Below the pieces are notes generated by a model. The model saw nothing but the letters and a program-made list of their open reading frames with translations. It was not told where the DNA came from and made no database searches. Position numbers and translations under genes: made by a program. Source: Methylotenera sp. (GTDB taxonomy: Bacteria; Pseudomonadota; Gammaproteobacteria; Burkholderiales; Burkholderiaceae_C). Taken from it: a DNA stretch of 64,000 nt. Shown in pieces: positions 1 through 64,000 of this stretch (positions within the stretch are counted from its first letter, which is position 1; the number at the start of each line of letters is the position of its first letter). Where the stretch lies: assembly GCA_021738245.1 (NCBI GenBank), contig JAIPCJ010000001.1:11504-75503 (forward strand). The letters run 5' to 3'.

Positions 1-285
1 GCGGTGTCGCTGCGCAGCTTCGATGCCACCACGCGGCAGTGGTCGATCTGGTGGCTCGACGGCCGCCAGCCGCACCGGCTGGACCCGCCCGTCATCGGCC
101 GCTTTGCCCATGGCGTGGGTGAGTTCCAGTGCGATGACGTGCTGGACGGGCGGCCCATCCGCGTGCGCTTCCTGTGGACGCAGACCGACGGCCCGCAGCC
201 GCGCTGGGCCCAGGCCTTCTCGGCCGACGGCGGCCAGACCTGGGAGACCAACTGGGTGATGGACTTCAAGCGGCTCAGCGCTTGA
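1..285 (+). CDS. DUF1579-like hypothetical protein, 3' part (gene starts before the window)
   Basis: Frame open from base 1. RSFD..WSIWWLD, VRFLWT and WAQAFSADGGQTWETNWVMDF resemble the C-terminus of this family. Confidence 0.6.
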   Translation, partial: AVSLRSFDATTRQWSIWWLDGRQPHRLDPPVIGRFAHGVGEFQCDDVLDGRPIRVRFLWTQTDGPQPRWAQAFSADGGQTWETNWVMDFKRLSA

Positions 286-363
286 GCGCCAAGCCGCTTG
301 GCACGGCACCGGGGCCGCAACCGGCCCGGCCCGCCAAGAGGCCGAGGGTGGCTTCGCGGCGCC

Positions 364-1950
364 TCACGACCCCACCTTCTTCAGGCTCAACAGCACCACG
401 TCGTGGCTGCGCAACTTGAGACTGAGCGAGGCCGTGCCGGTGGCGCCGACACGGATCTCGCGCGTGATCTCCGGGCGGTCGGCGGTCAGACCTTGCAGTC
501 GGGCCAACTGGGCGTCGTCCAGGTGCTTGGGCGAGCCCATGGTCAGGTAGGGCGTGTGCGCGTCGTTGGCGAGGTAGCCGGTGCGGTGCTGCGTGAGCTG
601 GTAGCGACCGGGCTTCAGATGGCGCAGCTCGACGGTGGCGCTGCCCACGTCGCGGGCCGGCTGCGGCTTGCCGAAGAAGCTGCGGTTACTGACCTTCTGG
701 CCGGTGTTGCGCCAGTCCCAGACGAGGGCCTGCAGCTGCTCGCCATCGGTGGCCGCCCAGGTGAAGGCATCGGTGGTCGGCACCTCGCGGCCCCGCAGTG
801 CGGCGAGGTATTTGTAGGCGAACCACACCGGCTTGCGGATGCCCTCCCGAGTCATCAGGCCGAAGCCGCCGTGGAAGGGCGCGTCCGGCGGGCCGGGCTC
901 CTCGAAGAGGTCGGTGTAGGTCCAGTAGCTCATGTGCTGGACGAGGCCTTGCGTCTGCTTGAGTTTGGTCAGCACGTAGGCCGCGCTCATGTAGCTGTCG
1001 TGCACCAGGTCGCGCGGGTTGTAGCTGGTGCTCCACTCGGTGAAGAACAGCGGCAGGCCCGGCAGGTGCGAGGCCTCGATCTGCTGGCGCACGCGGCGCA
1101 CGTCGCCGACGATGGCATCGGGGTTGGGCGACAGCATGCGGTCCTCCACACCGAACTCGTCGAGGTAGCCATGGTCCACGCCATAGGTGTGGGTGGTGAC
1201 GAAGTCCACGGGCGAGTTGGTGGCCTTGGCATGCGCCAGGAACTCCGGCACCCAGGCCGCGCCAGCCGTGGACGGGCCGCCGACGCGCAGCGCCGGGTCG
1301 ATGGCCTTGATGGCCTTGGCCGTGCGGGTGTAGAGGTCGAAGTAGGCGGCCTGGTCGGCCTTCTCCCAGAAGCCGTCGAGGTTGGGTTCGTTCCACACCT
1401 CGAAGTACCAGCTGCGCACCTCGGCCGCGCCATAACGCTGCAACAAATGGCGGGTGAAGGCTTCGATCAGGGCCACCCAGCCCGCCGGCTCGGGGTGGGA
1501 GGTGTTGCCTTCCCAGTAGAAGATCTTGTTGTCGGAGGTCTTGAGTGCCAGCGGCGTGAAGCCGAGTTCGACGAAGGGCTTGATGCGGCGGGCCAGGAGC
1601 GCGTCGTAGAGCTTGTCGATGTTCGTGAAGTCGAACACCAGCTGGCCGGCGGCGTCGCGCGTGACGGTCTTGAACACGTCATGGAAGATGGCGTGAAAGC
1701 GCAGGTAGCGAAAGCCGAGTTCTTCGACGGCGGTCGTGAGCTGCGCGAGTGAATCGTCGCGGAACAGCGTGCCGGGGAAGTCGGAGCCCACGCAGTGGTC
1801 GAAGAAGCGGTCCAGCGGCGTGCTGGCCCGGGACAGGTCGAGCACGATGCGGCGGGCCTTGGCCCGGGCGGTGGTGGCCGCCTGCACGCCGCTGATCAGC
1901 GGCGCGGTGGCGACGGCGGCCAGCAACTGGCGGCGGCGTTGAGAAATCAC
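364..1950 (-). CDS. GH39 beta-xylosidase, Tat-exported
   Basis: GFRYLRFHAIF, WYFEVWNEPN (acid/base) and FFTEWS (nucleophile) motifs; N-terminal RRRQLL twin-arginine signal; GTG start with GAGGAG RBS. Confidence 0.9.
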   Translation of the reverse strand: MISQRRRQLLAAVATAPLISGVQAATTARAKARRIVLDLSRASTPLDRFFDHCVGSDFPGTLFRDDSLAQLTTAVEELGFRYLRFHAIFHDVFKTVTRDAAGQLVFDFTNIDKLYDALLARRIKPFVELGFTPLALKTSDNKIFYWEGNTSHPEPAGWVALIEAFTRHLLQRYGAAEVRSWYFEVWNEPNLDGFWEKADQAAYFDLYTRTAKAIKAIDPALRVGGPSTAGAAWVPEFLAHAKATNSPVDFVTTHTYGVDHGYLDEFGVEDRMLSPNPDAIVGDVRRVRQQIEASHLPGLPLFFTEWSTSYNPRDLVHDSYMSAAYVLTKLKQTQGLVQHMSYWTYTDLFEEPGPPDAPFHGGFGLMTREGIRKPVWFAYKYLAALRGREVPTTDAFTWAATDGEQLQALVWDWRNTGQKVSNRSFFGKPQPARDVGSATVELRHLKPGRYQLTQHRTGYLANDAHTPYLTMGSPKHLDDAQLARLQGLTADRPEITREIRVGATGTASLSLKLRSHDVVLLSLKKVGS

Positions 1951-2003
1951 GGGTGTCTCCTCGGGAAGGGCAAGCGGCGGTCAGGCGGCGCGTCGATGGC
2001 GTC

Positions 2004-3440
2004 TCAAACCTGCCCGCGGGTGGCTTCGAGCCGCTGGCGGATCTCGCCCATGCGGGCCTCGGTGAGCGGGAAGCGCAGGATGGCGATCAGTGCCAGCACC
2101 AGGCCGATGACCGGGATGCCCGACAGCAGGATGCGGATCCAGAAGATGGCTTCCGGCGTCTGCACGGCCTGCTTGGCGTCGAAGCCGGTGAACTGCAGGA
2201 TCCAGCCGGAGGCGCCCACGCCGAGCGCGATGCCGACCTTGGTGATCCAGGACTGGCAGGCCGAGAACGAGCCCTCGCGGCGCTGACCGGTCTGGGTCTC
2301 GTCGTAGTCGATGACATCGCCGAGCGTGGCGCCGTAGAGCGTCCAGAAGCCGGCGCCGGTGAATGCCACGAAGCCGCAGGCGAAGAGCTGCAGATAGGGG
2401 CGCTCGGGGTCGTACAGCCACCAGTCGCCGATGAAGGCGGCGATCGCCATCACCAGCACGGTGGCCAGCGCGGTGCGCTTGCCCTGGCGGCGCGCGATCC
2501 ACGAGAAGAACGGGATGCCCGCGAAGCCGAAGGCCATGCCGGCCAGCCCCATCGCGGTGTTCCATTGCGTGGCCAGCGTCACGTCGCCCTTGCAGACGTA
2601 GTAGACGGTCGCGTAGTAGCCCAGGGCGCCCACCATGGCGGTGCCGATGCCGTAGGCCAGCGCCATCAGCAGCACGTGGCGGAAGGGCTGGCAGCGCAGC
2701 GTGCGCCACAGGGTGTCGGTGAAGGGGATGTGGGTCTGGGTGCGCGACACCAGCTTCTCGTAGTAGCGCTCGCGTGTCAGCAGGAAGATGGCGATGGAGA
2801 CCGCCACCATGATGGCGCCGAGGATGGCGGTGTAGACCTGGGCGCCGCGCAGGATGTCGGGCTTGCCGCTCTCGTCGTGGAAGATGGCCAGCGTCGTGAA
2901 CTGCGCGGCGAAGAACATCGCGAGCTCGGGCAGCTTCTGGATGGCATTGCGGATGGCCATCACGGTGGTGCGCTCGTGGTAGTCGGGCGTCATCTCCGAC
3001 CCGAGGCTCACCCAGGGCATGTTGAAGCAGCTCATCACCGGCACGTAGATCACCATGCTGACCAGCATGAAGATGAAGTACTGCGTGTCGGTCCAGCCGC
3101 GGCCCACCGCGAACATCAGCGGCAGGCCGATGCCCGCCAGCACGCCGCCCACCAGGATGAACGGACGACGGCGCCCGTAGCGGGTGCGGGTGTTGTCGGA
3201 GATCCAGCCGAAGATGGCGTCGCTCGCGGCGTCGATGAAGATCTTCACCATCTGCACGGTGCTGATCAGCCCCGGCGCCACGCCCAGGAAGATGTTGAAG
3301 ACGTGGAAGGCCAGCGACGGGTAGAGCCAGTGGCCCCACATGTCGAGGAAGGCGCCCAGGCCGAAGCCGATCTTCTGTCGCATCGGCAGCCGGTCGCTGC
3401 CAGGCGTCACGCGGTCCAGGTGCAGTGTGGCGGCGTTCAC
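2004..3440 (-). CDS. MFS transporter, glycoside-pentoside-hexuronide (GPH) family
   Basis: SDNTRTRYGRRRPFIL, DVIDYDE and GQRREG motifs; about 12 hydrophobic segments; GTG start at 3440 overlaps the GH1 stop (GTGA) and has a GGAAGG RBS. Confidence 0.88.
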   Translation of the reverse strand: MNAATLHLDRVTPGSDRLPMRQKIGFGLGAFLDMWGHWLYPSLAFHVFNIFLGVAPGLISTVQMVKIFIDAASDAIFGWISDNTRTRYGRRRPFILVGGVLAGIGLPLMFAVGRGWTDTQYFIFMLVSMVIYVPVMSCFNMPWVSLGSEMTPDYHERTTVMAIRNAIQKLPELAMFFAAQFTTLAIFHDESGKPDILRGAQVYTAILGAIMVAVSIAIFLLTRERYYEKLVSRTQTHIPFTDTLWRTLRCQPFRHVLLMALAYGIGTAMVGALGYYATVYYVCKGDVTLATQWNTAMGLAGMAFGFAGIPFFSWIARRQGKRTALATVLVMAIAAFIGDWWLYDPERPYLQLFACGFVAFTGAGFWTLYGATLGDVIDYDETQTGQRREGSFSACQSWITKVGIALGVGASGWILQFTGFDAKQAVQTPEAIFWIRILLSGIPVIGLVLALIAILRFPLTEARMGEIRQRLEATRGQV

Positions 3441-4804
3441 AGCACCTTCCTTGCGGCCATCACCGCAGCGTAGTAGCGGGCCGAGAGCTTGGGCGTGCGC
3501 ACCTGCGTCGCGTAGTCGCAGTGCACGATGCCGAAGCGGCGTTGGTAGCCGTCTTCCCACTCGTAGTTGTCGATGAAGCTCCACAGGAAGTAGCCGTGCA
3601 GCGGCACGCCGTCGGCAATCGCGCGGTGGGCCTCGCGCAGGTGGTTGCGCAGGAAGTCGCGGCGGTGCAGGTCCAGCACTTCGCCGTTGACCACAGGTTC
3701 GTCGTTGTAGCCGCAGCCGTTTTCGGTGATGTACAGCGAGGCGTGGCCGTAGCACTCGGCCGCGAAGCGCGTGGCCCAGTAGATGGACTGCGGCACCAGG
3801 CGCAGCCAGGGGCTGTCGGCCCGCGGGTAGTTGATCGGGTTGGGCAGCGCCTCGTAGGCGGCACCCCTCGTGCTGGCGCGCACATAGGTGCCGGTGTAGA
3901 TGTTCAGGCCGAGGTGGTCGGTGGGCAGGCTGATGAGGTCGAAGTCGCCGGGCAGCACCTGGGGCGCATCGGCGCCGACGCGATCCAGGTAGTCCTGCGG
4001 GTAGCGGCCCGCGTGCATGGCGCCCAGCACGTGGGCGTTCTTCTCCAGGAACCAGGCCTTGGCGGCGGCGATGTCGGCCGGCGTCTCGGTGACGGGGATG
4101 CAGACGTCGCAGTTGTCGGTCAGGCCGACGACGGCACCCGCGCCGCCGAACTCGCGCACCGCACGCACGCCGTGGCCGTGGCACAGCAGCGCATGGTGGA
4201 AGGTCTGGTTCACCACCGCCGCGCTTTCCTTGCGGCCGGGCGCCTTGGTGCCGTAGCCGTAGGCCAGCTGCGTGAAGCAGCGGATCTCGTTCATCGTGAT
4301 CCAGTGCCTGACCTCGCCCGCGAAGGCCTTCACCACCGTGTCGGCATAGCGGGCGAAGGCGTCCACGGTCACGCGGGCCGTCCAGCCGCCGCGGTCTTCC
4401 AGCGCCTGCGGCAGGTCCCAGTGGAACATCGTGACCCAGGGCGTGATGCCGTGCTTCTTCATGCTGGCGAACAGCCGGTGATAGAAGTCCAGCCCGGCGG
4501 GGTTGAGCTCGCCATCGCCGTTGGGGTAGATGCGCGGCCAGGCCAGCGACAGGCGGTAGTGCTTGACGCCGAGCGAGGCCATCAGCGCGAAGTCGTCGTC
4601 GAAGCGGTGGTAGTGGTCGCAGGCGACGTCGAGCGTGTCGCCGTCATGCACGGCGCCGGGCTGGCGGCAGAAACGGTCCCAGATGGATTCGCCCTTGCCG
4701 CCCTCGAAGGCGGCGCCCTCGATCTGCGGCGCGGCGGCGGCAACACCGAACACGAAGTCGGCAGGGAAGGGACTGGCGTAGGTGAGGGAGGTCAGTGCGG
4801 TCAT
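3437..4804 (-). CDS. GH1 beta-glucosidase (cytoplasmic)
   Basis: FPADFVFG..QIEGA, YRLSLAWPRI, WITMNE, YITENG and WSFIDNYEW motifs. Start taken at MTALTS; an alternative ATG lies at 4840. Confidence 0.9.
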   Translation of the reverse strand: MTALTSLTYASPFPADFVFGVAAAAPQIEGAAFEGGKGESIWDRFCRQPGAVHDGDTLDVACDHYHRFDDDFALMASLGVKHYRLSLAWPRIYPNGDGELNPAGLDFYHRLFASMKKHGITPWVTMFHWDLPQALEDRGGWTARVTVDAFARYADTVVKAFAGEVRHWITMNEIRCFTQLAYGYGTKAPGRKESAAVVNQTFHHALLCHGHGVRAVREFGGAGAVVGLTDNCDVCIPVTETPADIAAAKAWFLEKNAHVLGAMHAGRYPQDYLDRVGADAPQVLPGDFDLISLPTDHLGLNIYTGTYVRASTRGAAYEALPNPINYPRADSPWLRLVPQSIYWATRFAAECYGHASLYITENGCGYNDEPVVNGEVLDLHRRDFLRNHLREAHRAIADGVPLHGYFLWSFIDNYEWEDGYQRRFGIVHCDYATQVRTPKLSARYYAAVMAARKVL

Positions 4805-4824
4805 GAGGTCAGGGGCGAGTGCCG

Positions 4825-6165
4825 TCAGGGCGCGAGCCATGGGGTCAGGAGAGGAGCCAGGCTGCGGGCCCAGCGGTCGTAGCCCGTGGGGCTGAGGTGG
4901 AGCCAGTCCGGCAGGATGTCGCGGGACAGGGTGCCGTCGGGGTTGGTCAGGGCGCTGCCGATGTCCAGGAACACCACCTGCCGGCCATCGGCCAGCGTGG
5001 GCAGCAGCGCGTTGATCTTCGCGTTGTGCCGGCGCAGCAGGCCGTCGGGCTTCTCGTCGCGCGGGAAGAGGGCCAGCAGCAGCACCTTGGCCTGCGGCTG
5101 GCGGCGGCGGATTTCGTCGAGGTTGGCGCGGATGCCGGCGAGAGTCAGGGCGGGGTCTTCCCGCCGCTCGCCCGTGTTGTTGGTGCCGATCAGCAGCACG
5201 ATCGCCTTGGGCGCCATGCCGTCGAGTTCGCCGTGCTGCAGGCGCCACAGCAGGTTCTCGGTGCGGTCGCCGCCAAAGCCCAGCGCGACGGCGTTGTACT
5301 TCGCGAAGTGCTCCCGCCAGGCGGCCTGGCCTTCCTTCTCCCAGCCCTGGGTGATGGAGTCGCCCAGGAAGACGAGCTGAACCTGCCGGCCGGCCGCGCG
5401 GTGGGCACGGATCTCGTCGAGCTTGGCTTCGTGGCGCGGCCCCCACCAGTCCACGGCCCAGGACTCCTGCAGCGGCTCGGGCGTGACCGATTGCGTGCGG
5501 TAGTCCGGGCAGGCGGTGTTGGGCTTGCCGGTGCGCTTGAAGATGGGCGGGCTGATGCGGATCTCGCCGCTGCCGGTGCCTTCCAGCGTGAAGGGCACCG
5601 GCACGGCACGGAAGTCGTCGCCTTCGCGCCAGAAGCAGCTCAGTGCCAGCGACACATGCCTTCTGCCCTTGCCCGCCAGTGCCCGGCCGGCGAACAGGAA
5701 GGGGACCTTGCGCTCGCAGTCGGTGCCGCAGCCGAGCTTGAACTTCATGCCGCCGTGGGCGAGGTCCACCACGTCCAGGTCGAACTCGACCGTGCCGCGC
5801 GGCACGTCGGCCTGCAGGTCCAGCGGCGGGCCGCCCTGCCAGCGCAGCTGGGCGATCCAGCTGTTGCTGAACTGCAGGGTCAGCAGGCCATCGTCTCCGC
5901 GCGCCGCGGCGACACGGCTGGCGGGCACGCGCGGCTGGGCCGGCTTGGGCACGGTGACGCGGTCGCCACGCAGCAGCGTCTCGCCCTCGACATCGGTGAC
6001 GGCTATCTGCCAGCCGCGGCTGAGGTCAACGGTCTGCGAGGGCGCGGCTTGCGCGGCGCCGAGGCAACACAGCCACAGAGACACAGAGGCACAGAGGAAT
6101 CGGTGCATCAAACCTGCGTCTCGGTGTCTCGGTGTCTCTGTGGCTGTGTTCTTGAGGCTGTCCAT
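4825..6165 (-). CDS. SGNH/GDSL esterase with N-terminal ExoP_C-like galactose-binding-fold domain, secreted (probable carbohydrate acetylesterase)
   Basis: GDSITQG, GFGGDRT, GTNN and DWLHL blocks of the SGNH fold. ATG lies 1 nt after the GH95 stop; signal peptide ends AQA. Confidence 0.82.
   Translation of the reverse strand: MDSLKNTATETPRHRDAGLMHRFLCASVSLWLCCLGAAQAAPSQTVDLSRGWQIAVTDVEGETLLRGDRVTVPKPAQPRVPASRVAAARGDDGLLTLQFSNSWIAQLRWQGGPPLDLQADVPRGTVEFDLDVVDLAHGGMKFKLGCGTDCERKVPFLFAGRALAGKGRRHVSLALSCFWREGDDFRAVPVPFTLEGTGSGEIRISPPIFKRTGKPNTACPDYRTQSVTPEPLQESWAVDWWGPRHEAKLDEIRAHRAAGRQVQLVFLGDSITQGWEKEGQAAWREHFAKYNAVALGFGGDRTENLLWRLQHGELDGMAPKAIVLLIGTNNTGERREDPALTLAGIRANLDEIRRRQPQAKVLLLALFPRDEKPDGLLRRHNAKINALLPTLADGRQVVFLDIGSALTNPDGTLSRDILPDWLHLSPTGYDRWARSLAPLLTPWLAP
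6066..6150. repeat. CACAGAG-type palindromic repeat, copy 1 (inside the esterase 5' end)
   Basis: Perfect 19-bp arms AACACAGCCACAGAGACAC (6066-6084) and GTGTCTCTGTGGCTGTGTT (6132-6150), extended by 8-nt CACAGAG(A/G)-like units. Confidence 0.85.
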
Positions 6166-6166
6166 G

Positions 6167-8464
6167 TCAGTCCAGTTCAGCAGCCCGCAGCGTGCGGGAC
6201 TGGCCGGGTTTCAGATGAAGGTCCAGGGTGCGGTCACCCACGCGCAGCCGGCCACCGCCAGCGCCTGCTACCGAGCGGACGGTGGCGCTTTGAACGCGGC
6301 CCGCAGCCCAGGTGATGTCGACCACAAAGCCGCCCCGCGCGCGCAGGCCGCGCACCGTACCGCTCGGCCAGGCGGCGGGCAGGGCCGGCAGCAGGTCGAT
6401 GACGCCGTCGTGCGATTGCAGCAGCATCTCGGCGATGGCGGCCGTGGCGCCGAAGTTGCCATCGATCTGGAAGGGCGGGTGGGTGTCGAACAGGTTGGGA
6501 TAGGTGCCGCCCTGGTGCACCTCGGCACCGGGCCGCGCGGCCTGCGCACCGGGCTCGGCCAGCAGGCCGCGCAGCAGGCGGTAGGCGCGGTCACCGTCGC
6601 GCAGCCGGGCCCACCAGGCCATCTTCCAGGCCATGGACCAGCCGGTGCTCACGTCGCCCCGGGCCTCCAGCGTCTGGCGCGCCGCCGCGGCCAGCTCGGG
6701 CGTGCGGGTGGGCGAGATCTGCCGGCCGGGGAAGAGGGCGTACAGGTGGGACACGTGGCGATGCGTGTCGGCCGGGGTGTCGAGCACCGGGTCCTTCAGC
6801 TCGTCCAGCCACTCCAGCAGCTGACCCCAGCTGCCGATACGCGGGCCGGCGAGACGGTCGCGCACCGCCACGGCCTGCTGGTGCGCGGCGGTGTCACCGA
6901 GGACGGTGGCCGCCTGGGCGAGGTGGTCGAAGAGGTCCCAGAGGATCTGCTGGTCGTAGGCCACGCCGTCCTGGATGGGGCCATGCTCGGGCGACCAGCC
7001 GTTCGGGGCCACCAGCCGGCCGTCCGGCAGCGGCTTCAGTCGGTCTTCCCAGAACTCGCCCACTTCCTTCATCACCGGCCAGGCCACATCGCGCAGGAAG
7101 GCACGGTCCTGCGTGAAGGCGTAGTGCTCCCAGAAGTGGCGGGCGTACCAGGCGTTGCCGGTCATGTGCCAGAGGTAGCTCTGGGCGCCGAAGGGGTTGG
7201 TCTCGGTGCGCAGGGCCCAGCCGCGCATGGGCTGGCCGTCGGCACGCAGGAAGGTTTCCTGCGGCGGCTGCACCGAGTTGTCCCACGGAGGCGTCTCGGG
7301 CGGCAGGCGCGACGGGTCGAGCTTGGCGAGTGCGGCCCGTTCGCTGACCGCGCGCCGCCATTGTGGAATCAGCCGCTGCACGAAGCGGTGGAATGGTCGC
7401 GCCGACTCGGCGAGGTTCGTCACCTCGGCCGGCCAGTAGTTCATCTGCAGGTTGATGTTGGAGTGGTAGTCGCTGTTCCAGGGGGGCTGCAGCTGGTCGT
7501 TCCACAGGCCTTGCAGGTTGGCGGGCAGCCCAGGCTGGGCGCTCAGGCGCGAGCTGCTGAGCAGCAGGTAGCGGCCGAATTGGAAGTACAGCGCCTCCAG
7601 CTCGGGATCGCCGCCCTGGCGGGTGTAGGCGGCCAGGCGGGCGTCGGTCGTGAGGGCGCGGCGCTCGGCGGGGCTCGTGCCCAGGTCGAGCTGCACGCGG
7701 CCGAGCCGGGCCTGCACGTCGCGTTCGTTGGCCGCGAGCAGCTGTGGCCAGCGCGCGGCAGCGGCAGCGGCTGCCTGACGCTGCACGCGGGGCAGCGGCG
7801 GCTGGCCGTCGCCGAAGCTGGTGCCGGCCGCAAGGATGAGCGTGAGAGCGGTCACGCCATCGAACCGCAGCGTCGTGCCTTGCTGGCTCAGTCTGCCGCC
7901 CTCATGCTGCACGCGCAGCTGGCTGGCGTAAGCCAGGCCGTTGGGCAGCTGGCCCACGGCGGTGAGGGTGCGGCCGGCGGCGCTCAGCGCAGCGCCGTGG
8001 CGGTCGGTCAGCGCGAGGCTGCCGCTGTAGCGGCCGGGCCGGTCGGCAGTCAGCCGCCAGGCGATGACCTGGGCCGGGTGGCTGGCCAGCGCCTCGCGGG
8101 TAAAGCGCACGCCGTGCTGGGTGTAGCAGAGGCGGTTGACGGCGCGGGCGATGTCCAGCTCGCGGCGGTACTGCTGCACGGGCGCGTCGGCACCGTCGAG
8201 CGTGAGCACCACATCGCCGAAAGGCTGGTAGGCACCCATGGCCTGGGTGTCGCCCGTCCACAGCGTGATGTCGTTGAACTGCAGCCGGTCTCTGGCCACC
8301 TGGCCGAACAGCATGGCGCCGAGCCGGCCGTTGCCGATGGGCAGGGCCAGCTGCTCCCAGCCCTGGGGCGTGTCCGGGGCGGGCGCGGCATAACGCATCA
8401 CCCACTCGGCCGCCTGCAGGGGCAGCGAGAGAGCGAGGCAGCAGGCGAGCAGCAGGCGTTTCAT
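6167..8464 (-). CDS. GH95 alpha-L-fucosidase / alpha-L-galactosidase
   Basis: [52 protein letters not shown] and [11 protein letters not shown] motifs; signal peptide. Confidence 0.93.
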
Positions 8465-8479
8465 GCGCGTGGGCGACGC

Positions 8480-10117
8480 TCAGCGCGGGCGACCCATCCT
8501 GACCTTGAGCATGACGGGCTGGGCCGGCAGGTTCAGGCCGTAGTCGACCTGGTCTCCATTCCAGACGCGCTCCATCATCCATCGGCCCTGGGCGTCGTAG
8601 TGGCCCTGCTCCACGCGCAGCTGAAAGCCTCGGGTGCCCTCGGCCGGCTCCATGCGCACGCGCACGCGCTGCCCGATGACGAGGAACTCGTCGGTGCCGA
8701 TCTGTGCGATGGCTGCCCCGCCGGTGGGTTGTTCGGTGCCGGCCGCGGCCTTGGCGAACTCGCCGCCCCAGGCGGGCTCGCCGAAGCTGCCGAGGCGGTA
8801 GGTGAGCTTGGCCGTCCAGCCGGGGAACTCCAGTTGCTGGGGTTTGCGGTCGTCGCCTTCACCCGCGCCCCGCGTGCGGCCCTCGAAGGCCCACTGCGCC
8901 CACTGGCGCTGGATGGGCCCGAACATGCGGTAGACGGGCTCGAAGGGTTCGACGAGGGTCTTGTCGGTGGCGGTGCTGCCGAGCGGGTGGTTGCTGTAGT
9001 TGAAGTAGTCGATGCCGAACGGCGACACGCCGATCGCGCCGCGCCCGAGCATGGCGTACAGCAGGCGGCCATAAGACGGCTTGGTGCCGATCTCCGGAAT
9101 CCACAGCGGGTTGTCGGGGCGCTGGAAGAGGCGAAGGTTGGCGTTCACCTGCTCGGATTCGGGGCTGTAGATGTCGGGGCTGACGATGTCCAGCGCCGGT
9201 GCCGCGGCCTTGTAGATGTCGATCACGTCCCAGGTCGGGCCGCCGCTGGCGAAGTTCTTGTTCCAGGGCTTGGGCGGCTGCTCCAGCGGGTTGCGCAACG
9301 CGTTGTTGACGTACATGGGCAGGTCGTACACCGCACGGCCGGCGGCGGCGATCTCGCCGATGTAGCGGGCGATGGCCCAGGCGTGGAAGTACTCGTCGGC
9401 GTAGTCGCCGTAGACCTCGCGCCAGCTGCCCGTGGCCGCCAGCTTGGGTTTCTGGCGGGCCAGCACCGCGGGCGGCACCGGCTGCTCGAAGGCGGCCTGC
9501 GCGGCGGGGCCGAAGTCACGCACGAGGCCATAGGTGCCGACCTCGTTCTCGACCTGCACCATCAGCACGGTGCGCTGGTCGGCATCGATCTTCTTCAGGT
9601 GGCCCATCAGCGCGACGAAGGCGCGCTTGTCGGCCTTGAGGGTCTCGTCGCCAAAGGGGCTCAGGCTGTAGTTGGCCACGCCGTCGCGGTCGACGTTGAA
9701 GGGAAAGCGCTTGGGGTCGAGCTTGACCCAGGCCGGCGTGTACTGCGCGCTGGTGTTCTTCCAGGTGCCGAACCACAGGATCACCAGCCGCTGCTTCTGT
9801 TGGCGCGCCTCGCGCACCAGGGTGTCGACAAAGCTGAAGTCGAAGCGGCCTTCCTCGGGCTCCACTTGTTCCCAGGCCACCGGCATCAGCACCGTGTTGG
9901 CCTTGAGGTCACGGGCGGCGTCCCACACCGGCTTGAGCGCGCCCGGGTAGTTGCTGGAGTTGTGGGCCTGTGCGCCGAGGATGAGGAAGGGCTTGCCGTC
10001 CACCAGCAGTGCGTGGCGGCCCTCGCGCGTGACCAGGCGAGGTGCCTCGGCAGCCGGGGCGGCCGTGGCGGTGAGCAGGCAGGCGAGCGCTGCCGCGAGG
10101 AGGGCGTATTTCTTCAT
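8480..10117 (-). CDS. GH35-type beta-galactosidase with DUF5597 C-terminal domain
   Basis: LLVDGKPFLILG, AQAHNSSNYP, PVAWEQVEPEEGRFDFS, MVQVENE and RVWNGDQ motifs; signal peptide MKKYALL. Confidence 0.85.
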   Translation of the reverse strand: MKKYALLAAALACLLTATAAPAAEAPRLVTREGRHALLVDGKPFLILGAQAHNSSNYPGALKPVWDAARDLKANTVLMPVAWEQVEPEEGRFDFSFVDTLVREARQQKQRLVILWFGTWKNTSAQYTPAWVKLDPKRFPFNVDRDGVANYSLSPFGDETLKADKRAFVALMGHLKKIDADQRTVLMVQVENEVGTYGLVRDFGPAAQAAFEQPVPPAVLARQKPKLAATGSWREVYGDYADEYFHAWAIARYIGEIAAAGRAVYDLPMYVNNALRNPLEQPPKPWNKNFASGGPTWDVIDIYKAAAPALDIVSPDIYSPESEQVNANLRLFQRPDNPLWIPEIGTKPSYGRLLYAMLGRGAIGVSPFGIDYFNYSNHPLGSTATDKTLVEPFEPVYRMFGPIQRQWAQWAFEGRTRGAGEGDDRKPQQLEFPGWTAKLTYRLGSFGEPAWGGEFAKAAAGTEQPTGGAAIAQIGTDEFLVIGQRVRVRMEPAEGTRGFQLRVEQGHYDAQGRWMMERVWNGDQVDYGLNLPAQPVMLKVRMGRPR

Positions 10118-10178
10118 CGGTGTCCCAGAAGCCAAGAAGGCCGGGCACCGCCGCAGCGGCGCCCGGCCAGACCGGTGG

Positions 10179-13178
10179 TCAGTAGGTGAAGCTGGCCTGC
10201 ACGCTGTAGCGACGGCCGGTGTACTCCACGGAACGGGTCATGAAGCCGATCTGTTGTTGCATCAGCTGGCGCGGCAGGCTGTTGCTCAGATTCTGGCCTT
10301 CCAGGCTGACGCTGAAGTGGTCGTTCACGCGGTAGGTGATGCCGCCGTCGAGCTGGCCGTAGGACGACTGCCAGGTGGGCAGCGCCCACGCGACCGAGGT
10401 GCCATCGGCGAGGCGGCCGTCACTGCCGTTGGTGCCATTGACGTTGACACCCTGCAGGTAGCGCGAGCGCCAGCTGTAGGCCAGGCGTGCCGAGATGGGA
10501 CCGTAGTCGTACAGCGCGGCCAGGTTGTAGGCGTTCTTGGACAGGTTCAGCAGCGGCAGGTTGCCGAAGGTCTTGCCGTCGGTGTCGCAGCCGTTGGTGT
10601 TCAGGTTGAGGTTGTCCGCGCTGGTGCTGGTGCCGGCGCAGTAGGCATTCAGGACCGGGTTGTAGGGCTTGGTCTTGCTGTCGACGTAGGTGTAGTTGGC
10701 CTGAATGCCGAAGCCCGAGAGCCAGCCGGGCAGCATGTCGAGGTAGCGCTGGAACGCGATCTCCAGGCCGCGGGCGTGGCCCTTGGCGCCGTTGACCGGC
10801 GAGGTGACCGTGAAGTTCACCGGCTTGCCGGCACCATCCAGCAGCTGCACGGTGGACGACTGCTTGATGATGATGTCCTTGAGCTCCTTGTCGAACAGCG
10901 CGACGGTGAGCGAGCCGCTCTTGGAGAAGTACCACTCACCGGTCAGGTCCAGCTGGTTGGACTTAACGGGCTTGAGCAGCGGATTGCCGTTGGCCTTGCC
11001 GGTGAGGGCCACGTTGTCGATGACGACCGTGTTGCCGGTGGTGTGCTGCGTGGTGTCCAGTGACAGCTCGGTATAGGCCTGCATGTCGGAGAAGTCCGGG
11101 CGCGAGATGGCCTGGGCCAATGCCGCGCGGAACTGCACCTGCTCGTTGACCTTCATGCGCAGGTTCAGGCTGGGCAGCACATGGGTGTAGACCTGGCCCG
11201 CATCGAGTGCCTTGGAGAACGGCGTCACATTCGGGATGGGCACGCCCCCCAGACTCTGGCCGGCTTGCAGCGTGGGCGCGTTGCTCTTGAAGGTCATGTA
11301 GCCCTTGGCCGCCATGTCGGTGCGCACCAGGCGCAAGCCGACATTGCCATCCACGGGCATGGGCAGGTCGTCGAAGCCGAAGCGCAACTGGGCGTAGCCG
11401 GCCTGGGTCTTCTCGTGCTGCTCGTTGGTGCCCTGCGGATCGACGCCGAAGGTGGCCGGCTTCCAGGCGTCGCAGCTGCCCCAGCCCTGCGCGGCCACCT
11501 GCTCGGCACACAGGATGTCGTGGTACTTGTGCAGGGCGGCGTAGCTGTCGGGGTAGCCCTTGGCGAGCGACACGTCCGGCACATAGATCGCCGGCACGTT
11601 CTGGCCGCCGAAGAAGTTGTTGAACTGGTGCAGCTGCACCGGCGCATTGAAGCGCGGGTCGTTCAGGCGCGCCAGGCCCGAGATGTTCCAGCCCTGCTGC
11701 CAGGTCTGCGTGATGGCCTGCCAGTTGTAGCTGGGGTTGGAGTTGACCGTGGTGGCGTCGCGCTCGGTCAGGCGGATGCCGAACTGCAGGTCTTGCAGCA
11801 CCGGGTGGTCGAAGTTGACCTTGGCATCGGTGCGCCAGGCCTTCTGCTCGGCCGTGCTGCGATCCAGATGCTCCATCGTGAAGGCCCAGTAGTAGTTGGC
11901 CTTGTTGGACAGCGCTGCGAGGTCGGAGGCGTCGAACACCACGCGCGGGGTGGAGCCGCTCAGGTCCAGCGTCTCCTTGGGCATCTGCAGGCCGGTGGCC
12001 ACGGTCGAGTCGAAGGCGTTCGTCTTGGACTTGACCACCTGCAGGTCCGTGCTGACCGTCCAGCGGTTGTTGAGCTTCCACTTCAGGTTCCAGCCCAGGT
12101 CGCGCGTCTTGGAGTTGCGCGTCATGTAGCGCGTGTCGGCGCCGAAGTTCACGCCGCCGTCCGCGGGCGAGGTCAGCGTGCCGGTCAGCAGCTGGCCGTT
12201 GGCACCGAAGGTGGCACCGTTGCCGATGACGAGGTTCCAGGGGTTGGTCTGCGAGAAGAGCGCGTTCTCGTCCCAGTGCATCTTGTACTTGGACTCGAAG
12301 TAGGTGAGCGAGCTCTCGATCGCATCGTTGCGGTACTGCAGCGCGCCGTACAGGCCGTCACGGGTGCGATCGAAGTAGGAGTCGCGCCACTGCGCACCCT
12401 TGGGCACCCAGTGCGTGCCGTCGATCTTGTAGTACGGCTCGACCTGCCACTTGTCGGTGCGGGTGTTGCTCACGCTGTGGGCCAGGCTCAGCAGGGCACC
12501 GAACTCGCCGGCATCCGTCTTCCAGCGGTTGGAGGCCAGCACAGAGCCGGCGGGGCTCCACTTGCCTTCCACGGCGTTGTAGTTGCCACTGACCGAGCCG
12601 CCGAGGCGCACGCCCGCGTAGTCGAACGGCAAGGCGGTGCGCAGGTTCACGAGGCCGCCGACGGCGCCTTCGATCTGCACGGCCGACGGGTTCTTGTAGA
12701 CGTCCACGGCGGCCATGAGCTCGGGCGGCACGTCCTCGAAGTTCAGCGAACGCCCGCCGTTGGCCGAGAAGGTGTCGCGGCCGTTCACTTCCGAGCGCAC
12801 GTAGGACAGGCCGCGGATGTTGACGCTGGAGCCTTCCACGGAGGAGTGCTCCGGGTCGCCCTTGGCCATGGTGCGGTCGATGGTGATGCCGACGATGCGC
12901 TGCAGCACTTCGGTCACCGAGCGGTCGGGCAGCTTGCCGATGTCGTCGGCCACGATGGAGTCGACGACTTCGTCGGAGTCCTGCTTGATCTTCTGGGCCG
13001 ACTGCAGCGCCGCACGGCGGCCGCTGACGGTCACGGTCTCCACCTTCTGCACCTTGGCATCCGGGGCGGAGGCAGGTGCCGCGGGGGCGGGGGCGGTCTG
13101 GGCCAGGGCGAAGCCGCTGCAGAGCAGGGCGGCCTGGGCTGCGGCCAGCGATACGGCCGTGCGTTGAAGTCTTTTCAC
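10179..13178 (-). CDS. TonB-dependent receptor (carbohydrate-uptake type)
   Basis: TonB box ETVTVSG; plug DSIVADDIGKLPDRSVTEVLQRIVG; 999 aa; signal peptide; aromatic C-terminal residue. Confidence 0.95.
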   Translation of the reverse strand: MKRLQRTAVSLAAAQAALLCSGFALAQTAPAPAAPASAPDAKVQKVETVTVSGRRAALQSAQKIKQDSDEVVDSIVADDIGKLPDRSVTEVLQRIVGITIDRTMAKGDPEHSSVEGSSVNIRGLSYVRSEVNGRDTFSANGGRSLNFEDVPPELMAAVDVYKNPSAVQIEGAVGGLVNLRTALPFDYAGVRLGGSVSGNYNAVEGKWSPAGSVLASNRWKTDAGEFGALLSLAHSVSNTRTDKWQVEPYYKIDGTHWVPKGAQWRDSYFDRTRDGLYGALQYRNDAIESSLTYFESKYKMHWDENALFSQTNPWNLVIGNGATFGANGQLLTGTLTSPADGGVNFGADTRYMTRNSKTRDLGWNLKWKLNNRWTVSTDLQVVKSKTNAFDSTVATGLQMPKETLDLSGSTPRVVFDASDLAALSNKANYYWAFTMEHLDRSTAEQKAWRTDAKVNFDHPVLQDLQFGIRLTERDATTVNSNPSYNWQAITQTWQQGWNISGLARLNDPRFNAPVQLHQFNNFFGGQNVPAIYVPDVSLAKGYPDSYAALHKYHDILCAEQVAAQGWGSCDAWKPATFGVDPQGTNEQHEKTQAGYAQLRFGFDDLPMPVDGNVGLRLVRTDMAAKGYMTFKSNAPTLQAGQSLGGVPIPNVTPFSKALDAGQVYTHVLPSLNLRMKVNEQVQFRAALAQAISRPDFSDMQAYTELSLDTTQHTTGNTVVIDNVALTGKANGNPLLKPVKSNQLDLTGEWYFSKSGSLTVALFDKELKDIIIKQSSTVQLLDGAGKPVNFTVTSPVNGAKGHARGLEIAFQRYLDMLPGWLSGFGIQANYTYVDSKTKPYNPVLNAYCAGTSTSADNLNLNTNGCDTDGKTFGNLPLLNLSKNAYNLAALYDYGPISARLAYSWRSRYLQGVNVNGTNGSDGRLADGTSVAWALPTWQSSYGQLDGGITYRVNDHFSVSLEGQNLSNSLPRQLMQQQIGFMTRSVEYTGRRYSVQASFTY

Positions 13179-13333
13179 GATGTCTCCTCGTTGTGTCTCT
13201 CTGTCGGGACTGCGGGTTCGGCGGTCAGGGGTTCAACATCGCCGCGGCCGAGCCGGGCGGTGATGAAGGGCGGAGGTCTTCGTCATCGATCAGCCCTGGG
13301 GTCGTGGTGTGTTGGTGGAGGTGCTGCGGCGCG

Positions 13334-14650
13334 TCAGGCGCAGTAGCGGTTGAACAGGTTCTCCAGCACTTCCTGGCGGCCGGAGACGGGGGCGATGTCG
13401 GTGTTGCGCTCGAGCACCTCGTCGGCGAGCTCGGACAGGCTGCGGCGGCCTTGCAGGATGGCCTGGCCCGGCTCGGCGTCCCAGCCGGCGTAGCGCTGGT
13501 CGACGGCCGCCTCGAGGCGGCCGTCCTCGATCATCTTTTCGGCCACGAGCAGGGCCTGCGCACAGACGTCCATGCCGCCGATGTGACCGTGGAAGAGGTC
13601 GGCGGCGTCAATGCTCTGGCGGCGTACCTTGGCGTCGAAGTTCAGGCCGCCCGAGCCCAGGCCGCCGGCCTGCAGCACGTGGTACAGCGCCATGGCTGTC
13701 TCGGGCACGTTGTTGGGGAACTGGTCGGTGTCCCACCCCAGCTGCGGGTCGCCGCGGTTCATGTCCAGGCTGCCGAGGATGCCGAGGGCGCCGGCCGTGG
13801 CGATCTCATGCTCGAAGCTGTGGCCCGACAACGTGGCGTGGTTGGCCTCGATGTTGACCTTGACTTCCTTCTCCAGGCCGTAGCGCACGAGGAAGCCGTA
13901 GACCGTGGCCGTGTCGAAGTCGTACTGGTGCTTGGACGGCTCGCGCGGCTTGGGCTCGATGAGGAGGGTGCCCTTGAAGCCGATCTTGTGCTTGTGGTCG
14001 ACGACCATGTTGAGGAAGCGGCCGAGCTGGTCCAGCTCCTGGCCCAGGCGGGTGTTCAGCAGTGTCTCGTAGCCTTCGCGGCCACCCCAGAGCACGTAGT
14101 TCTCGCCGCCGAGTTGCTTCGTGGCATCCAGTGCGTCGCGCACCTGCAGCGCGGCCATCTTGAAGATCTCGGGGTCGGGGTTGCTCGCCGCGCCGGACAT
14201 GAAGCGCCGGTGGCTGAACAGGTTGGCCGTGCCCCAGAGCAGCTTCACGCCGGTGGCCTGCTGCTTCTCGGCGAGCACGTCGACGATGCGGTGGAAGTTG
14301 TCCTGGCTCTCGCGGGGCGTCGCGCCCTCGGGGGCGACGTCACGGTCGTGGAAGCAGTAATAGGGCACGCCGAGCTTGTGGAAGAACTCGAAGGCCGCGT
14401 CGGCCTTGAGCCGGGCGAGTTCCATCGGGCTGCCGCCCTGGAACCAGGGGCGCTCGAAGGTGGCGCCGCCGAAGGGGTCCAGCCCATTCCAGACGAAGTT
14501 GTGCCAGTAGCAGGCGGCAAAGCGCAGGTGGTCTTCCATGCGCTTGCCCAGCACGAGGCGGTCTTTGTCGTAGTGCTTGAACGACAGCTCGTTGTCGCTG
14601 TCGGCGCCCTCGAAGCGGATGGGCGGGATGTGTTGGAAGTAGGCAGTCAT
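13334..14650 (-). CDS. xylA: xylose isomerase (class II)
   Basis: [35 protein letters not shown] and GWDTDQF motifs. Confidence 0.97.
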
Positions 14651-14652
14651 GG

Positions 14653-16113
14653 TCAGGCACCGCGAAGACGGCGGTAAAGGTCACGGAAGCGCGCCAGGCG
14701 CGGGGCCAGGCGGGCATGGCGTCGGGGATCGGGCGAGAACAGGGCGGCCACGGGCGGGCGGGTGCAGACGGTGTCGACGGCGCCGCCACAGGCCAGCCCG
14801 CCGAGCTGTGCGGCACCCAGGGCGCCGCCGGCTTCACTGCCGGCGTGCAGCACGATGTCCACCTGCAGGACATCGGCGATCAGCTGCGCCCAGAAGTGGC
14901 TGCGCGAGCCGCCGCCCACGAGCGAGAGCTGGTGCACCTGGGTGCCGGCAGCGCGCAGCGCGTCCAGCCCGTCGGCCAGGCCGAAGGCGACGCCTTCGAG
15001 CACGGCATAGGTGCAGTCGGCGCGCGTGGTCTGCATCGTCAGGCCGTGGAAGACGCCGGGCGCGAAGGGGTCGTTGTGCGGGGTGCGCTCGCCGGCGAGG
15101 TAGGGCAGGAAGAGCGGCGCGCCGGTCTCGCGGATGACTGCGCTGTCATCGCGCGTCAATTCGGCCAGCAGCGCGGCTTCATCGTGGCCCACGAGCTGAC
15201 TGAACCACTTGAAGCAACTCGCTGCCGAGAGCATCACGCTCATCTGGTGCCAGCGGGTGGGCAGTGCATGGCAGAAGGCGTGCACCGCCGAGGCGGGGTT
15301 GGGCGAGAAGCGGTCGTTGACGACGAACAGCACGCCCGAGGTGCCCAGCGAGATGAAGCCGTCACCCGGCTCGGTGGCACCGATGCCGATGGCGCTGGCC
15401 GCGTTGTCGCCCGCGCCACCGGCCACCACCACCTCGGGGCCCAGGCCCCAGGCGCGGGCCAGCTCGGGCTTGAGCACGCCACTGGCCTGGTTGCTTTCCA
15501 CCAGGCGCGGCATCTGCGCGCGGGCCAGACCGCAGGCAGCCAGCAGCTCATCGGACCAGTCGCGGCGTGCAACATCCAGCCACAGCGTGCCGGCGGCGTC
15601 CGACGGGTCGGAGACCTTGTCCCCGGTGAGCTGCAGGCGCAGCCAGTCCTTGGGCAACAGCACGCTGGCAACGCGGGCGAAGGTTTCAGGCTCGTGCTGC
15701 TTCACCCACAGCAGCTTCGGCGCGGTGAAGCCGGGCATGGCGAGGTTGCCGGCGATGGCGTGCAACCGCGGCACGGCGGCCGTGAGCTGCTCGCATTGCG
15801 CATGGCTGCGGCCGTCGTTCCAGAGGATGGCGGGGCGCAGGATGGCATCGCTGTCATCGAGCAACACGGCGCCGTGCATCTGGCCTGACAGGCCGATGCC
15901 GCGCACTGCCGCGAAGGCGGCCGGGTGGGCCGCGCGCAATTGCTGGACAGCAGCCTGCGTGGCCTGCCACCAGTCGTCAGGGTGCTGCTCGGACCACAGC
16001 GGCTGCGGGCTCGACAGCGACAGGGCGGCGCCGGCCGTGCCCACGATGTGGCCACTGCCGTCGAGCAGCAGCAGCTTGACTTCGGACGTGCCGAGATCGA
16101 TGCCGAGGAACAT
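14653..16113 (-). CDS. xylB: xylulokinase
   Basis: [25 protein letters not shown] and PYLAGERTP motifs; adjacent to xylA. Confidence 0.96.
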
Positions 16114-17345
16114 CAGAGCGTCTCCTCCACCTCGGCAGCCACGACGCTGGTGTCGGCCAGCGGCAGGGCGGGGCGGGTGAGCCGGTAGCGGGCCAGTGCG
16201 GCGGCGCCCACGGCGACCGCATTGGCACCGAAGCGGGAGATGCGCACGCTGGGCGGGGGCAGGCTGGCGGCGGCGGCGTAGTCGAGCAGGGTGTCCAGGG
16301 CCGGCTTCAGGAAGGGTTCGCCCAGCTCCACGACCGAGCCGCCGAGCACGATGGCGGCCGGGTCGTAGGCGGTGGCGAGGTTTTGCAGCAGCACGCCGAG
16401 GTAGCGGCCGGCCGAGGCCACGGCCTTGACGGTTTCGGCGTCTTCGTCCACCAGGTGGGCGCGCACCTCACCGAGGGAGCGCAGCGCCGCGTCCTCACCG
16501 CTGCCGTGCAGCATGGCGCGGGTGGCGATCAACGCCTCGGCGCAGCCGCGCCGGCCGCAGGAGCAGCGCGGGCCGCTCAGCTGCAGCACCATGTGGCCCA
16601 CTTCGCCGGCAAAGCCGCGGCTGCCGGTGAGCAGCCGGTCGCCGACGATCACGCCCGCACCCAGGCCCTGGTTGATGGACACATACAGCAGCGGGTCGGA
16701 CGCGGGCGAGGGGTTGAATTCCATCTCGCCCAGGGCCGCCACATCGGCTTCGTTCTGCAGGAACAGAGGCACGCCGTCGAGCGGGCCGCCCTGGAGCTTT
16801 TCGCCGAGCAGCTCGCCGAAGGGGATGTCACGCCAGCCGAGGTTGGGTGCGAAGTGCAGCACGCCGCGCGCCTCGTTCACGCCGCCCGGCAGGCCCACGC
16901 CGATGCCCAGCACCTGCTGCTCGCTGTTCAACTGCTTGCGCAGCTTGAGCAGGGCCGTGGCCAGGATGGTGATGCAGGCGCGCACCGTGCGGCTGGCGCC
17001 ATAGTTGGCCACCGCGCAGGCCTTGACCTCGCCCGTCAGCGAGGTCGCCACGACGCGTACCGATTCCACGCCCACTTCGGCGCCCAGCAGCAGCAGGCGG
17101 TCGGGGTCGATGAAAAGCGGCGTGGGGCGGCGGCCCAGGTCGCCGGTGGCGACGACTTCGCGCCCCACCAGCCAGCCTTCGCCGATCAGCTCGCGCACCA
17201 GGCCGCTGACGGTGGACTTGGTCAGGCCCACGGCACCGGCGAGGTCCGCCCGCGACAGCCCCGGGTTGGCACACAGATGCCGCACCAGCGCCATGCGATT
17301 GATGACCTTGAGCAGCTGCTGGCTGCCGGCGGTTTCGGCCTGCAT
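16113..17345 (-). CDS. xylR: ROK-family transcriptional regulator (XylR-like)
   Basis: N-terminal HTH (SRADLAGAVGLTKSTVS), GEVGHM and CSCGRRGCAE zinc motif; stop overlaps xylB start (TGATG); AGGAGA RBS. Confidence 0.88.
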   Translation of the reverse strand: MQAETAGSQQLLKVINRMALVRHLCANPGLSRADLAGAVGLTKSTVSGLVRELIGEGWLVGREVVATGDLGRRPTPLFIDPDRLLLLGAEVGVESVRVVATSLTGEVKACAVANYGASRTVRACITILATALLKLRKQLNSEQQVLGIGVGLPGGVNEARGVLHFAPNLGWRDIPFGELLGEKLQGGPLDGVPLFLQNEADVAALGEMEFNPSPASDPLLYVSINQGLGAGVIVGDRLLTGSRGFAGEVGHMVLQLSGPRCSCGRRGCAEALIATRAMLHGSGEDAALRSLGEVRAHLVDEDAETVKAVASAGRYLGVLLQNLATAYDPAAIVLGGSVVELGEPFLKPALDTLLDYAAAASLPPPSVRISRFGANAVAVGAAALARYRLTRPALPLADTSVVAAEVEETL

Positions 17346-17391
17346 GTGTCTCCTGTTGTCGTGGGTGCCATGACGGCTTTGTGAACTCATA

Positions 17392-17414
17392 TTAGTTCGA
17401 CCAATGAACGAAGT
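17392..17414. promoter_or_regulatory. candidate XylR (ROK) operator in the divergent promoter
   Basis: AT-rich imperfect palindrome TTAGTTCGACCAATGAACGAAGT, resembling TTAGTT-N-AACTAA XylR boxes, between xylR and the halogenase. Confidence 0.5.
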
Positions 17415-17537
17415 AAATAGGGTGAAAGCACCTATCCGGCGCAGCCATGCCTCACCGAAGATCGCGCCGCGGCGCACCCTGCCATGTTTTGGGGCGCCGA
17501 GATCCAGACCTGCACCACGCCTGCCCACGCCCACGCC

Positions 17538-19061
17538 ATGTCTGACCCGTCCATCCGCAAGATCGTCATCGTCGGCGGCGGCACTGCCGGCTGGATGACG
17601 GCGGCACCGCTGGCGCAGCGCTTTCATCAGGCCGGGCCGCACGGCTGCGAGGTCGTGCTGGTCGAGTCGCCTGACATCGGCACCATCGGCGTCGGTGAGG
17701 CCACGCTGCCGCCCATCCGGGCCTACAACCGAACCCTGGGCCTGGATGGCGCCGACTTCGTGCGGCGCACGCAAGGCAGCTTCAAGCTCGGCATCGAGTT
17801 CCGCGACTGGGGCCGCATCGGCCATCGCTTCTTCCATGGCTTCGGCGATTTCGGCCCCGCCATCGAGAACCGCTCGCCCTGGCAGCACTGGCTGCGGCTG
17901 TCGCGCATCGTCGACGGCCTGCCGGGGTACGAGGATTGGTCCACGTCCACCGTCATGGCGCGGGGCCATCGCTTCACGCCGCCGGTGGAGGGGCCGCCGT
18001 CGGCCGCCAACGCCTATTCCTTCGCCTATCACTTCGACGCTGGCCTGTACGCGGCCTATCTGCGGGAGTACGCGCTGGCCCGCGGTGCGCAGCGCGTCGA
18101 GGGCCTGATCGTCGACGTCGAGCTGCGCCCCGAGGACGGCTTTGTCAGCGCCGTCCGGCTGGCGGACGGCCGGCGCATCGAGGGCGACCTCTTCATCGAC
18201 TGCTCGGGCTTTCGCGCCCTGCTCATCGGCAGCGCGATGCAAAGCCCCTTCGAGGATTGGAGCGCGCTGCTGCCCTGCAACAGCGCCCAGGCCGTGCCGA
18301 GCGCGCGCGCGGAGCCGCTCACGCCCTACACCACCTCCACCGCCAAGGCCGCCGGCTGGCAATGGCGCATTCCGCTGCAGCACCGCACAGGCAACGGCCA
18401 TGTGTACTGCAGCCACTTCATCAGCGACGACGAAGCCAGCGCCACCCTGCTGGCGGGGCTGGACAGCCCAGCGCTGGACACCCCGCGCCAATTGCGCTTC
18501 ACCACCGGCCGGCGCAAGGCGGGCTGGGTCAAGAACGTGGTGGCCATCGGGCTGGCGGGGGGCTTCCTGGAGCCGCTGGAGTCCACCAGCATCCAGCTCA
18601 TCATGGACGGTGTCGGCCGGCTGCTGCAGTTCTTCCCCGACCGCAGCTTCAAGCCGCATCTGGCCGCCGAGTTCAACCGCCGCATGAGCGTGCAGTACGA
18701 GTCCATCCGCGACTTCATCGTGCTGCATTACAAGCTGACCGAGCGGCGCGACTCAGAGCTGTGGCGCTACTGCGCCGCCATGCCCATCCCCGACACGCTG
18801 GCCCACCAGATCGAGCTCTTCCGCGAGGCCGGCCGCGTGGCCATCCTCGACCCGGAGAGTTTTGCGGAGCCCTCGTGGGTGTCGTTGTTCCTCGGCCTGG
18901 GCCTGGTGCCCCAGCGCTACGACCCCTTCGTCGACCACATCGACCCCGAGGCCCTGCTGCAGCACTTCGCCCGGCTGCGCCAGGCCATTGCGCAGACGGC
19001 CGCCGGCATGCCGCTGCATGCCGACTACATCCCCCCGCACTGCCTGGCGCCGAGCGTTTGA
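17538..19061 (+). CDS. flavin-dependent halogenase, tryptophan-halogenase (PrnA/RebH) family, copy 1
   Basis: GGGTAG FAD motif, IGVGEATLP, catalytic Lys in SFKLGI, WQWRIP and catalytic Glu in GFLEPLES. Confidence 0.92.
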   Translation: MSDPSIRKIVIVGGGTAGWMTAAPLAQRFHQAGPHGCEVVLVESPDIGTIGVGEATLPPIRAYNRTLGLDGADFVRRTQGSFKLGIEFRDWGRIGHRFFHGFGDFGPAIENRSPWQHWLRLSRIVDGLPGYEDWSTSTVMARGHRFTPPVEGPPSAANAYSFAYHFDAGLYAAYLREYALARGAQRVEGLIVDVELRPEDGFVSAVRLADGRRIEGDLFIDCSGFRALLIGSAMQSPFEDWSALLPCNSAQAVPSARAEPLTPYTTSTAKAAGWQWRIPLQHRTGNGHVYCSHFISDDEASATLLAGLDSPALDTPRQLRFTTGRRKAGWVKNVVAIGLAGGFLEPLESTSIQLIMDGVGRLLQFFPDRSFKPHLAAEFNRRMSVQYESIRDFIVLHYKLTERRDSELWRYCAAMPIPDTLAHQIELFREAGRVAILDPESFAEPSWVSLFLGLGLVPQRYDPFVDHIDPEALLQHFARLRQAIAQTAAGMPLHADYIPPHCLAPSV

Positions 19062-19075
19062 CATGAAATCCCACG

Positions 19076-19155
19076 AACAAAGCCACAGAGGCACAGAGAC
19101 ACGGAGGAGAACAGCGCATGGCCTCTCCGTGCCTCGGTGTCTCTGTGGCTGTGTT
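19076..19155. repeat. CACAGAG-type palindromic repeat, copy 2
   Basis: Arms AACAAAGCCACAGAG and CTCTGTGGCTGTGTT plus inner imperfect pairing, just after the halogenase stop. Confidence 0.85.
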
Positions 19156-19260
19156 TGCCACCGGTGATGAGGCCGACTGCCGGACTCGACACCGACACGA
19201 ACAACGCCGTGCAGGCCTTCTCCAAGCCTGCTCGACCACGGAGACAACAAGGACCGATTC

Positions 19261-21546
19261 ATGAAGTTCACTGACGGACAGTGGATGCTTCAACCGGGCG
19301 TCGCCGCGCATTACGCGGCCGAGGCCTACGAGGTGGAAGCCCACGCCGACCGACTGGTCGTGCTCGCCACGACCCGACCCATCAAGCACCGCGGCGACAC
19401 GCTGCAGGGCCCCACGCTCACGGTCACGCTCAGCTCGCCGCTGCCGGGCGTCATCCGGGTGAGCGTGGCCCACTACACCGCATCCAGCGCGCCACGCCTG
19501 CACATCCCCATGGTGGGCGCGACGCAGGCGCCGGTGCAGATCACCGAGACCGACACCCACGCCACGCTGACCTCCGGCGCGATCTCGGTGGATGTGAAGA
19601 AGGGCGAGGGCTGGAGCCTGACCTTCCGCGAGGGCAGTCGCATCCTGACCAAGAGCGACTGGCGCGGCCTGGGCTTCATCCAGTGGGGGCCCAAGGGCAA
19701 CCATGTGCACGAGCAGCTGAGCCTGGCCGTGGGCGAGAACGTCTATGGCCTGGGCGAGCGCTTCACCGCCTGGGTGAAGAACGGCCAGGTGGTGGAGAAC
19801 ACCAACAAGGACGGCGGCACGGCCTGCGAGCAGGCCTACAAGAACGTGCCTTTCTACCTGACCAACCGGGGCTACGGCGTGCTGGTGAACGAGGCCGGCC
19901 CGGTGTCCTTCGAGGTGGCCTCGGAGAAGGTCGCGCGTGTGCAGTTCAGCCGCGAGGGCGAGAGCCTGGACTACTGCGTGATTGCGGGTCCGACGCCGAA
20001 GGATGTCGTGTCCCGGTTGACAGCGCTGACAGGCCGCGCCCCGCTGCCGCCGGCCTGGAGCTTCGGCCTGTGGATGACGACCTCGTTCACCACGCAGTAC
20101 GACGAAGCCACCGCCACGCATTTCATCGACGAGATGGCGCGCCGCGAGCTGCCGTTGTCGGTCTTTCACTTCGACTGCTTCTGGATGCGCGAGTTCCAGT
20201 GGTGCGACTTCCAGTGGGACCCGCGCGGCTTCCCCGAGCCCGAGGCCATGCTCCAGCGCCTGCATGCCAAGGGCCTGAAGATCAGCCTCTGGATCAACCC
20301 CTACGTGGCGCAGAAGTCGCCCCTGTTCGCCGAGGGCGTGCGGGAGGGCTACTTCATCAAGCGCAAGGGCGGGCCGCAGGATGGCCTGACCTTCCAGACT
20401 GACCTCTGGCAGCCCGGCATGGCCATCGTCGACTTCACCAACCCGGCGGCCAAGGCCTGGTACCAGGGCCATCTGCGCCGCCTGCTGGCCACCGGTGCGG
20501 ACTGCTTCAAGACCGACTTCGGCGAGCGCATCCCGAGCGAGGGCGTGCAGTACTTCGACGGCTCCGACCCGGTCGAGATGCACAACCTCTATGCGCTGCA
20601 GTACAACGAAGCGGTCTTCGAGCTGCTGCAGGAGGTGCAGGGCCGCGACGCCATCGTGTTCGCGCGTTCCACCTATGCCTCGGGCCAGCGCTTCCCGGTG
20701 CACTGGGGCGGCGACTGCTGGAGCACCTTCGAGTCGATGGCCGAGAGCCTGCGCGGCGGCCTGTCGCTGACCAGCTGCGGCTTCGCCTTCTGGAGCCACG
20801 ACATCGGCGGCTTCGAGGGCAAGCCGCCGCCGGCCGTCTACAAGCGCTGGATCCAGTTCGGCCTGATGTCCTCGCACAGCCGACTGCATGGCAGCAGCAG
20901 CTACCGGGTGCCATGGCTGGTGGACGAGGAAAGCTGCGACGTGCTGCGCGTCTTCACCCGGCTCAAGCACCAGCTCATGCCCTACCTCTATGCCACTGCG
21001 CAGGAGGCCTCGCAGACCGGCGTGCCGATGATGCGGGCCATGGTGCTGGAACACCCGGACGACCCCGCCTGCGCGGCGCTGGACCGCCAGTACCAACTGG
21101 GCGGCAGCCTGCTGGTGGCGCCGGTGTTCACCGAGAGCGGTGAGGTCGATGTGTATCTGCCCGCAGGCACCTGGACGCATCTGCTGTCGGGCGAGAAGAA
21201 GGCGGGCGGGCGTTGGCATCGCGAGACGCATGGCTTCCTGTCCATGCCGCTGTATGCGGCGCCGGGCAGCGTCATCGCCTGGGGTGCGGAGACCGAGAAG
21301 CCCGACTACGACTACGTCCGCGGCACGGTGCTGCGCGTGTTCGAGCTGGCCGACGGGGCGAGCGCAGCCTTCACGGTGGTGGGCGTGGACGGCGCGGTGG
21401 CGGCGCGTGGCACGGTCAACCGCCGCGGCGCGGCCTACACCGCCGAGGTGGCCGAAGGCGCGCTGCACGACTGGGCCATCGAGGTCGACGGCCGCCGCAG
21501 CCCGGTGCTGGCCCGCGGTGCACGCCTGAACTGGACGCCGGCATGA
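19261..21546 (+). CDS. yicI: GH31 alpha-xylosidase
   Basis: MKFTDGQW start, YGLGERF, FHFDCFWM, FKTDFGERIP and WSHDIGGF motifs, typical of YicI. Confidence 0.95.
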   Translation: MKFTDGQWMLQPGVAAHYAAEAYEVEAHADRLVVLATTRPIKHRGDTLQGPTLTVTLSSPLPGVIRVSVAHYTASSAPRLHIPMVGATQAPVQITETDTHATLTSGAISVDVKKGEGWSLTFREGSRILTKSDWRGLGFIQWGPKGNHVHEQLSLAVGENVYGLGERFTAWVKNGQVVENTNKDGGTACEQAYKNVPFYLTNRGYGVLVNEAGPVSFEVASEKVARVQFSREGESLDYCVIAGPTPKDVVSRLTALTGRAPLPPAWSFGLWMTTSFTTQYDEATATHFIDEMARRELPLSVFHFDCFWMREFQWCDFQWDPRGFPEPEAMLQRLHAKGLKISLWINPYVAQKSPLFAEGVREGYFIKRKGGPQDGLTFQTDLWQPGMAIVDFTNPAAKAWYQGHLRRLLATGADCFKTDFGERIPSEGVQYFDGSDPVEMHNLYALQYNEAVFELLQEVQGRDAIVFARSTYASGQRFPVHWGGDCWSTFESMAESLRGGLSLTSCGFAFWSHDIGGFEGKPPPAVYKRWIQFGLMSSHSRLHGSSSYRVPWLVDEESCDVLRVFTRLKHQLMPYLYATAQEASQTGVPMMRAMVLEHPDDPACAALDRQYQLGGSLLVAPVFTESGEVDVYLPAGTWTHLLSGEKKAGGRWHRETHGFLSMPLYAAPGSVIAWGAETEKPDYDYVRGTVLRVFELADGASAAFTVVGVDGAVAARGTVNRRGAAYTAEVAEGALHDWAIEVDGRRSPVLARGARLNWTPA

Positions 21547-23252
21547 AGCGCGGCCTGCTGTGGCCGCTGCTGGTGGCGGGAGCCGGCGCGGCGTGGGCGG
21601 ACGCCGGCATCGCGGTCAACCAGGTGGGCTACCTGCCGGGCACGACCAAGGTGGCGGCGGCCCCAGCCGCCCCGGCCAGGAAGGCGGCCCGCTTCCAGGT
21701 GGTCGATGCCCGCAGCGGCCGCGTGGTGCTGGGCGGGCGCCTCGGCGCACCCGCGCTGTGGGCGCCTGCCGGCAGTGAGGTGCGGCTGATGGACTTCTCC
21801 GCGTTGACACGACCTGGCCAGTACCGGATCCGCGTGGCCGGCCTGCCGGACTCGCCCACCTTCACGGTCGCACCCGATGCCTATGCCGCGGTCAACGCCG
21901 CCGCGATCAAGGCCTTCTACTTCAACCGGGCCAGCACGCCGCTGCTGCCCGAGCATGCGGGCCGCTGGGCGCGCGCCGCGGGCCACCCCGACGATGTGGT
22001 GCGCGTGCATGCCTCGGCCGCGGGCCCCGGCCGGCCGGAAGGCACGGTCATCCGCGCGCCCAAGGGCTGGTATGACGCGGGTGACTACAACAAGTACATC
22101 GTCAACTCCGGCATCACGGTCTACACCCTGCTGGCGGCCTGGGAGCATTACCCGGAGCTGTTCAAGGCCCAGCGCCTGAACATTCCGGAGAGCGGCAACG
22201 ATCTGCCCGACCTGCTCGACGAGGTGCTGTGGAACCTCGAATGGATGCTCGACATGCAGGACCCGGCGGACGGCGGGGTCTACCACAAGCTCACCAACAA
22301 GGGCTTCGACGGCGTGGTGATGCCGGTCGATGCGCGGGGCGAGCGCTATGTGGTGCAGAAGTCGACCGCGGCGACGCTGGATTTCGCGGCCGTGATGGCG
22401 CAGGCCAGCCGCGTGTTCTCCGCCTTCGAGGCCCAGCGACCCGGGCTGTCGCAGCGCCTGCGCGACGCGGCCCGCCGGGCCTGGACCTGGGCGCAGCAGC
22501 ATCCCGCCGAGATCTATCGCCAGCCGCCGGACATCCGCACCGGCGGCTATGACGATGACCAGCTGGCCGACGAATTCGCCTGGGCCGGCACGGAACTCTG
22601 GCTGGCCACCGGCGACGCGAGCTACCGGCCCGACCTCGACGCGCTGCCGATCAGCACGCCCGGCTGGGCCGATGTGAAGGGCCTGCTGTGGGTAACCCTA
22701 GGCGCGCATCTCGACAAACTCAGGGAAAATGACAGCGTTGTCGTCAAAGCCCGCCTCATGACCTTCGCGCAGGAACAGCTCGCCCTCTGGCAGGCCTCGG
22801 CCTACCGGCTCGGCGTGCGCCCGGAGGACTTCGGCTGGGGCAGCAACTCGGTGCTGCTCAACCGCGCGCTGATGCTGCTGCAGGCCTATCGCCTGGACCG
22901 GCAGCCTCGGCTGCTGGCCGCGGCGCAGGCGCTGTTCGACCATGTGCTCGGGCGCAACCCGCTCGGCCAGAGCTATGTCACCGGCTTCGGCGCCCACCCG
23001 CCGAGGCACCCGCACCACCGGCCCTCCGAGGCCGATGGCGTGGAGGCGCCGGTGCCGGGCTTCCTGGTCGGCGGCCCCAACCCGGGTCAGCAAGACCAGC
23101 AAGGCTGCCCGGTGCCCTATGCCTCCAAGCAGCCGGCGCTGTCCTACCTCGATCACTTCTGCAGTTATGCGAGCAACGAGGTGGCGATCAACTGGAATGC
23201 GCCGCTGGTCTATGTGTCGGCTGCGCTGCAGGCCCTGACCCCCGCGAGATGA
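21543..23252 (+). CDS. GH9 endoglucanase with N-terminal Ig-like domain, secreted
   Basis: NQVGYLP, GWYDAGDYNKY, HHRPS and YASNEVAINWNA motifs; ATGA overlap with yicI; signal peptide. Confidence 0.93.
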   Translation: MKRGLLWPLLVAGAGAAWADAGIAVNQVGYLPGTTKVAAAPAAPARKAARFQVVDARSGRVVLGGRLGAPALWAPAGSEVRLMDFSALTRPGQYRIRVAGLPDSPTFTVAPDAYAAVNAAAIKAFYFNRASTPLLPEHAGRWARAAGHPDDVVRVHASAAGPGRPEGTVIRAPKGWYDAGDYNKYIVNSGITVYTLLAAWEHYPELFKAQRLNIPESGNDLPDLLDEVLWNLEWMLDMQDPADGGVYHKLTNKGFDGVVMPVDARGERYVVQKSTAATLDFAAVMAQASRVFSAFEAQRPGLSQRLRDAARRAWTWAQQHPAEIYRQPPDIRTGGYDDDQLADEFAWAGTELWLATGDASYRPDLDALPISTPGWADVKGLLWVTLGAHLDKLRENDSVVVKARLMTFAQEQLALWQASAYRLGVRPEDFGWGSNSVLLNRALMLLQAYRLDRQPRLLAAAQALFDHVLGRNPLGQSYVTGFGAHPPRHPHHRPSEADGVEAPVPGFLVGGPNPGQQDQQGCPVPYASKQPALSYLDHFCSYASNEVAINWNAPLVYVSAALQALTPAR

Positions 23253-23418
23253 GGCCCCTCGTCCGACGCGTACGTGGGCCGGTTCCCCGAGGGGATGGCC
23301 CTGCTTGCGGCTTCGGGCCGCGAGCCCATGGCCCGCGCGGGCCGGCTCGGGCGCGGCGCGGCGCCTGCCCCGCAACGCCGAGATTCACCCGGCATCCCTA
23401 GAGAAAAACGGAGACATC

Positions 23419-24735
23419 ATGACCTCGCCCCACCGCCACCCGCTCGTCTGGGTGCCCTCGCTCTACCTGGCCATGGGCCTGCCCAACGTGATGGTGGGGG
23501 TGGTCGCGGCCATCATCTACAAGAACCTCGGCGTCGCCAACGAGGACATCGCGCTCTACACCTCGCAGATGTACCTGCCCTGGGTGCTCAAGCCGCTGTG
23601 GGCGCCGCTGCTGGAGGCCTACCGCAGCAAGCGCTTCTGGGTCATCAGCATGGAGTTCACGATGGCCGCCGGCCTGGCCCTGGTGGCCCTGTGCCTGCCG
23701 CTGGAGGGCTTCTTCAAGCTGTCGCTGGCCTTCTTCTGGCTCGTCGGCTTCGCCTCGGCCACGCAGGACACCTGCGCCGACGGTGTCTTCATGACCACCG
23801 TCAGCAAGACCGACCAGGCGCGCTACGCCGGCCTGCAGGGCATGTGCTGGAACATGGGCGCCGTCATCGCCTCGGGCCTGCTCGTGTCCCTGACCGGCTA
23901 TCTGCACAACCACCTGGGCCTGAGCTGGGTGCAGTGCTGGGTGATCGTCGTGTCCCTCGCGGCCGGCGCGATGGCCCTCTTCGGTGTGTACCACTTGCGC
24001 GTGCTGCCGCCGGGCGCGCCGTCGACCCTGAAGGGGCAGGGCCTGGGCGTGGGCCTTCGCGCCACGGCCGAGGCCTGGGTCACGCTGTTCCAGAAGCCGC
24101 AGATCTGGATGATGCTGGCGGTCATCTTCTTCTACCGCTTCGGCGAGGGCTTCATCGAGAAGTTCGGCCCGCTGTTCCTGCTCGATGGCCGCGAGGCCGG
24201 CGGCCTGGGCCTGGACAACGAGGCGCTCGGCCACATCAACGGCACGGTCGGCACGCTGACCTTCATCGCGGGCGCGTTTCTGGGCGGCTTCCTGGTCGCC
24301 AAGCGGACGCTGCCGCGCAGCTTCTTCCTGCTGGCCCTGGTGCTGAACATCCCGCACCTGACCTACTTCTACCTGGCGCAGTCCATGCCGACCGACACGA
24401 CGACCATCGCCGTGGTGGTGGCGCTGGAGAAGTTCGGCTTCGGCATGGGCTCGGTCGGCCACATGCTTTACATGATGCAGCAGATCGCGCCCGGGCCCTT
24501 CCGCATGGCGCACTACGCCATGGCCACCGGGGTCATGGCGCTCACGAAATGGAGCACCGGCAGCGTGAGCGGGCTGCTCTGGAACCTGGTTGACCATCAT
24601 TACGTGAGCTTCTTCGGCTGGGTGCTGGTGTTCTCCATCCCGCCGGTGGTGCTGGCCTGGCTGGCTCCCTTCCCGCACGACCACGCGGCAGCGCCCGAGG
24701 CCGCTGGCGAGCCGGCGATCGCGGGAGGCCACTGA
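23419..24735 (+). CDS. MFS transporter, AmpG-like
   Basis: PWVLKPLWAP, SATQD..DG and FYRFGEG motifs; about 12 TM segments; GGAGAC RBS. Confidence 0.85.
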   Translation: MTSPHRHPLVWVPSLYLAMGLPNVMVGVVAAIIYKNLGVANEDIALYTSQMYLPWVLKPLWAPLLEAYRSKRFWVISMEFTMAAGLALVALCLPLEGFFKLSLAFFWLVGFASATQDTCADGVFMTTVSKTDQARYAGLQGMCWNMGAVIASGLLVSLTGYLHNHLGLSWVQCWVIVVSLAAGAMALFGVYHLRVLPPGAPSTLKGQGLGVGLRATAEAWVTLFQKPQIWMMLAVIFFYRFGEGFIEKFGPLFLLDGREAGGLGLDNEALGHINGTVGTLTFIAGAFLGGFLVAKRTLPRSFFLLALVLNIPHLTYFYLAQSMPTDTTTIAVVVALEKFGFGMGSVGHMLYMMQQIAPGPFRMAHYAMATGVMALTKWSTGSVSGLLWNLVDHHYVSFFGWVLVFSIPPVVLAWLAPFPHDHAAAPEAAGEPAIAGGH

Positions 24736-25451
24736 TGAGCCTGCTGCTGAGCCTGGCCCTGGCCACGGCCGCGGCGCCGTCCTGCGCGCCTGATGCGCTG
24801 GGCACCGCCCGCACACTCACCCTGCCGCGGGCCGCAGCCGCCTGGGGCACGGCCCAGCACGCGCCGCTGCCGGGCCTCGCCCCCAAGGAAGTGGTGCTGA
24901 CCTTTGACGACGGCCCGCGTCCCGGGTCCACGCCGCAGGTGCTGAAGGCCCTGGCCGAGCAATGCGTGCAGGCGAGCTTCTTCATGAACGGCGAGCCCAT
25001 GGCCCGCCACCCCGAGCTGGCGCGCACGGTGCGCGACGCCGGTCACAGCGTAGGCATGCATGGCTATCGGCATGACAACTTCTCGCAGCTGCCCGCCGAA
25101 GACCAGGGCCGCGACCTCAAGGCCATGATCGCGACCTACGTCGAGGTGCTAGGCGAGGCGCCGGCCGCTTACCGATTCCCCTTCCTGGCCGAGTCGCCCA
25201 CGCTGATGAAGGCGCTCGACAAGCTCGGCATCACCGTCATGTCGGTGGACGCCGGCGCCGAGGACTGGTTGCCCGACCAGACGCCGCAGAGGCTGGCCGA
25301 CAAGCTCATGGGCCAGCTCGCGAAGCCGGGCGGCGGCATCATCCTGCTGCACGACGCGCAGGACCAGACAGCGCGCGCGCTGCCCTTCCTGCTCAAGACC
25401 CTGAAGGCGGGTGGCTACCGCGTGGTGCACCTGCGCTGGCAGGGGCCATGA
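24735..25451 (+). CDS. CE4 polysaccharide deacetylase, exported
   Basis: TFDDGP, HGYRH, YRFPF and IILLHD motifs; signal peptide; TGATG coupling to the MFS gene. Confidence 0.88.
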   Translation: MSLLLSLALATAAAPSCAPDALGTARTLTLPRAAAAWGTAQHAPLPGLAPKEVVLTFDDGPRPGSTPQVLKALAEQCVQASFFMNGEPMARHPELARTVRDAGHSVGMHGYRHDNFSQLPAEDQGRDLKAMIATYVEVLGEAPAAYRFPFLAESPTLMKALDKLGITVMSVDAGAEDWLPDQTPQRLADKLMGQLAKPGGGIILLHDAQDQTARALPFLLKTLKAGGYRVVHLRWQGP

Positions 25452-25488
25452 AGAAAAAGGGGTGAGGCCCCTTGCGAGACCTCACCCC
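25451..25488 (-). terminator. intrinsic terminator downstream of the EF-G paralogue
   Basis: Minus strand GGGGTGAGG-loop-CCTCACCCC followed by TTTTTCTT. Confidence 0.8.
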
Positions 25489-25501
25489 GTCCACCCCGGC
25501 C

Positions 25502-27517
25502 TCAGGCCGCCAGGGCCAGCCGCGCCGGCAGCTCGGCATGGTGGCTCAGCTGCATCGTGAACTGCGCCCGCCCCGCGCTCAGCGCGCGCAGCTGGCCGAT
25601 GTAGCCGAACATCTGCGCCAGCGGCACCTGGGCCGACACGACGACGGCGCTGCCGCGCACATCCTGCCCCTGCACCTGCCCGCGGCGGCGCAGCAGGTCG
25701 CCGATGACGTCGCCCAGCGCTTCGGCCGGCGTGACGACTTCCACCGCCATCACCGGCTCCAGCACCACGGGCGCTGCCTTCAGCACCGCCTCGCGCAGCG
25801 CGCTGGCCGCCGCCAGCTCGAAAGCCAGCGCCGACGAATCGCGCACGTGCGCGCTGCCGTCCACCAGCACCGCCTCGAAGTCCACCAGCGGGTGGCCCGC
25901 GAACGGGCCGGCCTGGGCCGCCTTGCGGATGCCGGCTTCCACCGCCGGGATGAACTCGCGCGGAATCGCGCCGCCCACCACGGTGCTGCTGAAGCGAACG
26001 CCGTCGCCGCGCGCCAGCGGTGCGATGCGCAGCGTCAGCTCAGCGAACTGGCCGGGGCCGCCGCTTTGCTTGCGATGCACATGCCGCACCTCGGCCGCCG
26101 CCGTGATGGTCTCGCGGTAAGCCACCTGCGGGCGGCCGACCGAGACCTCCACGCCGAAGCGTGAACGCAGCTTCTCCACGGCCACTTCCAGCTGCAGCTC
26201 ACCGAGGCCTGACAGCAGCGTCTGTCCGGTCTCGGCGTCCTGACGCAGGCGCAGCGACGGGTCCTCGCGCACGAGCACACCCAGCCCCTTGGCCAGGGCG
26301 GCGGCACCTGCCTGCTGGCGTGGCTCGATGGCCAGGTCGATGACCGGCTCGGGCACGGCGATGCTCTCCAGCACCGGCGCGTCGCGCGTGGCCGCCAGCG
26401 TGTGGCCGGTCAGCACGTCCTTCAGGCCCACGATGCCGGCAATGTCGCCCGCGACCAGCTGGTCGCGCTCGACCCGCCGGTCGGCATGGATCTCGTACAG
26501 CCGCGTCACGCGCTCGGCCTGGCCGGTGCTGGCGTTGAACACCGTGTCGCCGCGCCGCAGGCTGCCGCGGTAGACCCGCACGAACACCATCGTGCCGTGG
26601 TCATCCGCGCTCAGCTTGAACGCGAGGGCGGACAGCGGGCCGTCCGCGGCCACCGCGCCGGGGGCTTCGCCGGGCGCGGGCAGGTAGGCCACGACCGCAT
26701 CCAGCAGCGGCTCCACGCCGCGGTTGCGGAAGGCCGAACCCGCCAGCACCGGCACCAGCTCGCCTGCAATCGTGGCCGCGCGCAGGCCCGCCCGCAGGGC
26801 GTCCACCGAGGGGCTGTCGCCGCGCAGCCAGGCGTCCAGCAGGGCGTCGTCGCGCTCCACCACGGCTTCCACCAGGCGGGCGCGGGCCAGCTGAGCCGGG
26901 CCGATCAGTTCGGGCGGGATGCCGGTCACGCGCGGCGGCGCCTGGGCGTCGTCACGGTCCCATACCAGGGCCTGCTGCGAGAGCAGGTCCACCACGCCGC
27001 GGAAGTCGCCTTCCGCGCCAATCGGGAGCTGCAGCGGCAGCACATTCGCGCCCAGGCGCTCGCGCATCATCGCGACCACACGGTGGAAGTCCGCGCCGGT
27101 TCGGTCCAGCTTGTTGACGAAGGCGATGCGCGGCACGCGGTACTCGTCGGCCAGGCGCCAGTTGGTCTCGGTCTGCGGCTCCACGCCGGCCACGCCGTCG
27201 AACACGACCACGGCGCCGTCGAGCACGCGCAGCGAACGGCGCACCTCGATGTTGAAGTCGATGTGTCCGGGGGTGTCGATCAGGTTGATCTGCGTGCCCT
27301 GCCAGTGCACGGTGGTGGCCGCGCTGTGGATGGTGATGCCGCGCGCGCGTTCCTGCGGGTCGAAGTCCATCGTGGTGGCGCCGTCGTGGACTTCGCCGAT
27401 GCGGTGGTTTTCGCCGGTGTAGAACAGGATGCGTTCGGTGGTCGTGGTCTTGCCGGCGTCGACGTGGGCGATGACGCCGATGTTGCGCAGGTTGCGGAAG
27501 GTGATGTTCGAGTTCAT
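25502..27517 (-). CDS. fusA: elongation factor G paralogue (stand-alone, outside the str operon)
   Basis: [37 protein letters not shown] and EPVMAVEV motifs; 671 aa; no rpsL/rpsG/tuf neighbours. Confidence 0.93.
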
Positions 27518-27570
27518 GGTGATTCCTGATTCGGGGTTGGCGTGCCAGCCCCGGCGGAACCGCCATGGGG

Positions 27571-27678
27571 CTAGCGTGAGGTCAGGACGCCGAAGCGCGC
27601 ACGCGACAGGCACAGCCGAGCCGCGCTCCGGCGCTCGGGAATCGTGGCGATCAGCTTGTCGAAGGTGCGGTTGAACAT
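27571..27678 (-). CDS. 35-aa small ORF between the attenuator and fusA ([35 protein letters not shown])
   Basis: ATG 13 nt after the terminator U-tract; TAG 54 nt before the fusA ATG; function unknown. Confidence 0.45.
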
Positions 27679-27690
27679 GGTGGAACTCTG

Positions 27691-27729
27691 AAAACGAAAA
27701 ACCCCGGGAGGGACAGGCCTGCCGGGGTT
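27691..27729 (-). terminator. attenuator-type intrinsic terminator in the fusA leader
   Basis: Minus strand AACCCCGG-CAGGCCTGTCCCT-CCCGGGGTT followed by TTTCGTTTT. Confidence 0.8.
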
Positions 27730-27778
27730 GGTTGGGACCGGAAGGCGGTGGCGCCTTCCGAACACGGTCGAAGGGCGC

Positions 27779-27820
27779 TCAGGTGTTGAGGCGGGCTTGG
27801 ATCGTGTGGTTGAGCTTCAT
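27779..27820 (-). CDS. putative leader peptide MKLNHTIQARLNT
   Basis: 13-codon ORF immediately followed by mutually exclusive hairpins and a terminator upstream of fusA. Confidence 0.6.
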   Translation of the reverse strand: MKLNHTIQARLNT

Positions 27821-27872
27821 GATGGGCAAGATTGTGGGCTGAACGGCTATCTGGGGAAGGGGGCAGGGTCTT

Positions 27873-29414
27873 TCAAGCCCCCGCAGGCAGGGCGGCCAGC
27901 TGGCTCACGCTGGCCTGCCGGTACGGCGCGCACAGCTGCTCGACGTAGGCCTGGTGCCCGGGCAGCCCTGCCACGGTGCGCGCGACCCTGGTGTGGATGT
28001 CGCCCAGGAAGCGCGTGAGCTCGTCACGGCCCATGAGGTCGGCCACCGGGTGGTAGCGCGCGGGCGTGATGCCCTGGCCCATCATGACCTGCACCCAGGA
28101 GTTCTCGGCAAAGAGCTCGTCGCTCGGGCGGAACACCCGGGCCGTCTCGCGGAAGAGCTCGATGCGGTGGCGCAGCGAGGGCAGGATGTCCATCTCGCGC
28201 ACATGCGTCCACAGCGCCGAGTCGGTGCGTTCGTTCACGTGATAGTGCAGCACGATGAAGTCGCGGATGTGCTCCAGCTCACGCTTGCTCTGCGCATTGA
28301 ACTCGTCGACGTCGGCCTGCTGGATGCCGCCTGACGGGAAGGTTTGCATCAGCCGCACGGCCGCGCGCTGGATCAGGTGGATGCTGGTGGACTCCAGCGG
28401 CTCGACAAAGCCGCTGGCCAGGCCGACCGCGATGCAGTTGCGATGCCAGACCTTGTCGCGCTGACCCGGCAGGAACTTGATGACGCGAGGCTGCGTGAGC
28501 AGTTCGCCCTCGACGTTCTTCTTGAGCACCTCGGGCGCATCGGCGTCGCTCATCTCCTTGCTGCTGTAGACGAGGCCATTGCCCACGCGATGCTGCAGCG
28601 GGATGCGCCATTGCCAGCCAAAGGGGTGGGCGATGGAGCGGGTATAGGGCCAGGCCTCGCGCACCGAGGCCGTCTGCACCGCGACGGCGCGGTCGCAGGG
28701 CAGCCAGTACGACCAGTCTTCATAACCCACGCCCAGGGCCTCGCCCAGCAGCATGGAGCGAAAGCCCGTGCAGTCGATGAACAGGTCGCCATCGATGCGG
28801 CTGCCATCCTGCATCTGCAGCGCGGTGATGGGGCCGTCCCGCCCCTGCGGGCCGTCCATCAGCACGGCGCCGATCTTGCCTTCGATGCGCTTGACGCCAT
28901 GCGCCTCGCTCATCGCGCGCAGGTACTTGGCATAGCGGCCGGCGTCGAGGTGGTAGGCGTAGTTCAGGCCGCTGCGCGGCACATGGGCGAAGCGGTTGGC
29001 AAAGGCGGCCACCGTCTCGGGGTTGTAGTCGGTGTAGGTGCGCGCCAGGCCGTCGCGCCGGCCCTTGAGCCAGAAGTGCTGGAAACCGGCGCTCCAGTGG
29101 TCGTTGCCGGTGCTGCCGAAGGAGTGGAAATAGTCCTGGCCGATGTTCTTCCAGCCCTCGAAATTGATGCCGAGCTTGAAGGTGGCGTTGGTGGCCGCCA
29201 TGAACTCGGCCTCGTTGATGCCGAGCAGGTTGTGGAAGGTCAGCAGGGCGGGGATGGTCGCCTCGCCGACGCCCACGGTGCCGATCTCCTCGGACTCGAC
29301 CAGCTTGATGTCGAGCTGCTTGCCGAGCAGCTTGCTCATCAGGGCGGCCATCATCCAGCCGGCGGTGCCGCCGCCGGCAATGACGACGCGGTTGAAGGGC
29401 TTGGAAGTGTTCAT
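27873..29414 (-). CDS. tryptophan-halogenase-family flavin-dependent halogenase, copy 2
   Basis: GGGTAG, VGVGEATIP, ATFKLGI, WQWRIP and GFVEPLES motifs; ATGA overlap with the cupin gene. Confidence 0.92.
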   Translation of the reverse strand: MNTSKPFNRVVIAGGGTAGWMMAALMSKLLGKQLDIKLVESEEIGTVGVGEATIPALLTFHNLLGINEAEFMAATNATFKLGINFEGWKNIGQDYFHSFGSTGNDHWSAGFQHFWLKGRRDGLARTYTDYNPETVAAFANRFAHVPRSGLNYAYHLDAGRYAKYLRAMSEAHGVKRIEGKIGAVLMDGPQGRDGPITALQMQDGSRIDGDLFIDCTGFRSMLLGEALGVGYEDWSYWLPCDRAVAVQTASVREAWPYTRSIAHPFGWQWRIPLQHRVGNGLVYSSKEMSDADAPEVLKKNVEGELLTQPRVIKFLPGQRDKVWHRNCIAVGLASGFVEPLESTSIHLIQRAAVRLMQTFPSGGIQQADVDEFNAQSKRELEHIRDFIVLHYHVNERTDSALWTHVREMDILPSLRHRIELFRETARVFRPSDELFAENSWVQVMMGQGITPARYHPVADLMGRDELTRFLGDIHTRVARTVAGLPGHQAYVEQLCAPYRQASVSQLAALPAGA

Positions 29415-30424
29415 CGCTTGAGTTGGTTCAAGAGTTGGGTGCGGGCCTGGCGCGACAGCGTCTCGTCGATGGGCCCGAGCAGGCCGCGGGCGGTGGCGGG
29501 AATGTGGTCCCAGGGCTGCGGGTCGTCGTTGAAGATGAAGTGATCGAGGTGGTGGCGCCAGATGCGCTTTTCTTTCTCGGGCAGGTCGCGCAGGGTCATC
29601 AGCGCCAGGCGCAGCGTGCTCAGCGGCGAATCCACGTACTCGGGGGTCTGCCGCCACCAGGCGTTGATCAGCAGGTTGACCGGCGCCAGGCCCTCCACGT
29701 GGTGGAACCACATGCTCGGGATGAAGAGGGCATCCCCCGGGTCCAGCTCCACCACCTCGCCGGCGGCCAGCGCCTGCGCGAAGCGGGGGAAGCGGTTGAA
29801 GTCAGGCGCGGCGAAGTCCACCAGGCTGATGGGCTGGCCGGCGGGTGTCGGGTCGAGCGGCCCGACGTAGAGGTTCTTGATCTGCTCCGGCGGGAACACC
29901 GTGAAGCGCCGCCGGCCCGCCGCCACCACCGCGAGGTTGTCCGGCAGGTCGTAGTGCGCGGCGATGCGGGTGCGGTTGCCCAGCCACAGGCTGACGAGCG
30001 CGTCCCGCGCGCCCAGGCCCAGGCCGTTGGCCTCCATGAAGCCGGGCAGCACGGCCTCCACCGTGGTCGAGCCCACGTACAGCGCCGGTGGCTCGGCCAC
30101 CGGGGCCACACCGAGCAAGCCGGTGAGCACCTGGTCGAGGGTGGCGCTGTAGCGGTTGAAGTTGAAGCGGGTCAGGCCCTCGTCGGCGTAGAACACACGG
30201 CCGCGCTCCTGGGGTTCGAGCTGGAACAGGCCGACGTGCACGCCGTTGTACAGGCCCATCAGATAGCGGGCCAGGGCTTCGTCAGACTGGCGCGCCGCCT
30301 GCACCACCGGCCAGTGCGCGAAGCCGCCGCGCACCACGTAGGGCCGCTCGGCCTTCAGCAAATCATCGGGCAGCGCGTTCGGGTCGAACGGGCCGGGCCA
30401 GGCGGGGACCTCACGCAACGGCAT
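29411..30424 (-). CDS. cupin-like / JmjC-type Fe(II) oxygenase (Cupin_8)
   Basis: SLWLGN, AHYD (HxD), GDALFIPSMWFHHVE (distal His) and LLINAWW motifs. Start at MPLREV; an alternative GTG lies at 30451. Confidence 0.85.
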   Translation of the reverse strand: MPLREVPAWPGPFDPNALPDDLLKAERPYVVRGGFAHWPVVQAARQSDEALARYLMGLYNGVHVGLFQLEPQERGRVFYADEGLTRFNFNRYSATLDQVLTGLLGVAPVAEPPALYVGSTTVEAVLPGFMEANGLGLGARDALVSLWLGNRTRIAAHYDLPDNLAVVAAGRRRFTVFPPEQIKNLYVGPLDPTPAGQPISLVDFAAPDFNRFPRFAQALAAGEVVELDPGDALFIPSMWFHHVEGLAPVNLLINAWWRQTPEYVDSPLSTLRLALMTLRDLPEKEKRIWRHHLDHFIFNDDPQPWDHIPATARGLLGPIDETLSRQARTQLLNQLKR

Positions 30425-30447
30425 GCTGTTTCCAGGTCGGTGATTCG

Positions 30448-30525
30448 CCACAGAGGCACAGAGGCACAGAGAAACCGGCCCGTGTTCGCACCCGGGCCAT
30501 CGGTCTGTGCCTCTTTGTCTCTGGG
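30448..30525. repeat. CACAGAG-type palindromic repeat, copy 3 (degenerate)
   Basis: CCACAGAGGCACAGAGGCACAGAG ... TCTGTGCCTCTTTGTCTCTGGG between sapC and the cupin gene. Confidence 0.75.
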
Positions 30526-30541
30526 ACCACGTTCATTGCGC

Positions 30542-31258
30542 TCAGCTCCGCCGCTGCCGGCTGGCACGCTCCAGCAGCACCGGCAGCTGCGCGAGCGAGG
30601 CGATCTGCATGTAGATGGGCAGCAGGTGGCCCTCGCGCGCCAGCGTCTCCAGCGCCGCGCCGGGCAGGGCGGCCAGGCGCTCCTCGTTGATGGTGAACAG
30701 GCCTGTCAGGCGCCCTTGCTCGCCGCTGGGGGTCTCGATGTCGATGACGAAGGGCTCCAGCAGCTGGTGGCGGGTGAGCGCCTCGATGAAGACGGGCAGC
30801 TGCTGCGCGTGTGCATGCAGGTGTTCCATCAGCTGCACGATGTGGTCGAGGTAGTCGCTGAAGCCGCCATGCGGCATGAAGAGGGCCGTGCCGACCTCGC
30901 CTTCGTCCGGCCGCACGATGCGCGGGCTGGCCAGGTCGATGTGCAGCTGCAGCGTGTCGTCGGGCGCGCGGCCGATCATGAAGGGGTCGCGCTGCAGGGC
31001 CATGGGCATCACGGGTGCGTCCCAGCCGGTGGGGGTCAGGAAGAGGTTCTGGCCTTCTTCCAGGCCGAACAGCGCGACCGGCTGAAAGCCGGCGTCGCCC
31101 TCCACCAGCTGGAAGACGATGGGGAAGTGCGCCTGCAGTTGGCGGAACTCGGCCGGCAGCGCGAGGCAGGACTGGCGGGCATCGCCGTGGGCCGCGGAGC
31201 GATCGGTGTGGATGCGCAGATGGCGGTGGGTGACGTTGTCGAGCAGGGCGGGAGTCAT
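30542..31258 (-). CDS. SapC-family protein
   Basis: LDNVTHRHLR, EFRQLQAHFPIVF, ALFGLEEGQNLFL and PF.IG pattern; typical position between halogenase and cupin genes. Confidence 0.82.
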   Translation of the reverse strand: MTPALLDNVTHRHLRIHTDRSAAHGDARQSCLALPAEFRQLQAHFPIVFQLVEGDAGFQPVALFGLEEGQNLFLTPTGWDAPVMPMALQRDPFMIGRAPDDTLQLHIDLASPRIVRPDEGEVGTALFMPHGGFSDYLDHIVQLMEHLHAHAQQLPVFIEALTRHQLLEPFVIDIETPSGEQGRLTGLFTINEERLAALPGAALETLAREGHLLPIYMQIASLAQLPVLLERASRQRRS

Positions 31259-32787
31259 GCGATGGACTGGTGGAGGTGATCGATCAAGGCGCGATGGCCC
31301 GGCAGGCCCGGCACGAAGCGGCGAGCCTGGCGGACGGCTTCGTCGAAGCAGGCCTGCGCCACCTGCAGGCGATCAGCGGGCGGGGCCTGCCGCTCGGGGC
31401 GAAAGCCCATGCCGTAGAGCACGTATTGGTAGCTGGCGGATGGGAAGACCTCGTCATTGCGGCCGAAGTCATGCCGGGCCGGGGCGCGCAGGCGCCACAT
31501 CGGCAGCAGTTCGCGCAGCCGCTCGGGCCAGGTGGCGGGGTCGCGGTGGTCGCGCCAGTAGGCGCTGTCGTCGCGCTGGCTGAGGGCGTAATGCAGCTTC
31601 AGGAAGTCGATGACGCGGGCCCAGCGGTAGCTGAAGTCGTCGTTGAAGCGGCGGGCCACGGCGTCCATGGTGGTGCGGGTCATCGGCAACTCGTCGCACA
31701 GGCGCTGGACGGAGAGTTCCACCATCGCCAGCGCGGAGGCTTCCAGCGGCTCGATGAAACCCGAGGCCAGGCCGATGGCGACGCAGTTGCGCACCCAGAA
31801 GCGCTCCCGGTAGCCGGGGTCGTAGCGGATCTGCCGCGGCGTGGGGCGGTCGGGCGGTGTGCCGGTCGCGTCGAGGTAGGCCTGCAGGGCGGCCTGGGCC
31901 TCGTCATCGCTGGCATGCCGGCGCGAGTACACGCAGCCCACACCGCGGCGGCTGGGCAGGCCGATGTCCCAGATCCAACCCTTGGCCCAGGCAGTGGCGA
32001 TGGTGCAGGTGGCCAGCGGCGCATCGGGCTGGGCGTGGGGCACCTGCACCGGCATGGCGGCGTCGTTGAACAGCACGTCGCGCTCGCTCTTCAGGCCCAC
32101 GCCGAAGTGCTCGCCGATGAGCCGCGCCGACAGGCCCGAGCAGTCGATGAACAGGTCGCCGGGCAGCGGGCCATGGGCGCGGGTCTGCAGCGCGGTGATG
32201 TCGCCCTCGGCGCTGGTGAGCACCGCATCGACATGGTCGACGACGTGCCGCACGTTCAGCCGCTGCGTGGCGTGCTCGCGCAGCATCTGGGCAAACAGGC
32301 CGGCATCGAAGTGGTAGGCGTAGTTGGCGACGGCGGCGAAGCCGGGGGTCTGTACCTGCTTGGGGGCACGGCCGGCTTCGCAGACCTGCACCGACGGGCT
32401 GACGACATCCGCGAAAGGCCGCTCAGGCTGGGTGGCGAGCCAGGCCTGCACCAGGTCGACATCGCCATAGCCGACCGGCAGCATGAAGGGGTGGTAGTAG
32501 CGGTCGCCCTGGGCGCCGGGGGCACCGCGCGACCAGCCGTCAAAGCGTGAGCCCTGCTTGAACGAGACCTGGCAGCGGCGGATGAAGGCCGCCTCGTCCA
32601 GCCCGATGCGGCGCAGGGTGTCGCGCATCGAGGGCCAGGTACCTTCGCCCACGCCGATGGTGGGGACGTCAGTGGATTCGATCAGCGTGATGCGCAGATC
32701 GCCGTGCTCGGCCGCGAGCAGACCCGCCACCAGCCAGCCCGCCGAGCCGCCGCCCAGCACCACGACTTCACGCACTCTCTCGTTCAC
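31255..32787 (-). CDS. tryptophan-halogenase-family flavin-dependent halogenase, copy 3
   Basis: GGGSAG, IGVGEGTWP, SFKQG, WIWDIG and GFIEPLEA motifs; GTG start with AGGAGG RBS. Confidence 0.9.
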   Translation of the reverse strand: MNERVREVVVLGGGSAGWLVAGLLAAEHGDLRITLIESTDVPTIGVGEGTWPSMRDTLRRIGLDEAAFIRRCQVSFKQGSRFDGWSRGAPGAQGDRYYHPFMLPVGYGDVDLVQAWLATQPERPFADVVSPSVQVCEAGRAPKQVQTPGFAAVANYAYHFDAGLFAQMLREHATQRLNVRHVVDHVDAVLTSAEGDITALQTRAHGPLPGDLFIDCSGLSARLIGEHFGVGLKSERDVLFNDAAMPVQVPHAQPDAPLATCTIATAWAKGWIWDIGLPSRRGVGCVYSRRHASDDEAQAALQAYLDATGTPPDRPTPRQIRYDPGYRERFWVRNCVAIGLASGFIEPLEASALAMVELSVQRLCDELPMTRTTMDAVARRFNDDFSYRWARVIDFLKLHYALSQRDDSAYWRDHRDPATWPERLRELLPMWRLRAPARHDFGRNDEVFPSASYQYVLYGMGFRPERQAPPADRLQVAQACFDEAVRQARRFVPGLPGHRALIDHLHQSIA

Positions 32788-32801
32788 GGACGCACCTCCT
32801 G

Positions 32802-32827
32802 AAAGAAAAAGGGCCGCTTGCGCGGCC
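32802..32827 (-). terminator. intrinsic terminator between the TBDR and halogenase genes
   Basis: Minus strand GGCCGC-GCAA-GCGGCC followed by CTTTTTCTTT, directly before the halogenase RBS. Confidence 0.7.
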
Positions 32828-32976
32828 TCGCCAAGCGGCGAACAAGGGCGGAGCTCCACGCAGGGCAGCACCGCCGAACCAGACTTTGCCTCACAAGGAC
32901 GCGTCGTTGCGTCCCGACTTTCCTTGACCTCCCCGCGGGAAGGGGGGCCGGACGGCGCCGGCCCCGAGGCGCGATC

Positions 32977-35970
32977 TCAGAACTTGTAACGCGCGCCGAT
33001 CATGATGCGGCGGCCCAGCTGGGTCACCGCGCCGATCTGGTTCTCGTTGCGCAGGTGGGTGCGGGTGTACTGGTCGGTCAGGTTGATGGCTTCGAACTGC
33101 AGGCGCAGGTTCTTGTCGAAGTTGTAGCCCACGCTCAGGTCGAACTGGCCATAGGGCTCGACGTACAGCGGCTGGGCGCCTTCGACGCCGCCGTAGTTGG
33201 CGGCCAGGAACTTGCCGCGCCAGTTGTAGGCCAGGCGGGTGGTCCAGGTCTCGTTCTCGAAGAAGCCCACCAGGTTGCCCGAGTCACCCAGGCCCACGAG
33301 CACGTCGGTCTGCGCGCCGGCCTTGTTGTTGTCGTAGCTCAGGTTGGAGCGGACCTTGGTGAAGTTCGCCGACACGCCGAAGCCGGTGTTGCCGAAGATG
33401 TGCTGGGCGTTGAGCTCGATGCCGTTGAGCTTGCTGGTGCGCTGGTTGTTCTGGAAGGTGCCCATCTGAAACACCAGCAGCGGGTCGGTGGGCTGGGCGG
33501 TGATGATCTTGTTGGTCGCGTCCACGCCCGGCTGGCCGGCGAAGTTGGCGAAGATGTAGTCGCGGATGCAACCCGAATCGTTCGCCGCGCACTTGCCGAC
33601 CTGCACCGCCTTCTGGAAGTAGCCGCCGCCGATCGGCGTGGTGATGCCGGCGATGGTCTGCGGGGTGATGATGGCCTCGTTGTAGTCCTTCAGCGACTTG
33701 CGGAAGTAGCTGGCCGCGATGTAGCTGCTCTTGGCGTAGTAGTACTCGCTGGAGAAGTCGAGGTTGTTGGACTGCAGCGGCTTCAGGTCGGGGTTGCCCA
33801 CGGAGCCCGAACCACCGTCGATGCGGGCCAGGCCATTGAGCGTGCGACCGCCCTGGATGGCGTTCCAGCCGGGGCGACCGATGGTCTTGCCGTAGCTGGC
33901 GCGCACCTTCCAGTCAGCGCTCAGGTCAGCGCTCCAGTCGATGGAGGGCAGGGCGTAGCCGTACTTGCCGTCGCGCGAGGCGTTGGTGGTGCCGTTGAAG
34001 GTGATCGGGATCTCGTTGGCCGACACCCAGCGCACGGTGGAGGGCACGGATTCGACGCTCGGCGAATGCACCTTGGTGCGCTCGTAGCGCAGGCCGGCCG
34101 AGAGGTCCATCGGCACGCCCCAGTCCCAGGCCAGGTTGTACTGACCGAACAGCGCCTGCGACTTTTCCGTGGTGCGGTAGTCGTCGGTGAAGTTGAACGA
34201 CGCCTTGAGCAGCGAGTCCGAGCCCAGCGCCTTGATGGCCGCGGCGCGCAGGTCCTCGAAGTTGAAGTAGAAGAACTGGTTGAACAGCCGCGGGTCGTTG
34301 GAGCCCGGGATGCGGCTGAAGTACTTGCTGATGGAGTCGACCTTCCAGATGTCGTCCGGCATGGCCGACGGGCCGCCGGCGGCGCCGCCACCCCAGGTGT
34401 CGCGCTGCACGTTGGCGAAGGCCGAGCGGTTCTTGACCTCGGTGAGCGAGAGGCCGAAGTCCAGGCTGCTGTCGGCGTCGATCTTCCAGTTGCCCTTGGT
34501 CTGGATCTGGTTGACCTCGTTCTTCTGGTAGCTGTTGCCGAAGACCGAGCCCTGCAGCTCCATCAGCTTGGGGTCCAGCGTGGTGCCCTTGATGTTGAGC
34601 ACCGGGAACTTGTTGCTGAAGTCGACGTAGGTGTCGTTGCGGTTCAGCGAGGCCGTGCCCAGGGTCACGCTCGTGCCCAGCGGGTCGTTGGCGCCCGAGG
34701 TCGCGGTGGCGTGGTGGGCGTCGAAGTCGAAGTTCAGCGCATCGGTGGCCTTCCACTTCAGGTTCAGGCCGATCTGCTGGTTCTTGTTCTTGGTCTGGAT
34801 GCGCGAGGCGCCCATGGCCAAGTCGGAGTTGGTCATGCGCTCGCCGTAGATGACGGGCGAGGAGGGCGAGCCCTGCTGGTATTCACCGAACTGGCCGCCG
34901 TAGTTGAACCAGGCGGAGATGTCGTTGCGGCGCTGGCGGAACTTCTGCTCCGACATGATGAAGTCCAGCGTGCCGACCACGTCTTTCACCGGGCGCATCT
35001 GCAGCACGAGCTGGCCGTTCAGGCGCTCGCGGTGCACGCCGGTGAACGAGTAGTTCATGTTCTGCGGCACGCTGTAGATGGAGTTGGCGGTCGGGCGGTT
35101 CTTGATGTCGCCCGACGAGGCCGGCGGCAGGCCGCCCCAGACGGCGTTGCTGCCGCTCCAGTCGTTGTCCTTGATGCCGTCGAAGGTCTTCCAGCCGCTG
35201 CTGACGTTGGCCTGCGAGTAGCCGGAGTCGCGCACCTGGTAGGTACCCATCAGCGCGATGCCGAACATGCCGTCGTTGGTTTGCGTGCTGTAGATGCCGC
35301 TCAGCTCGGGCGTGGCGTTCTTGCCCTGCTCCTCGCCGGGCAGGCGGCGGGCCGACTGGTCGCTGACCAGCTTGACGCCGACCTGGGCGATGGTGTCCTT
35401 GATGTCGAACGGGCGCTGGGTGCGCACATTGATGGTGGCGCCCATGCCGCCGGTGGGGCTGCTGGCGCGGCTGGTCTTGTAGACCTCCAGCGCGGCGACG
35501 CCATCCGAGGCGAGGTTGGAGAAGTCGAAAGAGCGCGAGCTCGGGGCGCTGCCGTCGATGCTGGAGGCCGGCATCTGGCGGCCGTTGAGCAGCACGAGGT
35601 TGAAGTCCGGGCCCATGCCGCGCACGGTCACGCGGGTGCCTTCGCCGTTGCTGCGGTCGATGGACACGCCGGAGATGCGGCTCAGCGACTCAGCGAGGTT
35701 GGTGTCGGGGAACTTGCCGATGTCCTCGGCCACGATGCCGTCGACCAGGCCGGAGGACGAGCGCTTCAGGTTGACCGAGGTCTCCAGCGACTTGCGGATG
35801 CCGGTGACGACCACCGTCTCCAGCTGCGTCGTGCTGGCCAGCGCCTGCGGCACCGAGGTGCTGGGCGTGGGGCCCGCATTGGGTTGCTGGGCGTGGGCAG
35901 CGCCCATGCACAGCAGGCCGCTTGCGGCGGCCAGGGTCGTGAGGCGAAGGGCAGGGCGAAGCTGTCTCAT
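32977..35970 (-). CDS. TonB-dependent receptor (carbohydrate-uptake type)
   Basis: TonB box ETVVVTG; DGIVAEDIGKFPDTNLAESLSRISGV plug; C-terminal F; 997 aa. Confidence 0.95.
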   Translation of the reverse strand: MRQLRPALRLTTLAAASGLLCMGAAHAQQPNAGPTPSTSVPQALASTTQLETVVVTGIRKSLETSVNLKRSSSGLVDGIVAEDIGKFPDTNLAESLSRISGVSIDRSNGEGTRVTVRGMGPDFNLVLLNGRQMPASSIDGSAPSSRSFDFSNLASDGVAALEVYKTSRASSPTGGMGATINVRTQRPFDIKDTIAQVGVKLVSDQSARRLPGEEQGKNATPELSGIYSTQTNDGMFGIALMGTYQVRDSGYSQANVSSGWKTFDGIKDNDWSGSNAVWGGLPPASSGDIKNRPTANSIYSVPQNMNYSFTGVHRERLNGQLVLQMRPVKDVVGTLDFIMSEQKFRQRRNDISAWFNYGGQFGEYQQGSPSSPVIYGERMTNSDLAMGASRIQTKNKNQQIGLNLKWKATDALNFDFDAHHATATSGANDPLGTSVTLGTASLNRNDTYVDFSNKFPVLNIKGTTLDPKLMELQGSVFGNSYQKNEVNQIQTKGNWKIDADSSLDFGLSLTEVKNRSAFANVQRDTWGGGAAGGPSAMPDDIWKVDSISKYFSRIPGSNDPRLFNQFFYFNFEDLRAAAIKALGSDSLLKASFNFTDDYRTTEKSQALFGQYNLAWDWGVPMDLSAGLRYERTKVHSPSVESVPSTVRWVSANEIPITFNGTTNASRDGKYGYALPSIDWSADLSADWKVRASYGKTIGRPGWNAIQGGRTLNGLARIDGGSGSVGNPDLKPLQSNNLDFSSEYYYAKSSYIAASYFRKSLKDYNEAIITPQTIAGITTPIGGGYFQKAVQVGKCAANDSGCIRDYIFANFAGQPGVDATNKIITAQPTDPLLVFQMGTFQNNQRTSKLNGIELNAQHIFGNTGFGVSANFTKVRSNLSYDNNKAGAQTDVLVGLGDSGNLVGFFENETWTTRLAYNWRGKFLAANYGGVEGAQPLYVEPYGQFDLSVGYNFDKNLRLQFEAINLTDQYTRTHLRNENQIGAVTQLGRRIMIGARYKF

Positions 35971-36017
35971 TCACTTGTCTCCAGAGTTGTGATCTTGTCG
36001 TGTGCTCGGTGATGAGC

Positions 36018-36031
36018 TGAAAGCGCTTTCA
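36018..36031. promoter_or_regulatory. LacI-family operator TGAAAGCGCTTTCA
   Basis: Perfect 14-bp palindrome with central CG upstream of the TBDR. Confidence 0.85.
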
Positions 36032-36043
36032 AGAATAAGCGAT

Positions 36044-36057
36044 TGGAAGCGCTTTCA
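36044..36057. promoter_or_regulatory. LacI-family operator TGGAAGCGCTTTCA
   Basis: One-mismatch copy 26 bp from the previous site. Confidence 0.8.
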
Positions 36058-36219
36058 ACCTAGGCAACACCCTCGGTGTGCGGTGTGCCCGCAACGGCGG
36101 GCGCTGCGGGCGTCCTGCCGCGTCAGGCAGGCGATGTGATCGCTCCCATGGGAGAAATCAGCCGCCGCGTCCCGAACTCGGAACATGCCAGGTCGAAAAG
36201 CGTCCGCTCGCTCTCGCGA

Positions 36220-36233
36220 TGAAAGCGCTTTCA
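36220..36233. promoter_or_regulatory. LacI-family operator TGAAAGCGCTTTCA (distal)
   Basis: Perfect copy, extending to the 16-bp ATGAAAGCGCTTTCAT. Confidence 0.85.
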
Positions 36234-36320
36234 TTTGATGATGCGGCCTGACCCGCCGGGCGGCCACATGGTTTACCCGTGCCGCGCAACAGTTCCCGCG
36301 TTGGAACGGGGCGTGCGGCT

Positions 36321-37370
36321 TCAGCGCGGCAGGCGCCGGGTGCTCTCGCGCACCACCAGCTCGGGCGCCGGCAGTTGGGCCTTGGGCTGGCCGCCGCGCA
36401 GCATCTCCAGCATGGCCGTGGCCGCCTCGACGCCGATCTCGTAGACCGACTGCCGCACCGTGGTCAGCGGCGGCATGGCGTAGCGCGCCATGATGAGGTC
36501 GTCGAAGCCGACGAGGGAGACATCGTCCGGCACCCGCACATTGCGGCGGTGCAGCCCGAGGCAGGCGCCGATGGCCATCTGGTCGTTGGAGGCGAACAGC
36601 GCCGTGAAGTGCATGTCCCGCTCCAGCAGCCGGGTGACCGACAGCATGCCGCCGGCCTCGGTGTAGTCGCTCTGCACGATGAGCTGCGGGTCCACGGGGA
36701 TGCCGGCGGCGGCGAGGGCATCGAAGTAGCCGTTCTGGCGCTCCACCGCGTCGTCGTGCATCAGGTCGCCGGCGATGAAGGCGATGCGCCGATGGCCCTG
36801 CTCGATGAGATGCTGCGTGGCCAGTCGGGCGCCCTCGCGGTTGTCGAAGCTGAAGCTGAAAAGCTGCGGCCCCGACAGCTGCCGGCCCACGACCACCATG
36901 GGCAGCGCGTCCGACACTCGGCTGAGTTCGTCGTCCGACAGTCGGCCGGCCAGCACGATGACGCCGTCCACCCGGCGCGACAGCAGGGTCTCGATGGCCT
37001 TGCGCTCGTCGTCTTCATGCCAGTTACCTGACACGAACAGCGGCACATAGCCAGCGCGTTCGAGCTCGCGCTCGATGCCGAGCAGGGCCTCGCCGTAGAA
37101 GGGGCTGGAGATGATCTGCGTGACCACGCCCACGCTCAGCGTGCGCCCGCCGGCCAGCCCGCGCGCGACCGGGTTGGGCCGGAAGCCCAAGTCGCGGATG
37201 GCGGCCTGCACCGCATCCTTCTTGGCCTGGCTGACGGCCGCGGTGCCGTTGAGGATGCGTGAGACCGTGCTGGGCGAGACGCCCGCGGCTTCAGCCACCT
37301 GCTCCAGCGTGACGACGCCTTCGGGGCGGCTGGGGAGCGCTTTCTTGGCGGGCAGGTTCTTGTGGTTCAT
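36321..37370 (-). CDS. LacI-family transcriptional regulator (BglR-like)
   Basis: TLEQVAEAAGVSPSTVSRILNG HTH, PNPVARGL hinge, NDQMAIG, VSLVGFDD and PLTTVRQ motifs. Confidence 0.95.
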   Translation of the reverse strand: MNHKNLPAKKALPSRPEGVVTLEQVAEAAGVSPSTVSRILNGTAAVSQAKKDAVQAAIRDLGFRPNPVARGLAGGRTLSVGVVTQIISSPFYGEALLGIERELERAGYVPLFVSGNWHEDDERKAIETLLSRRVDGVIVLAGRLSDDELSRVSDALPMVVVGRQLSGPQLFSFSFDNREGARLATQHLIEQGHRRIAFIAGDLMHDDAVERQNGYFDALAAAGIPVDPQLIVQSDYTEAGGMLSVTRLLERDMHFTALFASNDQMAIGACLGLHRRNVRVPDDVSLVGFDDLIMARYAMPPLTTVRQSVYEIGVEAATAMLEMLRGGQPKAQLPAPELVVRESTRRLPR

Positions 37371-37431
37371 CGGCGGCAGGCGGTCGAAGCCGCGAGTTTA
37401 GGCGCGGCCCCGTGCCGCCCTGCCGCACCCG

Positions 37432-38571
37432 TCACAACTTGGTGAATCGCAGCCAGTTCAGGTTCCAGCCGCCCCTCGGTGCGAACACGCCGACGTTGTA
37501 GGTGCCGGCATTGATGTTCACGGTGTGCGAGACCGTCGTCCAGTTCTGCCAGCCGCCGGTGGCCGGCACGCCGAGCTGGCCGAGCTGGATGCTGCCGGCG
37601 TTGAGGTCCAGCGACAGCGTGCCGCCGCTCGGGCTGGCCACGCGGTACTCGACCCGGTAGCTGCCGCTGCTCGGGAAGGTGATGCTGTTGTAGGCCATCC
37701 AGTCATTGGTATCGATCCAGCCGACGTTCAGCCCGCCTTCGGTACAGGCCTCGGTCTGCACGCCGGCCTGGGCGCTGAAGGCCTCGGCTTCGATCTGGCG
37801 CGACCAGGTCGGGGCGTACACGCGCACATAGTCCACGTACATGCGTGCCGGCAGCGCCGCGTTGTTGACGTTGAAGCCCGGCCAGTTGCCGCCGACCGCG
37901 AAGTTCAGCAGCAGGAAGAAGTCCTTCTGGAACTCGTCGGTGCCGTTCACGCCGTTGGCGATGTTGACCTCGTGGTACTTGTTGCCGTCGACGAACCAGC
38001 GGATGGTGTTGGTGTCCCACTCCACCGCATACACATGCCAGTCGGTCACGGTGGTGGCGGTGTTGCCGCCGTACTGGGCATAGGCGCCGGTGTGGTCTTG
38101 CCAGTGGATGGTGCCGTAGACCTTGTTCTCGTCGTTGACGTGCTCCATGACGTCGATCTCGCCGGAGGCGGGCCAGCCGACCTGGGGTAGGTTGGCGCCC
38201 AGCATCCAGAACGCCGGCCAGGCGCCCAGGAAGGACGGCAGCTTCATGCGCGCCTCGATGCGGCCGAAGCGGAAGGTCTTCAGGCCCTGCGTCTTCATGC
38301 GGGCCGAGGTGTAGGACGCGCCGCCGAAGTTCTCGCGCTTGGCCGTGATCACCAATGCGCCGTTCTCGACGGTGGCGTTCTCGCGGCGGTAGTACTGCAG
38401 CTCGTTGTTGCCCCAGCCCCCGGCGCCGGTCTCGAAGACCCAGTTCGGGCCGATGCTGCCGTTGAACTCGTCACTCCAGACGAGCTGCCAGGACTGCGCT
38501 TGCGCAAGACCCGCGGCAGCCATCACGAGGCCGGCCAGGGCCGGGCGGATGAAGGATCGGAAGAGGCTCAT
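37432..38571 (-). CDS. GH16 beta-1,3-glucanase (laminarinase-type) with C-terminal CBM6
   Basis: WSDEFNG, GWGNNELQYY, WPAFWMLG and EIDVME catalytic motif; IEAE..NVGWIDTNDW..WNLNWL CBM6; signal peptide. Confidence 0.93.
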   Translation of the reverse strand: MSLFRSFIRPALAGLVMAAAGLAQAQSWQLVWSDEFNGSIGPNWVFETGAGGWGNNELQYYRRENATVENGALVITAKRENFGGASYTSARMKTQGLKTFRFGRIEARMKLPSFLGAWPAFWMLGANLPQVGWPASGEIDVMEHVNDENKVYGTIHWQDHTGAYAQYGGNTATTVTDWHVYAVEWDTNTIRWFVDGNKYHEVNIANGVNGTDEFQKDFFLLLNFAVGGNWPGFNVNNAALPARMYVDYVRVYAPTWSRQIEAEAFSAQAGVQTEACTEGGLNVGWIDTNDWMAYNSITFPSSGSYRVEYRVASPSGGTLSLDLNAGSIQLGQLGVPATGGWQNWTTVSHTVNINAGTYNVGVFAPRGGWNLNWLRFTKL

Positions 38572-38616
38572 GAGATGTCTCCAACTGTGGGGTGACCATC
38601 GCCTGTGTCGGCGATG

Positions 38617-38630
38617 TGAAAGCGCTTTCA
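38617..38630. promoter_or_regulatory. LacI-family operator TGAAAGCGCTTTCA upstream of GH16
   Basis: Perfect copy 46 bp upstream of the GH16 start. Confidence 0.85.
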
Positions 38631-38751
38631 GTGCGCGCTGCAGTGTGGCCTTCACGGCCTGGCGCGTGCAATGGGGCGCTGTGGCCGAAGGCGGGGACGG
38701 GTGAACCCTGGGGCCGGCAGCCGCCGCCGGGGCGGCCACCGGCGTGTTCGA

Positions 38752-40365
38752 TCAAGGCAGGGCGTTCAGGGCGTTGCGCACGCCCCGTGAAAAGGCCAGG
38801 CCGTCCTTGCGGTCCCAGTTGATCGACCAGGTCATCACGCCGCGCAGCGTCGGGTAGGCCGCCAGCGGCTTGATCGCGCCGCACTGCGTCAAGCGCGTCA
38901 GGCAGTTCAGCGCCGCGGTGATGTTCGCCAGGCTCGCCTGCCCGCTGTTGGCGGACGACGGGCCGGACGGCAGGCCGAAGGCCACCTGGTCGGGTCGCAG
39001 GCCCCGGAACACGTACGGCCCGCTGCCGTTGTTGGTGGTGAAGCCTTCGATCAGCATGCGGCTGGCGGCCACCAGCAGGTCAACGCTGCCCTCGGCCAGG
39101 CCCGAGGTGGCGTAGGGCGTGTAGAGCGCACCGTTGTTGTAGTACTGCACGTGCAGCACGTTGAGCTCGTCGCGCAGGCCGTCGATGAGCGGCAGGTAAG
39201 CCCCCCAGATGCCGCCGTAGGCAACGTAGCCGCCCTGCACGTAGGGATGCTCCGGAGCCATCGACAGGTAAAAGCCGCTGCCCAGCCGCGCCTTGAGCTG
39301 CTTCACGGCCGTGACGAGGTTGGCCACCACCGGGGCGCCCGAGGTGACGCCGGCGCCGCTTTCCAGGTCGATGTCGATGCCGTCGAACCCGTACTTGCGC
39401 AGGATGGCTTCCACGCTGTTGACGAAGTTGGCCACCTGGGCGGCGTTGGTCAGTGTGACCGTGCCGTTCTGCCCACCGAAGGACAGCACCACCTTGCGGC
39501 CTTTGGCGCGCGCCGCGGCGATGTCGGCGATGAAGCGCGCCTCGCCGCCCGAGCCGCCGTCGAGGTTGAACACGATGTTGCCGTTGCCGCCGTCATCGGC
39601 AAACGCGACCACGATGACGTCGTAGTCCGCCGAGACCTCGCTGAGCGGGAAGGTCGGGCCCGACGGGTTGGTGAAGTTGTGCCAATAGCCGATGAGCTGG
39701 TGCTTGCCGGGCGATGGGGAGGGCGACGGAGAGGGGGCTGGGGCCGGTGAGGGGGCCGGACCGGGGGCGGGGCTCGGAGAAGGACTCGGGGACGGGCTCG
39801 GGGGCGGACTGGGCGCTGGACTGGGCGAGGGGCTCGGCGAAGGCGTGCCGCCACAGCTGCCTTGCGAGGTCCAGGGCTGGCCGCTGCCGGAAGGGCCATT
39901 GCTGGTGGCGGGGTCGTTGCCTTGGGTCCACCAGTTGGCCTTGTAGTTGATGCTGGCCTTGCTGGCGATCTGCCCGCCGCTGTAGGCGGTGCTGCTGACC
40001 CAGGCGGCCGCACAACTGCCGCTGGGCGCAGGCGCGGGTGATGGGCTGGGTGAAGGCGTCGGTGAAGGGGTGGGGGAGGGCGTTGGCGAGGGCGTCGGGG
40101 ATGGCGTGGGCGCCGTGCCTGACGCGGGACCGAGATCGGTCCACAGCGACGCATTCGCCGGGCTCCAGCCGGTGCTGGCGTAGTCGGTCTGATTGACGGT
40201 GGCACGGTAGAGCCGGCCGTTGAAGGTCACGACCGTGCCGGCCGTGTAGTAGGTGTCGGCCTGCCAGGCCGGGTAGCTCTGCGCGAGGGCAGGCTGCGAC
40301 AGCAACAGGGCGCCGGCAAGCAGCCAGGGGCTGGCCGTGCGCGGCCGGGGAGGGCGCGGGATCAT
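38752..40365 (-). CDS. GH18 chitinase (ChiC/ChiD-type) with two N-terminal CBM5/12 modules and PS/PT linkers
   Basis: LIGYWHNF, FDGIDIDLE (DxDxE), SMAPEHPYVQGG, HVQYYN and GVMTWSINWD motifs; WQADTYY and YKANWWTQG chitin-binding motifs. Confidence 0.93.
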   Translation of the reverse strand: MIPRPPRPRTASPWLLAGALLLSQPALAQSYPAWQADTYYTAGTVVTFNGRLYRATVNQTDYASTGWSPANASLWTDLGPASGTAPTPSPTPSPTPSPTPSPTPSPSPSPAPAPSGSCAAAWVSSTAYSGGQIASKASINYKANWWTQGNDPATSNGPSGSGQPWTSQGSCGGTPSPSPSPSPAPSPPPSPSPSPSPSPAPGPAPSPAPAPSPSPSPSPGKHQLIGYWHNFTNPSGPTFPLSEVSADYDVIVVAFADDGGNGNIVFNLDGGSGGEARFIADIAAARAKGRKVVLSFGGQNGTVTLTNAAQVANFVNSVEAILRKYGFDGIDIDLESGAGVTSGAPVVANLVTAVKQLKARLGSGFYLSMAPEHPYVQGGYVAYGGIWGAYLPLIDGLRDELNVLHVQYYNNGALYTPYATSGLAEGSVDLLVAASRMLIEGFTTNNGSGPYVFRGLRPDQVAFGLPSGPSSANSGQASLANITAALNCLTRLTQCGAIKPLAAYPTLRGVMTWSINWDRKDGLAFSRGVRNALNALP

Positions 40366-40502
40366 GAAGTTCTCCTGCCGGCGGGCCATGCCGGCCCGCG
40401 GCGTTGTTGCGATGTGCGCCGCCGCCCGGCCCGTGCAGGGGCCGAAGCGGCGGGGTGAGGGGCGCGTTCAGGCGCGCGTTCAGGTGCTTCCGGTGCGGGA
40501 CA

Positions 40503-42245
40503 TCACTTCCACGGCGCGTTCTGCAGCGCCGGGTCGTCCACCAGATTCAGCAGGCCGGCCGCCTTCTTGCCGATGCTGCCGGGCGATGCCAGCGGTGCGC
40601 TGCCGCAGCTGCCGCTGGCCGTTTTCAGGGCCTGCCACAGCATGGCGCCGTCGCGCGGGTTGCGGTTGGCCAGCGTGCTGGTCGTCACCGCGTTCAGGTA
40701 GCGCTCCACCGAGTAGGGCTGGTTGATGTTGGCGCCGTAGCTGTTCTGCAGGATGACCGAGCCGGTGCATTGCGCGTCGGCGTTGTTCACCACCAGTTGC
40801 CCGCCGGCCCAGCCTTCGGGTGCGGTTTCGAAGCCGATGGACACGATGGTGCTGCTCGGGAAGAGCTGCCGGTACTGCTTCCAGGCGGTCACGCCGTCGT
40901 AATGCTCGAAGCGGGCGTCGTAGCTCATGATGTTCACGAGGTTGAAGGCCGTCTTCATTGCCGGGTCGCTGTTGACCAGCTGGCGCTCCAGCCCCGCCTT
41001 GCCGCCCCAGTAGCTCACGCCCACACCCGCGCACTGCGGGTCGTTGGCCGTGGCGCCGGTGCAGTCCGCGCCGGTGGACCAGGCGGCCACCGTCAGGATG
41101 CGCCCGCCGCCGGCCAGGTCGACTGCCTTGCGCATGGCCTTCACGGCGCCGGCATAGCCGTCCAGGCCTTCGATCTCGTAGTCGACATCCAGGCCGTCGA
41201 AGCCCACATCTTTCATGATGTTGGCCAGCGCGGTGATGGTGGGGCCGCTGCCTGCGTGGCCTTCGGCCGAGAGCGTGCTCCAGCTGTTGTAGGTGGCGCC
41301 GCCCACGGCCAGGATGACCTTGATGTTGCGGGCGTGCAGCACGTCGATCGCGGCCTTGATGTCCGACGGCCGGCCGTTGAAGTTGATGCCCGTGCCCGAC
41401 CAGTTGTTGGCCGCCATGCCGCCCCAGCTGAAGTTGGGCTGCGCGAATGCCGCCACCACATGCGTGTAGTTGGCGGGGATGCGCGCGAAGTTGCTGGCCT
41501 GGAACACCTGGTTGAGCGTCTTGCCACTGGCATCGAACCAGTTGTCGCTCCAGCTCGGGTAGTAGACGGTGTAGGCGCGGCCGTTCTGGTTGGCCGACTT
41601 GGCGGCCGGGTCGCTCAGGCCTGGGGCCGGCGCGGGCGAGGGGGCCGGGCTGGGTGACGGGCTGGGGGAAGGGCTTGGCGACGGGCTCGGCGAAGGAGAC
41701 GGCGACGGCGATGGGCTGGTGGTGCAGGCGCCCTGTGAAGTCCACGGCTGGCCGCTGCCCGTGGGGCCGCTGCTCGTGGCGGGGTCATTGCCCTGCGTCC
41801 ACCAGTTGGCCTTGTAGTTGATGCTGGCCTTGCTGGCGACCTGGTTGGTCGTGTAGGCGGTGCTGCTGGACCACGCGGCGGCGCAGGTGCCGCTCGGCGT
41901 CGGGGAGGGCGTGGGAGAAGGCGTCGGCGAGGGCGTCGGTGAGGGTGTCGGTGAGGGTGAAGGGGACGGTGTCGGCGAAGGCGTCGGCGCCGTGCCCGAG
42001 ACCGGGCCGAGGTCGGTCCACAGCGAGGCGTTGGTGGGGTTCCAGCCCGTGCTGGCGTAGTCGGTCTGGTTGACGGTGGCGCGGTAGAGGCGGCCGTTGT
42101 AGGTCACGACGGTGCCGGCCGTGTAGTAGACGTCGGGCGCCCACGCGGGCGTGGTCTGGGCGGCGGCCGTGAGGGCGAAAGCGGCGGCGGAGATGGCCGC
42201 CAGGCGGCGCAGCTGGTGCGTCGGGATGCGGGAAGCTTGTTTCAT
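40503..42245 (-). CDS. GH18 chitinase (divergent catalytic subtype) with two N-terminal CBM5/12 modules
   Basis: [22 protein letters not shown] and NIMSYD motifs; N-terminal modules near-identical to those of the neighbouring chitinase. Confidence 0.88.
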
Positions 42246-42363
42246 GGGTCGGTCCTGTGCAGGGCGAGGGCTCGTGAAAAGGCTGAGGCACCCGGTCTTC
42301 GATCGGGGCGCCTCGGCCGCGGCGGGCCCGCCGCTCCGTGCGGGCTCTCGAGCTGGCTTCAAC

Positions 42364-42408
42364 TGGTATGCATCCAATTTGCGACTGCTACCACCTCTTA
42401 GATACCAC
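42364..42408. promoter_or_regulatory. candidate NagQ/GntR-type TGGTAT boxes upstream of the chitinases
   Basis: TGGTAT at 42364-42369, plus minus-strand direct repeats GTGGTAT (42402-42408) and GTGGTAG (42388-42394). Confidence 0.4.
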
Positions 42409-42563
42409 TTTGCAAACCAGTCGCGGCGCCGTCACCGGGGGAAACCCAGGGATCGGGTGACAAAACGTTGCAGCGCCTCCGCGGCCAAAGGGTTGTTGCC
42501 TTCGCGGTCCCCGGGGCCTAGGGTTTGTGCTGCTGGGGTGTCTGGCGCCATGACGCACAATCT

Positions 42564-42577
42564 TGAAAGCGCTTTCA
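42564..42577. promoter_or_regulatory. LacI-family operator TGAAAGCGCTTTCA upstream of the ABC operon
   Basis: Perfect copy 7 bp before the SBP ATG. Confidence 0.85.
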
Positions 42578-42584
42578 TAAAGTC

Positions 42585-43865
42585 ATGTCTGCCTCGTCCG
42601 CCCTCTCTCGTCGACACGTTCTCGCCGCCGCCCTCGGCACGGCAGCGGGCGGTGCCACCAGCCCGGTGCAGGCCCGGCCGGGCGAGCCGCTGACCGTGGC
42701 GGCCTTCCCGCTGGTCGATGTCATCGCCCAGGACGTGCTCAAGAGCTGGGCCACGCGTCACCCCGAGGTGCGTGCCCGGGTCATCAGCCGCCAGTACGAC
42801 GACCACCACACCGCCATGACCACGGCGCTGTCCACGTCCGGCCATCTGCCCGACGTGATTGCGCTGGAAACGAGCTATCTGGGCCGCTTCTCGCTGGGCA
42901 CGGGCCTGGAAGACCTGTCGGCGCCGGCCTACGGCGCGGATCGCTTCAAGGACCGCTTCGTTTCCTTCGCGTTCGAGACAGGTCGCAACCGTGACGGGCG
43001 CGTGGTGGCCATGCCCACCGATGTCGGGCCAGGCTCGCTGTTCTACCGTGCTGATCTGCTCGCCCAGGCTGGGCTCAAGGAGGCGGACCTGACCGCCTCC
43101 TGGGACAGCTATGTGCAGGCCGGTCAGCAACTCAAGGCCCGCACGGGGGCTTACCTGATCGGCGACGTGCGGTTGTTGAAGGACATCGTGCTGCGCGCCG
43201 GCACGCCGGCAGGCGAGAACATCTTCTTCGACCGCCAGCAGCGCGCCCAGGTCACCTCGCCACGCTTCGTGCGGGCGTTCGAGCTCGCGCAGAAGGTGCG
43301 CCGCCTGGGCCTGGATGCGCGCGTGGAGGTGTGGTTCAACGACTGGGCCGAGATGCTCAAGCGCGGCCGCCTGGCCACCGAGATCTCGGGCGGCTGGATG
43401 GCCGGCCAGATGGCCAACTGGGTCGCCCCCGGCACAGCAGGCAAATGGCGCGTGGCGCAGTTGCCCGAGCGCACCTTCTGCGCCTACGGCGGCACCTATT
43501 ACGCCATCCCGCGGCGCTCCGACCCGGCCAAGAAGGCCCTGGCCTGGCAGCTCATCCAGGAGCTCACGCTGGACCGCCAGCGCCAGCTCGACGCCTTCCG
43601 TTCGCAGGATGCCTTCCCGGCGTTGCTCGCCGCGCAGGATGACGCCTTCTTCGACCAGCCCGTGCCCTTCCTCGGCGGCCAGCCGGCCCGGCTGTTGTGG
43701 CGTGACGCAGCACGCCGCATTCCGGTGATGCCGGTGCACAAGCAGCAGAAGTTCGCCGACGAGGTCGTCAATGCCGAGCTCGACAACGTGCTGGAGTACG
43801 GCAAGCCGATCGAGCGGGCGTTGGCGGATGCGCAGGCGTTGTTGGTTCACAGGGCGAACCGGTGA
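42585..43865 (+). CDS. sugar ABC transporter substrate-binding protein (Tat signal)
   Basis: SRRHVL signal; LPDVIALE, AMPTDVGP..FYRADL and YGGTYYAIP motifs of CUT1 SBPs. Confidence 0.92.
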   Translation: MSASSALSRRHVLAAALGTAAGGATSPVQARPGEPLTVAAFPLVDVIAQDVLKSWATRHPEVRARVISRQYDDHHTAMTTALSTSGHLPDVIALETSYLGRFSLGTGLEDLSAPAYGADRFKDRFVSFAFETGRNRDGRVVAMPTDVGPGSLFYRADLLAQAGLKEADLTASWDSYVQAGQQLKARTGAYLIGDVRLLKDIVLRAGTPAGENIFFDRQQRAQVTSPRFVRAFELAQKVRRLGLDARVEVWFNDWAEMLKRGRLATEISGGWMAGQMANWVAPGTAGKWRVAQLPERTFCAYGGTYYAIPRRSDPAKKALAWQLIQELTLDRQRQLDAFRSQDAFPALLAAQDDAFFDQPVPFLGGQPARLLWRDAARRIPVMPVHKQQKFADEVVNAELDNVLEYGKPIERALADAQALLVHRANR

Positions 43866-43924
43866 TGGTGATGGCTGCGCTCTCTCGCTTGCTTGAGGCA
43901 AGGGCGGCTTTACGCCAACGCCCA

Positions 43925-44504
43925 TGCCGGGAATTCGCCCCGGCGGGCGACCTACTTTTTGAGCGACCAAAAAGTAGGCAAAAAGTCGCCCCCCGAGCCG
44001 CCCGGCCTTTCGCTTCGCTCTGGCTTCCCTGCGCTGCTCAGGCCTTGAGGGCCCGCGCAAAACTCGCTTCGCTACGCTGCGCTCAAACAGTTGCGCGGAG
44101 TCAGTTCTTGAAGCGCGCTGCGCGCGCGCCCTCAAGTCCTTCCGCTGCTCGGCGGGCTCAAGGGGGGACAGCAGGAACAGCCACGACCGAAGGGATGTGG
44201 CGTTTGGCTGTTGGCTGTTTCGGCTGTTCTGGGCTTCCCCTTCAAAACCGCCGAGAAGCGCAGAAGCCCGGGGCGCGCGCGCAGCGCGCATCAACCTCTG
44301 ACTTCGCGCCCCTTTGTCTAAACGTAGCGAACGCAGTGAGCGAAGTGAGTTGGGCGCGGCCCCGGGCTTCGAGCATCGCAGGGAACCCACCCGCAGGGTG
44401 GGCGGTTTTGCAGGGGCCGCTCTTTGCCTACTTTCTGGCGGGCCAGAAAACCGAAGGTTTCGGCGCAGCCAAAGTAGGTCGCCCGCCGGGGCGAATTCCC
44501 GGCA
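43925..44504. mobile_element. 580-bp non-autonomous palindromic (MITE-like) element
   Basis: Perfect 34-bp terminal inverted repeats TGCCGGGAATTCGCCCCGGCGGGCGACCTACTTT at 43925-43958 and 44471-44504; inner imperfect arms at about 44027-44089 and 44315-44383; no transposase. Confidence 0.8.
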
Positions 44505-44568
44505 CCGACCGTGCCACCAAGCCCACGCCACAACAAGCACGCCTGGCGGGCAACAACGAGGCCCACGC

Positions 44569-45461
44569 ATGACCCTGCGCATCCCCAACCGCTGGGCCCC
44601 CTACCTGCTGGTCAGCCCCTTCCTCATCCTCTTCGCCGTCTTCGGCCTCTTCCCCCTGCTGTTCTCGCTGTGGCTGGCTTTCCAGTCGTGGGAGCCCACC
44701 AGCGGCATCGAGGCCATGCGCTTCGTGGGCCTGGACAACTTCGTGTTCGCCCTGACCGACGGCTGGTTCTGGAAGTCGCTGCGCAACACGCTGTGGCTGG
44801 CCATCGCCTCCGGTGTGCCGCAGCACCTGGTGGCCCTGCCGCTGGCGGTGTTCCTGCACCGGTCCTTCGGGCGCTGGCGTGGCCTGGTGTCGGGTGCGTA
44901 CTTCCTGCCCTACATCACCTCCACCGTGGCGATCGCGATGCTGTTCGGCTCGCTCTTCTCCACCGACTACGGCCTGGTCAACCAGGCCCTGCATGCGCTG
45001 TTCGGCATGGAGCACATCCACTGGCTGCGCTCGCCCGAGGCCATCAAGCCGGCGGTGGCGCTGGTGGTGTTCTGGCGCTACGTGGGCTTCAACCTCGTGC
45101 TGTATCTCGCCGCGCTGCAGACCATCCCGCAAGACCTCTACCAGGCCGCCAAGCTCGACGGCGCCGGCTCCTGGCAGCAGTTCCTGCGCATCACGCTGCC
45201 GGGCTTGAAACCCATGATCCTGTTCGGCGTCACGCTGTCGGTCATCGGCGGCCTGCAGCTCTTCGAGGAGCCTTTCATCCTGACCAATGGCAAGGGCGGC
45301 GCCGACCAGCAGGCCATGACGGTGGGCATCTACCTCTACCGCCTGGCGTTCGACTTCAGCGACTTCGGTGCCGCCAGTGCACTGGCCTGGATCATGTTCG
45401 GCGTCATTGCGCTGCTGACCTGGCTCACCAATAAGGCGTTTGCAGAAAGGCAGGCCCAGTC

Positions 45462-45465
<4 letters not shown>
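44569..45465 (+). CDS. sugar ABC transporter permease
   Basis: YLLVSPF, FVGLDNF and EAA-like loop LYQAAKLDGA. Confidence 0.93.
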
Positions 45466-46280
<815 letters not shown>

Positions 46281-46289
46281 GAAGCCTCC

Positions 46290-47621
46290 ATGAATCCTTT
46301 GCACCGCCAGTTCCCCGCCGATTTCGTCTGGGGCGTGGCCACCAGCAGTTTCCAGATCGAAGGCGCCGCCCATGAAGACGGCAAGGGCGAGTCCATCTGG
46401 GACCGCTTCTGCAAGCAGCCCGGCGCCATCGCCGACGCGAGCAACGGCGACATCGCCTGCGACCATTTCCACCGGCTGGACAGCGACCTCGATCTCATCG
46501 CCTCGCTGGGCGTGAATGCCTACCGCTTCTCCATCGCCTGGCCGCGGGTGCAGGCGCTCGGCCATGGCGAGTTCAACCCGCGCGGGCTGGACTTCTACGA
46601 GCGGCTGGTCGACGGTCTGCAGCGCCGCGGCATCCAGGCCTGGGCCACGCTCAACCACTGGGACCTGCCCCAAGGCCTGCAAGACCGCGGCGGCTGGAAC
46701 GATCGCGACACGGTGCACCGCTTCGTCGACTACGCCCGCCATGTGCAGGCCCGCCTGGGCGACCGCCTGCACGGCATCACCACCCACAACGAGCCCTGGG
46801 TGATTGCCACCCTCGGCCACGACCAGGGCAACTTCGCGCCCGGCATCAAGAGCCGCAAGATCGCGGCCCAGGTGTCGCACCACCTGCTGCTCAGCCACGG
46901 GCTGGCCATGCAGGCCCTGCGGGCCGATGGCGCCAAGAGCCAGCTCGGCATCGTGCTCAACCTGTCGTCCACGGTGCCCGCCACCGCGATGCCGGCCGAC
47001 ATCGCCGCGGCTGACCTGGCCGATTCGCGCAGTCGCCGCTGGTATGCCGACCCGCTCTTCAAGGGCCACTATCCGGCCGATGTGCTGGCCGAGCTGGGTG
47101 CGGACGCGCCCGTGGTGCAGGCCGGCGACATGGCGGCCATCGCGCAACCGATGGACTACCTCGGCATCAACTACTACACCCGCAGTGTCATCGCCGCCAG
47201 CGGCGAGGACTGGAACGCCAAGGGCCGCGGCCTGCCGGTGTCCGACATGGACTGGGAGATCTACCCCCGCGGCCTGACCGACCTGCTGGTGCAGATGCAC
47301 CGCGACTACCCAGCCCTGCCGCCGGTCTACATCACCGAGAACGGCGGCGCCTTCAAGGACGACGCGCTGGCCCAGGGCCGCGTGCAGGACGACGACCGCA
47401 TCGCCTACCTGCGCGAGCACATCGCCGCCGTGGCTTGCGCCATGCAGCAGGGCGTGCCCATGGCCGGCTACATGGTCTGGAGCCTGATGGACAACTTCGA
47501 GTGGGCCAGCGGCTACCTCAAGCGCTTCGGTATCGTGCATGTCGACTACGCCACCCAGGCCCGCACGCCCAAGGCCAGCGCCGAGTGGTACCGCCAGTTC
47601 CTGCGCGACTGGCGCGGTTGA
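46290..47621 (+). CDS. GH1 beta-glucosidase
   Basis: ATSSFQIEG, YRFSIAWPR, THNEP, YITENG and WSLMDNFEW motifs. Confidence 0.94.
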   Translation: MNPLHRQFPADFVWGVATSSFQIEGAAHEDGKGESIWDRFCKQPGAIADASNGDIACDHFHRLDSDLDLIASLGVNAYRFSIAWPRVQALGHGEFNPRGLDFYERLVDGLQRRGIQAWATLNHWDLPQGLQDRGGWNDRDTVHRFVDYARHVQARLGDRLHGITTHNEPWVIATLGHDQGNFAPGIKSRKIAAQVSHHLLLSHGLAMQALRADGAKSQLGIVLNLSSTVPATAMPADIAAADLADSRSRRWYADPLFKGHYPADVLAELGADAPVVQAGDMAAIAQPMDYLGINYYTRSVIAASGEDWNAKGRGLPVSDMDWEIYPRGLTDLLVQMHRDYPALPPVYITENGGAFKDDALAQGRVQDDDRIAYLREHIAAVACAMQQGVPMAGYMVWSLMDNFEWASGYLKRFGIVHVDYATQARTPKASAEWYRQFLRDWRG

Positions 47622-47652
47622 ATCCCGAACTTCACAACAACACGGAGACCCC

Positions 47653-48540
47653 ATGACCCCCATCACCCTGCGCCGCTGGCGCCACGCCTTGCCCGTGATC
47701 GCGGCCGTGCTGACGGCCTGTGGCGGTGGCGGCGGCACCGCCACCGCAGCACCCGCCCCGGGAAGCGCCACGGCGCCTGCCACGACCTGGAAGCTCGTCT
47801 GGAGCGACGAGTTCGACGGCGCAGCCGGCACGGTGCCCAAGGCCGCCAACTGGAACTACGACCTCGGCAACGCCGAGAGCAGCGGCTGGGGCAACCATGA
47901 GCTGCAGTACTACACCGCCAATGCCCGCAATGCTCAGCACGACGGCAACGGCATGCTCGTCATCACCGCCGAGAAGGCCAGCAACCCGGGCCCCTGCTGG
48001 AACGGCAAGCCCTGCGACTACACCTCGGCACGCATCCACAGCAATGGCAAGGTCAGCTTCACCTACGGCAAGGTCGAGGCGCGCATGAAGCTGCCGGCCG
48101 GCGCCGGCATCTGGCCCGCCTTCTGGGCCCTGGGCACCGACCTGGCCACCGCCGGCTGGCCCAAGTCTGGCGAGATCGACATCATGGAGTTCGTCGGCAA
48201 GACGCCCAACACCGTCTACGGCACGCTGCACGGCCCCGGCTACTCCGGCGCCCAGGGCATCAACAAGCCGTTCGACATGGGCGCACCCGTCTCGGCCGAC
48301 TTCCACACCTACACCATCATCAAGCGGCCCAACGAGATCATCTGGCAGGTCGACGGCAAGGAGTACCACCGTCTCACGCCCGCCACCCTGCCGGCGGGTG
48401 GCAGCTGGGTGTTCGAGAAACCCTTTTTCGTCATCCTCAACCTGGCCGTCGGCGGCGACTGGCCCGGGGCGCCCGATGCCAGCACGGTCTTCCCGGCGCA
48501 GATGCAGGTCGATTGGGTGCGCATCTACCAGGAAAACTGA
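47653..48540 (+). CDS. GH16 beta-glucanase, lipoprotein
   Basis: Lipobox LTAC followed by a Gly/Ala linker; WSDEFDG, GWGNHELQYY and EIDIME motifs. Confidence 0.92.
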   Translation: MTPITLRRWRHALPVIAAVLTACGGGGGTATAAPAPGSATAPATTWKLVWSDEFDGAAGTVPKAANWNYDLGNAESSGWGNHELQYYTANARNAQHDGNGMLVITAEKASNPGPCWNGKPCDYTSARIHSNGKVSFTYGKVEARMKLPAGAGIWPAFWALGTDLATAGWPKSGEIDIMEFVGKTPNTVYGTLHGPGYSGAQGINKPFDMGAPVSADFHTYTIIKRPNEIIWQVDGKEYHRLTPATLPAGGSWVFEKPFFVILNLAVGGDWPGAPDASTVFPAQMQVDWVRIYQEN

Positions 48541-48620
48541 GCGGCAACGGCTGCGGGCGCTGTTGTGACAATGCGGTGGTAGAGGCTCCCTGGCGTTGCA
48601 CGCCGCCCGACCGTCCCGCC

Positions 48621-49406
48621 ATGTCGACCCGCTCCTTCCCCTCGCTGTTCACCCCGCTGGACGGCACGCCTGAAGACTGCGAGTCCTGCGCCCGCGGCGA
48701 GCGGCTGGGCTTTCTGTTCGACTTTGCCTACCAGCCCATCGTGGACCTGGCCCGGCGCAGCGTGTTTGCGCACGAGGCCCTGGTGCGGGGGGCTGCCGGT
48801 GAACCCGCCGGTGCGGTGCTCGCGCAGGTCAACGAGGCCAACCGCTACCGTTTTGACCAGAGCTGCCGCGTCAAGGCCATCAAGGGCGCGGCCGAACTGG
48901 GGCTGGCGGAGCGGCTGTCCATCAACTTCCTGCCCAACGCCATCTACCGGCCCGAGATCTGCATCCGCACCACGCTGGAGGCGGCTCGCACGCACGGCTT
49001 CCCGCTGGAGCGCATCATCTTCGAGGTGACCGAGGGTGAGCGTGTGGAAGACGGACCCTGGTTCGCGTCCATCCTGCGTGAATACAAACGGGTCGGCTTT
49101 CTGACAGCCATCGATGACTTCGGTGCCGGCTATGCCGGCTTGAAGCTGCTGGCCGACTTCCAGCCCGACATCATCAAGCTCGACATGGACCTCGTGCGCC
49201 ACATCGATACCGATGCCGCGCGCCGCCTCATCGTCAATCACCTCGTGCGCCTGTGCGCGGACTTGCGCATCGCCGTCATTGCCGAGGGGGTGGAGACGCC
49301 GGCGGAGCGCAATGCGCTGCTGGACCTGGGCATCACGCTGATGCAGGGCTACCTGTTCGCGCGGCCTTCGCAGGGCCGGGCGGCCACCGTCGCCTGGGGC
49401 GACTGA
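48621..49406 (+). CDS. stand-alone EAL-domain c-di-GMP phosphodiesterase
   Basis: AYQPIV, EALVR, SINF, FEVTE, IDDFGAGY, IKLD, AEGVET and QGYLF motifs, all intact. Confidence 0.92.
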   Translation: MSTRSFPSLFTPLDGTPEDCESCARGERLGFLFDFAYQPIVDLARRSVFAHEALVRGAAGEPAGAVLAQVNEANRYRFDQSCRVKAIKGAAELGLAERLSINFLPNAIYRPEICIRTTLEAARTHGFPLERIIFEVTEGERVEDGPWFASILREYKRVGFLTAIDDFGAGYAGLKLLADFQPDIIKLDMDLVRHIDTDAARRLIVNHLVRLCADLRIAVIAEGVETPAERNALLDLGITLMQGYLFARPSQGRAATVAWGD

Positions 49407-49432
49407 CGACGACAGAACCCCGCCGCCCCGGC

Positions 49433-50179
49433 TCAATCGCGCCGGAAGGCGATCTCCACGTCCACCGTGCGCGCCTGCGTCAGGGGCGCGAACTGCCATT
49501 GCAGGATGGCGTCCACCGCGGGCTTGGCCAGGCGGCGCGGCACCTGGGGCGCGGCCTCGGCCTGGCTGACGCGGCCATCGGCCTCCACCGTGAAGCGCAC
49601 CTTGACGTTGCGGGATCCCGCGCCCAGGGTCTGCTGCACGGCTGGCGTCAGCACGGGCGGGACAAAGCTGCGCAGCTGCAGCGCGCCGTCGTCGGCCTCG
49701 TCGTCCTCCGGGTCTTCAGCCTTGGGCGCGGCGGGCGTCGGGTTGAGCGCCGGTGCCAGCGCCACCGCGGCCACGGTCGGGGCTTGCGGAACTTGCGGCG
49801 TGGGCGCGGAGAGAGCGACCGGCGCGAGCGCGGGCGGCGGCTCGACCGGGGCCAGCTCAGCCACGGTCTTCACGTTCGGGTCCTCGGCGGGCTTGACGGC
49901 GGTGAGATAACCCGAGCCCGAGGCGGCGTGCGGCTCCGGCGTGCGGGCCACCACCTTGGGGCGCTCGGCGTTGGCCGCGGCCGGCTTGGGTGGCTTGGGG
50001 GCTGATTCCGCCCCCGCTTTGGGCACGGTCTGGAACTTGATGAAGCTGAACACCTTCTCCGCATCGCGCCGCGCCCGTTCGGCGTCGGTCATGGGGGCAG
50101 GGGCCTGGGCCGCGGCGAGCAGCGGCAGCATCAGGCCCAGGGTGGCCAGCAGGTGGGATGGGCGGGGCAAGTCAGGCAT
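49433..50179 (-). CDS. TonB C-terminal-domain protein with signal peptide and Pro/Ala-rich linker
   Basis: C-terminal VKVRFTVEADGRV..AVDAILQWQFAP..VEIAF; AXA-type signal. Confidence 0.7.
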   Translation of the reverse strand: MPDLPRPSHLLATLGLMLPLLAAAQAPAPMTDAERARRDAEKVFSFIKFQTVPKAGAESAPKPPKPAAANAERPKVVARTPEPHAASGSGYLTAVKPAEDPNVKTVAELAPVEPPPALAPVALSAPTPQVPQAPTVAAVALAPALNPTPAAPKAEDPEDDEADDGALQLRSFVPPVLTPAVQQTLGAGSRNVKVRFTVEADGRVSQAEAAPQVPRRLAKPAVDAILQWQFAPLTQARTVDVEIAFRRD

Positions 50180-50290
50180 GGCGTTACTGCAGGGCGCTGG
50201 ACACGTGACGAACCTGCCATTCAAGCAGGCGTTCGTGACACCAGCATGCTTCGTGCCAGCGAGCGTGACAAATGCCACGGCGTGGCGGCG

Positions 50291-51348
<1,058 letters not shown>

Positions 51349-51352
<4 letters not shown>

Positions 51353-52584
51353 GGGAGTCTCCTGTTGTCGGTGTTCTGCAGAACCTGGGCAATGCGCTGC
51401 TGTGCCGTGGCCACGGGCAGGTCGCGTTGCCAGAAGTCGCTGACGGCTTGTTCCAGTGCCGTCAGTTGCGGCTGGGGCAGCAGCATCTCGGTGTTGCCCA
51501 CCAGGCGGCTGGCGTCGCGCAGGGCCGTGGTGCCCAGTTGCGCACAGCTGTCCAGCGAGCGGGTGTCGAGGTCGGTGCGTACCGGCACCGAGCCCTTGCG
51601 GGCGCTGAAGGCGAGCTGGGTCGCGGGCTGGATGGCCACCTGGGCGAGCAGGCGCTGGGCCGCTTGCGCGCTGGCCTCGCTGCGCGGGAACACCAGCACG
51701 TCGCCGCCCACCACATAGGGTGCGCGTGGGGTCAGGCCCGGCGCGCAGCCGTAGTCCCGGCCGGGCTGCTGGCCGGCGGCGGTGAACTCGCCCTTCACCC
51801 AGTCGCCCATGAACTGAAAGCCCGCGCGTCCGCTGATGAGCAGCGCGGTCGTGTCGTTCCAGCTGCGCCCGGGTGAGGCGCTGTCCACATAACGGCGCAG
51901 GCGCTTGTACGACAGCAGCACTTGTCGCAGGGCCTCGCCTTGCAGGGCCGCGGCGTCATGGTCGCGCAGCACGGCCAGGTAGAGCTCGCGCCCGCCCTGG
52001 TTGGCCAGCACCGCGGTGAAGAGGTTCAGGTCCTGCCAGGGCTGGCCCCCGTGGGCCAGGGCAATCAGGCCGGCGGCCTGCAGCCGGTCGAGCGCAGCGA
52101 AAAGCTCGTCCATGGTGCGCGGCTCGGCCTTCACGCCGGCGCGCGCGAGCGCCGCCTTGGAGCTCCACAGCCACACGGGCATGTGCACGCTCAGCGGCAC
52201 GGCGTACACATGGCCGTCCACCCGCACCGCATCCAGCAGCACGGCGGGCAGGGCCGCGGCCCAGCGGCCCTGGGCGGCGAGGTCGTCCAGGTCGGTGAGG
52301 CGCCCCTCGCGGGCCAGCTGCACGAAGTCCCGTGACGGGTTGAACTGCGCGGCCATGGGCGGGTTGCCGGCGCGCAGCCGGGCCTGCAGCGCGCCGCGCG
52401 CCTGCTCGGAAGACACCAGGGCCATGTCCCGCCAACGGCCGCCCGCGGCGCGGTAGGCGTCGGCCAGGGCCTGCTTGGCGGCCATCTCGCCTGGGGAGGT
52501 CCACCAGTGCAGCACGTCGCTCGGGGGGCCGGCCTGGGCCGTGGCGGCCAACAGCAGGGAGGCGAGGGCGCAGGCGCGGAGCAT
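51349..52584 (-). CDS. sugar ABC substrate-binding protein (glucose GtsA-like)
   Basis: VLHWWTS.GE, FQFMGDWVKGEF and KGSVPVRTD motifs; signal peptide; ATGA overlap with the ATPase gene. Confidence 0.85.
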
Positions 52585-52603
52585 CCCGCGATCATTACTT
52601 CAA

Positions 52604-52629
52604 ATTAAGAAACTTAATATCGTATTAAC
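52604..52629. promoter_or_regulatory. candidate OmpR-family (PmrA/QseB/TctD-type) binding boxes
   Basis: AT-rich ATTAAG-AAA-CTTAAT-ATCGT-ATTAAC. On the minus strand GTTAAT-N5-ATTAAG gives an 11-bp periodicity upstream of the SBP. Confidence 0.45.
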
Positions 52630-52638
52630 CATGACGCT

Positions 52639-52902
52639 GGGAGTCTGCGCGGCAGAGCGTGGCGCCCGCGCCGGGGCGAGAGGCCGGGCCAGGCAAGGCG
52701 CCGCAGAGGCGTGGGTCGGGACCCACAACGAGGCGGCAACGCCGCATGGCCTGGCCTCTCGCCCCGGCCCTTCGGGTTGGCCCTGGCTGAGGCGCATGCC
52801 GCGTTGCTCGTCGTTGCGGGCACCAGCCCGCGGCCTCCTCACGCCTTGCCTGCGCCTCAGCCAGGGCCAACGCGGGCGCCACGCTCTGCCGCGCAGACTC
52901 CC
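52639..52902. repeat. 264-bp nested palindromic (REP-doublet/MITE-like) element
   Basis: Perfect 32-bp TIRs GGGAGTCTGCGCGGCAGAGCGTGGCGCCCGCG (52639-52670 and 52871-52902) enclosing two related long hairpins. Confidence 0.85.
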
Positions 52903-52922
52903 TGCCCCGCTACAGTGCGCCC

Positions 52923-53591
52923 ATGAACCTCCTGCTCGCCGAAGACGACGCCCTGCTGGCCGATGCGCTGCAGCAGCAGTTGCTGAACGCGTCGTTCAAG
53001 GTCGAATGGGCAGAGAACGGCGCGGTGGCCGAGTACCTGCTGCGCAAGCAGGATTTCGATGTCGCCATCCTCGACCTGGGCCTGCCGCTGGTGGACGGGT
53101 TGACGGTGCTCAAGCGCGTGCGCGAGGCCGGGCGCACGGTGCCCATCCTGGTGCTGACGGCGCTGGACGCCCTGGAGCACCGCGTCGCCGGCCTGCAGGC
53201 GGGCGCCGACGACTACCTCACCAAGCCCTTCGACTTCCCCGAGCTCGAAGCCCGGCTGCATGCGCTGATGCGCCGTGGCCGTCCGGCGTCGCAGAGCCAG
53301 CAGCTGCGCCGGCTCACGCTTGACCGGGCGGCCCGCCGGGCCAGCGTGGGCGGCGAGCCCATGGAGCTGAGCCCGCGCGAATGGACCCTGCTGGACCTGC
53401 TCGTGAACGAGCGCGACCGCGTGGTGACCAAGCCGCAGATCGTCGCCGCCTGGGGCAGCGAGGACAGCGCGGGCGGCTCCATCGAGGTCTACATCCACCG
53501 CCTGCGCAAGAAGCTCGAAGGCTCGGGCCTGGCCGTGCGCACGGTGCGCGGCCTGGGCTATCTGCTGGAAGCCACGGCGACGCCCGCGTGA
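52923..53591 (+). CDS. OmpR-family response regulator (TctD/QseB-like)
   Basis: LLAEDD, ILDLGLP, GADDYLTKPF, IEVYIHRLRKKL and TVRGLGY motifs. Confidence 0.94.
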   Translation: MNLLLAEDDALLADALQQQLLNASFKVEWAENGAVAEYLLRKQDFDVAILDLGLPLVDGLTVLKRVREAGRTVPILVLTALDALEHRVAGLQAGADDYLTKPFDFPELEARLHALMRRGRPASQSQQLRRLTLDRAARRASVGGEPMELSPREWTLLDLLVNERDRVVTKPQIVAAWGSEDSAGGSIEVYIHRLRKKLEGSGLAVRTVRGLGYLLEATATPA

Positions 53592-55000
53592 AAACCGCCG
53601 CCGGCCGGTCGCTGCATCGCCAGCTGCTGTTGTGGCTGCTGCTGCCGCAGATCGTGCTGTGGCTGGTGGCGGCCTTCGGCGCGTACCGGGTGGCCAGCCG
53701 CCATGCCGATGAGCTGGTGGATGCCAGCCTGCTGCAGGCCGCGCGGGCGCTGGCGCGGCAGATCAAGCCCACCGCCAGTGGCCTCTTCGTGGACCTGCCC
53801 CGGTCGGCGCAGGACATCCTCAGCGCCGACCCCGACGACCGTGTCATGTACACCGTGAGCTCGCCACCCGGGCAGTTGCTGCTGGGCGATGCCCGCATGC
53901 CCCCGCCCCCGGGCGCGCCGGCCATGAATGCCCCGGTGTTCTACGACGCCACGGTGCCGGAGCCGATGCGCGTGGTGTCGCTGGACCTGCACCTGGGCGC
54001 CCCCGGCGCGGCCGATTCGGCGCTGCGGGTACAGATCGCGCGCGCCAGCGCCCCGCGCGAACTGCTGGCCCGGCGCATGCTGCTGGACACCGCATTGCCC
54101 TTGTCGCTGCTGATCGCCCTGATGAGCGTGGGCGTGTGGGCCGGCATCCGGCGCGGCCTGCGCCCGCTGGCGGAGCTGCAGCGCGAGATGGAAGGCCGCC
54201 GTGCCGATGCGCTGGACCCGGTGCAGCTTCGCGCGGCGCCACCCGAGGTCAGCGCGCTGGCGGGGGCCGTCAACGAGTTGCTGGGCCAGGTGCAGCAGAG
54301 TCTGGGGCAGCAGCGGCGCTTCATCAGCGATGCCGCCCACCAGCTGCGCACACCCCTGGCCGGCCTGAAGAGCCAGACCGAGCTCGCCCTGGCGGCGGCC
54401 ACCGACCCGGCGCTGCGCCAACGCCTGCAGCGCGTGCATGACAGCGCGGTGCGCTGCGCCCGCCTGGTGTCGCAGCTGCTGGTGCTGGCCCGCGCCGAGC
54501 CCGAGGCCATCGCGGCGCAGGGCTGGGCGCCGGTGGACTGTGCCGCCCTGGTCCAGGAGGTGGCCGCCGACTGGGTGCCGCGTGCGCTGGCTGCGGGCAT
54601 GGACCTGGGCGTGGAGATCGCGACCGATGCGCCGGCCGAAGGTCTGCAGGTGCAGGGCGTGGCGCTGTTGCTGCGCGAGGCACTCATCAATCTCATCGAC
54701 AACGCCGTGCGCTACGCAGGCCGCGGCGCCACGCTCACGGTGCGGCTGCGCGCGGTGGGAGACGATCTCTGGCTGGAGGTCGAGGACAACGGCCCGGGCT
54801 TGCCGCCCGGCGAGCGGGAACGGGTGTTCGAGCGTTTCGCCCGCGGTGAGCAGGGCAGTGCGCTCAGTGCCGACGGCTGCGGCCTGGGCCTGGCCATCGT
54901 GCGCGAGATCGCCGAGCGCCATGGCGGCAGCGCCGAGCTGCTGCCGGCGGCGCCGCAGGGCTGTATCGCCCGGCTGGCCTTGCCCCTGTACCGCTGCTGA
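53588..55000 (+). CDS. sensor histidine kinase (TctE/QseC-like, 2CSK_N periplasmic domain)
   Basis: Two TM segments; FISDAAHQLRTPL H-box; NLIDNAVRY, EDNGPG, FERFARG and GLGLAIV motifs; GTGA overlap with the regulator. Confidence 0.93.
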   Translation: MKTAAGRSLHRQLLLWLLLPQIVLWLVAAFGAYRVASRHADELVDASLLQAARALARQIKPTASGLFVDLPRSAQDILSADPDDRVMYTVSSPPGQLLLGDARMPPPPGAPAMNAPVFYDATVPEPMRVVSLDLHLGAPGAADSALRVQIARASAPRELLARRMLLDTALPLSLLIALMSVGVWAGIRRGLRPLAELQREMEGRRADALDPVQLRAAPPEVSALAGAVNELLGQVQQSLGQQRRFISDAAHQLRTPLAGLKSQTELALAAATDPALRQRLQRVHDSAVRCARLVSQLLVLARAEPEAIAAQGWAPVDCAALVQEVAADWVPRALAAGMDLGVEIATDAPAEGLQVQGVALLLREALINLIDNAVRYAGRGATLTVRLRAVGDDLWLEVEDNGPGLPPGERERVFERFARGEQGSALSADGCGLGLAIVREIAERHGGSAELLPAAPQGCIARLALPLYRC

Positions 55001-55049
55001 GCGCGGCGACTGGCGACAATCGGGGCTTGTGTCCTGAACCCTGACTGCC

Positions 55050-57065
55050 ATGTCCACCCGCACCGTCTTCGGCGCCTGCCCCCACGACTGCCCCGACACC
55101 TGCGCCCTGCAGGTCACCGTCGAGAACGAGCGTGTCATCAAGGTGCAGGGCCGGGCCGAGCATGCCAACACCCACGGCGCGCTGTGCACCAAGGTGTCGC
55201 GCTATGCCGAGCGCACCTACCACCCCGAGCGGGTGCTGCATCCCCTCAAGCGTGTCAGCAAGAAGACCGAGGCGCCGGCCTTCGTGCGCGTCAGCTGGGC
55301 CGAGGCCCTGACCGACATCGCCGCGCGGCTCAAGGCCATCGCTGCCCGCGACGGCCAGCGCATCCAGCCCTACAGCTATGCCGGCACCATGGGCTTGCTG
55401 CAGGGCGAGGCCATGGCGGGCCGGGTCTGGAACGCCCTCGGTGCCGCCCGGCTGGACCGCACGATCTGCGCCTCCGCCGGCGGCGCCGGCCTGGCCATGA
55501 CCTATGGCCACAAGCTCGGCATGCACACGCGCCACTTCGCGGGCGCCAGACTCATCGTGATCTGGGGCAGCAACAGCATCACGTCCAACCTGCACTTCTG
55601 GACCTATGCCAACCAGGCCAAGCGCGAGGGCGCCAAGCTCATCTGCATCGACCCGCGCAAGACCGAGACGGCCGACAAATGCCACCAGCACATCGCCGTG
55701 CTGCCCGGCACCGACGGCGCGCTGGCGCTGGGCCTGATGCACGAGCTGATCCAGCACGACTGGCTGGACCACGACTACATCGCCCGCCATGTGGACGGCT
55801 GGGACGAACTCCGCGCCAAGGCCCTGGCCTGGCCGCCGGAGCGCGTGGCCGAGGTTTGCGGCATCACCGCCGACGAGGTGCGAGGCCTGGCGCGTGACTA
55901 CGGCGACAGGAACGTCGTCGAGGCCCCGGCCGCCATCCGCATGAACTACGGCCTGCAGCGGGTGCGCGGCGGCGGTAATGCGGTGCGGCTGATCGCCCTG
56001 CTGCCCTGCCTGACCGGCGCCTGGCGCCACCCCAGCGGTGGCGTGCTGCTGTCGGCCTCGGGCTGGTTCGCGCCCTTCAAGAACCCGGACCTGGAGCGGC
56101 CCGACCTGCTCGCCGGCCGCACGCCGCGCATGGTCAACATGAGCACCATCGGCGATGCGCTGCTGCAGGCCGACCCGCCCATCGAGGCGCTGGTGGTCTA
56201 CAACAGCAACCCCGTCGCGGTGGCGCCCGAGTCGCCCAAGGTGGTGAAGGGCTTCCAGCGTGAAGACCTGTTCACGGTGGTGCTCGAACACTTCATGACC
56301 GACACCGCCGACCTGGCCGACTACGTGCTGCCCGCCACCACCCAGCTCGAACACCTGGATGTGCACACCAGCTACGGCCACACCGACGTGCTGATGAACC
56401 AGCCCGCGATCGCGCCCCTGGGCGAGGCCAAGCCCAACACCCAGATCTTTCGCGAGCTGGCCGCGGCGCTGGGCCTGACCGACCCGTGCTTCCGCGAGAC
56501 CGACGAGGAGCTCGCCGCCCAGGCTTTCACGGCGGACATCGACCTGGGCCTGCTGCGCACGCAGGGCTGGCAGCCGCTGCCCATCCCCGAGGCGCCGTTC
56601 GCCGAAGGCGGCTTCCGCACGCCCAACGGCCGCGCCAATGCCGCGGGCGCTGACTTCGTGCCGAACTACGAGAGTGCACGGACCGCGCCCGAGCTGGCGG
56701 CGCGCTACCCGTTGGCCATGATCTCGCCGCCGGCCCGCAACTTCCTGAACAGCAGCTTCGTCAACGTGAAGAGCCTGCGCGACATGGAAGGCGAACCCCT
56801 CATCGAGATGCATGCCGACGACGCCGCCGCGCGCGGCCTGGCCGACGGCACGCTGGTGGCCGCCTTCAACGACCGCGGCCGCTACGTGGCCCGGCTCAAG
56901 GTGAGCCCGCGTGCCCGCCCGGGTGTGGTCAACGGCCTGGGCGTGTGGTGGCGCAAGCTGGGGCCGCAGGGCAGCAACGTCAACGAGGTGACGCACCAGC
57001 GCCTGACCGACATGGGCGAGGCACCGGCCTTCTACGACTGCCTGGTGCAGGTCGAGCCCGCTTGA
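55050..57065 (+). CDS. molybdopterin-dependent oxidoreductase
   Basis: CPHDCPDTC Fe-S motif, LCTKV, PYSYAGTMG, DYVLPATT and MHADDA molydopterin-dinucleotide-binding domain. Confidence 0.9.
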   Translation: MSTRTVFGACPHDCPDTCALQVTVENERVIKVQGRAEHANTHGALCTKVSRYAERTYHPERVLHPLKRVSKKTEAPAFVRVSWAEALTDIAARLKAIAARDGQRIQPYSYAGTMGLLQGEAMAGRVWNALGAARLDRTICASAGGAGLAMTYGHKLGMHTRHFAGARLIVIWGSNSITSNLHFWTYANQAKREGAKLICIDPRKTETADKCHQHIAVLPGTDGALALGLMHELIQHDWLDHDYIARHVDGWDELRAKALAWPPERVAEVCGITADEVRGLARDYGDRNVVEAPAAIRMNYGLQRVRGGGNAVRLIALLPCLTGAWRHPSGGVLLSASGWFAPFKNPDLERPDLLAGRTPRMVNMSTIGDALLQADPPIEALVVYNSNPVAVAPESPKVVKGFQREDLFTVVLEHFMTDTADLADYVLPATTQLEHLDVHTSYGHTDVLMNQPAIAPLGEAKPNTQIFRELAAALGLTDPCFRETDEELAAQAFTADIDLGLLRTQGWQPLPIPEAPFAEGGFRTPNGRANAAGADFVPNYESARTAPELAARYPLAMISPPARNFLNSSFVNVKSLRDMEGEPLIEMHADDAAARGLADGTLVAAFNDRGRYVARLKVSPRARPGVVNGLGVWWRKLGPQGSNVNEVTHQRLTDMGEAPAFYDCLVQVEPA

Positions 57066-58117
57066 GCCGCCGCCTGCTGCTGGCGCTGCTGACGCTGCTG
57101 TTGAGCGGCTGCAGCACCCTGGGCCACTGGACCCAGGCCGCCAGCGGCCATCTTGGCGTGCTGCGCGCCGCGCGCCCGGTGCCCGAGGTGCTGGCCGACC
57201 CCGCCACGCCGCCCGAGCTCGCCGAGCGACTGCGGCTGGCGCAGCAGATGCGCGACTTCGCCAGCCGGCAGCTCGCCCTGCCCGAGAACAACAGCTACCG
57301 CCGTTATGCCGACCTGCACCGGCCGGCCGTGGTGTGGAACGTGGTGGCGGCACCCGCCTTCAGCCTGCAGCTCAAGACCTGGTGCTACCCGCTGATGGGC
57401 TGCGCCGGCTACCAGGGCTGGTTCGATCTCGACGCGGCCCGCCAGCAGGCCGATGCGCTCAAGGCCGACGGCTGGGAGGTGCAGGTGCAGGCCATTCCGG
57501 CCTACTCCACGCTCGGCTGGAGCCGCTGGCTGGGGGGCGACCCGCTGCTCAGCACCTTCATCCGCTACCCCGAGGGCGAGCTGGCCGCCATGATCTTCCA
57601 CGAGCTGGCCCACCAGCGCGTCTATGTGGCCGACGACACCCCCTTCAACGAGTCGTACGCGGTGGCGGTGGAACTGCTGGGCGCGCGGGCCTGGCTGGCG
57701 GACAAGCCGGTGGCGCTGGCGGCATTCGATGCGGGCCGTGCGGGGCGCGAGCGCTTCCTGGCCCTGGCGCGCGAGGGCCGGGCGCGCCTGCAGGCGGCCT
57801 TCGCAGGCCCGGCCGAGACCCGTGCGGCGGCCAAGGCCGACATCCTGGCCGACCTGCGTGCCCGTGCGCCGCATGAGGCGCCGGGCTACGAGGCCTGGTT
57901 TGAGCGTGCCAACAACGCGAGCTTCGCCATCCTGTCGGCCTATGACGAACTCGTGCCTGACTTCCTGCGCCTGTTCGAACGCGAGGGCCGCGACTGGGCG
58001 TGCTTCCATGCGGCGGTCCAGGCGCTCCAGCCGCTGTCGCGCGACGCGCGGCGTGCTACCTTGCGCGGCTCAGGAGGACCTCATGAGCTTGATCATCCGC
58101 CGCGCCCGGGTCAGTGA
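57062..58117 (+). CDS. putative zinc aminopeptidase, lipoprotein
   Basis: Lipobox LSGC; AYSTLGW, IFHELAHQ (HExxH) and FNESYA motifs; TTG start overlapping the upstream stop. Confidence 0.82.
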   Translation: MSRRLLLALLTLLLSGCSTLGHWTQAASGHLGVLRAARPVPEVLADPATPPELAERLRLAQQMRDFASRQLALPENNSYRRYADLHRPAVVWNVVAAPAFSLQLKTWCYPLMGCAGYQGWFDLDAARQQADALKADGWEVQVQAIPAYSTLGWSRWLGGDPLLSTFIRYPEGELAAMIFHELAHQRVYVADDTPFNESYAVAVELLGARAWLADKPVALAAFDAGRAGRERFLALAREGRARLQAAFAGPAETRAAAKADILADLRARAPHEAPGYEAWFERANNASFAILSAYDELVPDFLRLFEREGRDWACFHAAVQALQPLSRDARRATLRGSGGPHELDHPPRPGQ

Positions 58118-58619
58118 CGCCGCCGCGATCACCGAGCAGTTCGCCGACCCCGCCGTCTACGCCGGCACGCTGCAGATGCCCTACCCGAACGAGGAGCTGT
58201 GGGCGCAGCGCCTGGTGGGCCAGAACCCGCCGACCGCAGGCTCCAGCGAGATCGTGCTGGCTGCCGTGCTCGACGACAAGCCCGTCGGCCTGGCCGGGCT
58301 GCACCCCGTGGGCGCGTCGGTGCGACGCCGGCATGTGATGAGCCTGGGCATCACCGTGTCCCGCGCGCACCAGGGCCAGGGCGTGGGCCATGCGTTGATG
58401 GCCGCGCTGCTGGACTACGCCGACAACTGGGCCCAGATCCTGCGCGTCGAGCTGACCGTCTTCCATGACAACCAGCGCGCCATCCGGCTGTACGAGCGGC
58501 ACGGCTTCGCACCGGAGGGACGCTTCAAGGCCTATGCGCTGCGGGGCGGCGAGTACACCGATGTGCTGGCGATGGCGCGGCTGCATCCGAAGCCGCCCCA
58601 ACTGCCCGCGACCGACTGA
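58083..58619 (+). CDS. GNAT N-acetyltransferase (YhhY-like)
   Basis: HQGQGVG acetyl-CoA motif, RVELTVFHDNQRAIRLYERHGF; AGGAGG RBS. Confidence 0.88.
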   Translation: MSLIIRRARVSDAAAITEQFADPAVYAGTLQMPYPNEELWAQRLVGQNPPTAGSSEIVLAAVLDDKPVGLAGLHPVGASVRRRHVMSLGITVSRAHQGQGVGHALMAALLDYADNWAQILRVELTVFHDNQRAIRLYERHGFAPEGRFKAYALRGGEYTDVLAMARLHPKPPQLPATD

Positions 58620-58655
58620 GCGCCCCGTGCCGCGCCGGCCGTCACGCGCGGCGGT

Positions 58656-59618
58656 TCATGGCAGCGCCTGCCCGCGTGCCGTCACGTAGAGCCGGTACCA
58701 CTCGTCCCGGCTGAGCGTGAGGCGCGCCGCGTCGGCACAGGCGCGGATGCGATCGGCGTTGCCGGTGCCGATGACCGGCTGGATGCCGGCCGGGTGGCGC
58801 AGCAGCCAGGCCAGCAGCACCGCATTGGGCGTGGTGCGATGGGCTTCGGCGATCTCGTGCACGGCTTGGGCGGCGGGCGATGCCCCACGGTCGTTGAAGC
58901 GGCCTTGGGCGAGCGACCCCCAGGCCTGCAGCTGCACGCCGTGCTGCTGGGCGTACTCCAGCGCGCCGGCCCAGGCGGCGGCGCCTGGGCGCGAGAGCGC
59001 CTGCGGGTCATTGAAGGTGGTGCCAGCGTCGAAGGCGTCGAGCTTGGCCAGGCTCAGCTCCAGCTGGTTCACGACCAGCGGCTCGCCCAGGGCCGACTGC
59101 AGCCAGCGCATCTGGCCCGCGTGCATGTTGGACACGCCCAGGTGGCTGACCTTGCCCGCCGCCTTGAGCCGCCCGAAAGCATGCGCGATCTCGGCGGGCT
59201 CCATCAGCGCGTCGGGGCGATGCAGCAGCAGGATGTCCAGCCGCTCCACGCCCAGGCGTTGCAGGCTGCCGTTGACGCTCGCCTCGATCCAGTCGGCGCT
59301 CAGGTCGAAGCGTCCGACGTGCTGGTCGTCGGCAAAGCGGATGCCGCATTTGCTTTGCAGCCGCATGCGGCCACGCAGCGCCGGGTTGCGGCGCAGCACC
59401 TCGCCGAAGACGGCCTCGGCCTTGCCGCGGCGGTAGATGTCGGCGTGGTCGAACAGCGTGATGCCGATGTCCAGTGCGGCGTCGATGGCGGCATGGGCCT
59501 GGGCGATGTCGGCCTCGGTGACGGGGCCGCCGTTCCAGTCGCCGCCGAGGGCCATGCAGCCATAGACGAGCGGGCTGGCGTCAGTGAAATGGGTGCGCAG
59601 GGGCAGGGCGGAAGGCAT
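58656..59618 (-). CDS. aldo/keto reductase (YdhF-like)
   Basis: YGCM, FDHADIY, SKCGIR, LLLHRPD, GVSN, NQLELS and WLLRHP motifs. Confidence 0.92.
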   Translation of the reverse strand: MPSALPLRTHFTDASPLVYGCMALGGDWNGGPVTEADIAQAHAAIDAALDIGITLFDHADIYRRGKAEAVFGEVLRRNPALRGRMRLQSKCGIRFADDQHVGRFDLSADWIEASVNGSLQRLGVERLDILLLHRPDALMEPAEIAHAFGRLKAAGKVSHLGVSNMHAGQMRWLQSALGEPLVVNQLELSLAKLDAFDAGTTFNDPQALSRPGAAAWAGALEYAQQHGVQLQAWGSLAQGRFNDRGASPAAQAVHEIAEAHRTTPNAVLLAWLLRHPAGIQPVIGTGNADRIRACADAARLTLSRDEWYRLYVTARGQALP

Positions 59619-59630
59619 CGTGGGCGAGGT

Positions 59631-60392
59631 TCAGGCGATGGAGGTGGGGCCGGAGTCCGGCGCGAAACCGCGCGAGCCCCGGTGTTGAAAAAGCGCGGCG
59701 AACACAGCCGACGCCAGCGCGGCCAGCCCGCCGATGCGGGACAGCAGGCGCTGGCGCTGCTGGCGCATCAGCATGGCCTTGCGGGCCGGTTGGTGGCGCA
59801 GCTCCAGGCGGCGGGCGATCTCCTGCTGGCGAGTGTCGAGGATGCGGGCCAGGGTGCTGCCGTCGGCCAGCTGGCGCGCCAGGTCCCGCACGGGCCCGAG
59901 CTCGCGTTGCTGCACGCGCAGGCCCGGCGCCTTCAACGGGCTGCCCAGCAGGCGGGCACGCAGGAAGAGCGCCTTGGCCGCCAGGCGGTCGGGTTGGCAA
60001 CCCCAGCCGGCGTCCAGGCAGCTGGCGAGATTGAAGGTGGCATCGGCGTGGCCACGGGCGGCGGCCGCCTGGTAGAGGGCTACGCCGCGCGGGGCATCGG
60101 GCTCACCGCCCCAGCCCGACACGAGGGCGCGGCCGAGATGAAACTGGGCCAGCAGGCTGCCCTGCGCCGCTGCCACTTCCAGCTCGGCGCGGGCCTGCGT
60201 CACGTCGCGCGGCAGGCCCAGGCCTTCGAGCCGGCAGAAGGCCAGCAGCGCCCGGCCCTCGTTGTCGCCGGCCTCGGCGGCCTGCATGAACCAGTACACG
60301 GCCTGCTCATGGTCGGGCTCCCGCGCATTGAAGTGCAGCAGGCCTTGGCTCAAGGGGTCGAGGGTGTCGGGTTCGCGGTCGGCGGGGCGCAT
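59631..60392 (-). CDS. Sel1/TPR-repeat protein
   Basis: AVYWFMQAAEAG, AAAQG..AQFHLG and AAARGHADATFNLA Sel1 repeats; GGAGG RBS. Confidence 0.8.
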   Translation of the reverse strand: MRPADREPDTLDPLSQGLLHFNAREPDHEQAVYWFMQAAEAGDNEGRALLAFCRLEGLGLPRDVTQARAELEVAAAQGSLLAQFHLGRALVSGWGGEPDAPRGVALYQAAAARGHADATFNLASCLDAGWGCQPDRLAAKALFLRARLLGSPLKAPGLRVQQRELGPVRDLARQLADGSTLARILDTRQQEIARRLELRHQPARKAMLMRQQRQRLLSRIGGLAALASAVFAALFQHRGSRGFAPDSGPTSIA

Positions 60393-60519
60393 GGTTCCTC
60401 CCGGGCCCGGGCGCATGGGCCCGGCGTTTGGCGGCGAAGTATGCGTGCAATCTGCGCCAGGCCGGCACAGGGGTGGCGCGGGCGTTAGAGTGCGCCCCAC
60501 GTCACAAGGAGGGCCGCCG

Positions 60520-60849
60520 ATGGCCGAGATCCGCATTCACCGAGAACATGCCCTGGGCCTCAAGAAGGCCCGCGAAATCGCCTGGCAATGGGCGGAGCAG
60601 GTCGAAGAGAAGTTCGACATGGACTGCACCGTCGTCGAGGGCGACGACGAAGACACGGTCGAGTTCACGCGCTCCGGCGTGAAGGGCGTGCTGACGGTGG
60701 CCGCCGACCACTTCGAGCTGGTGGCCCAACTGGGCTTCCTGCTCGGCGCCTTCAAGGCCACCATCGAGACCGAGATCCAGAAGGAACTCGACACCCTGCT
60801 GGCCGACAGCGGCAAGAAGAAGGCGCCTGCCAAGAAGAAGGCGGGCTGA
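60520..60849 (+). CDS. polyhydroxyalkanoic acid system protein (PHA granule region family)
   Basis: IRIHREHALG..AREIA, FTRSGVKG and LGFLLGAFK..IETEI pattern; AGGAGG RBS. Confidence 0.82.
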   Translation: MAEIRIHREHALGLKKAREIAWQWAEQVEEKFDMDCTVVEGDDEDTVEFTRSGVKGVLTVAADHFELVAQLGFLLGAFKATIETEIQKELDTLLADSGKKKAPAKKKAG

Positions 60850-60967
60850 TCCGCGCGTAGGTCTCGCGCCCGGTCTGGCGTCTACTCAGCAGCCGCCGCG
60901 GAACTGGCTTTGCCAGGCCGCCAGCGGCGCCCCCTTGAGGGGGCCGGCGAAGCCGGTAGGGGGTGGG

Positions 60968-61219
60968 TTACTTCAGCGATTCGATGAGGTCGATGTACTG
61001 CTGCATCGCCTCGTCCTGCGACGTGCCCTTGAGCTCGTTCCAGGCGTCCCACTTCGCGCGGCCGACCATGTCGGTGAAGCCGGGGCGCTTGCCGTCCACA
61101 TCGCCGCTGCTGCCCTGCTTGTACAGGGCGTAGATCTTCAGCAGCGTCATGTTGTCCGGCCGCTCGGGCAGGTTCTTGGAGTCGGCGACGGCGGCTTCGA
61201 ATTGGTCTTTCAGGCTCAC
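60968..61219 (-). CDS. acyl-CoA-binding protein (ACBP)
   Basis: FEAAV, LLKIYALYKQG, KRPG, AKWDAW and AMQQYIDL motifs. Confidence 0.93.
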   Translation of the reverse strand: MSLKDQFEAAVADSKNLPERPDNMTLLKIYALYKQGSSGDVDGKRPGFTDMVGRAKWDAWNELKGTSQDEAMQQYIDLIESLK

Positions 61220-61318
61220 GGGGTTCTCCAGGCTGATCGGGGGGCGCGAATCTCATGACAATCGCGCCACGGGTCGCACGAGTTTAGGCCCGCCCAACAA
61301 CGATTCGGAGGAGACGCC

Positions 61319-62758
61319 GTGGCCCCGTTGAGCGAACGCATGTCCAAGGTGGACACGGCCTGGCTGCGCATGGACACCGAGGCCAACCTGATGATGATCG
61401 TCGGGGTGTGGTCCATCCGCCCGGGCATCACGCTGGCCGCGCTGCGCGAGCGCGTGGCCGAGCGGCTGCTGCAATACCCGCGCTTTCGCCAGAAGGTGGT
61501 GGAGGACGCGCTCACCGGCGCGCAGTGGGTGATCGACAAGGACTTCGACATCGCCCGCCACGTGGTGGCCGAGGTGCCGTTGCCACTGCGCGGGCAAAGC
61601 CGCGACGAGGTGCTGCGCGAGCGCGTGGGCGAACTGTGCTCGCAGCCGCTGGACCCGGCACATCCCCTGTGGCAGTTCCAGCTCATCGAGGACATGGGCG
61701 ACGGCAGCAGCGCACTCATCGCCCGCATCCACCACTGCATCGCCGACGGCATCGCGCTGATCGCGGTCATGCTGTCCATCACCGATGGCGGCAAGGCCCC
61801 GCCGCAGCGCAAGACGCGCGAGCCCGAGCCGCATCACGAGACCGACTGGCTGCTCGACGCCTTCCTGCGCCCCATGACCAACATGACCGTCAAGGCCATC
61901 GGCATGACCGGCAAGGGCATGGCCAAGGGCGTGGACCTCGCCCTGCACGGCACGACACCCATGGACTCGTCGCTGGAGATGGCCCGCATGGGCTACCAGG
62001 CGGTGTCCGATGTGGCGGCCTTCGCGCTGATGCCCGATGACTCGCACACGCGGCTCAAGGGCAAGCCCGGCGCGCGCAAGACCGTGGCCTGGGACGATCG
62101 CCTGGCGCTGGACGAGGTCAAGGCCGTGGGCAAGGCGCTCGGCGCCTCCATCAACGATGTGCTGCTGGCCTGCGCGGCCGGGGCCATCGGCCAATACCTG
62201 GCCGACCGTGGCGAAGATCCGGCCGGCAAGGAGATCCGGGCCATGGTGCCGGTCAACCTGCGGCCACTGGAGCAGGCCTGGCAGCTCGGCAACCGCTTCG
62301 GCCTGGTGCCGCTGGTGCTGCCCATCGGCATCGCCAACCCGGTGGAACGGCTGTTCGCGGTGCGGGCGCGCATGAACGAGCTCAAGGGCAGCTTCCAGCC
62401 GGTCATGGCCTTCGGGCTGCTGTCGGTGGCCGGGCTGCTGATCAAGCCGGTGCAGCACGCCATGCTGAACGTCTTCGCCAAGAAGGCCACGGCCGTGATG
62501 ACCAATGTGCCGGGGCCCGCCGAGGCGCTGAAGTTCTGCGGCTCGACGGTCGAGCAGGTCATGTTCTGGGTCCCGCAGTCCGGCGACATCGGCGTGGGCG
62601 TCAGCATCCTGACCTACGCCGGCCGCGTGCAGTTCGGCCTCATCACCGACACCGGCCTGTGCCCCGACCCCGAGGCCATCGTGGCCAACTTCGCGCCGGA
62701 GTTCGAGAAGCTGTTGCTGCTGTCGCTGATGTTGCCCTGGGGGCAGGACGGGGCTTGA
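61319..62758 (+). CDS. wax ester synthase / diacylglycerol acyltransferase (WS/DGAT)
   Basis: DTAWLRMD, PLWQF, catalytic HHCIADG, INDVLL, VPVNLR, TNVPGP and SILTYAG motifs. Confidence 0.93.
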   Translation: MAPLSERMSKVDTAWLRMDTEANLMMIVGVWSIRPGITLAALRERVAERLLQYPRFRQKVVEDALTGAQWVIDKDFDIARHVVAEVPLPLRGQSRDEVLRERVGELCSQPLDPAHPLWQFQLIEDMGDGSSALIARIHHCIADGIALIAVMLSITDGGKAPPQRKTREPEPHHETDWLLDAFLRPMTNMTVKAIGMTGKGMAKGVDLALHGTTPMDSSLEMARMGYQAVSDVAAFALMPDDSHTRLKGKPGARKTVAWDDRLALDEVKAVGKALGASINDVLLACAAGAIGQYLADRGEDPAGKEIRAMVPVNLRPLEQAWQLGNRFGLVPLVLPIGIANPVERLFAVRARMNELKGSFQPVMAFGLLSVAGLLIKPVQHAMLNVFAKKATAVMTNVPGPAEALKFCGSTVEQVMFWVPQSGDIGVGVSILTYAGRVQFGLITDTGLCPDPEAIVANFAPEFEKLLLLSLMLPWGQDGA

Positions 62759-62824
62759 GGCCGAAGTGGGTGGGGACGGGTGGGCGGCTGCGGTAGCAAA
62801 GGGTTGGACGGGGGGCGGCTGGAT

Positions 62825-62942
62825 TGGCTGCTTTGGGCGGGTCTCGGTCGTTCGACCATGGACGCCGAATGACTGCTGCTGTCAGAAGCGGTCGACCGAC
62901 TTGGCGCCGCCTGGCTGGCGGCTTCGCCCTTGGAACCGGTCG
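62825..62942 (+). repeat. three degenerate direct-repeat units with about 45-bp period
   Basis: TGGCTGCTTTGGGCGGGTCTCGGTCG (62825), TGACTGCTGCTGTCAGAAGCGGTCG (62870) and TGGCGGCTTCGCCCTTGGAACCGGTCG (62916). Confidence 0.5.
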
Positions 62943-63415
62943 CCGGGCCTGACGCTTACATGCGAACGGGTCCAGTGCTTGCTATGGCGTCACGCGGGCG
63001 TCGCAGATCGACCCGTTGCGGTCCCCCGATCCATCGAACTCGCCGCCTGAAAGCCGTCGTTCCGTATGCGTCTGGCAAGGTCATCTTGAACCGGCTGGCG
63101 CCTGCGACAAGGAGGCTGTCCACGTAACGTCGGTGGACGCTGAACAGCCCGGCGCTGCAGGATCGGCCTCGTCGCGTCACCAGCAGCCGTCCCCAGTCGA
63201 AGCGCGCATCGCAGCACGCCTGGCACACCGCCAGCACGAGCAGGCGACGGCCGGTTACCGGCAGGCATCTGCCACACACGTCGCCACGGCAACAAGATTC
63301 CTCGCCCGCGCAACCAGCGCCGCCGCACGCCGTTACGGCGCCCCCGCTGACAACCGCGGCGCCGTCGGGTGCCTAGAGTGGTGGGCAACCGATTCACACG
63401 CAAGGGGACTCCGCC

Positions 63416-64000
63416 ATGCATGCCTTGTTCGTCACCACCAGTGCCAGCCAGCTGGCGCCCGACCACCCCACCGGACTGTGGCTGGAGGAGTTCGCCGTGC
63501 CTTACATGGCCGTGACGGCGGCCGGCATCGCGGTCACCGTGGCGTCACCCCGCGGCGGCGCCGTGCCGCTGGACCCCAAGACCGCGCCGGATGACGAGCA
63601 GCGCCAGCGCTGGCAGCCCGCGCTGCAAGCGCTGCAGCACAGCGTGCCGCTGGCTGACGTGGCGGCGCAGAACTTCGATGCGCTGTTCCTCCCCGGCGGC
63701 CACGGTCCGATGGTGGACCTGGCGCATGACGCCACGCTGCACGCGCTGATCGCCCGCCACGACGCCGACGGCAAGCTCATTGCCGCGGTGTGCCACGGCC
63801 CCGCGGGGCTGATCAATGCGCGGCGCGCCAACGGCCAGCCCTTCCTGCAGGGCCGGCGCGTGACGGGCTTCACCAACGCGGAGGAGTTCCTGGCGCGGCT
63901 GAAGGACGTGGTGCCCTTCCTGCTGGAGGACGAGATGAAGGCGCGGGGCGCCGACTTCCATTCCGCGCTGCTGCCGCTGCTCAGCCATGTCGAGGAGGAC
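63416..64000 (+). CDS. DJ-1/PfpI family (type 1 glutamine amidotransferase-like) protein, truncated by the window end
   Basis: Not in the ORF track because it has no stop in the window. Translated by hand: MHALFVTTSA..TGLWLEEFAVPY, FLPGGHGPMVDL, AAVCHGPAGL, VTGFTNAEE. Confidence 0.9.
   Translation, partial: MHALFVTTSASQLAPDHPTGLWLEEFAVPYMAVTAAGIAVTVASPRGGAVPLDPKTAPDDEQRQRWQPALQALQHSVPLADVAAQNFDALFLPGGHGPMVDLAHDATLHALIARHDADGKLIAAVCHGPAGLINARRANGQPFLQGRRVTGFTNAEEFLARLKDVVPFLLEDEMKARGADFHSALLPLLSHVEED

Follow-up and report, generated by a model that had tools for sequence, protein, structure and literature searches.

Introduction

Many bacteria have a second EF-G gene, and little is understood of what turns such genes on, or for what purpose. 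The attenuators of enterobacteria (trp, his, leu, thr and pheST) consist of a short ORF followed by overlapping helices and an intrinsic terminator; the position of the ribosome picks the helices that form, and the choice is made by kinetic, co-transcriptional folding. The leader described here lies upstream of an extra EF-G gene in a 64,000-nucleotide stretch of DNA from Methylotenera sp., referred to below as the window. It shares this layout, with a short ORF (uORF1) ahead of overlapping helices and a terminator, and its helices would likewise be selected by ribosome position while the RNA is being made. Unlike the enterobacterial attenuators, it has no run of codons for one amino acid. It has five segments where classical attenuators have four, and an absent or late ribosome is consequently predicted to give read-through instead of super-attenuation. 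Its ribosome would mask a segment that follows the stop codon and not one inside the ORF, uORF1 appears to be leaderless, and the regulated gene encodes a translation factor, in contrast to the biosynthetic operons of the classical cases.

A second group of leaders precedes resistance genes and responds to inhibitors: ribosome stalling leads either to exposure of the ribosome-binding site (RBS), as in the translational attenuation of ermC, ermB and cat, or to antitermination, as in the transcription attenuation of vmlR, lmo0919, msrD, tet(M), hflXr and bmrCD. In the erm/cat type, the sensor is a conserved nascent-peptide motif of about ten residues. The EF-G leader likewise places a short leader peptide upstream of a gene whose product acts on the ribosome and, as in erm and cat, the RBS of the regulated gene would be sequestered in a helix. 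It differs from the resistance-gene leaders in having two leader ORFs in series (uORF1 and sORF2), a Gram-negative betaproteobacterial host and an EF-G paralogue as its target, and we know of no drug that induces it.

Two further comparisons are relevant. In secM-secA, rpmI-rplT and the MS2 coat-replicase system, a long-range helix hides a downstream RBS and a ribosome on the upstream ORF reaches one of its arms, as we propose for sORF2; the arrest motif of SecM is C-terminal and next to the helix, whereas the sORF2 motif is N-terminal, 20-40 codons before the stop, and is followed by a hairpin of its own. In a 2017 study by Jones et al., a drug-insensitive second EF-G (fusA2) was reportedly up-regulated in Burkholderia multivorans selected on argyrin B. 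This is likewise a betaproteobacterial spare EF-G turned on when the main EF-G is compromised, which is the physiology that the EF-G leader would provide; to our knowledge, no leader mechanism was described for fusA2 in that study.

An accessory EF-G gene with a conserved control region

The EF-G gene and the end of its transcription unit were located as follows:

25502..27517, minus strand: EF-G paralogue, 671 amino acids, monocistronic
25459..25488, minus strand: strong intrinsic terminator closing the EF-G transcription unit

The gene had been predicted to be a stand-alone EF-G paralogue, and this was borne out: the product matches TIGR00484 as a full-length EF-G, scoring 834 bits with the cut-off at 659, the gene is transcribed alone, and the gene that follows its terminator is convergent. 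Because relatives carrying the paralogue also hold a canonical fusA (approximately 50% identity), the paralogue is an extra copy. Its family-wide motif is GELQLEV, in place of the GELHLEI of canonical EF-G. The 360 bases 5' of the gene constitute a conserved control region, whose upstream neighbour is a halogenase gene.

Conservation and distribution of the leader

Conservation at orthologous loci, one of the checks that the original prediction had named, was extensive, with the whole leader kept upstream of orthologous EF-G paralogues in 98 distinct loci. The carrier genera include Roseateles/Pelomonas, Acidovorax, Variovorax, Rhizobacter, Aquabacterium, Ideonella, Hydrogenophaga, Methylibium and Chitinimonas; carriers that can be cultured are Roseateles depolymerans DSM 11813, Variovorax paradoxus NBRC 15149 and Acidovorax delafieldii. 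The leader block was found in 18 same-genus loci with differing upstream genes and in about 80 loci of other genera. Weak blastn matches without an EF-G gene (L052, L054-L055 and L057-L064) contained no motif and were treated as spurious. When the motif pattern was searched in a class-wide draw of 401 genomes, the sole match was the window's own genome (0 of the 400 others), a result that demonstrates specificity and says little of range, just two of those 400 belonging to the window's own family.

The elements of the leader exceed chance. The 356-nt leader folded with a z-score of -3.5 against dinucleotide shuffles, and the hairpin-terminator pattern occurred once in the 4.6-Mb assembly. Two simpler readings, a terminator that serves the halogenase gene and a hairpin that is a REP-like repeat, were both rejected, since the block accompanies EF-G whichever gene lies upstream and is unique in the genome.

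The leader had been put forward as one not known to be described for a betaproteobacterial fusA paralogue, and the searches agreed. The best Rfam 15 matches of the window reached 16-17 bits against gathering scores of 36-50, there were no Rfam matches in six orthologous loci, NCBIfam gave no match for the sORF2 peptide, and we found no description of the leader in the literature.

Promoter region and the first leader ORF

The 5' part of the leader contains the following features:

27871..27877, minus strand: CTTGAAA, candidate -35 element, overlapping the halogenase stop codon
27849..27856, minus strand: CCCCAGAT, candidate sigma-32-type -10 element, 14 nt after CTTGAAA
27831..27836, minus strand: CACAAT, -10-like hexamer ending 10 nt before the uORF1 ATG
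27779..27820, minus strand: uORF1, 13 codons plus TGA, MKLNHTIQARLNT, with its ATG at 27820 and its TGA ending at 27779

CTTGAAA and CCCCAGAT form a candidate promoter, which we take to resemble the sigma-32 consensus. The pattern CTTGAAA-N12-14-CCC[CG]A.AT was found 27-29 nt upstream of the uORF1 ATG in 14 of the 27 Roseateles-type leaders, some of them at loci with a different upstream gene. A second candidate lies closer to uORF1: a hexamer of the form [ACG]A[ACT]AAT ends 6-10 nt before the ATG in 55 of 59 leaders, and several other genera, as read by eye, have TTGCnn 17 nt upstream of it. In the window itself, the -35 of such a near-leaderless promoter is poor, and a consensus scan of the window called no sigma-70 promoter. 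A Shine-Dalgarno-like 4-mer precedes uORF1 in just 8 of 59 leaders. Given the position of the -10-like hexamer, uORF1 appears to be leaderless or nearly so.

The 13-codon ORF of the original prediction is present where it had been placed on the minus strand. In the 59 leaders in which uORF1 was recognised, the start codon was always ATG and the length was 13-14 codons in 58 and 16 codons in one; the family pattern is M-K-[FLI]-x-x-x-[IV]-[KQE]-A-x-[FIL]-[AN]-[TA]. Neither uORF1 nor sORF2 contains a run of a single codon, as had been noted for the leader peptide, and amino-acid sensing is therefore unlikely.

Five overlapping segments and terminator 1

Downstream of uORF1, five segments (A-E) can pair in alternative ways:

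27768..27778, minus strand: segment A, GCGCCCTTCGA; partner of B, in a position that a ribosome at the uORF1 stop would cover
27778-27769, minus strand: segment 1 of the original prediction, GCGCCCTTCG
27751..27761, minus strand: segment B, TCGGAAGGCGC; its partner is A or C
27760-27751, minus strand: segment 2 of the original prediction, CGGAAGGCGC
27760-27752 and 27747-27739, minus strand: arms of a perfect 9-bp hairpin with loop CCAC
27738..27747, minus strand: segment C, CGCCTTCCGG; 3' arm of the 9-bp hairpin, or antiterminator pairing with D
27717..27729, minus strand: segment D, AACCCCGGCAGGC; 5' arm of the terminator and partner of C
27691..27707, minus strand: segment E, CCGGGGTT, plus T-tract TTTTTCGTTTT; with D, intrinsic terminator 1
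27729-27722 and 27707-27700, minus strand: terminator stem, AACCCCGG with CCGGGGTT, followed by the T-tract to 27691

The two segments, the 9-bp hairpin and the GC stem with its U-tract had all been described from the window, and each was located on the minus strand at the positions given for it. Terminator 1 consists of an 8-bp outer stem and inner pairs, followed by TTTTTCGTTTT. In 82 of the 98 leaders, a comparable hairpin with a T-tract precedes the sORF2 start by no more than 100 nt.

A covariation analysis of leaders upstream of orthologues, which had been suggested as a check, supported the A:B helix. In 58 of 58 leaders, the core of A begins 4-7 nt and B 18-21 nt past the uORF1 stop. 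Pairing in A:B amounts to 96%; three of its pairs show compensatory double changes, with nine UA-to-CG cells at one of them, and none of 500 shuffles reached the observed value. The B:C hairpin and the D:E terminator constitute the RNAalifold consensus fold of 73 leaders.

How the switch would reach the terminator had been called not evident from the sequence. That gap was real in the original account; a candidate link does exist, in the form of a C:D pairing of GCCTTCCGG (27746-27738) with CCGGCAGGC (27725-27717), which makes 8 of 9 pairs in the window. By its sequence, this pairing can make an antiterminator that connects the 9-bp hairpin to the terminator. Across the 73 leaders, C:D is 86% paired and specific to one register, and in diverged lineages its central U.C mismatch is repaired, by G-C in two leaders and by A-U in two from Chitinimonas. 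Its columns are nearly invariant and show no statistical covariation, and covariation therefore neither supports nor refutes the pairing. Within segment D, CCCCGGCAGGC is almost invariant across genera, and the terminator loop and inner stem vary. A sixth segment in uORF1 that would pair with A, giving trp-like termination when there is no translation, was rejected (-5.9 kcal/mol against -5.4 kcal/mol for shuffles).

In 71 of 73 leaders, termination is the favoured fold, by about 9 kcal/mol over read-through, so that read-through depends on kinetic trapping of A:B, which we assume. The same energetics could be taken to mean that something must stabilise the alternative fold, and the extreme nucleotide conservation of B, C and D is what protein- or ligand-binding leaders show; the hairpins might then answer a trans-acting factor (an RNA-binding protein, a small RNA or a metabolite) and the mini-ORFs would be incidental. 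We consider this quite unlikely. Incidental ORFs would not account for the conserved length and ATG of uORF1 or its conserved distance of 4-7 nt from stop to A, and selection on sORF2 acts at the peptide level, beyond the RNA level; moreover, no Rfam family matches the leader, and its helices overlap simply, with no conserved multi-helix core.

A second question is whether the promoter, uORF1 and the terminator belong to EF-G at all. They could form a separate short unit, that is, an sRNA, a small-protein gene or a terminator of the upstream gene, with the EF-G promoter lying between 27691 and 27678. A promoter-like element and a strong terminator do flank about 130 nt, terminated attenuator products can serve as sRNAs, and the leaders from which uORF1 and terminator 1 are missing, about 20 of the 98, still have sORF2 and the EF-G gene. 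However, the module stays with the EF-G paralogue across genera and differing upstream genes, and it occurs once in the genome; the T-tract in most leaders ends just 17-63 nt upstream of the sORF2 ATG, and the overlaps of A:B, B:C, C:D and D:E would have no purpose in a plain terminator. A separate unit is thus very unlikely, and we treat the module as the first stage of an EF-G leader.

The second leader ORF and its peptide motif

Between terminator 1 and the EF-G gene lies a second ORF with three features:

27571..27678, minus strand: sORF2, 35 codons plus TAG, second leader peptide
27640..27669, minus strand: codons of the conserved nascent-peptide motif RT[YF]DKLIATI
27588..27633, minus strand: hairpin H1 inside sORF2, arms 27633-27622 and 27599-27588

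This 35-codon ORF had been listed as a separate finding; the ORF is real, and it belongs to the leader as its second stage. sORF2 was present in 77 of 80 loci of one search set and in 98 unique leaders overall, and its frame survives in-frame indels of 6 and 9 nt and a change of TAG to TGA. Across the 98 leaders, the amino acids of RT[YF]DKLIATI are invariant except for the Y/F alternation and four substitutions, with synonymous differences among the codons. For the final Ile, 97 of 98 leaders use ATT. The motif begins 1-7 residues from the N-terminus and occupies codons 2-13 in sORFs of 31-52 codons. Judged from these sequences, RT[YF]DKLIATI is under strong selection at the amino-acid level, and sORF2 is a second leader peptide and the most conserved part of the leader. 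Outside the motif, the other 20-40 residues show free variation in both sequence and length and resemble translated GC-rich RNA helices. A conserved GC-rich hairpin, H1, begins 0-7 nt past the Ile codon in every leader, and its arms covary (-19.9 kcal/mol for matched arms against -14.8 kcal/mol for mismatched arms).

The anti-RBS and the EF-G ribosome-binding site

The 3' end of the leader contains a potential mask for the EF-G start:

27544..27575, minus strand: hairpin GCTAGCCCC / GGGGCTGGC; the 5' arm holds the sORF2 stop and the loop carries the anti-RBS
27556..27567, minus strand: anti-RBS, CATGGCGGTTCC, with complementarity to the RBS and start region of EF-G
27515..27527, minus strand: EF-G RBS, spacer and start codon, AGGAATCACCATG, partner of the anti-RBS

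In 77 of 93 leaders, 4-9 nt separate the sORF2 stop from the start of the anti-RBS. The duplex of the anti-RBS with the RBS amounts to -16.1 kcal/mol in the window. Among the leaders, each of 32 distinct RBS types has a matching anti-RBS partner. The duplex averages 10.5 bp and covaries, with several Watson-Crick pair types at positions -9 to -2, and matched pairs reached -14.1 kcal/mol against -9.4 kcal/mol for foreign pairs and -7.3 kcal/mol for a control region. In the minimum-free-energy fold, the EF-G RBS region pairs with ATTCCC of sORF2 rather than with the anti-RBS.

An erm-like relay, in which the freed 3' arm of H1 captures the anti-RBS, was tried and found no support: matched pairs were no better than foreign pairs, and between H1 and either the anti-RBS or the RBS there was no covariation, matched energies equalling mismatched ones. 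The helix relay of erm (1:2, 2:3, 3:4) thus has no counterpart with support in the EF-G leader, in which modelled stalling at Ile brought no opening. In that ribosome-footprint model, which is a nested thermodynamic one without pseudoknots or folding kinetics, the accessibility of the RBS was 0.40 in the free RNA, 0.40 with a ribosome stalled at Ile and 0.44 with a ribosome at the stop, values too close together to be informative. We also considered an RNA thermometer and thought it unlikely because the RBS helix comprises 8-14 bp at about -14 kcal/mol. In L023, L051, L065 and Chitinimonas, a terminator just before the EF-G start replaces the anti-RBS output; a hand analysis of antiterminator logic in this terminator-type subgroup (L023, L051, L065 and L138) gave no consistent picture.

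That one peptide precedes two RNA outputs, in some leaders an RBS helix and in others a terminator, is what regulatory leaders typically show, and it bears on whether sORF2 might instead be a functional micro-protein, for instance one that partners or modulates the EF-G paralogue or the ribosome, with the RBS helix merely coupling its synthesis to that of EF-G. The strong amino-acid-level selection on ten residues would suit such a protein, as would the constant position of sORF2 next to the EF-G paralogue and its annotation as a gene ('hypothetical protein') in some records. Against this, conservation is confined to those ten or so residues, the other 20-40 varying freely, and the motif can lie anywhere from 1 to 7 residues from the N-terminus. 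We therefore regard a micro-protein as unlikely and sORF2 as a leader peptide.

Discussion

We propose, with a probability of roughly 0.7, that positions 27877-27515 of the minus strand are a dedicated two-stage 5' control region of the accessory EF-G, both stages of which are read by ribosomes on mini-genes. The proposal builds on the anatomy and conservation of the leader, on peptide-level selection and on the covariation of A:B, H1 and anti-RBS:RBS. We infer that ribosomes are the sensor, that slow translation is the ON state, and that the leader responds physiologically to impaired elongation, translocation or recycling, or to a drug with such an effect. The original prediction of a ribosome-coupled attenuator layout stood for the first stage, where a dedicated leader with attenuator anatomy (uORF, A:B, B:C and D:E) is conserved; the second stage, comprising the peptide and the RBS helix, lay outside it.

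Stage 1 would be transcription attenuation. From its promoter, the transcript is predicted to begin with the AUG of uORF1, which lacks a Shine-Dalgarno sequence, or a few bases ahead of it, and the five segments that follow could form A:B, B:C, C:D and D:E, the last acting with the U-tract as the terminator. A ribosome that keeps pace with RNA polymerase and sits at the uORF1 stop would cover A, so that B:C and D:E form and the polymerase terminates near 27691. With a ribosome that lags behind, has stalled earlier in uORF1 or is absent, A:B would form first, C:D would follow, and the polymerase would read through.

Stage 2 would be translational control on the read-through transcript, which carries sORF2. 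The anti-RBS is predicted to pair with the EF-G RBS and start codon and to mask both, and the arrival of a ribosome at the sORF2 stop, or a longer stay there, would melt this helix and permit EF-G translation. RT[YF]DKLIATI and H1 may act as a gate or pause site that sets the number and timing of ribosomes at the sORF2 stop.

A more specific version of this scheme is possible, and we offer it tentatively because we regard it as doubtful. The C-terminal I-A-T-I / I-A-V-I of the motif presumably resembles the stalling motifs IFVI of ErmCL and IAVV of ErmAL1. RT[YF]DKLIATI might be a new ribosome arrest or pause peptide, with H1 placed at the mRNA entry channel while the last codons of the motif are decoded, and sORF2 with H1 might be a direct sensor of translocation capacity, that is, of EF-G activity or of drugs that trap EF-G. 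Together with the speed-sensing attenuator at uORF1, it could form a feedback loop that switches on an EF-G with a variant fusidic-acid pocket (GELQLEV) when the canonical factor fails.

The leader is real, and it is probably a previously undescribed form of leader-peptide attenuation. It provides a concrete, widely conserved and directly testable cis-regulatory device for a second EF-G, found at about 100 distinct loci in a dozen or more named Burkholderiales genera and in Chitinimonas. Nascent-peptide sensors are a rare class, each member of which is informative on the ribosome exit tunnel, and RT[YF]DKLIATI is a new candidate member. With one peptide and two outputs, RBS masking or termination, the leader is the leader-peptide counterpart of a riboswitch aptamer with different expression platforms. 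Should the leader respond to impaired translocation or to an antibiotic that targets EF-G, the system would represent inducible target-replacement resistance in environmental Gram-negative bacteria, and the leader would be a ready-made reporter for such compounds. Bacteria with this leader probably gauge the condition of their own ribosomes in deciding when to make a spare EF-G.

An accessory EF-G gene and its surroundings

The leader stands in front of a full-length EF-G gene, which scored 834 bits against the 659-bit cut-off of the EF-G equivalog model. All solved bacterial EF-Gs are about equally distant from its product, and its closest named relative is found in Roseateles puraquae (97% identity).

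25502-27517, minus strand: EF-G paralogue gene, full length by the EF-G equivalog model
25488-25459, T-runs found on the minus strand: 13-bp GC-rich hairpin/terminator at the EF-G end
27873-29711, minus strand: Trp-halogenase-family gene, the other border of the leader's intergenic region

In the genus sample, an orthologue with 83-90% identity was present in 17 genomes, several of which also showed a canonical fusA at ~50% identity, and seven genus members had the canonical copy only or no match at all, indicating that the gene is an accessory paralogue. The window's own draft assembly (92% complete, 243 contigs) yielded no canonical (str-operon) fusA, which an assembly gap most likely explains. 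A third EF-G-like gene of this genome (contig C124:5749-7755; L002/L148) shares 39% identity with the paralogue and, at 362 bits, lies under the EF-G cut-off. Given its own 13-bp terminator and the convergent neighbour, the paralogue gene is monocistronic; the hairpin, which separates it from the convergent polysaccharide-deacetylase gene, is probably a bidirectional terminator. Polysaccharide-utilisation genes lie on either side of the EF-G unit (21213-25451, plus; 27873-30451, minus), the flanking genes being a GH9 cellulase, the polysaccharide deacetylase, the Trp-halogenase-family gene and a cupin, with translation genes absent there.

A leader conserved upstream of the paralogue

The elements on which the original prediction of an attenuator was built are present on the minus strand: a 13-codon ORF (uORF1, 27820-27779), the segments GCGCCCTTCG (27778-27769) and CGGAAGGCGC (27760-27751) after it, a perfect 9-bp hairpin (27760-27739) and a GC stem with a T-tract ending at 27691. 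The 356-nt leader folded better than 100 of 100 dinucleotide shuffles (z = -3.5). An alignment of 480-nt upstream regions from 18 same-genus orthologues showed a conserved block that begins ~50 nt ahead of uORF1 and runs up to the EF-G start; this block was kept also at loci whose upstream gene is not the halogenase. Blastn with the leader as query and a protein-guided search extended its range to many further genera; in every case an EF-G paralogue (63-73% identity) lay 130-260 nt downstream of it. Conservation at orthologous loci, which had been proposed as a check, was borne out across the 98 distinct leaders left after duplicate removal. The hairpin-terminator pattern occurs once in the window's genome. 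The original interpretation is supported in part, namely for the leader anatomy and for the leader's being dedicated to the EF-G paralogue.

First stage: uORF1 and a putative attenuator

Where uORF1 could be recognised (59 leaders), it invariably began with ATG and was 13 codons long in 45 leaders, 14 in 13 and 16 in one, with the loose family pattern M-K-[FLI]-x-x-x-[IV]-[KQE]-A-x-[FIL]-[AN]-[TA]. In 55/59 of these leaders the ATG lies 6-10 nt past the end of a -10-like hexamer, and only 8/59 have an SD-like motif; this combination suggests that uORF1 is probably leaderless or nearly so. By eye, a TTGCnn hexamer could be read 17 nt upstream of the -10-like hexamer in several other genera.

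Downstream of the uORF1 stop, segments A to E can pair as A:B, B:C (the 9-bp hairpin), C:D and D:E, the last forming terminator 1 with the T-tract. In all 58 scorable leaders, the core of A begins 4-7 nt and B 18-21 nt after the stop; since the footprint of a terminating ribosome reaches ~9-10 nt past the stop codon, such a ribosome would mask A and not B. In an alignment of 73 attenuators (A1), A:B was 96% paired with compensatory UA to CG changes (0/500 shuffles attained the observed value), and the RNAalifold consensus comprised B:C and D:E.

The attenuator layout originally predicted stands; what the prediction left out was the connection between the switch and the terminator. A plausible link is C:D, in which GCCTTCCGG (27746-27738) pairs with CCGGCAGGC (27725-27717) at 8/9 positions in the window (minus strand). 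Segment D is near-invariant between genera, and the terminator loop and inner stem are variable; the lone U.C mismatch of C:D is replaced by G-C in two leaders and, in two from Chitinimonas, by A-U. Because its columns hardly vary, covariation is no proof either way for this candidate antiterminator.

In 71/73 leaders, the terminating structure is favoured over the read-through structure by ~9 kcal/mol, so the decision between termination and read-through must be kinetic, as in the trp attenuator. An extra uORF1-internal segment that would give trp-like super-attenuation was tested and rejected. We propose that a ribosome at the uORF1 stop in step with the polymerase would lead to B:C and D:E, and hence termination, and that a late, stalled or absent ribosome would lead to A:B and C:D, and hence read-through. 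We put the odds that slow translation is the ON state at roughly even.

Second stage: a conserved peptide and a probably masked ribosome-binding site

The most conserved leader element is sORF2 (27678-27571, minus strand), a 35-codon ORF for a second leader peptide, found in 77/80 loci of the protein-guided search. Across the 98 leaders, its ten-residue motif R-T-[Y/F]-D-K-L-I-A-[T/V]-I is constant except for Y/F and four substitutions. The motif codons vary synonymously (CGC/CGT 77/21, CTG/TTG/CTC 63/31/4, GCC/GCG 90/8, ATC/ATT 86/12 for the earlier Ile), which indicates selection on the peptide; the final Ile is ATT in 97/98. Outside the motif, sORF2 (31-52 codons in total) is free to vary in sequence and length, and its frame survives 6- and 9-nt in-frame indels and a TAG to TGA change. 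The Chitinimonas peptide has IAVI instead of IATI. The stop is TAG, probably the rarest stop codon in high-GC bacteria, in 75/98 leaders and TAA in none; in the window (27573-27571) it lies within a conserved GCTAGCC context that is a helix arm.

27633-27622 and 27599-27588, minus strand: covarying arms of H1, a GC-rich hairpin inside sORF2
27567-27556 with 27527-27515, minus strand: anti-RBS:RBS helix, -16.1 kcal/mol

H1 starts 0-7 nt past the final Ile codon in all leaders, and its arms covary (for example, CCGGAG:CTCCGG versus CCAAAG:CTTTGG), with an energy of -19.9 for matched versus -14.8 kcal/mol for foreign arms. The anti-RBS, complementary to the EF-G SD-spacer-start region, begins 4-9 nt past the sORF2 stop in 77/93 leaders. 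The EF-G RBS occurs as 32 different 9-mers, and every one of them has its matching partner, such as GGCGAATC:GATTCGCC, GGTGAATC:GATTCACC and GCGGATC:GATCCGY or, swapped, GTGATTCC:GGAATCAC and GCGATTCTT:AAGAATCGC. The mean energy was -14.1 kcal/mol with the own partner, -9.4 with foreign partners and -7.3 with a control region, and RBS positions -9 to -2 showed two to five Watson-Crick pair types each, the pairs being defined by energy optimisation. In the window's MFE fold, the EF-G RBS pairs instead with ATTCCC of sORF2; the window thus has two competing anti-RBS sequences.

Given the anti-RBS position just past the sORF2 stop, a ribosome reaching or dwelling there would open the EF-G RBS, much as upstream-ORF ribosomes unmask the RBS in secM-secA and rpmI-rplT. 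Covariation gave no support to an erm-like relay between H1 and the RBS helix, and equilibrium modelling with ribosome footprints was uninformative, the predicted RBS accessibility being nearly the same with (0.40-0.44) and without (0.40) a ribosome. Our best guess is that the peptide and H1 together would form a programmed pause whose duration is set by translocation: the H1 base would be at the mRNA entry site while the last motif codons are decoded, and the pause would gate ribosome flow to the sORF2 stop codon. Termination and recycling require EF-G too, and their slowing would prolong RBS unmasking. That the motif is a true arrest peptide sensing translocation seems to us rather unlikely.

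In a minority of lineages (L023, L051, L065 and Chitinimonas), a hairpin with a T-tract directly before the EF-G start replaces the RBS helix, indicating that the same peptide is wired to a different output. The paralogues at L023, L051, L065, L138, L143 and L144 begin ME[TND]RKL (63-66% identity to the window protein); this subgroup retains the RTYDKLIA[TV]I peptide but has, in place of the RBS helix, an intrinsic terminator immediately ahead of the start codon.

Novelty and possible signal

Full-text literature searches on the motif, a fusA2 leader peptide, EF-G paralogue attenuation and the Burkholderia argyrin case returned no description; Rfam had no family match for the window and six orthologous loci, and NCBIfam no model for the sORF2 peptides; sequence databases list these peptides just without a name or as 'hypothetical protein'. 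These empty searches agree with the original statement that no description of such control was known for a betaproteobacterial fusA paralogue. The element is a new form of leader-peptide control: it comprises two stages, its first ORF is apparently leaderless, and its conserved nascent-peptide motif is itself new. We assign a probability of about 0.7 to its being a two-stage leader read by ribosomes.

Two features bear on the signal. The paralogues carry GELQLEV in domain III (86/86 scorable), and canonical EF-Gs of the same order carry GELHLEI (11/11). The His of GELHLEI belongs to the fusidic-acid pocket, and in S. aureus this position is known for resistance. The paralogue proteins have a mean of 1.15 cysteines. 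In addition, CTTGAAA-N12-14-CCC[CG]A.AT, which presumably resembles the sigma-32 heat-shock promoter consensus, lies 27-29 nt upstream of uORF1 in 14/27 Roseateles-type leaders, the window included; one Rhizobacter leader has CTTGACA-N13-CCCCATTT.

27877-27849, minus strand (with locus L100): CTTGAAA-N14-CCCCAGAT, 28 nt upstream of uORF1

While no proof, GELQLEV and the sigma-32-like element would fit a spare elongation factor induced by stress or drugs.

Follow-up and report, generated by a model that had tools for sequence, protein, structure and literature searches.

The locus comprises five genes that run in one direction on the minus strand: a TonB-dependent receptor (TBDR) followed by a cassette of HalB, SapC, an FIH-like Cupin_8 protein and HalA. 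They lie beside a repressor gene and operators within a 64-kb window, the whole stretch of DNA that was analysed. The features are:

27873..29414, minus strand: HalA, flavin-dependent halogenase, Xcc4156/BrvH type, 513 aa (PF04820)
29411..30451, minus strand: FIH-like JmjC/Cupin_8 2-oxoglutarate/Fe(II) oxygenase (PF13621)
30542..31258, minus strand: SapC family protein, 238 aa (PF07277)
31255..32787, minus strand: HalB, flavin-dependent halogenase, 2PYX type, 510 aa from GTG 32787 (PF04820)
32802..32827, minus strand: terminator-like GC hairpin with T-run, 15 nt before the HalB ribosome-binding site
32977..35970, minus strand: TBDR, carbohydrate (Xanthomonas/Caulobacter) class, 997 aa, signal peptide (PF07715 and PF00593)
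36018..36031, unstranded: proximal operator, 48 nt upstream of the TBDR ATG
36044..36057, unstranded: operator with one mismatch, TGGAAGCGCTTTCA
36220..36233, unstranded: distal operator TGAAAGCGCTTTCA, perfect palindrome, about 250 nt upstream of the TBDR start
36321..37370, minus strand: LacI-family repressor, presumed regulator of the regulon (PF00356 and Peripla_BP)
37432..38630, minus strand: GH16 and CBM6 beta-1,3(4)-glucanase gene with operator (38617-38630)
42564..48540, plus strand: operator (42564-42577), then ABC sugar-binding protein, two permeases, GH1 beta-glucosidase and second GH16

The HalB stop and SapC start share an ATGA (31258-31255), as do the cupin stop and HalA start (29414-29411). 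The most likely HalB start is GTG 32787, which an AGGAGG ribosome-binding site precedes, rather than 32871, and the cupin may start at ATG 30425 instead of 30451. Both overlaps are kept at 4-13 nt across 67 related loci, gene order is the same in nearly all of 80 related loci, and the adjacency of TBDR and cassette is maintained over about 80 loci from several orders. Each of the five genes gave a dN/dS between 0.09 and 0.58, values which indicate that all are under purifying selection; judged by this range, the conserved order and the conserved overlaps, the arrangement is not due to chance. The four genes downstream of the TBDR have no signal peptides and retain all of their catalytic residues. 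The first-pass annotation had described five co-oriented genes, two ATGA couplings (halogenase/sapC and cupin/halogenase), halogenases that keep the FAD motif, Lys, Glu and WxWxI, and a cupin that keeps an HxD...H iron triad. All of this was confirmed: the five genes and their coordinates on the minus strand, both overlaps by position, and the residues by motif inspection and by alignment to FIH.

This gene set is known. [quoted passage not shown] All four component families are found here in one co-oriented string (a Cupin_8 gene, two PF04820 halogenases with FK(L/Q)G, a TonB receptor and SapC), and the halogenase Rossmann and Lys motifs and the JmjC HxD...H are again intact. The present copy differs in having no second classical 2OG dioxygenase and in its host, a betaproteobacterium (Roseateles, Burkholderiales), whereas Iyer et al. 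named alpha- and gamma-proteobacteria; the predicted halogenated siderophore is also a poor fit to a sugar-class receptor under a LacI beta-glucan regulon. On contig C177, a paralogous copy carries a DUF6445 domain fused to the halogenase. The literature search found no functional study of the cassette, only Iyer et al. (2010), the Xcc4156 and BrvH papers and mentions in metatranscriptomes. The earlier statement that similar sets are known and their physiological substrate unsettled is in line with the first three of these sources; its list of hosts (Xanthomonas, Caulobacter and Alteromonadales) was incomplete, as it left out the Betaproteobacteria to which this Roseateles belongs.

Both halogenases matched PF04820 (HalA 611 bits, HalB 404 bits) and have the GxGxxG, WxWxI(P) and catalytic Lys and Glu of flavin-dependent halogenases. 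HalA reads GGGTAG, GVGEAT, FKLGI, WQWRI(P) and FVEPLEST; HalB reads GGGSAG, GVGEGT, FKQGS, WIWDI(G) and FIEPLEAS, so that it has WIWDIG where the classical motif is WxWxIP. The free-tryptophan 5-, 6- and 7-halogenases (PrnA, RebH, PyrH and Thal) possess long substrate loops with which free Trp is held by its amino and carboxyl groups, and MibH is a flavin-dependent halogenase that chlorinates Trp only inside its lanthipeptide substrate. HalA was about 70% identical to Xcc4156 over 498 residues (PDB 6Y1W, E 1e-201) in an almost gap-free alignment, and Xcc4156 is itself without the long free-Trp substrate loops; HalA also matched BrvH (PDB 6FRL, E 1e-132). Both relatives have the same catalytic motifs as HalA, and halogenation, known for them, is predicted from sequence for HalA. 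Xcc4156 of Xanthomonas campestris B100 brominates indoles and not tryptophan, and its structure has an open active site without Trp-binding loops (Xcc4156 paper). BrvH brominates free indole and its derivatives in vitro, but with such low turnover of indole that its authors doubt this to be the natural substrate, and they liken the enzyme to the peptide halogenase MibH (PMC5945002). MibH, which also has an open active site, was named as the nearest functional analogy by the authors of both studies, although it shares only about 26% identity with Xcc4156 and has a lanthipeptide substrate, while the HalA/HalB locus contains no lanthipeptide or other precursor gene. HalB gave full-length matches to PDB 2PYX (E 2e-159), 9LTB (E 2.5e-148) and 9LU2 (E 1.7e-134), structures of putative tryptophan halogenases for which no function has been published, and the literature search found no biochemical data on this 2PYX subtype.

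The cupin (PF13621 Cupin_8, 212 bits) had FIH as its nearest solved relative (E 2e-18), then JMJD5, JMJD7 and TYW5 (to 6e-11). These enzymes act on protein side chains or tRNA. Over the alignable core, about residues 158-281, the Fe(II) triad H166-x-D168...H250, which in JmjC/FIH-type oxygenases sits on a double-stranded beta-helix, corresponds to H199, D201 and H279 of FIH; Lys214 of FIH, which binds the C5 carboxylate of 2-oxoglutarate, is replaced by Arg181, a conservative swap with which binding may be kept.

SapC matched PF07277 with 206 bits, and it is 98% identical to the SapC of the Roseateles puraquae type strain. Its AlphaFold model was of high confidence (pLDDT 92.7) and found no fold match in the PDB. 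The family occurs in 95 of 301 sampled Pseudomonadota genomes, where most SapC genes are solitary, a halogenase, cupin or receptor being absent from their surroundings. Those linked to the module, including the one at this locus, make up one main clade within this wider family; their strict monophyly was rejected (p-AU 0.0018) due to two outliers. Among stand-alone SapC genes from 60 diverse genomes no neighbouring family recurred in more than nine loci, and those that did recur (FAD oxidase, DEAD helicase, DsbD and FGase) are housekeeping genes and therefore give no hint of function. The suggestion that SapC may be an accessory or partner subunit is weakened by the stand-alone majority.

The receptor has the Plug and beta-barrel domains and scored 584 bits against TIGR01782 ('TonB-Xanth-Caul'; cut-off 310). 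With an ABC transporter, hydrolases and a regulator in the same locus, it forms a locus of the CUT type. As in the CUT loci of Blanvillain et al. (2007; PMC1790865), a sugar-class TBDR is combined with an ABC importer, GH16, GH1 and GH64 enzymes and a LacI repressor with shared operators; the main text of Blanvillain et al. makes no mention of halogenase, SapC and cupin genes. This genome encodes five or six receptors of this class that have no cassette, so such receptors do not generally need one. At least three TBDRs and two further sugar loci of the genome are accompanied by parts of the cassette; the loci beside which such parts lie include a xyloglucan locus and a GH1/PfkB locus. Genomes of the same family that lack SapC lack this receptor class too. 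When the N-termini of module-linked and unlinked receptors of the genome were compared by eye, no distinguishing leader was seen; the linked receptors are close kin, which would confound a column-wise contrast.

The first-pass annotation had placed the module in a beta-glucan regulon with visible regulator and operators, and this is supported by the distribution of the operator. The LacI-type operator, TGAAAGCGCTTTCA, is a perfect 14-bp palindrome with five sites in the window against 0.1 expected and 10 sites genome-wide. Three operators precede the TBDR and others precede the GH16-CBM6 gene (probable start near 38571) and the ABC/GH1/GH16 genes; the genome-wide search placed a further one 74 nt before an unlinked GH64-CBM56 beta-1,3-glucanase gene. 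Where the sequence of an orthologous locus extends far enough upstream, an operator before the TBDR is nearly always kept, a site of the distal type lies at about equal distance in orthologous loci, and the LacI gene adjoins the TBDR in most of them. The GH64 site and the conservation upstream of the receptor both argue that the cassette is wired into a LacI-type regulon for beta-glucans. Two GH18 chitinases are also encoded in the locus.

An operator between TBDR and HalB was never seen in orthologous loci. This gap, 187 nt in the window and with a median of 171 nt over the 67 loci, holds a terminator-like hairpin that was missing from the earlier description. An analogous hairpin with T-run was present in the gap at 59 of the 67 loci; shuffled gaps passed in 28 of 67 cases and the antisense strand in 11 of 67. 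As the pass rate of the shuffled gaps shows, the criterion is lenient, and the enrichment is real and statistically modest. The hairpins of distant loci are unrelated in sequence. In the window the HalB ribosome-binding site follows the T-run after only about 15 nt, which leaves no space for a promoter. No conserved small ORF that might encode a precursor peptide was found in the gap, and an Rfam search of 27300-36400 at E <= 1 returned no match. The position of the hairpin implies that the cassette would be expressed in attenuated form rather than equally with the receptor. From the sequence alone we infer that receptor and cassette are co-transcribed, with read-through of the hairpin.

It had been proposed that this is not a normal natural-product cluster, and the gene content agrees. 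No flavin reductase, NRPS, PKS or exporter is present among the main open reading frames of the window, and Pfam searches of the window genes detected no scaffold enzyme (NRPS, PKS, ligase or precursor peptide) and no exporter or resistance gene. Two Flavin_Reduct genes lie elsewhere in the genome, outside the window.

We tentatively propose that a known TonB receptor/Trp-halogenase/SapC/JmjC set is here controlled by a LacI beta-1,3-glucan regulon and tailors a bulky, probably peptidyl substrate that is linked to the receptor, a reading with a somewhat less than even chance of being right. Beta-glucan oligosaccharides would lift LacI repression; the receptor would be made in bulk and read-through of the terminator would yield less of the four cytoplasmic proteins. 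These four may act as a joint oxidative tailoring set in which the two halogenases would brominate or chlorinate, the FIH-like enzyme would hydroxylate and SapC would perform an unknown step or hold the substrate. The substrate would be a bulky aromatic, with a peptide or protein that has a functional link to the receptor as the likeliest candidate; neither the sugar cargo nor free tryptophan nor a product of NRPS/PKS enzymes would fit. A bulky or peptidyl substrate is favoured over cargo processing or a classical natural product on several grounds: HalA aligns almost without gaps to Xcc4156 with its open site and BrvH has been likened to MibH; the nearest solved relatives of the cupin modify protein side chains or tRNA; the window has neither a scaffold-building enzyme nor an exporter; and same-family genomes without SapC are also without this receptor class. 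Against this reading stand the lack of a precursor-peptide gene and of a module-specific receptor N-terminus, the same-class receptors that have no cassette, and the stand-alone majority of SapC genes; we also know of no precedent for halogenation of an outer-membrane protein. The weak in vitro action of the known relatives on free indoles also makes a small-molecule substrate equally compatible with the halogenases.

One alternative, unlikely but with a real chance of being correct, is that the cassette makes a small halogenated and hydroxylated Trp or indole metabolite, siderophore-like or a signal or antibiotic released while feeding, with the receptor either its uptake route or merely co-regulated. 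Such a product was predicted by Iyer et al. (2010; PMC2938197), and it accords with the bromination of free indole and derivatives by Xcc4156 and BrvH in vitro, with the full set of catalytic residues in both halogenases and the oxygenase, and with the failure to find a precursor peptide. However, the receptor is of the carbohydrate class, and its glycoside-hydrolase locus is controlled by a sugar repressor and is not iron-regulated; the neighbourhood has no exporter and no ligase, NRPS or tryptophan-pathway gene; indole turnover in vitro is low enough for authors to doubt it as the natural substrate; and many paralogous copies per genome, each by a different sugar locus, are hard to explain in this way.

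Another possibility, which we regard as quite improbable, is that no halogenation takes place in vivo and that the proteins work as simple monooxygenases, as sensors of oxygen or redox state or as structural partners, or else that the cassette hitch-hikes and has no functional connection with the receptor. The autonomous life of stand-alone SapC and the terminator that parts receptor from cassette would fit this, but the halogenase-specific Lys, Glu and WxWxI are kept in both enzymes, purifying selection acts on all of the genes, the receptor has stayed adjacent over about 80 loci in several orders, and relatives halogenate in vitro. Very improbable, despite co-regulation of the cassette with beta-glucan uptake and breakdown genes and despite the two GH18 chitinases in the locus and the GH64 in the regulon, which suggest fungal cell walls as food, is the first-pass proposal that the enzymes detoxify or catabolize an aromatic or glycosylated compound met during glucan feeding, entering with or attached to the cargo (a phenolic glycoside or melanin-linked fungal wall), since beta-1,3-glucan oligosaccharides have no electron-rich aromatic ring, no ring-cleavage or dehalogenase genes follow, cassette parts lie beside several different TBDR or sugar loci of one genome, the xyloglucan and GH1/PfkB loci among them, which argues against a cargo-specific substrate, and the set is spread over diverse alpha- and gamma-proteobacteria (Iyer et al., 2010; PMC2938197).

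Within the preferred reading of a receptor-linked substrate, a bolder and improbable version is that the cassette modifies the receptor polypeptide itself, or a co-made exported protein, before Sec export, leaving halogenated Trp or Tyr and hydroxylated Asn, Asp, Lys or Arg, with SapC holding the unfolded precursor. If true, a bacterial outer-membrane protein would for the first time be known to be halogenated, and sugar receptors would carry enzymatic halogen and hydroxyl marks that might, for example, alter the surface loops seen by phage or tune gating.

The locus is a clean, well-regulated further copy of a known puzzle and not a new system, and as such it leaves knowledge of the kind unchanged. 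It does lend itself well to experiments: the operon is compact, the freshwater genus is harmless and can be cultivated, the repressor is defined and has a perfect 14-bp operator, and oligosaccharides of laminarin or curdlan are a likely inducer. Any future model would also have to accommodate two new constraints: receptor and cassette are separated by a conserved terminator, and SapC divides into a clade linked to the module and a majority that stands alone. For biocatalysis the halogenases are of interest, and their native substrate has been missing for more than 15 years; the cassette is among the most widespread 'known unknowns' tied to bacterial glycan foraging.

Five co-oriented genes recognized in the first-pass annotation were confirmed in place, all on the minus strand:

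32977-35970, minus: TonB-dependent receptor, 997 amino acids, Plug and barrel domains (TIGR01782, 584 bits)
31255-32787, minus: halogenase HalB, next after the receptor (PF04820, 404 bits)
30542-31258, minus: SapC (PF07277, 206 bits)
29411-30451, minus: Cupin_8 protein (PF13621, 212 bits)
27873-29414, minus: HalA, the second halogenase (PF04820, 611 bits)

The receptor belongs to the 'Xanthomonas/Caulobacter' class of carbohydrate TonB-dependent receptors, and the four genes behind it form the cassette. The ATGA stop/start overlaps described earlier hold for HalB/SapC (31258-31255) and cupin/HalA (29414-29411), as do the catalytic motifs: HalA and HalB, only 34% identical, both carry GxGxxG, GVGE(A/G)T, the Lys of FK(L/Q)G, WxWxI and the Glu of EPLE(S/A), and alignment of the cupin to FIH shows the iron triad retained as H166-x-D168 and H250, with Arg181 at the position of FIH Lys214. 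Two gene models are amended: for HalB the most likely start is GTG 32787, which has AGGAGG ahead of it, and ATG 30425 is a possible start of the cupin. As a set, the genes are a neighbourhood already described in alpha- and gamma-proteobacteria (Iyer, Abhiman, de Souza and Aravind 2010; PMC2938197): JOR/JmjC, one to three tryptophan halogenases, TonB-class receptor and SapC.

The nearest relatives are in the Burkholderiales (Roseateles/Pelomonas, Rubrivivax, Ideonella and Inhella), and SapC of Roseateles puraquae CCUG 52769 is 98% identical to that of the window. Across 80 related loci the order receptor-HalB-SapC-cupin-HalA is almost invariant, with some receptor-SapC-cupin-HalA variants. In the 67 loci carrying the complete set, each of the five genes shows purifying selection (dN/dS 0.09-0.58), HalA and SapC being the most conserved. 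These loci have overlaps of 4-13 nt at HalB/SapC and cupin/HalA and a median receptor-HalB gap of 171 nt; in the window this gap is 187 nt and holds a GC hairpin followed by CTTTTTCTTT. A hairpin with a T-run is found in the gap of 59 of the 67 loci, its stem differing in sequence beyond recognition between distant ones, but the same criterion also picks out 28 of 67 shuffled and 11 of 67 antisense gaps. We read this layout as a receptor gene ending in a putative leaky terminator, behind which two gene pairs, each coupled in translation, would be expressed at a lower level. The SapC-cupin spacer (30452-30541, minus) can form a long stem, GAGGCACAGA ... TCTGTGCCTC, enclosing a GC-rich inner hairpin, and this region differs in length between orthologous loci.

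Downstream of HalA lies a stand-alone EF-G paralogue (25502-27613), and the leader between the two (27518-27830, minus) is strongly conserved. It contains a 13-codon uORF (MKLNHTIQARLNT), a pair of alternative hairpins, and a GC stem plus T-run. After these comes a stretch of about 50 nt that 11 of the 12 EF-G-carrying orthologous loci share almost nucleotide for nucleotide. This resembles an RNA element more than a coding one; there is no Rfam match.

Upstream of the receptor, the same strand encodes a LacI-family repressor (36321-37370), a glucanase (GH16-CBM6) and a pair of chitinases (GH18-CBM5/12); the genes of an ABC importer, together with GH1 and another GH16, run divergently from these. 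The perfect 14-bp LacI-type palindrome TGAAAGCGCTTTCA occurs five times in the window at two or fewer mismatches, against 0.1 expected:

36018, 36044 and 36220: three operator copies ahead of the receptor gene
38617: operator ahead of GH16-CBM6
42564: operator ahead of the ABC operon

The whole draft genome holds only 10 sites at one or fewer mismatches, one of which lies 74 nt upstream of a GH64-CBM56 beta-1,3-glucanase gene on a different contig. In orthologous loci of other genomes the operator again stands upstream of the receptor gene, mostly in two or three copies, and none was found between receptor and HalB. The earlier proposal that the module is wired into a beta-glucan regulon is thus well supported at the sequence level, by the operators in window and genome and by their conservation ahead of the receptor. 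Two more of the 10 genome sites, adjacent copies on contig C35 (16885 and 16898; L007), precede a gene for a 271-amino-acid PEP-CTERM protein, unexpected for a sugar regulon. The beta-glucan locus has, at its far end (49433-51352, minus), a gene for a TonB_C-domain protein of 281 amino acids directly downstream of one for a MalK-like ABC ATPase; this protein could be the energiser of the locus's receptor.

In total, the same genome encodes eight halogenase homologues and three SapC proteins. A paralogous module on contig C177 reads TBDR-SapC-cupin-halogenase; its HalA-type halogenase (L002:3345-5594, minus) is fused C-terminally (residues 519-744) to a DUF6445 domain (PF20043, 215 bits), which has no sequence relative in the PDB and may be the 'second dioxygenase' of some neighbourhoods of Iyer et al. 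Contig C91 carries TBDR-halogenase with a convergent Cupin_8 gene, and C58 two tandem halogenases behind GH1 and PfkB, with LacI and MFS genes adjoining. Within the window, a third, HalA-like halogenase (17484-19061, plus), with neither SapC nor cupin, stands first in the GH31-GH9-MFS-CE4 string of what appears to be a xyloglucan utilization locus, so that a second sugar regulon of the window also has a halogenase. On contig C50, a HalB-type halogenase follows a Phd antitoxin/PIN toxin pair; the operator-like site TGAAAGCGCTTCCA (C50:4316-4329, L005), which is the 36044 variant in reverse orientation, stands shortly before this string, and this solitary halogenase is perhaps also a member of the LacI regulon.

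SapC had been suggested as an accessory or partner subunit, a view weakened by its wider distribution. PF07277 occurs in 95 of 301 sampled Pseudomonadota genomes, and when the best match was taken from each of 60 of these, only about 11 had a receptor, halogenase or cupin beside it; the others shared no recurrent neighbour. On a tree of 144 sequences, 90 of 92 module-linked SapC proteins form one pure clade, 51 stand-alone proteins lie outside it, and there are three changes between the linked and the stand-alone state; two outliers cause strict monophyly of the linked proteins to be rejected (p-AU 0.0018). SapC thus also exists independently of the cassette, which weakens the view that it is only a halogenase subunit. 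The SapC gene on contig C16 (L001:9938-10672), 26% identical to that of the window, is a member of the widespread stand-alone group; its start overlaps the end of a CNNM/CorC gene, and a FeeM-type N-acyl amino acid synthase gene follows. SapC has no sequence relative in the PDB, and a confident AlphaFold model built from 33 sequences (pLDDT 92.7, pTM 0.88) found nothing there with Foldseek (best E 0.24, TM <= 0.15).

HalA aligns nearly gap-free with Xcc4156 of Xanthomonas campestris (PDB 6Y1W; E 1e-201) and also matches BrvH (PDB 6FRL; E 1e-132). As published, both brominate indole and its derivatives, with low turnover, and do not act on free tryptophan. Lack of the Trp-binding loops leaves their active sites open, and the authors, to whom the native substrates were unknown, likened them to the peptide halogenase MibH and proposed larger substrates, 'possibly even peptides' (PMC7336383; PMC5945002). 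HalB matches the uncharacterized structures 2PYX, 9LTB and 9LU2, for which a literature search found no paper. The best solved relatives of the cupin are FIH, JMJD5, JMJD7 and TYW5, all of them hydroxylases that act on side chains of proteins or on a tRNA base.

We tentatively propose that the cassette tailors a bulky receptor-linked substrate, probably a peptide or protein, since the receptor alone stays copy-specific, the active sites are open, the cupin is kin to protein hydroxylases and biosynthetic genes are lacking. Four same-family genomes without SapC also lack a close homologue of the window's receptor. Against this reading, no precursor peptide was found, the receptor-HalB gap having no conserved small ORF, no receptor-specific leader was seen, and many receptors of this class occur without the cassette, five or six in this genome having no part of it nearby. 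The relatives' activity on free indoles in vitro also counts against it, and would suit equally well a small-molecule product such as the halogenated siderophore-like compound predicted by Iyer et al. (PMC2938197). We consider such a product unlikely, and their prediction suits this copy poorly: the receptor is of the sugar class, is placed under a sugar repressor and surrounded by glucanase genes, and the vicinity has neither scaffold nor export genes. The absence of normal natural-product genes had been remarked on before, and flavin reductase, NRPS, PKS and exporter are indeed missing among the window's genes, two Flavin_Reduct genes lying elsewhere in the genome. A bolder form of the receptor-tied reading, that the receptor itself is the substrate, is more doubtful still. 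The earlier idea of an aromatic or glycosylated substrate met during glucan feeding fits poorly: aromatic rings are absent from beta-glucan, and within this one genome the cassette is also found with receptors and loci that serve other sugars. While the kind of gene set is already known, this copy adds a host among the Betaproteobacteria, a class not named by Iyer et al., and an unusually clear regulon.
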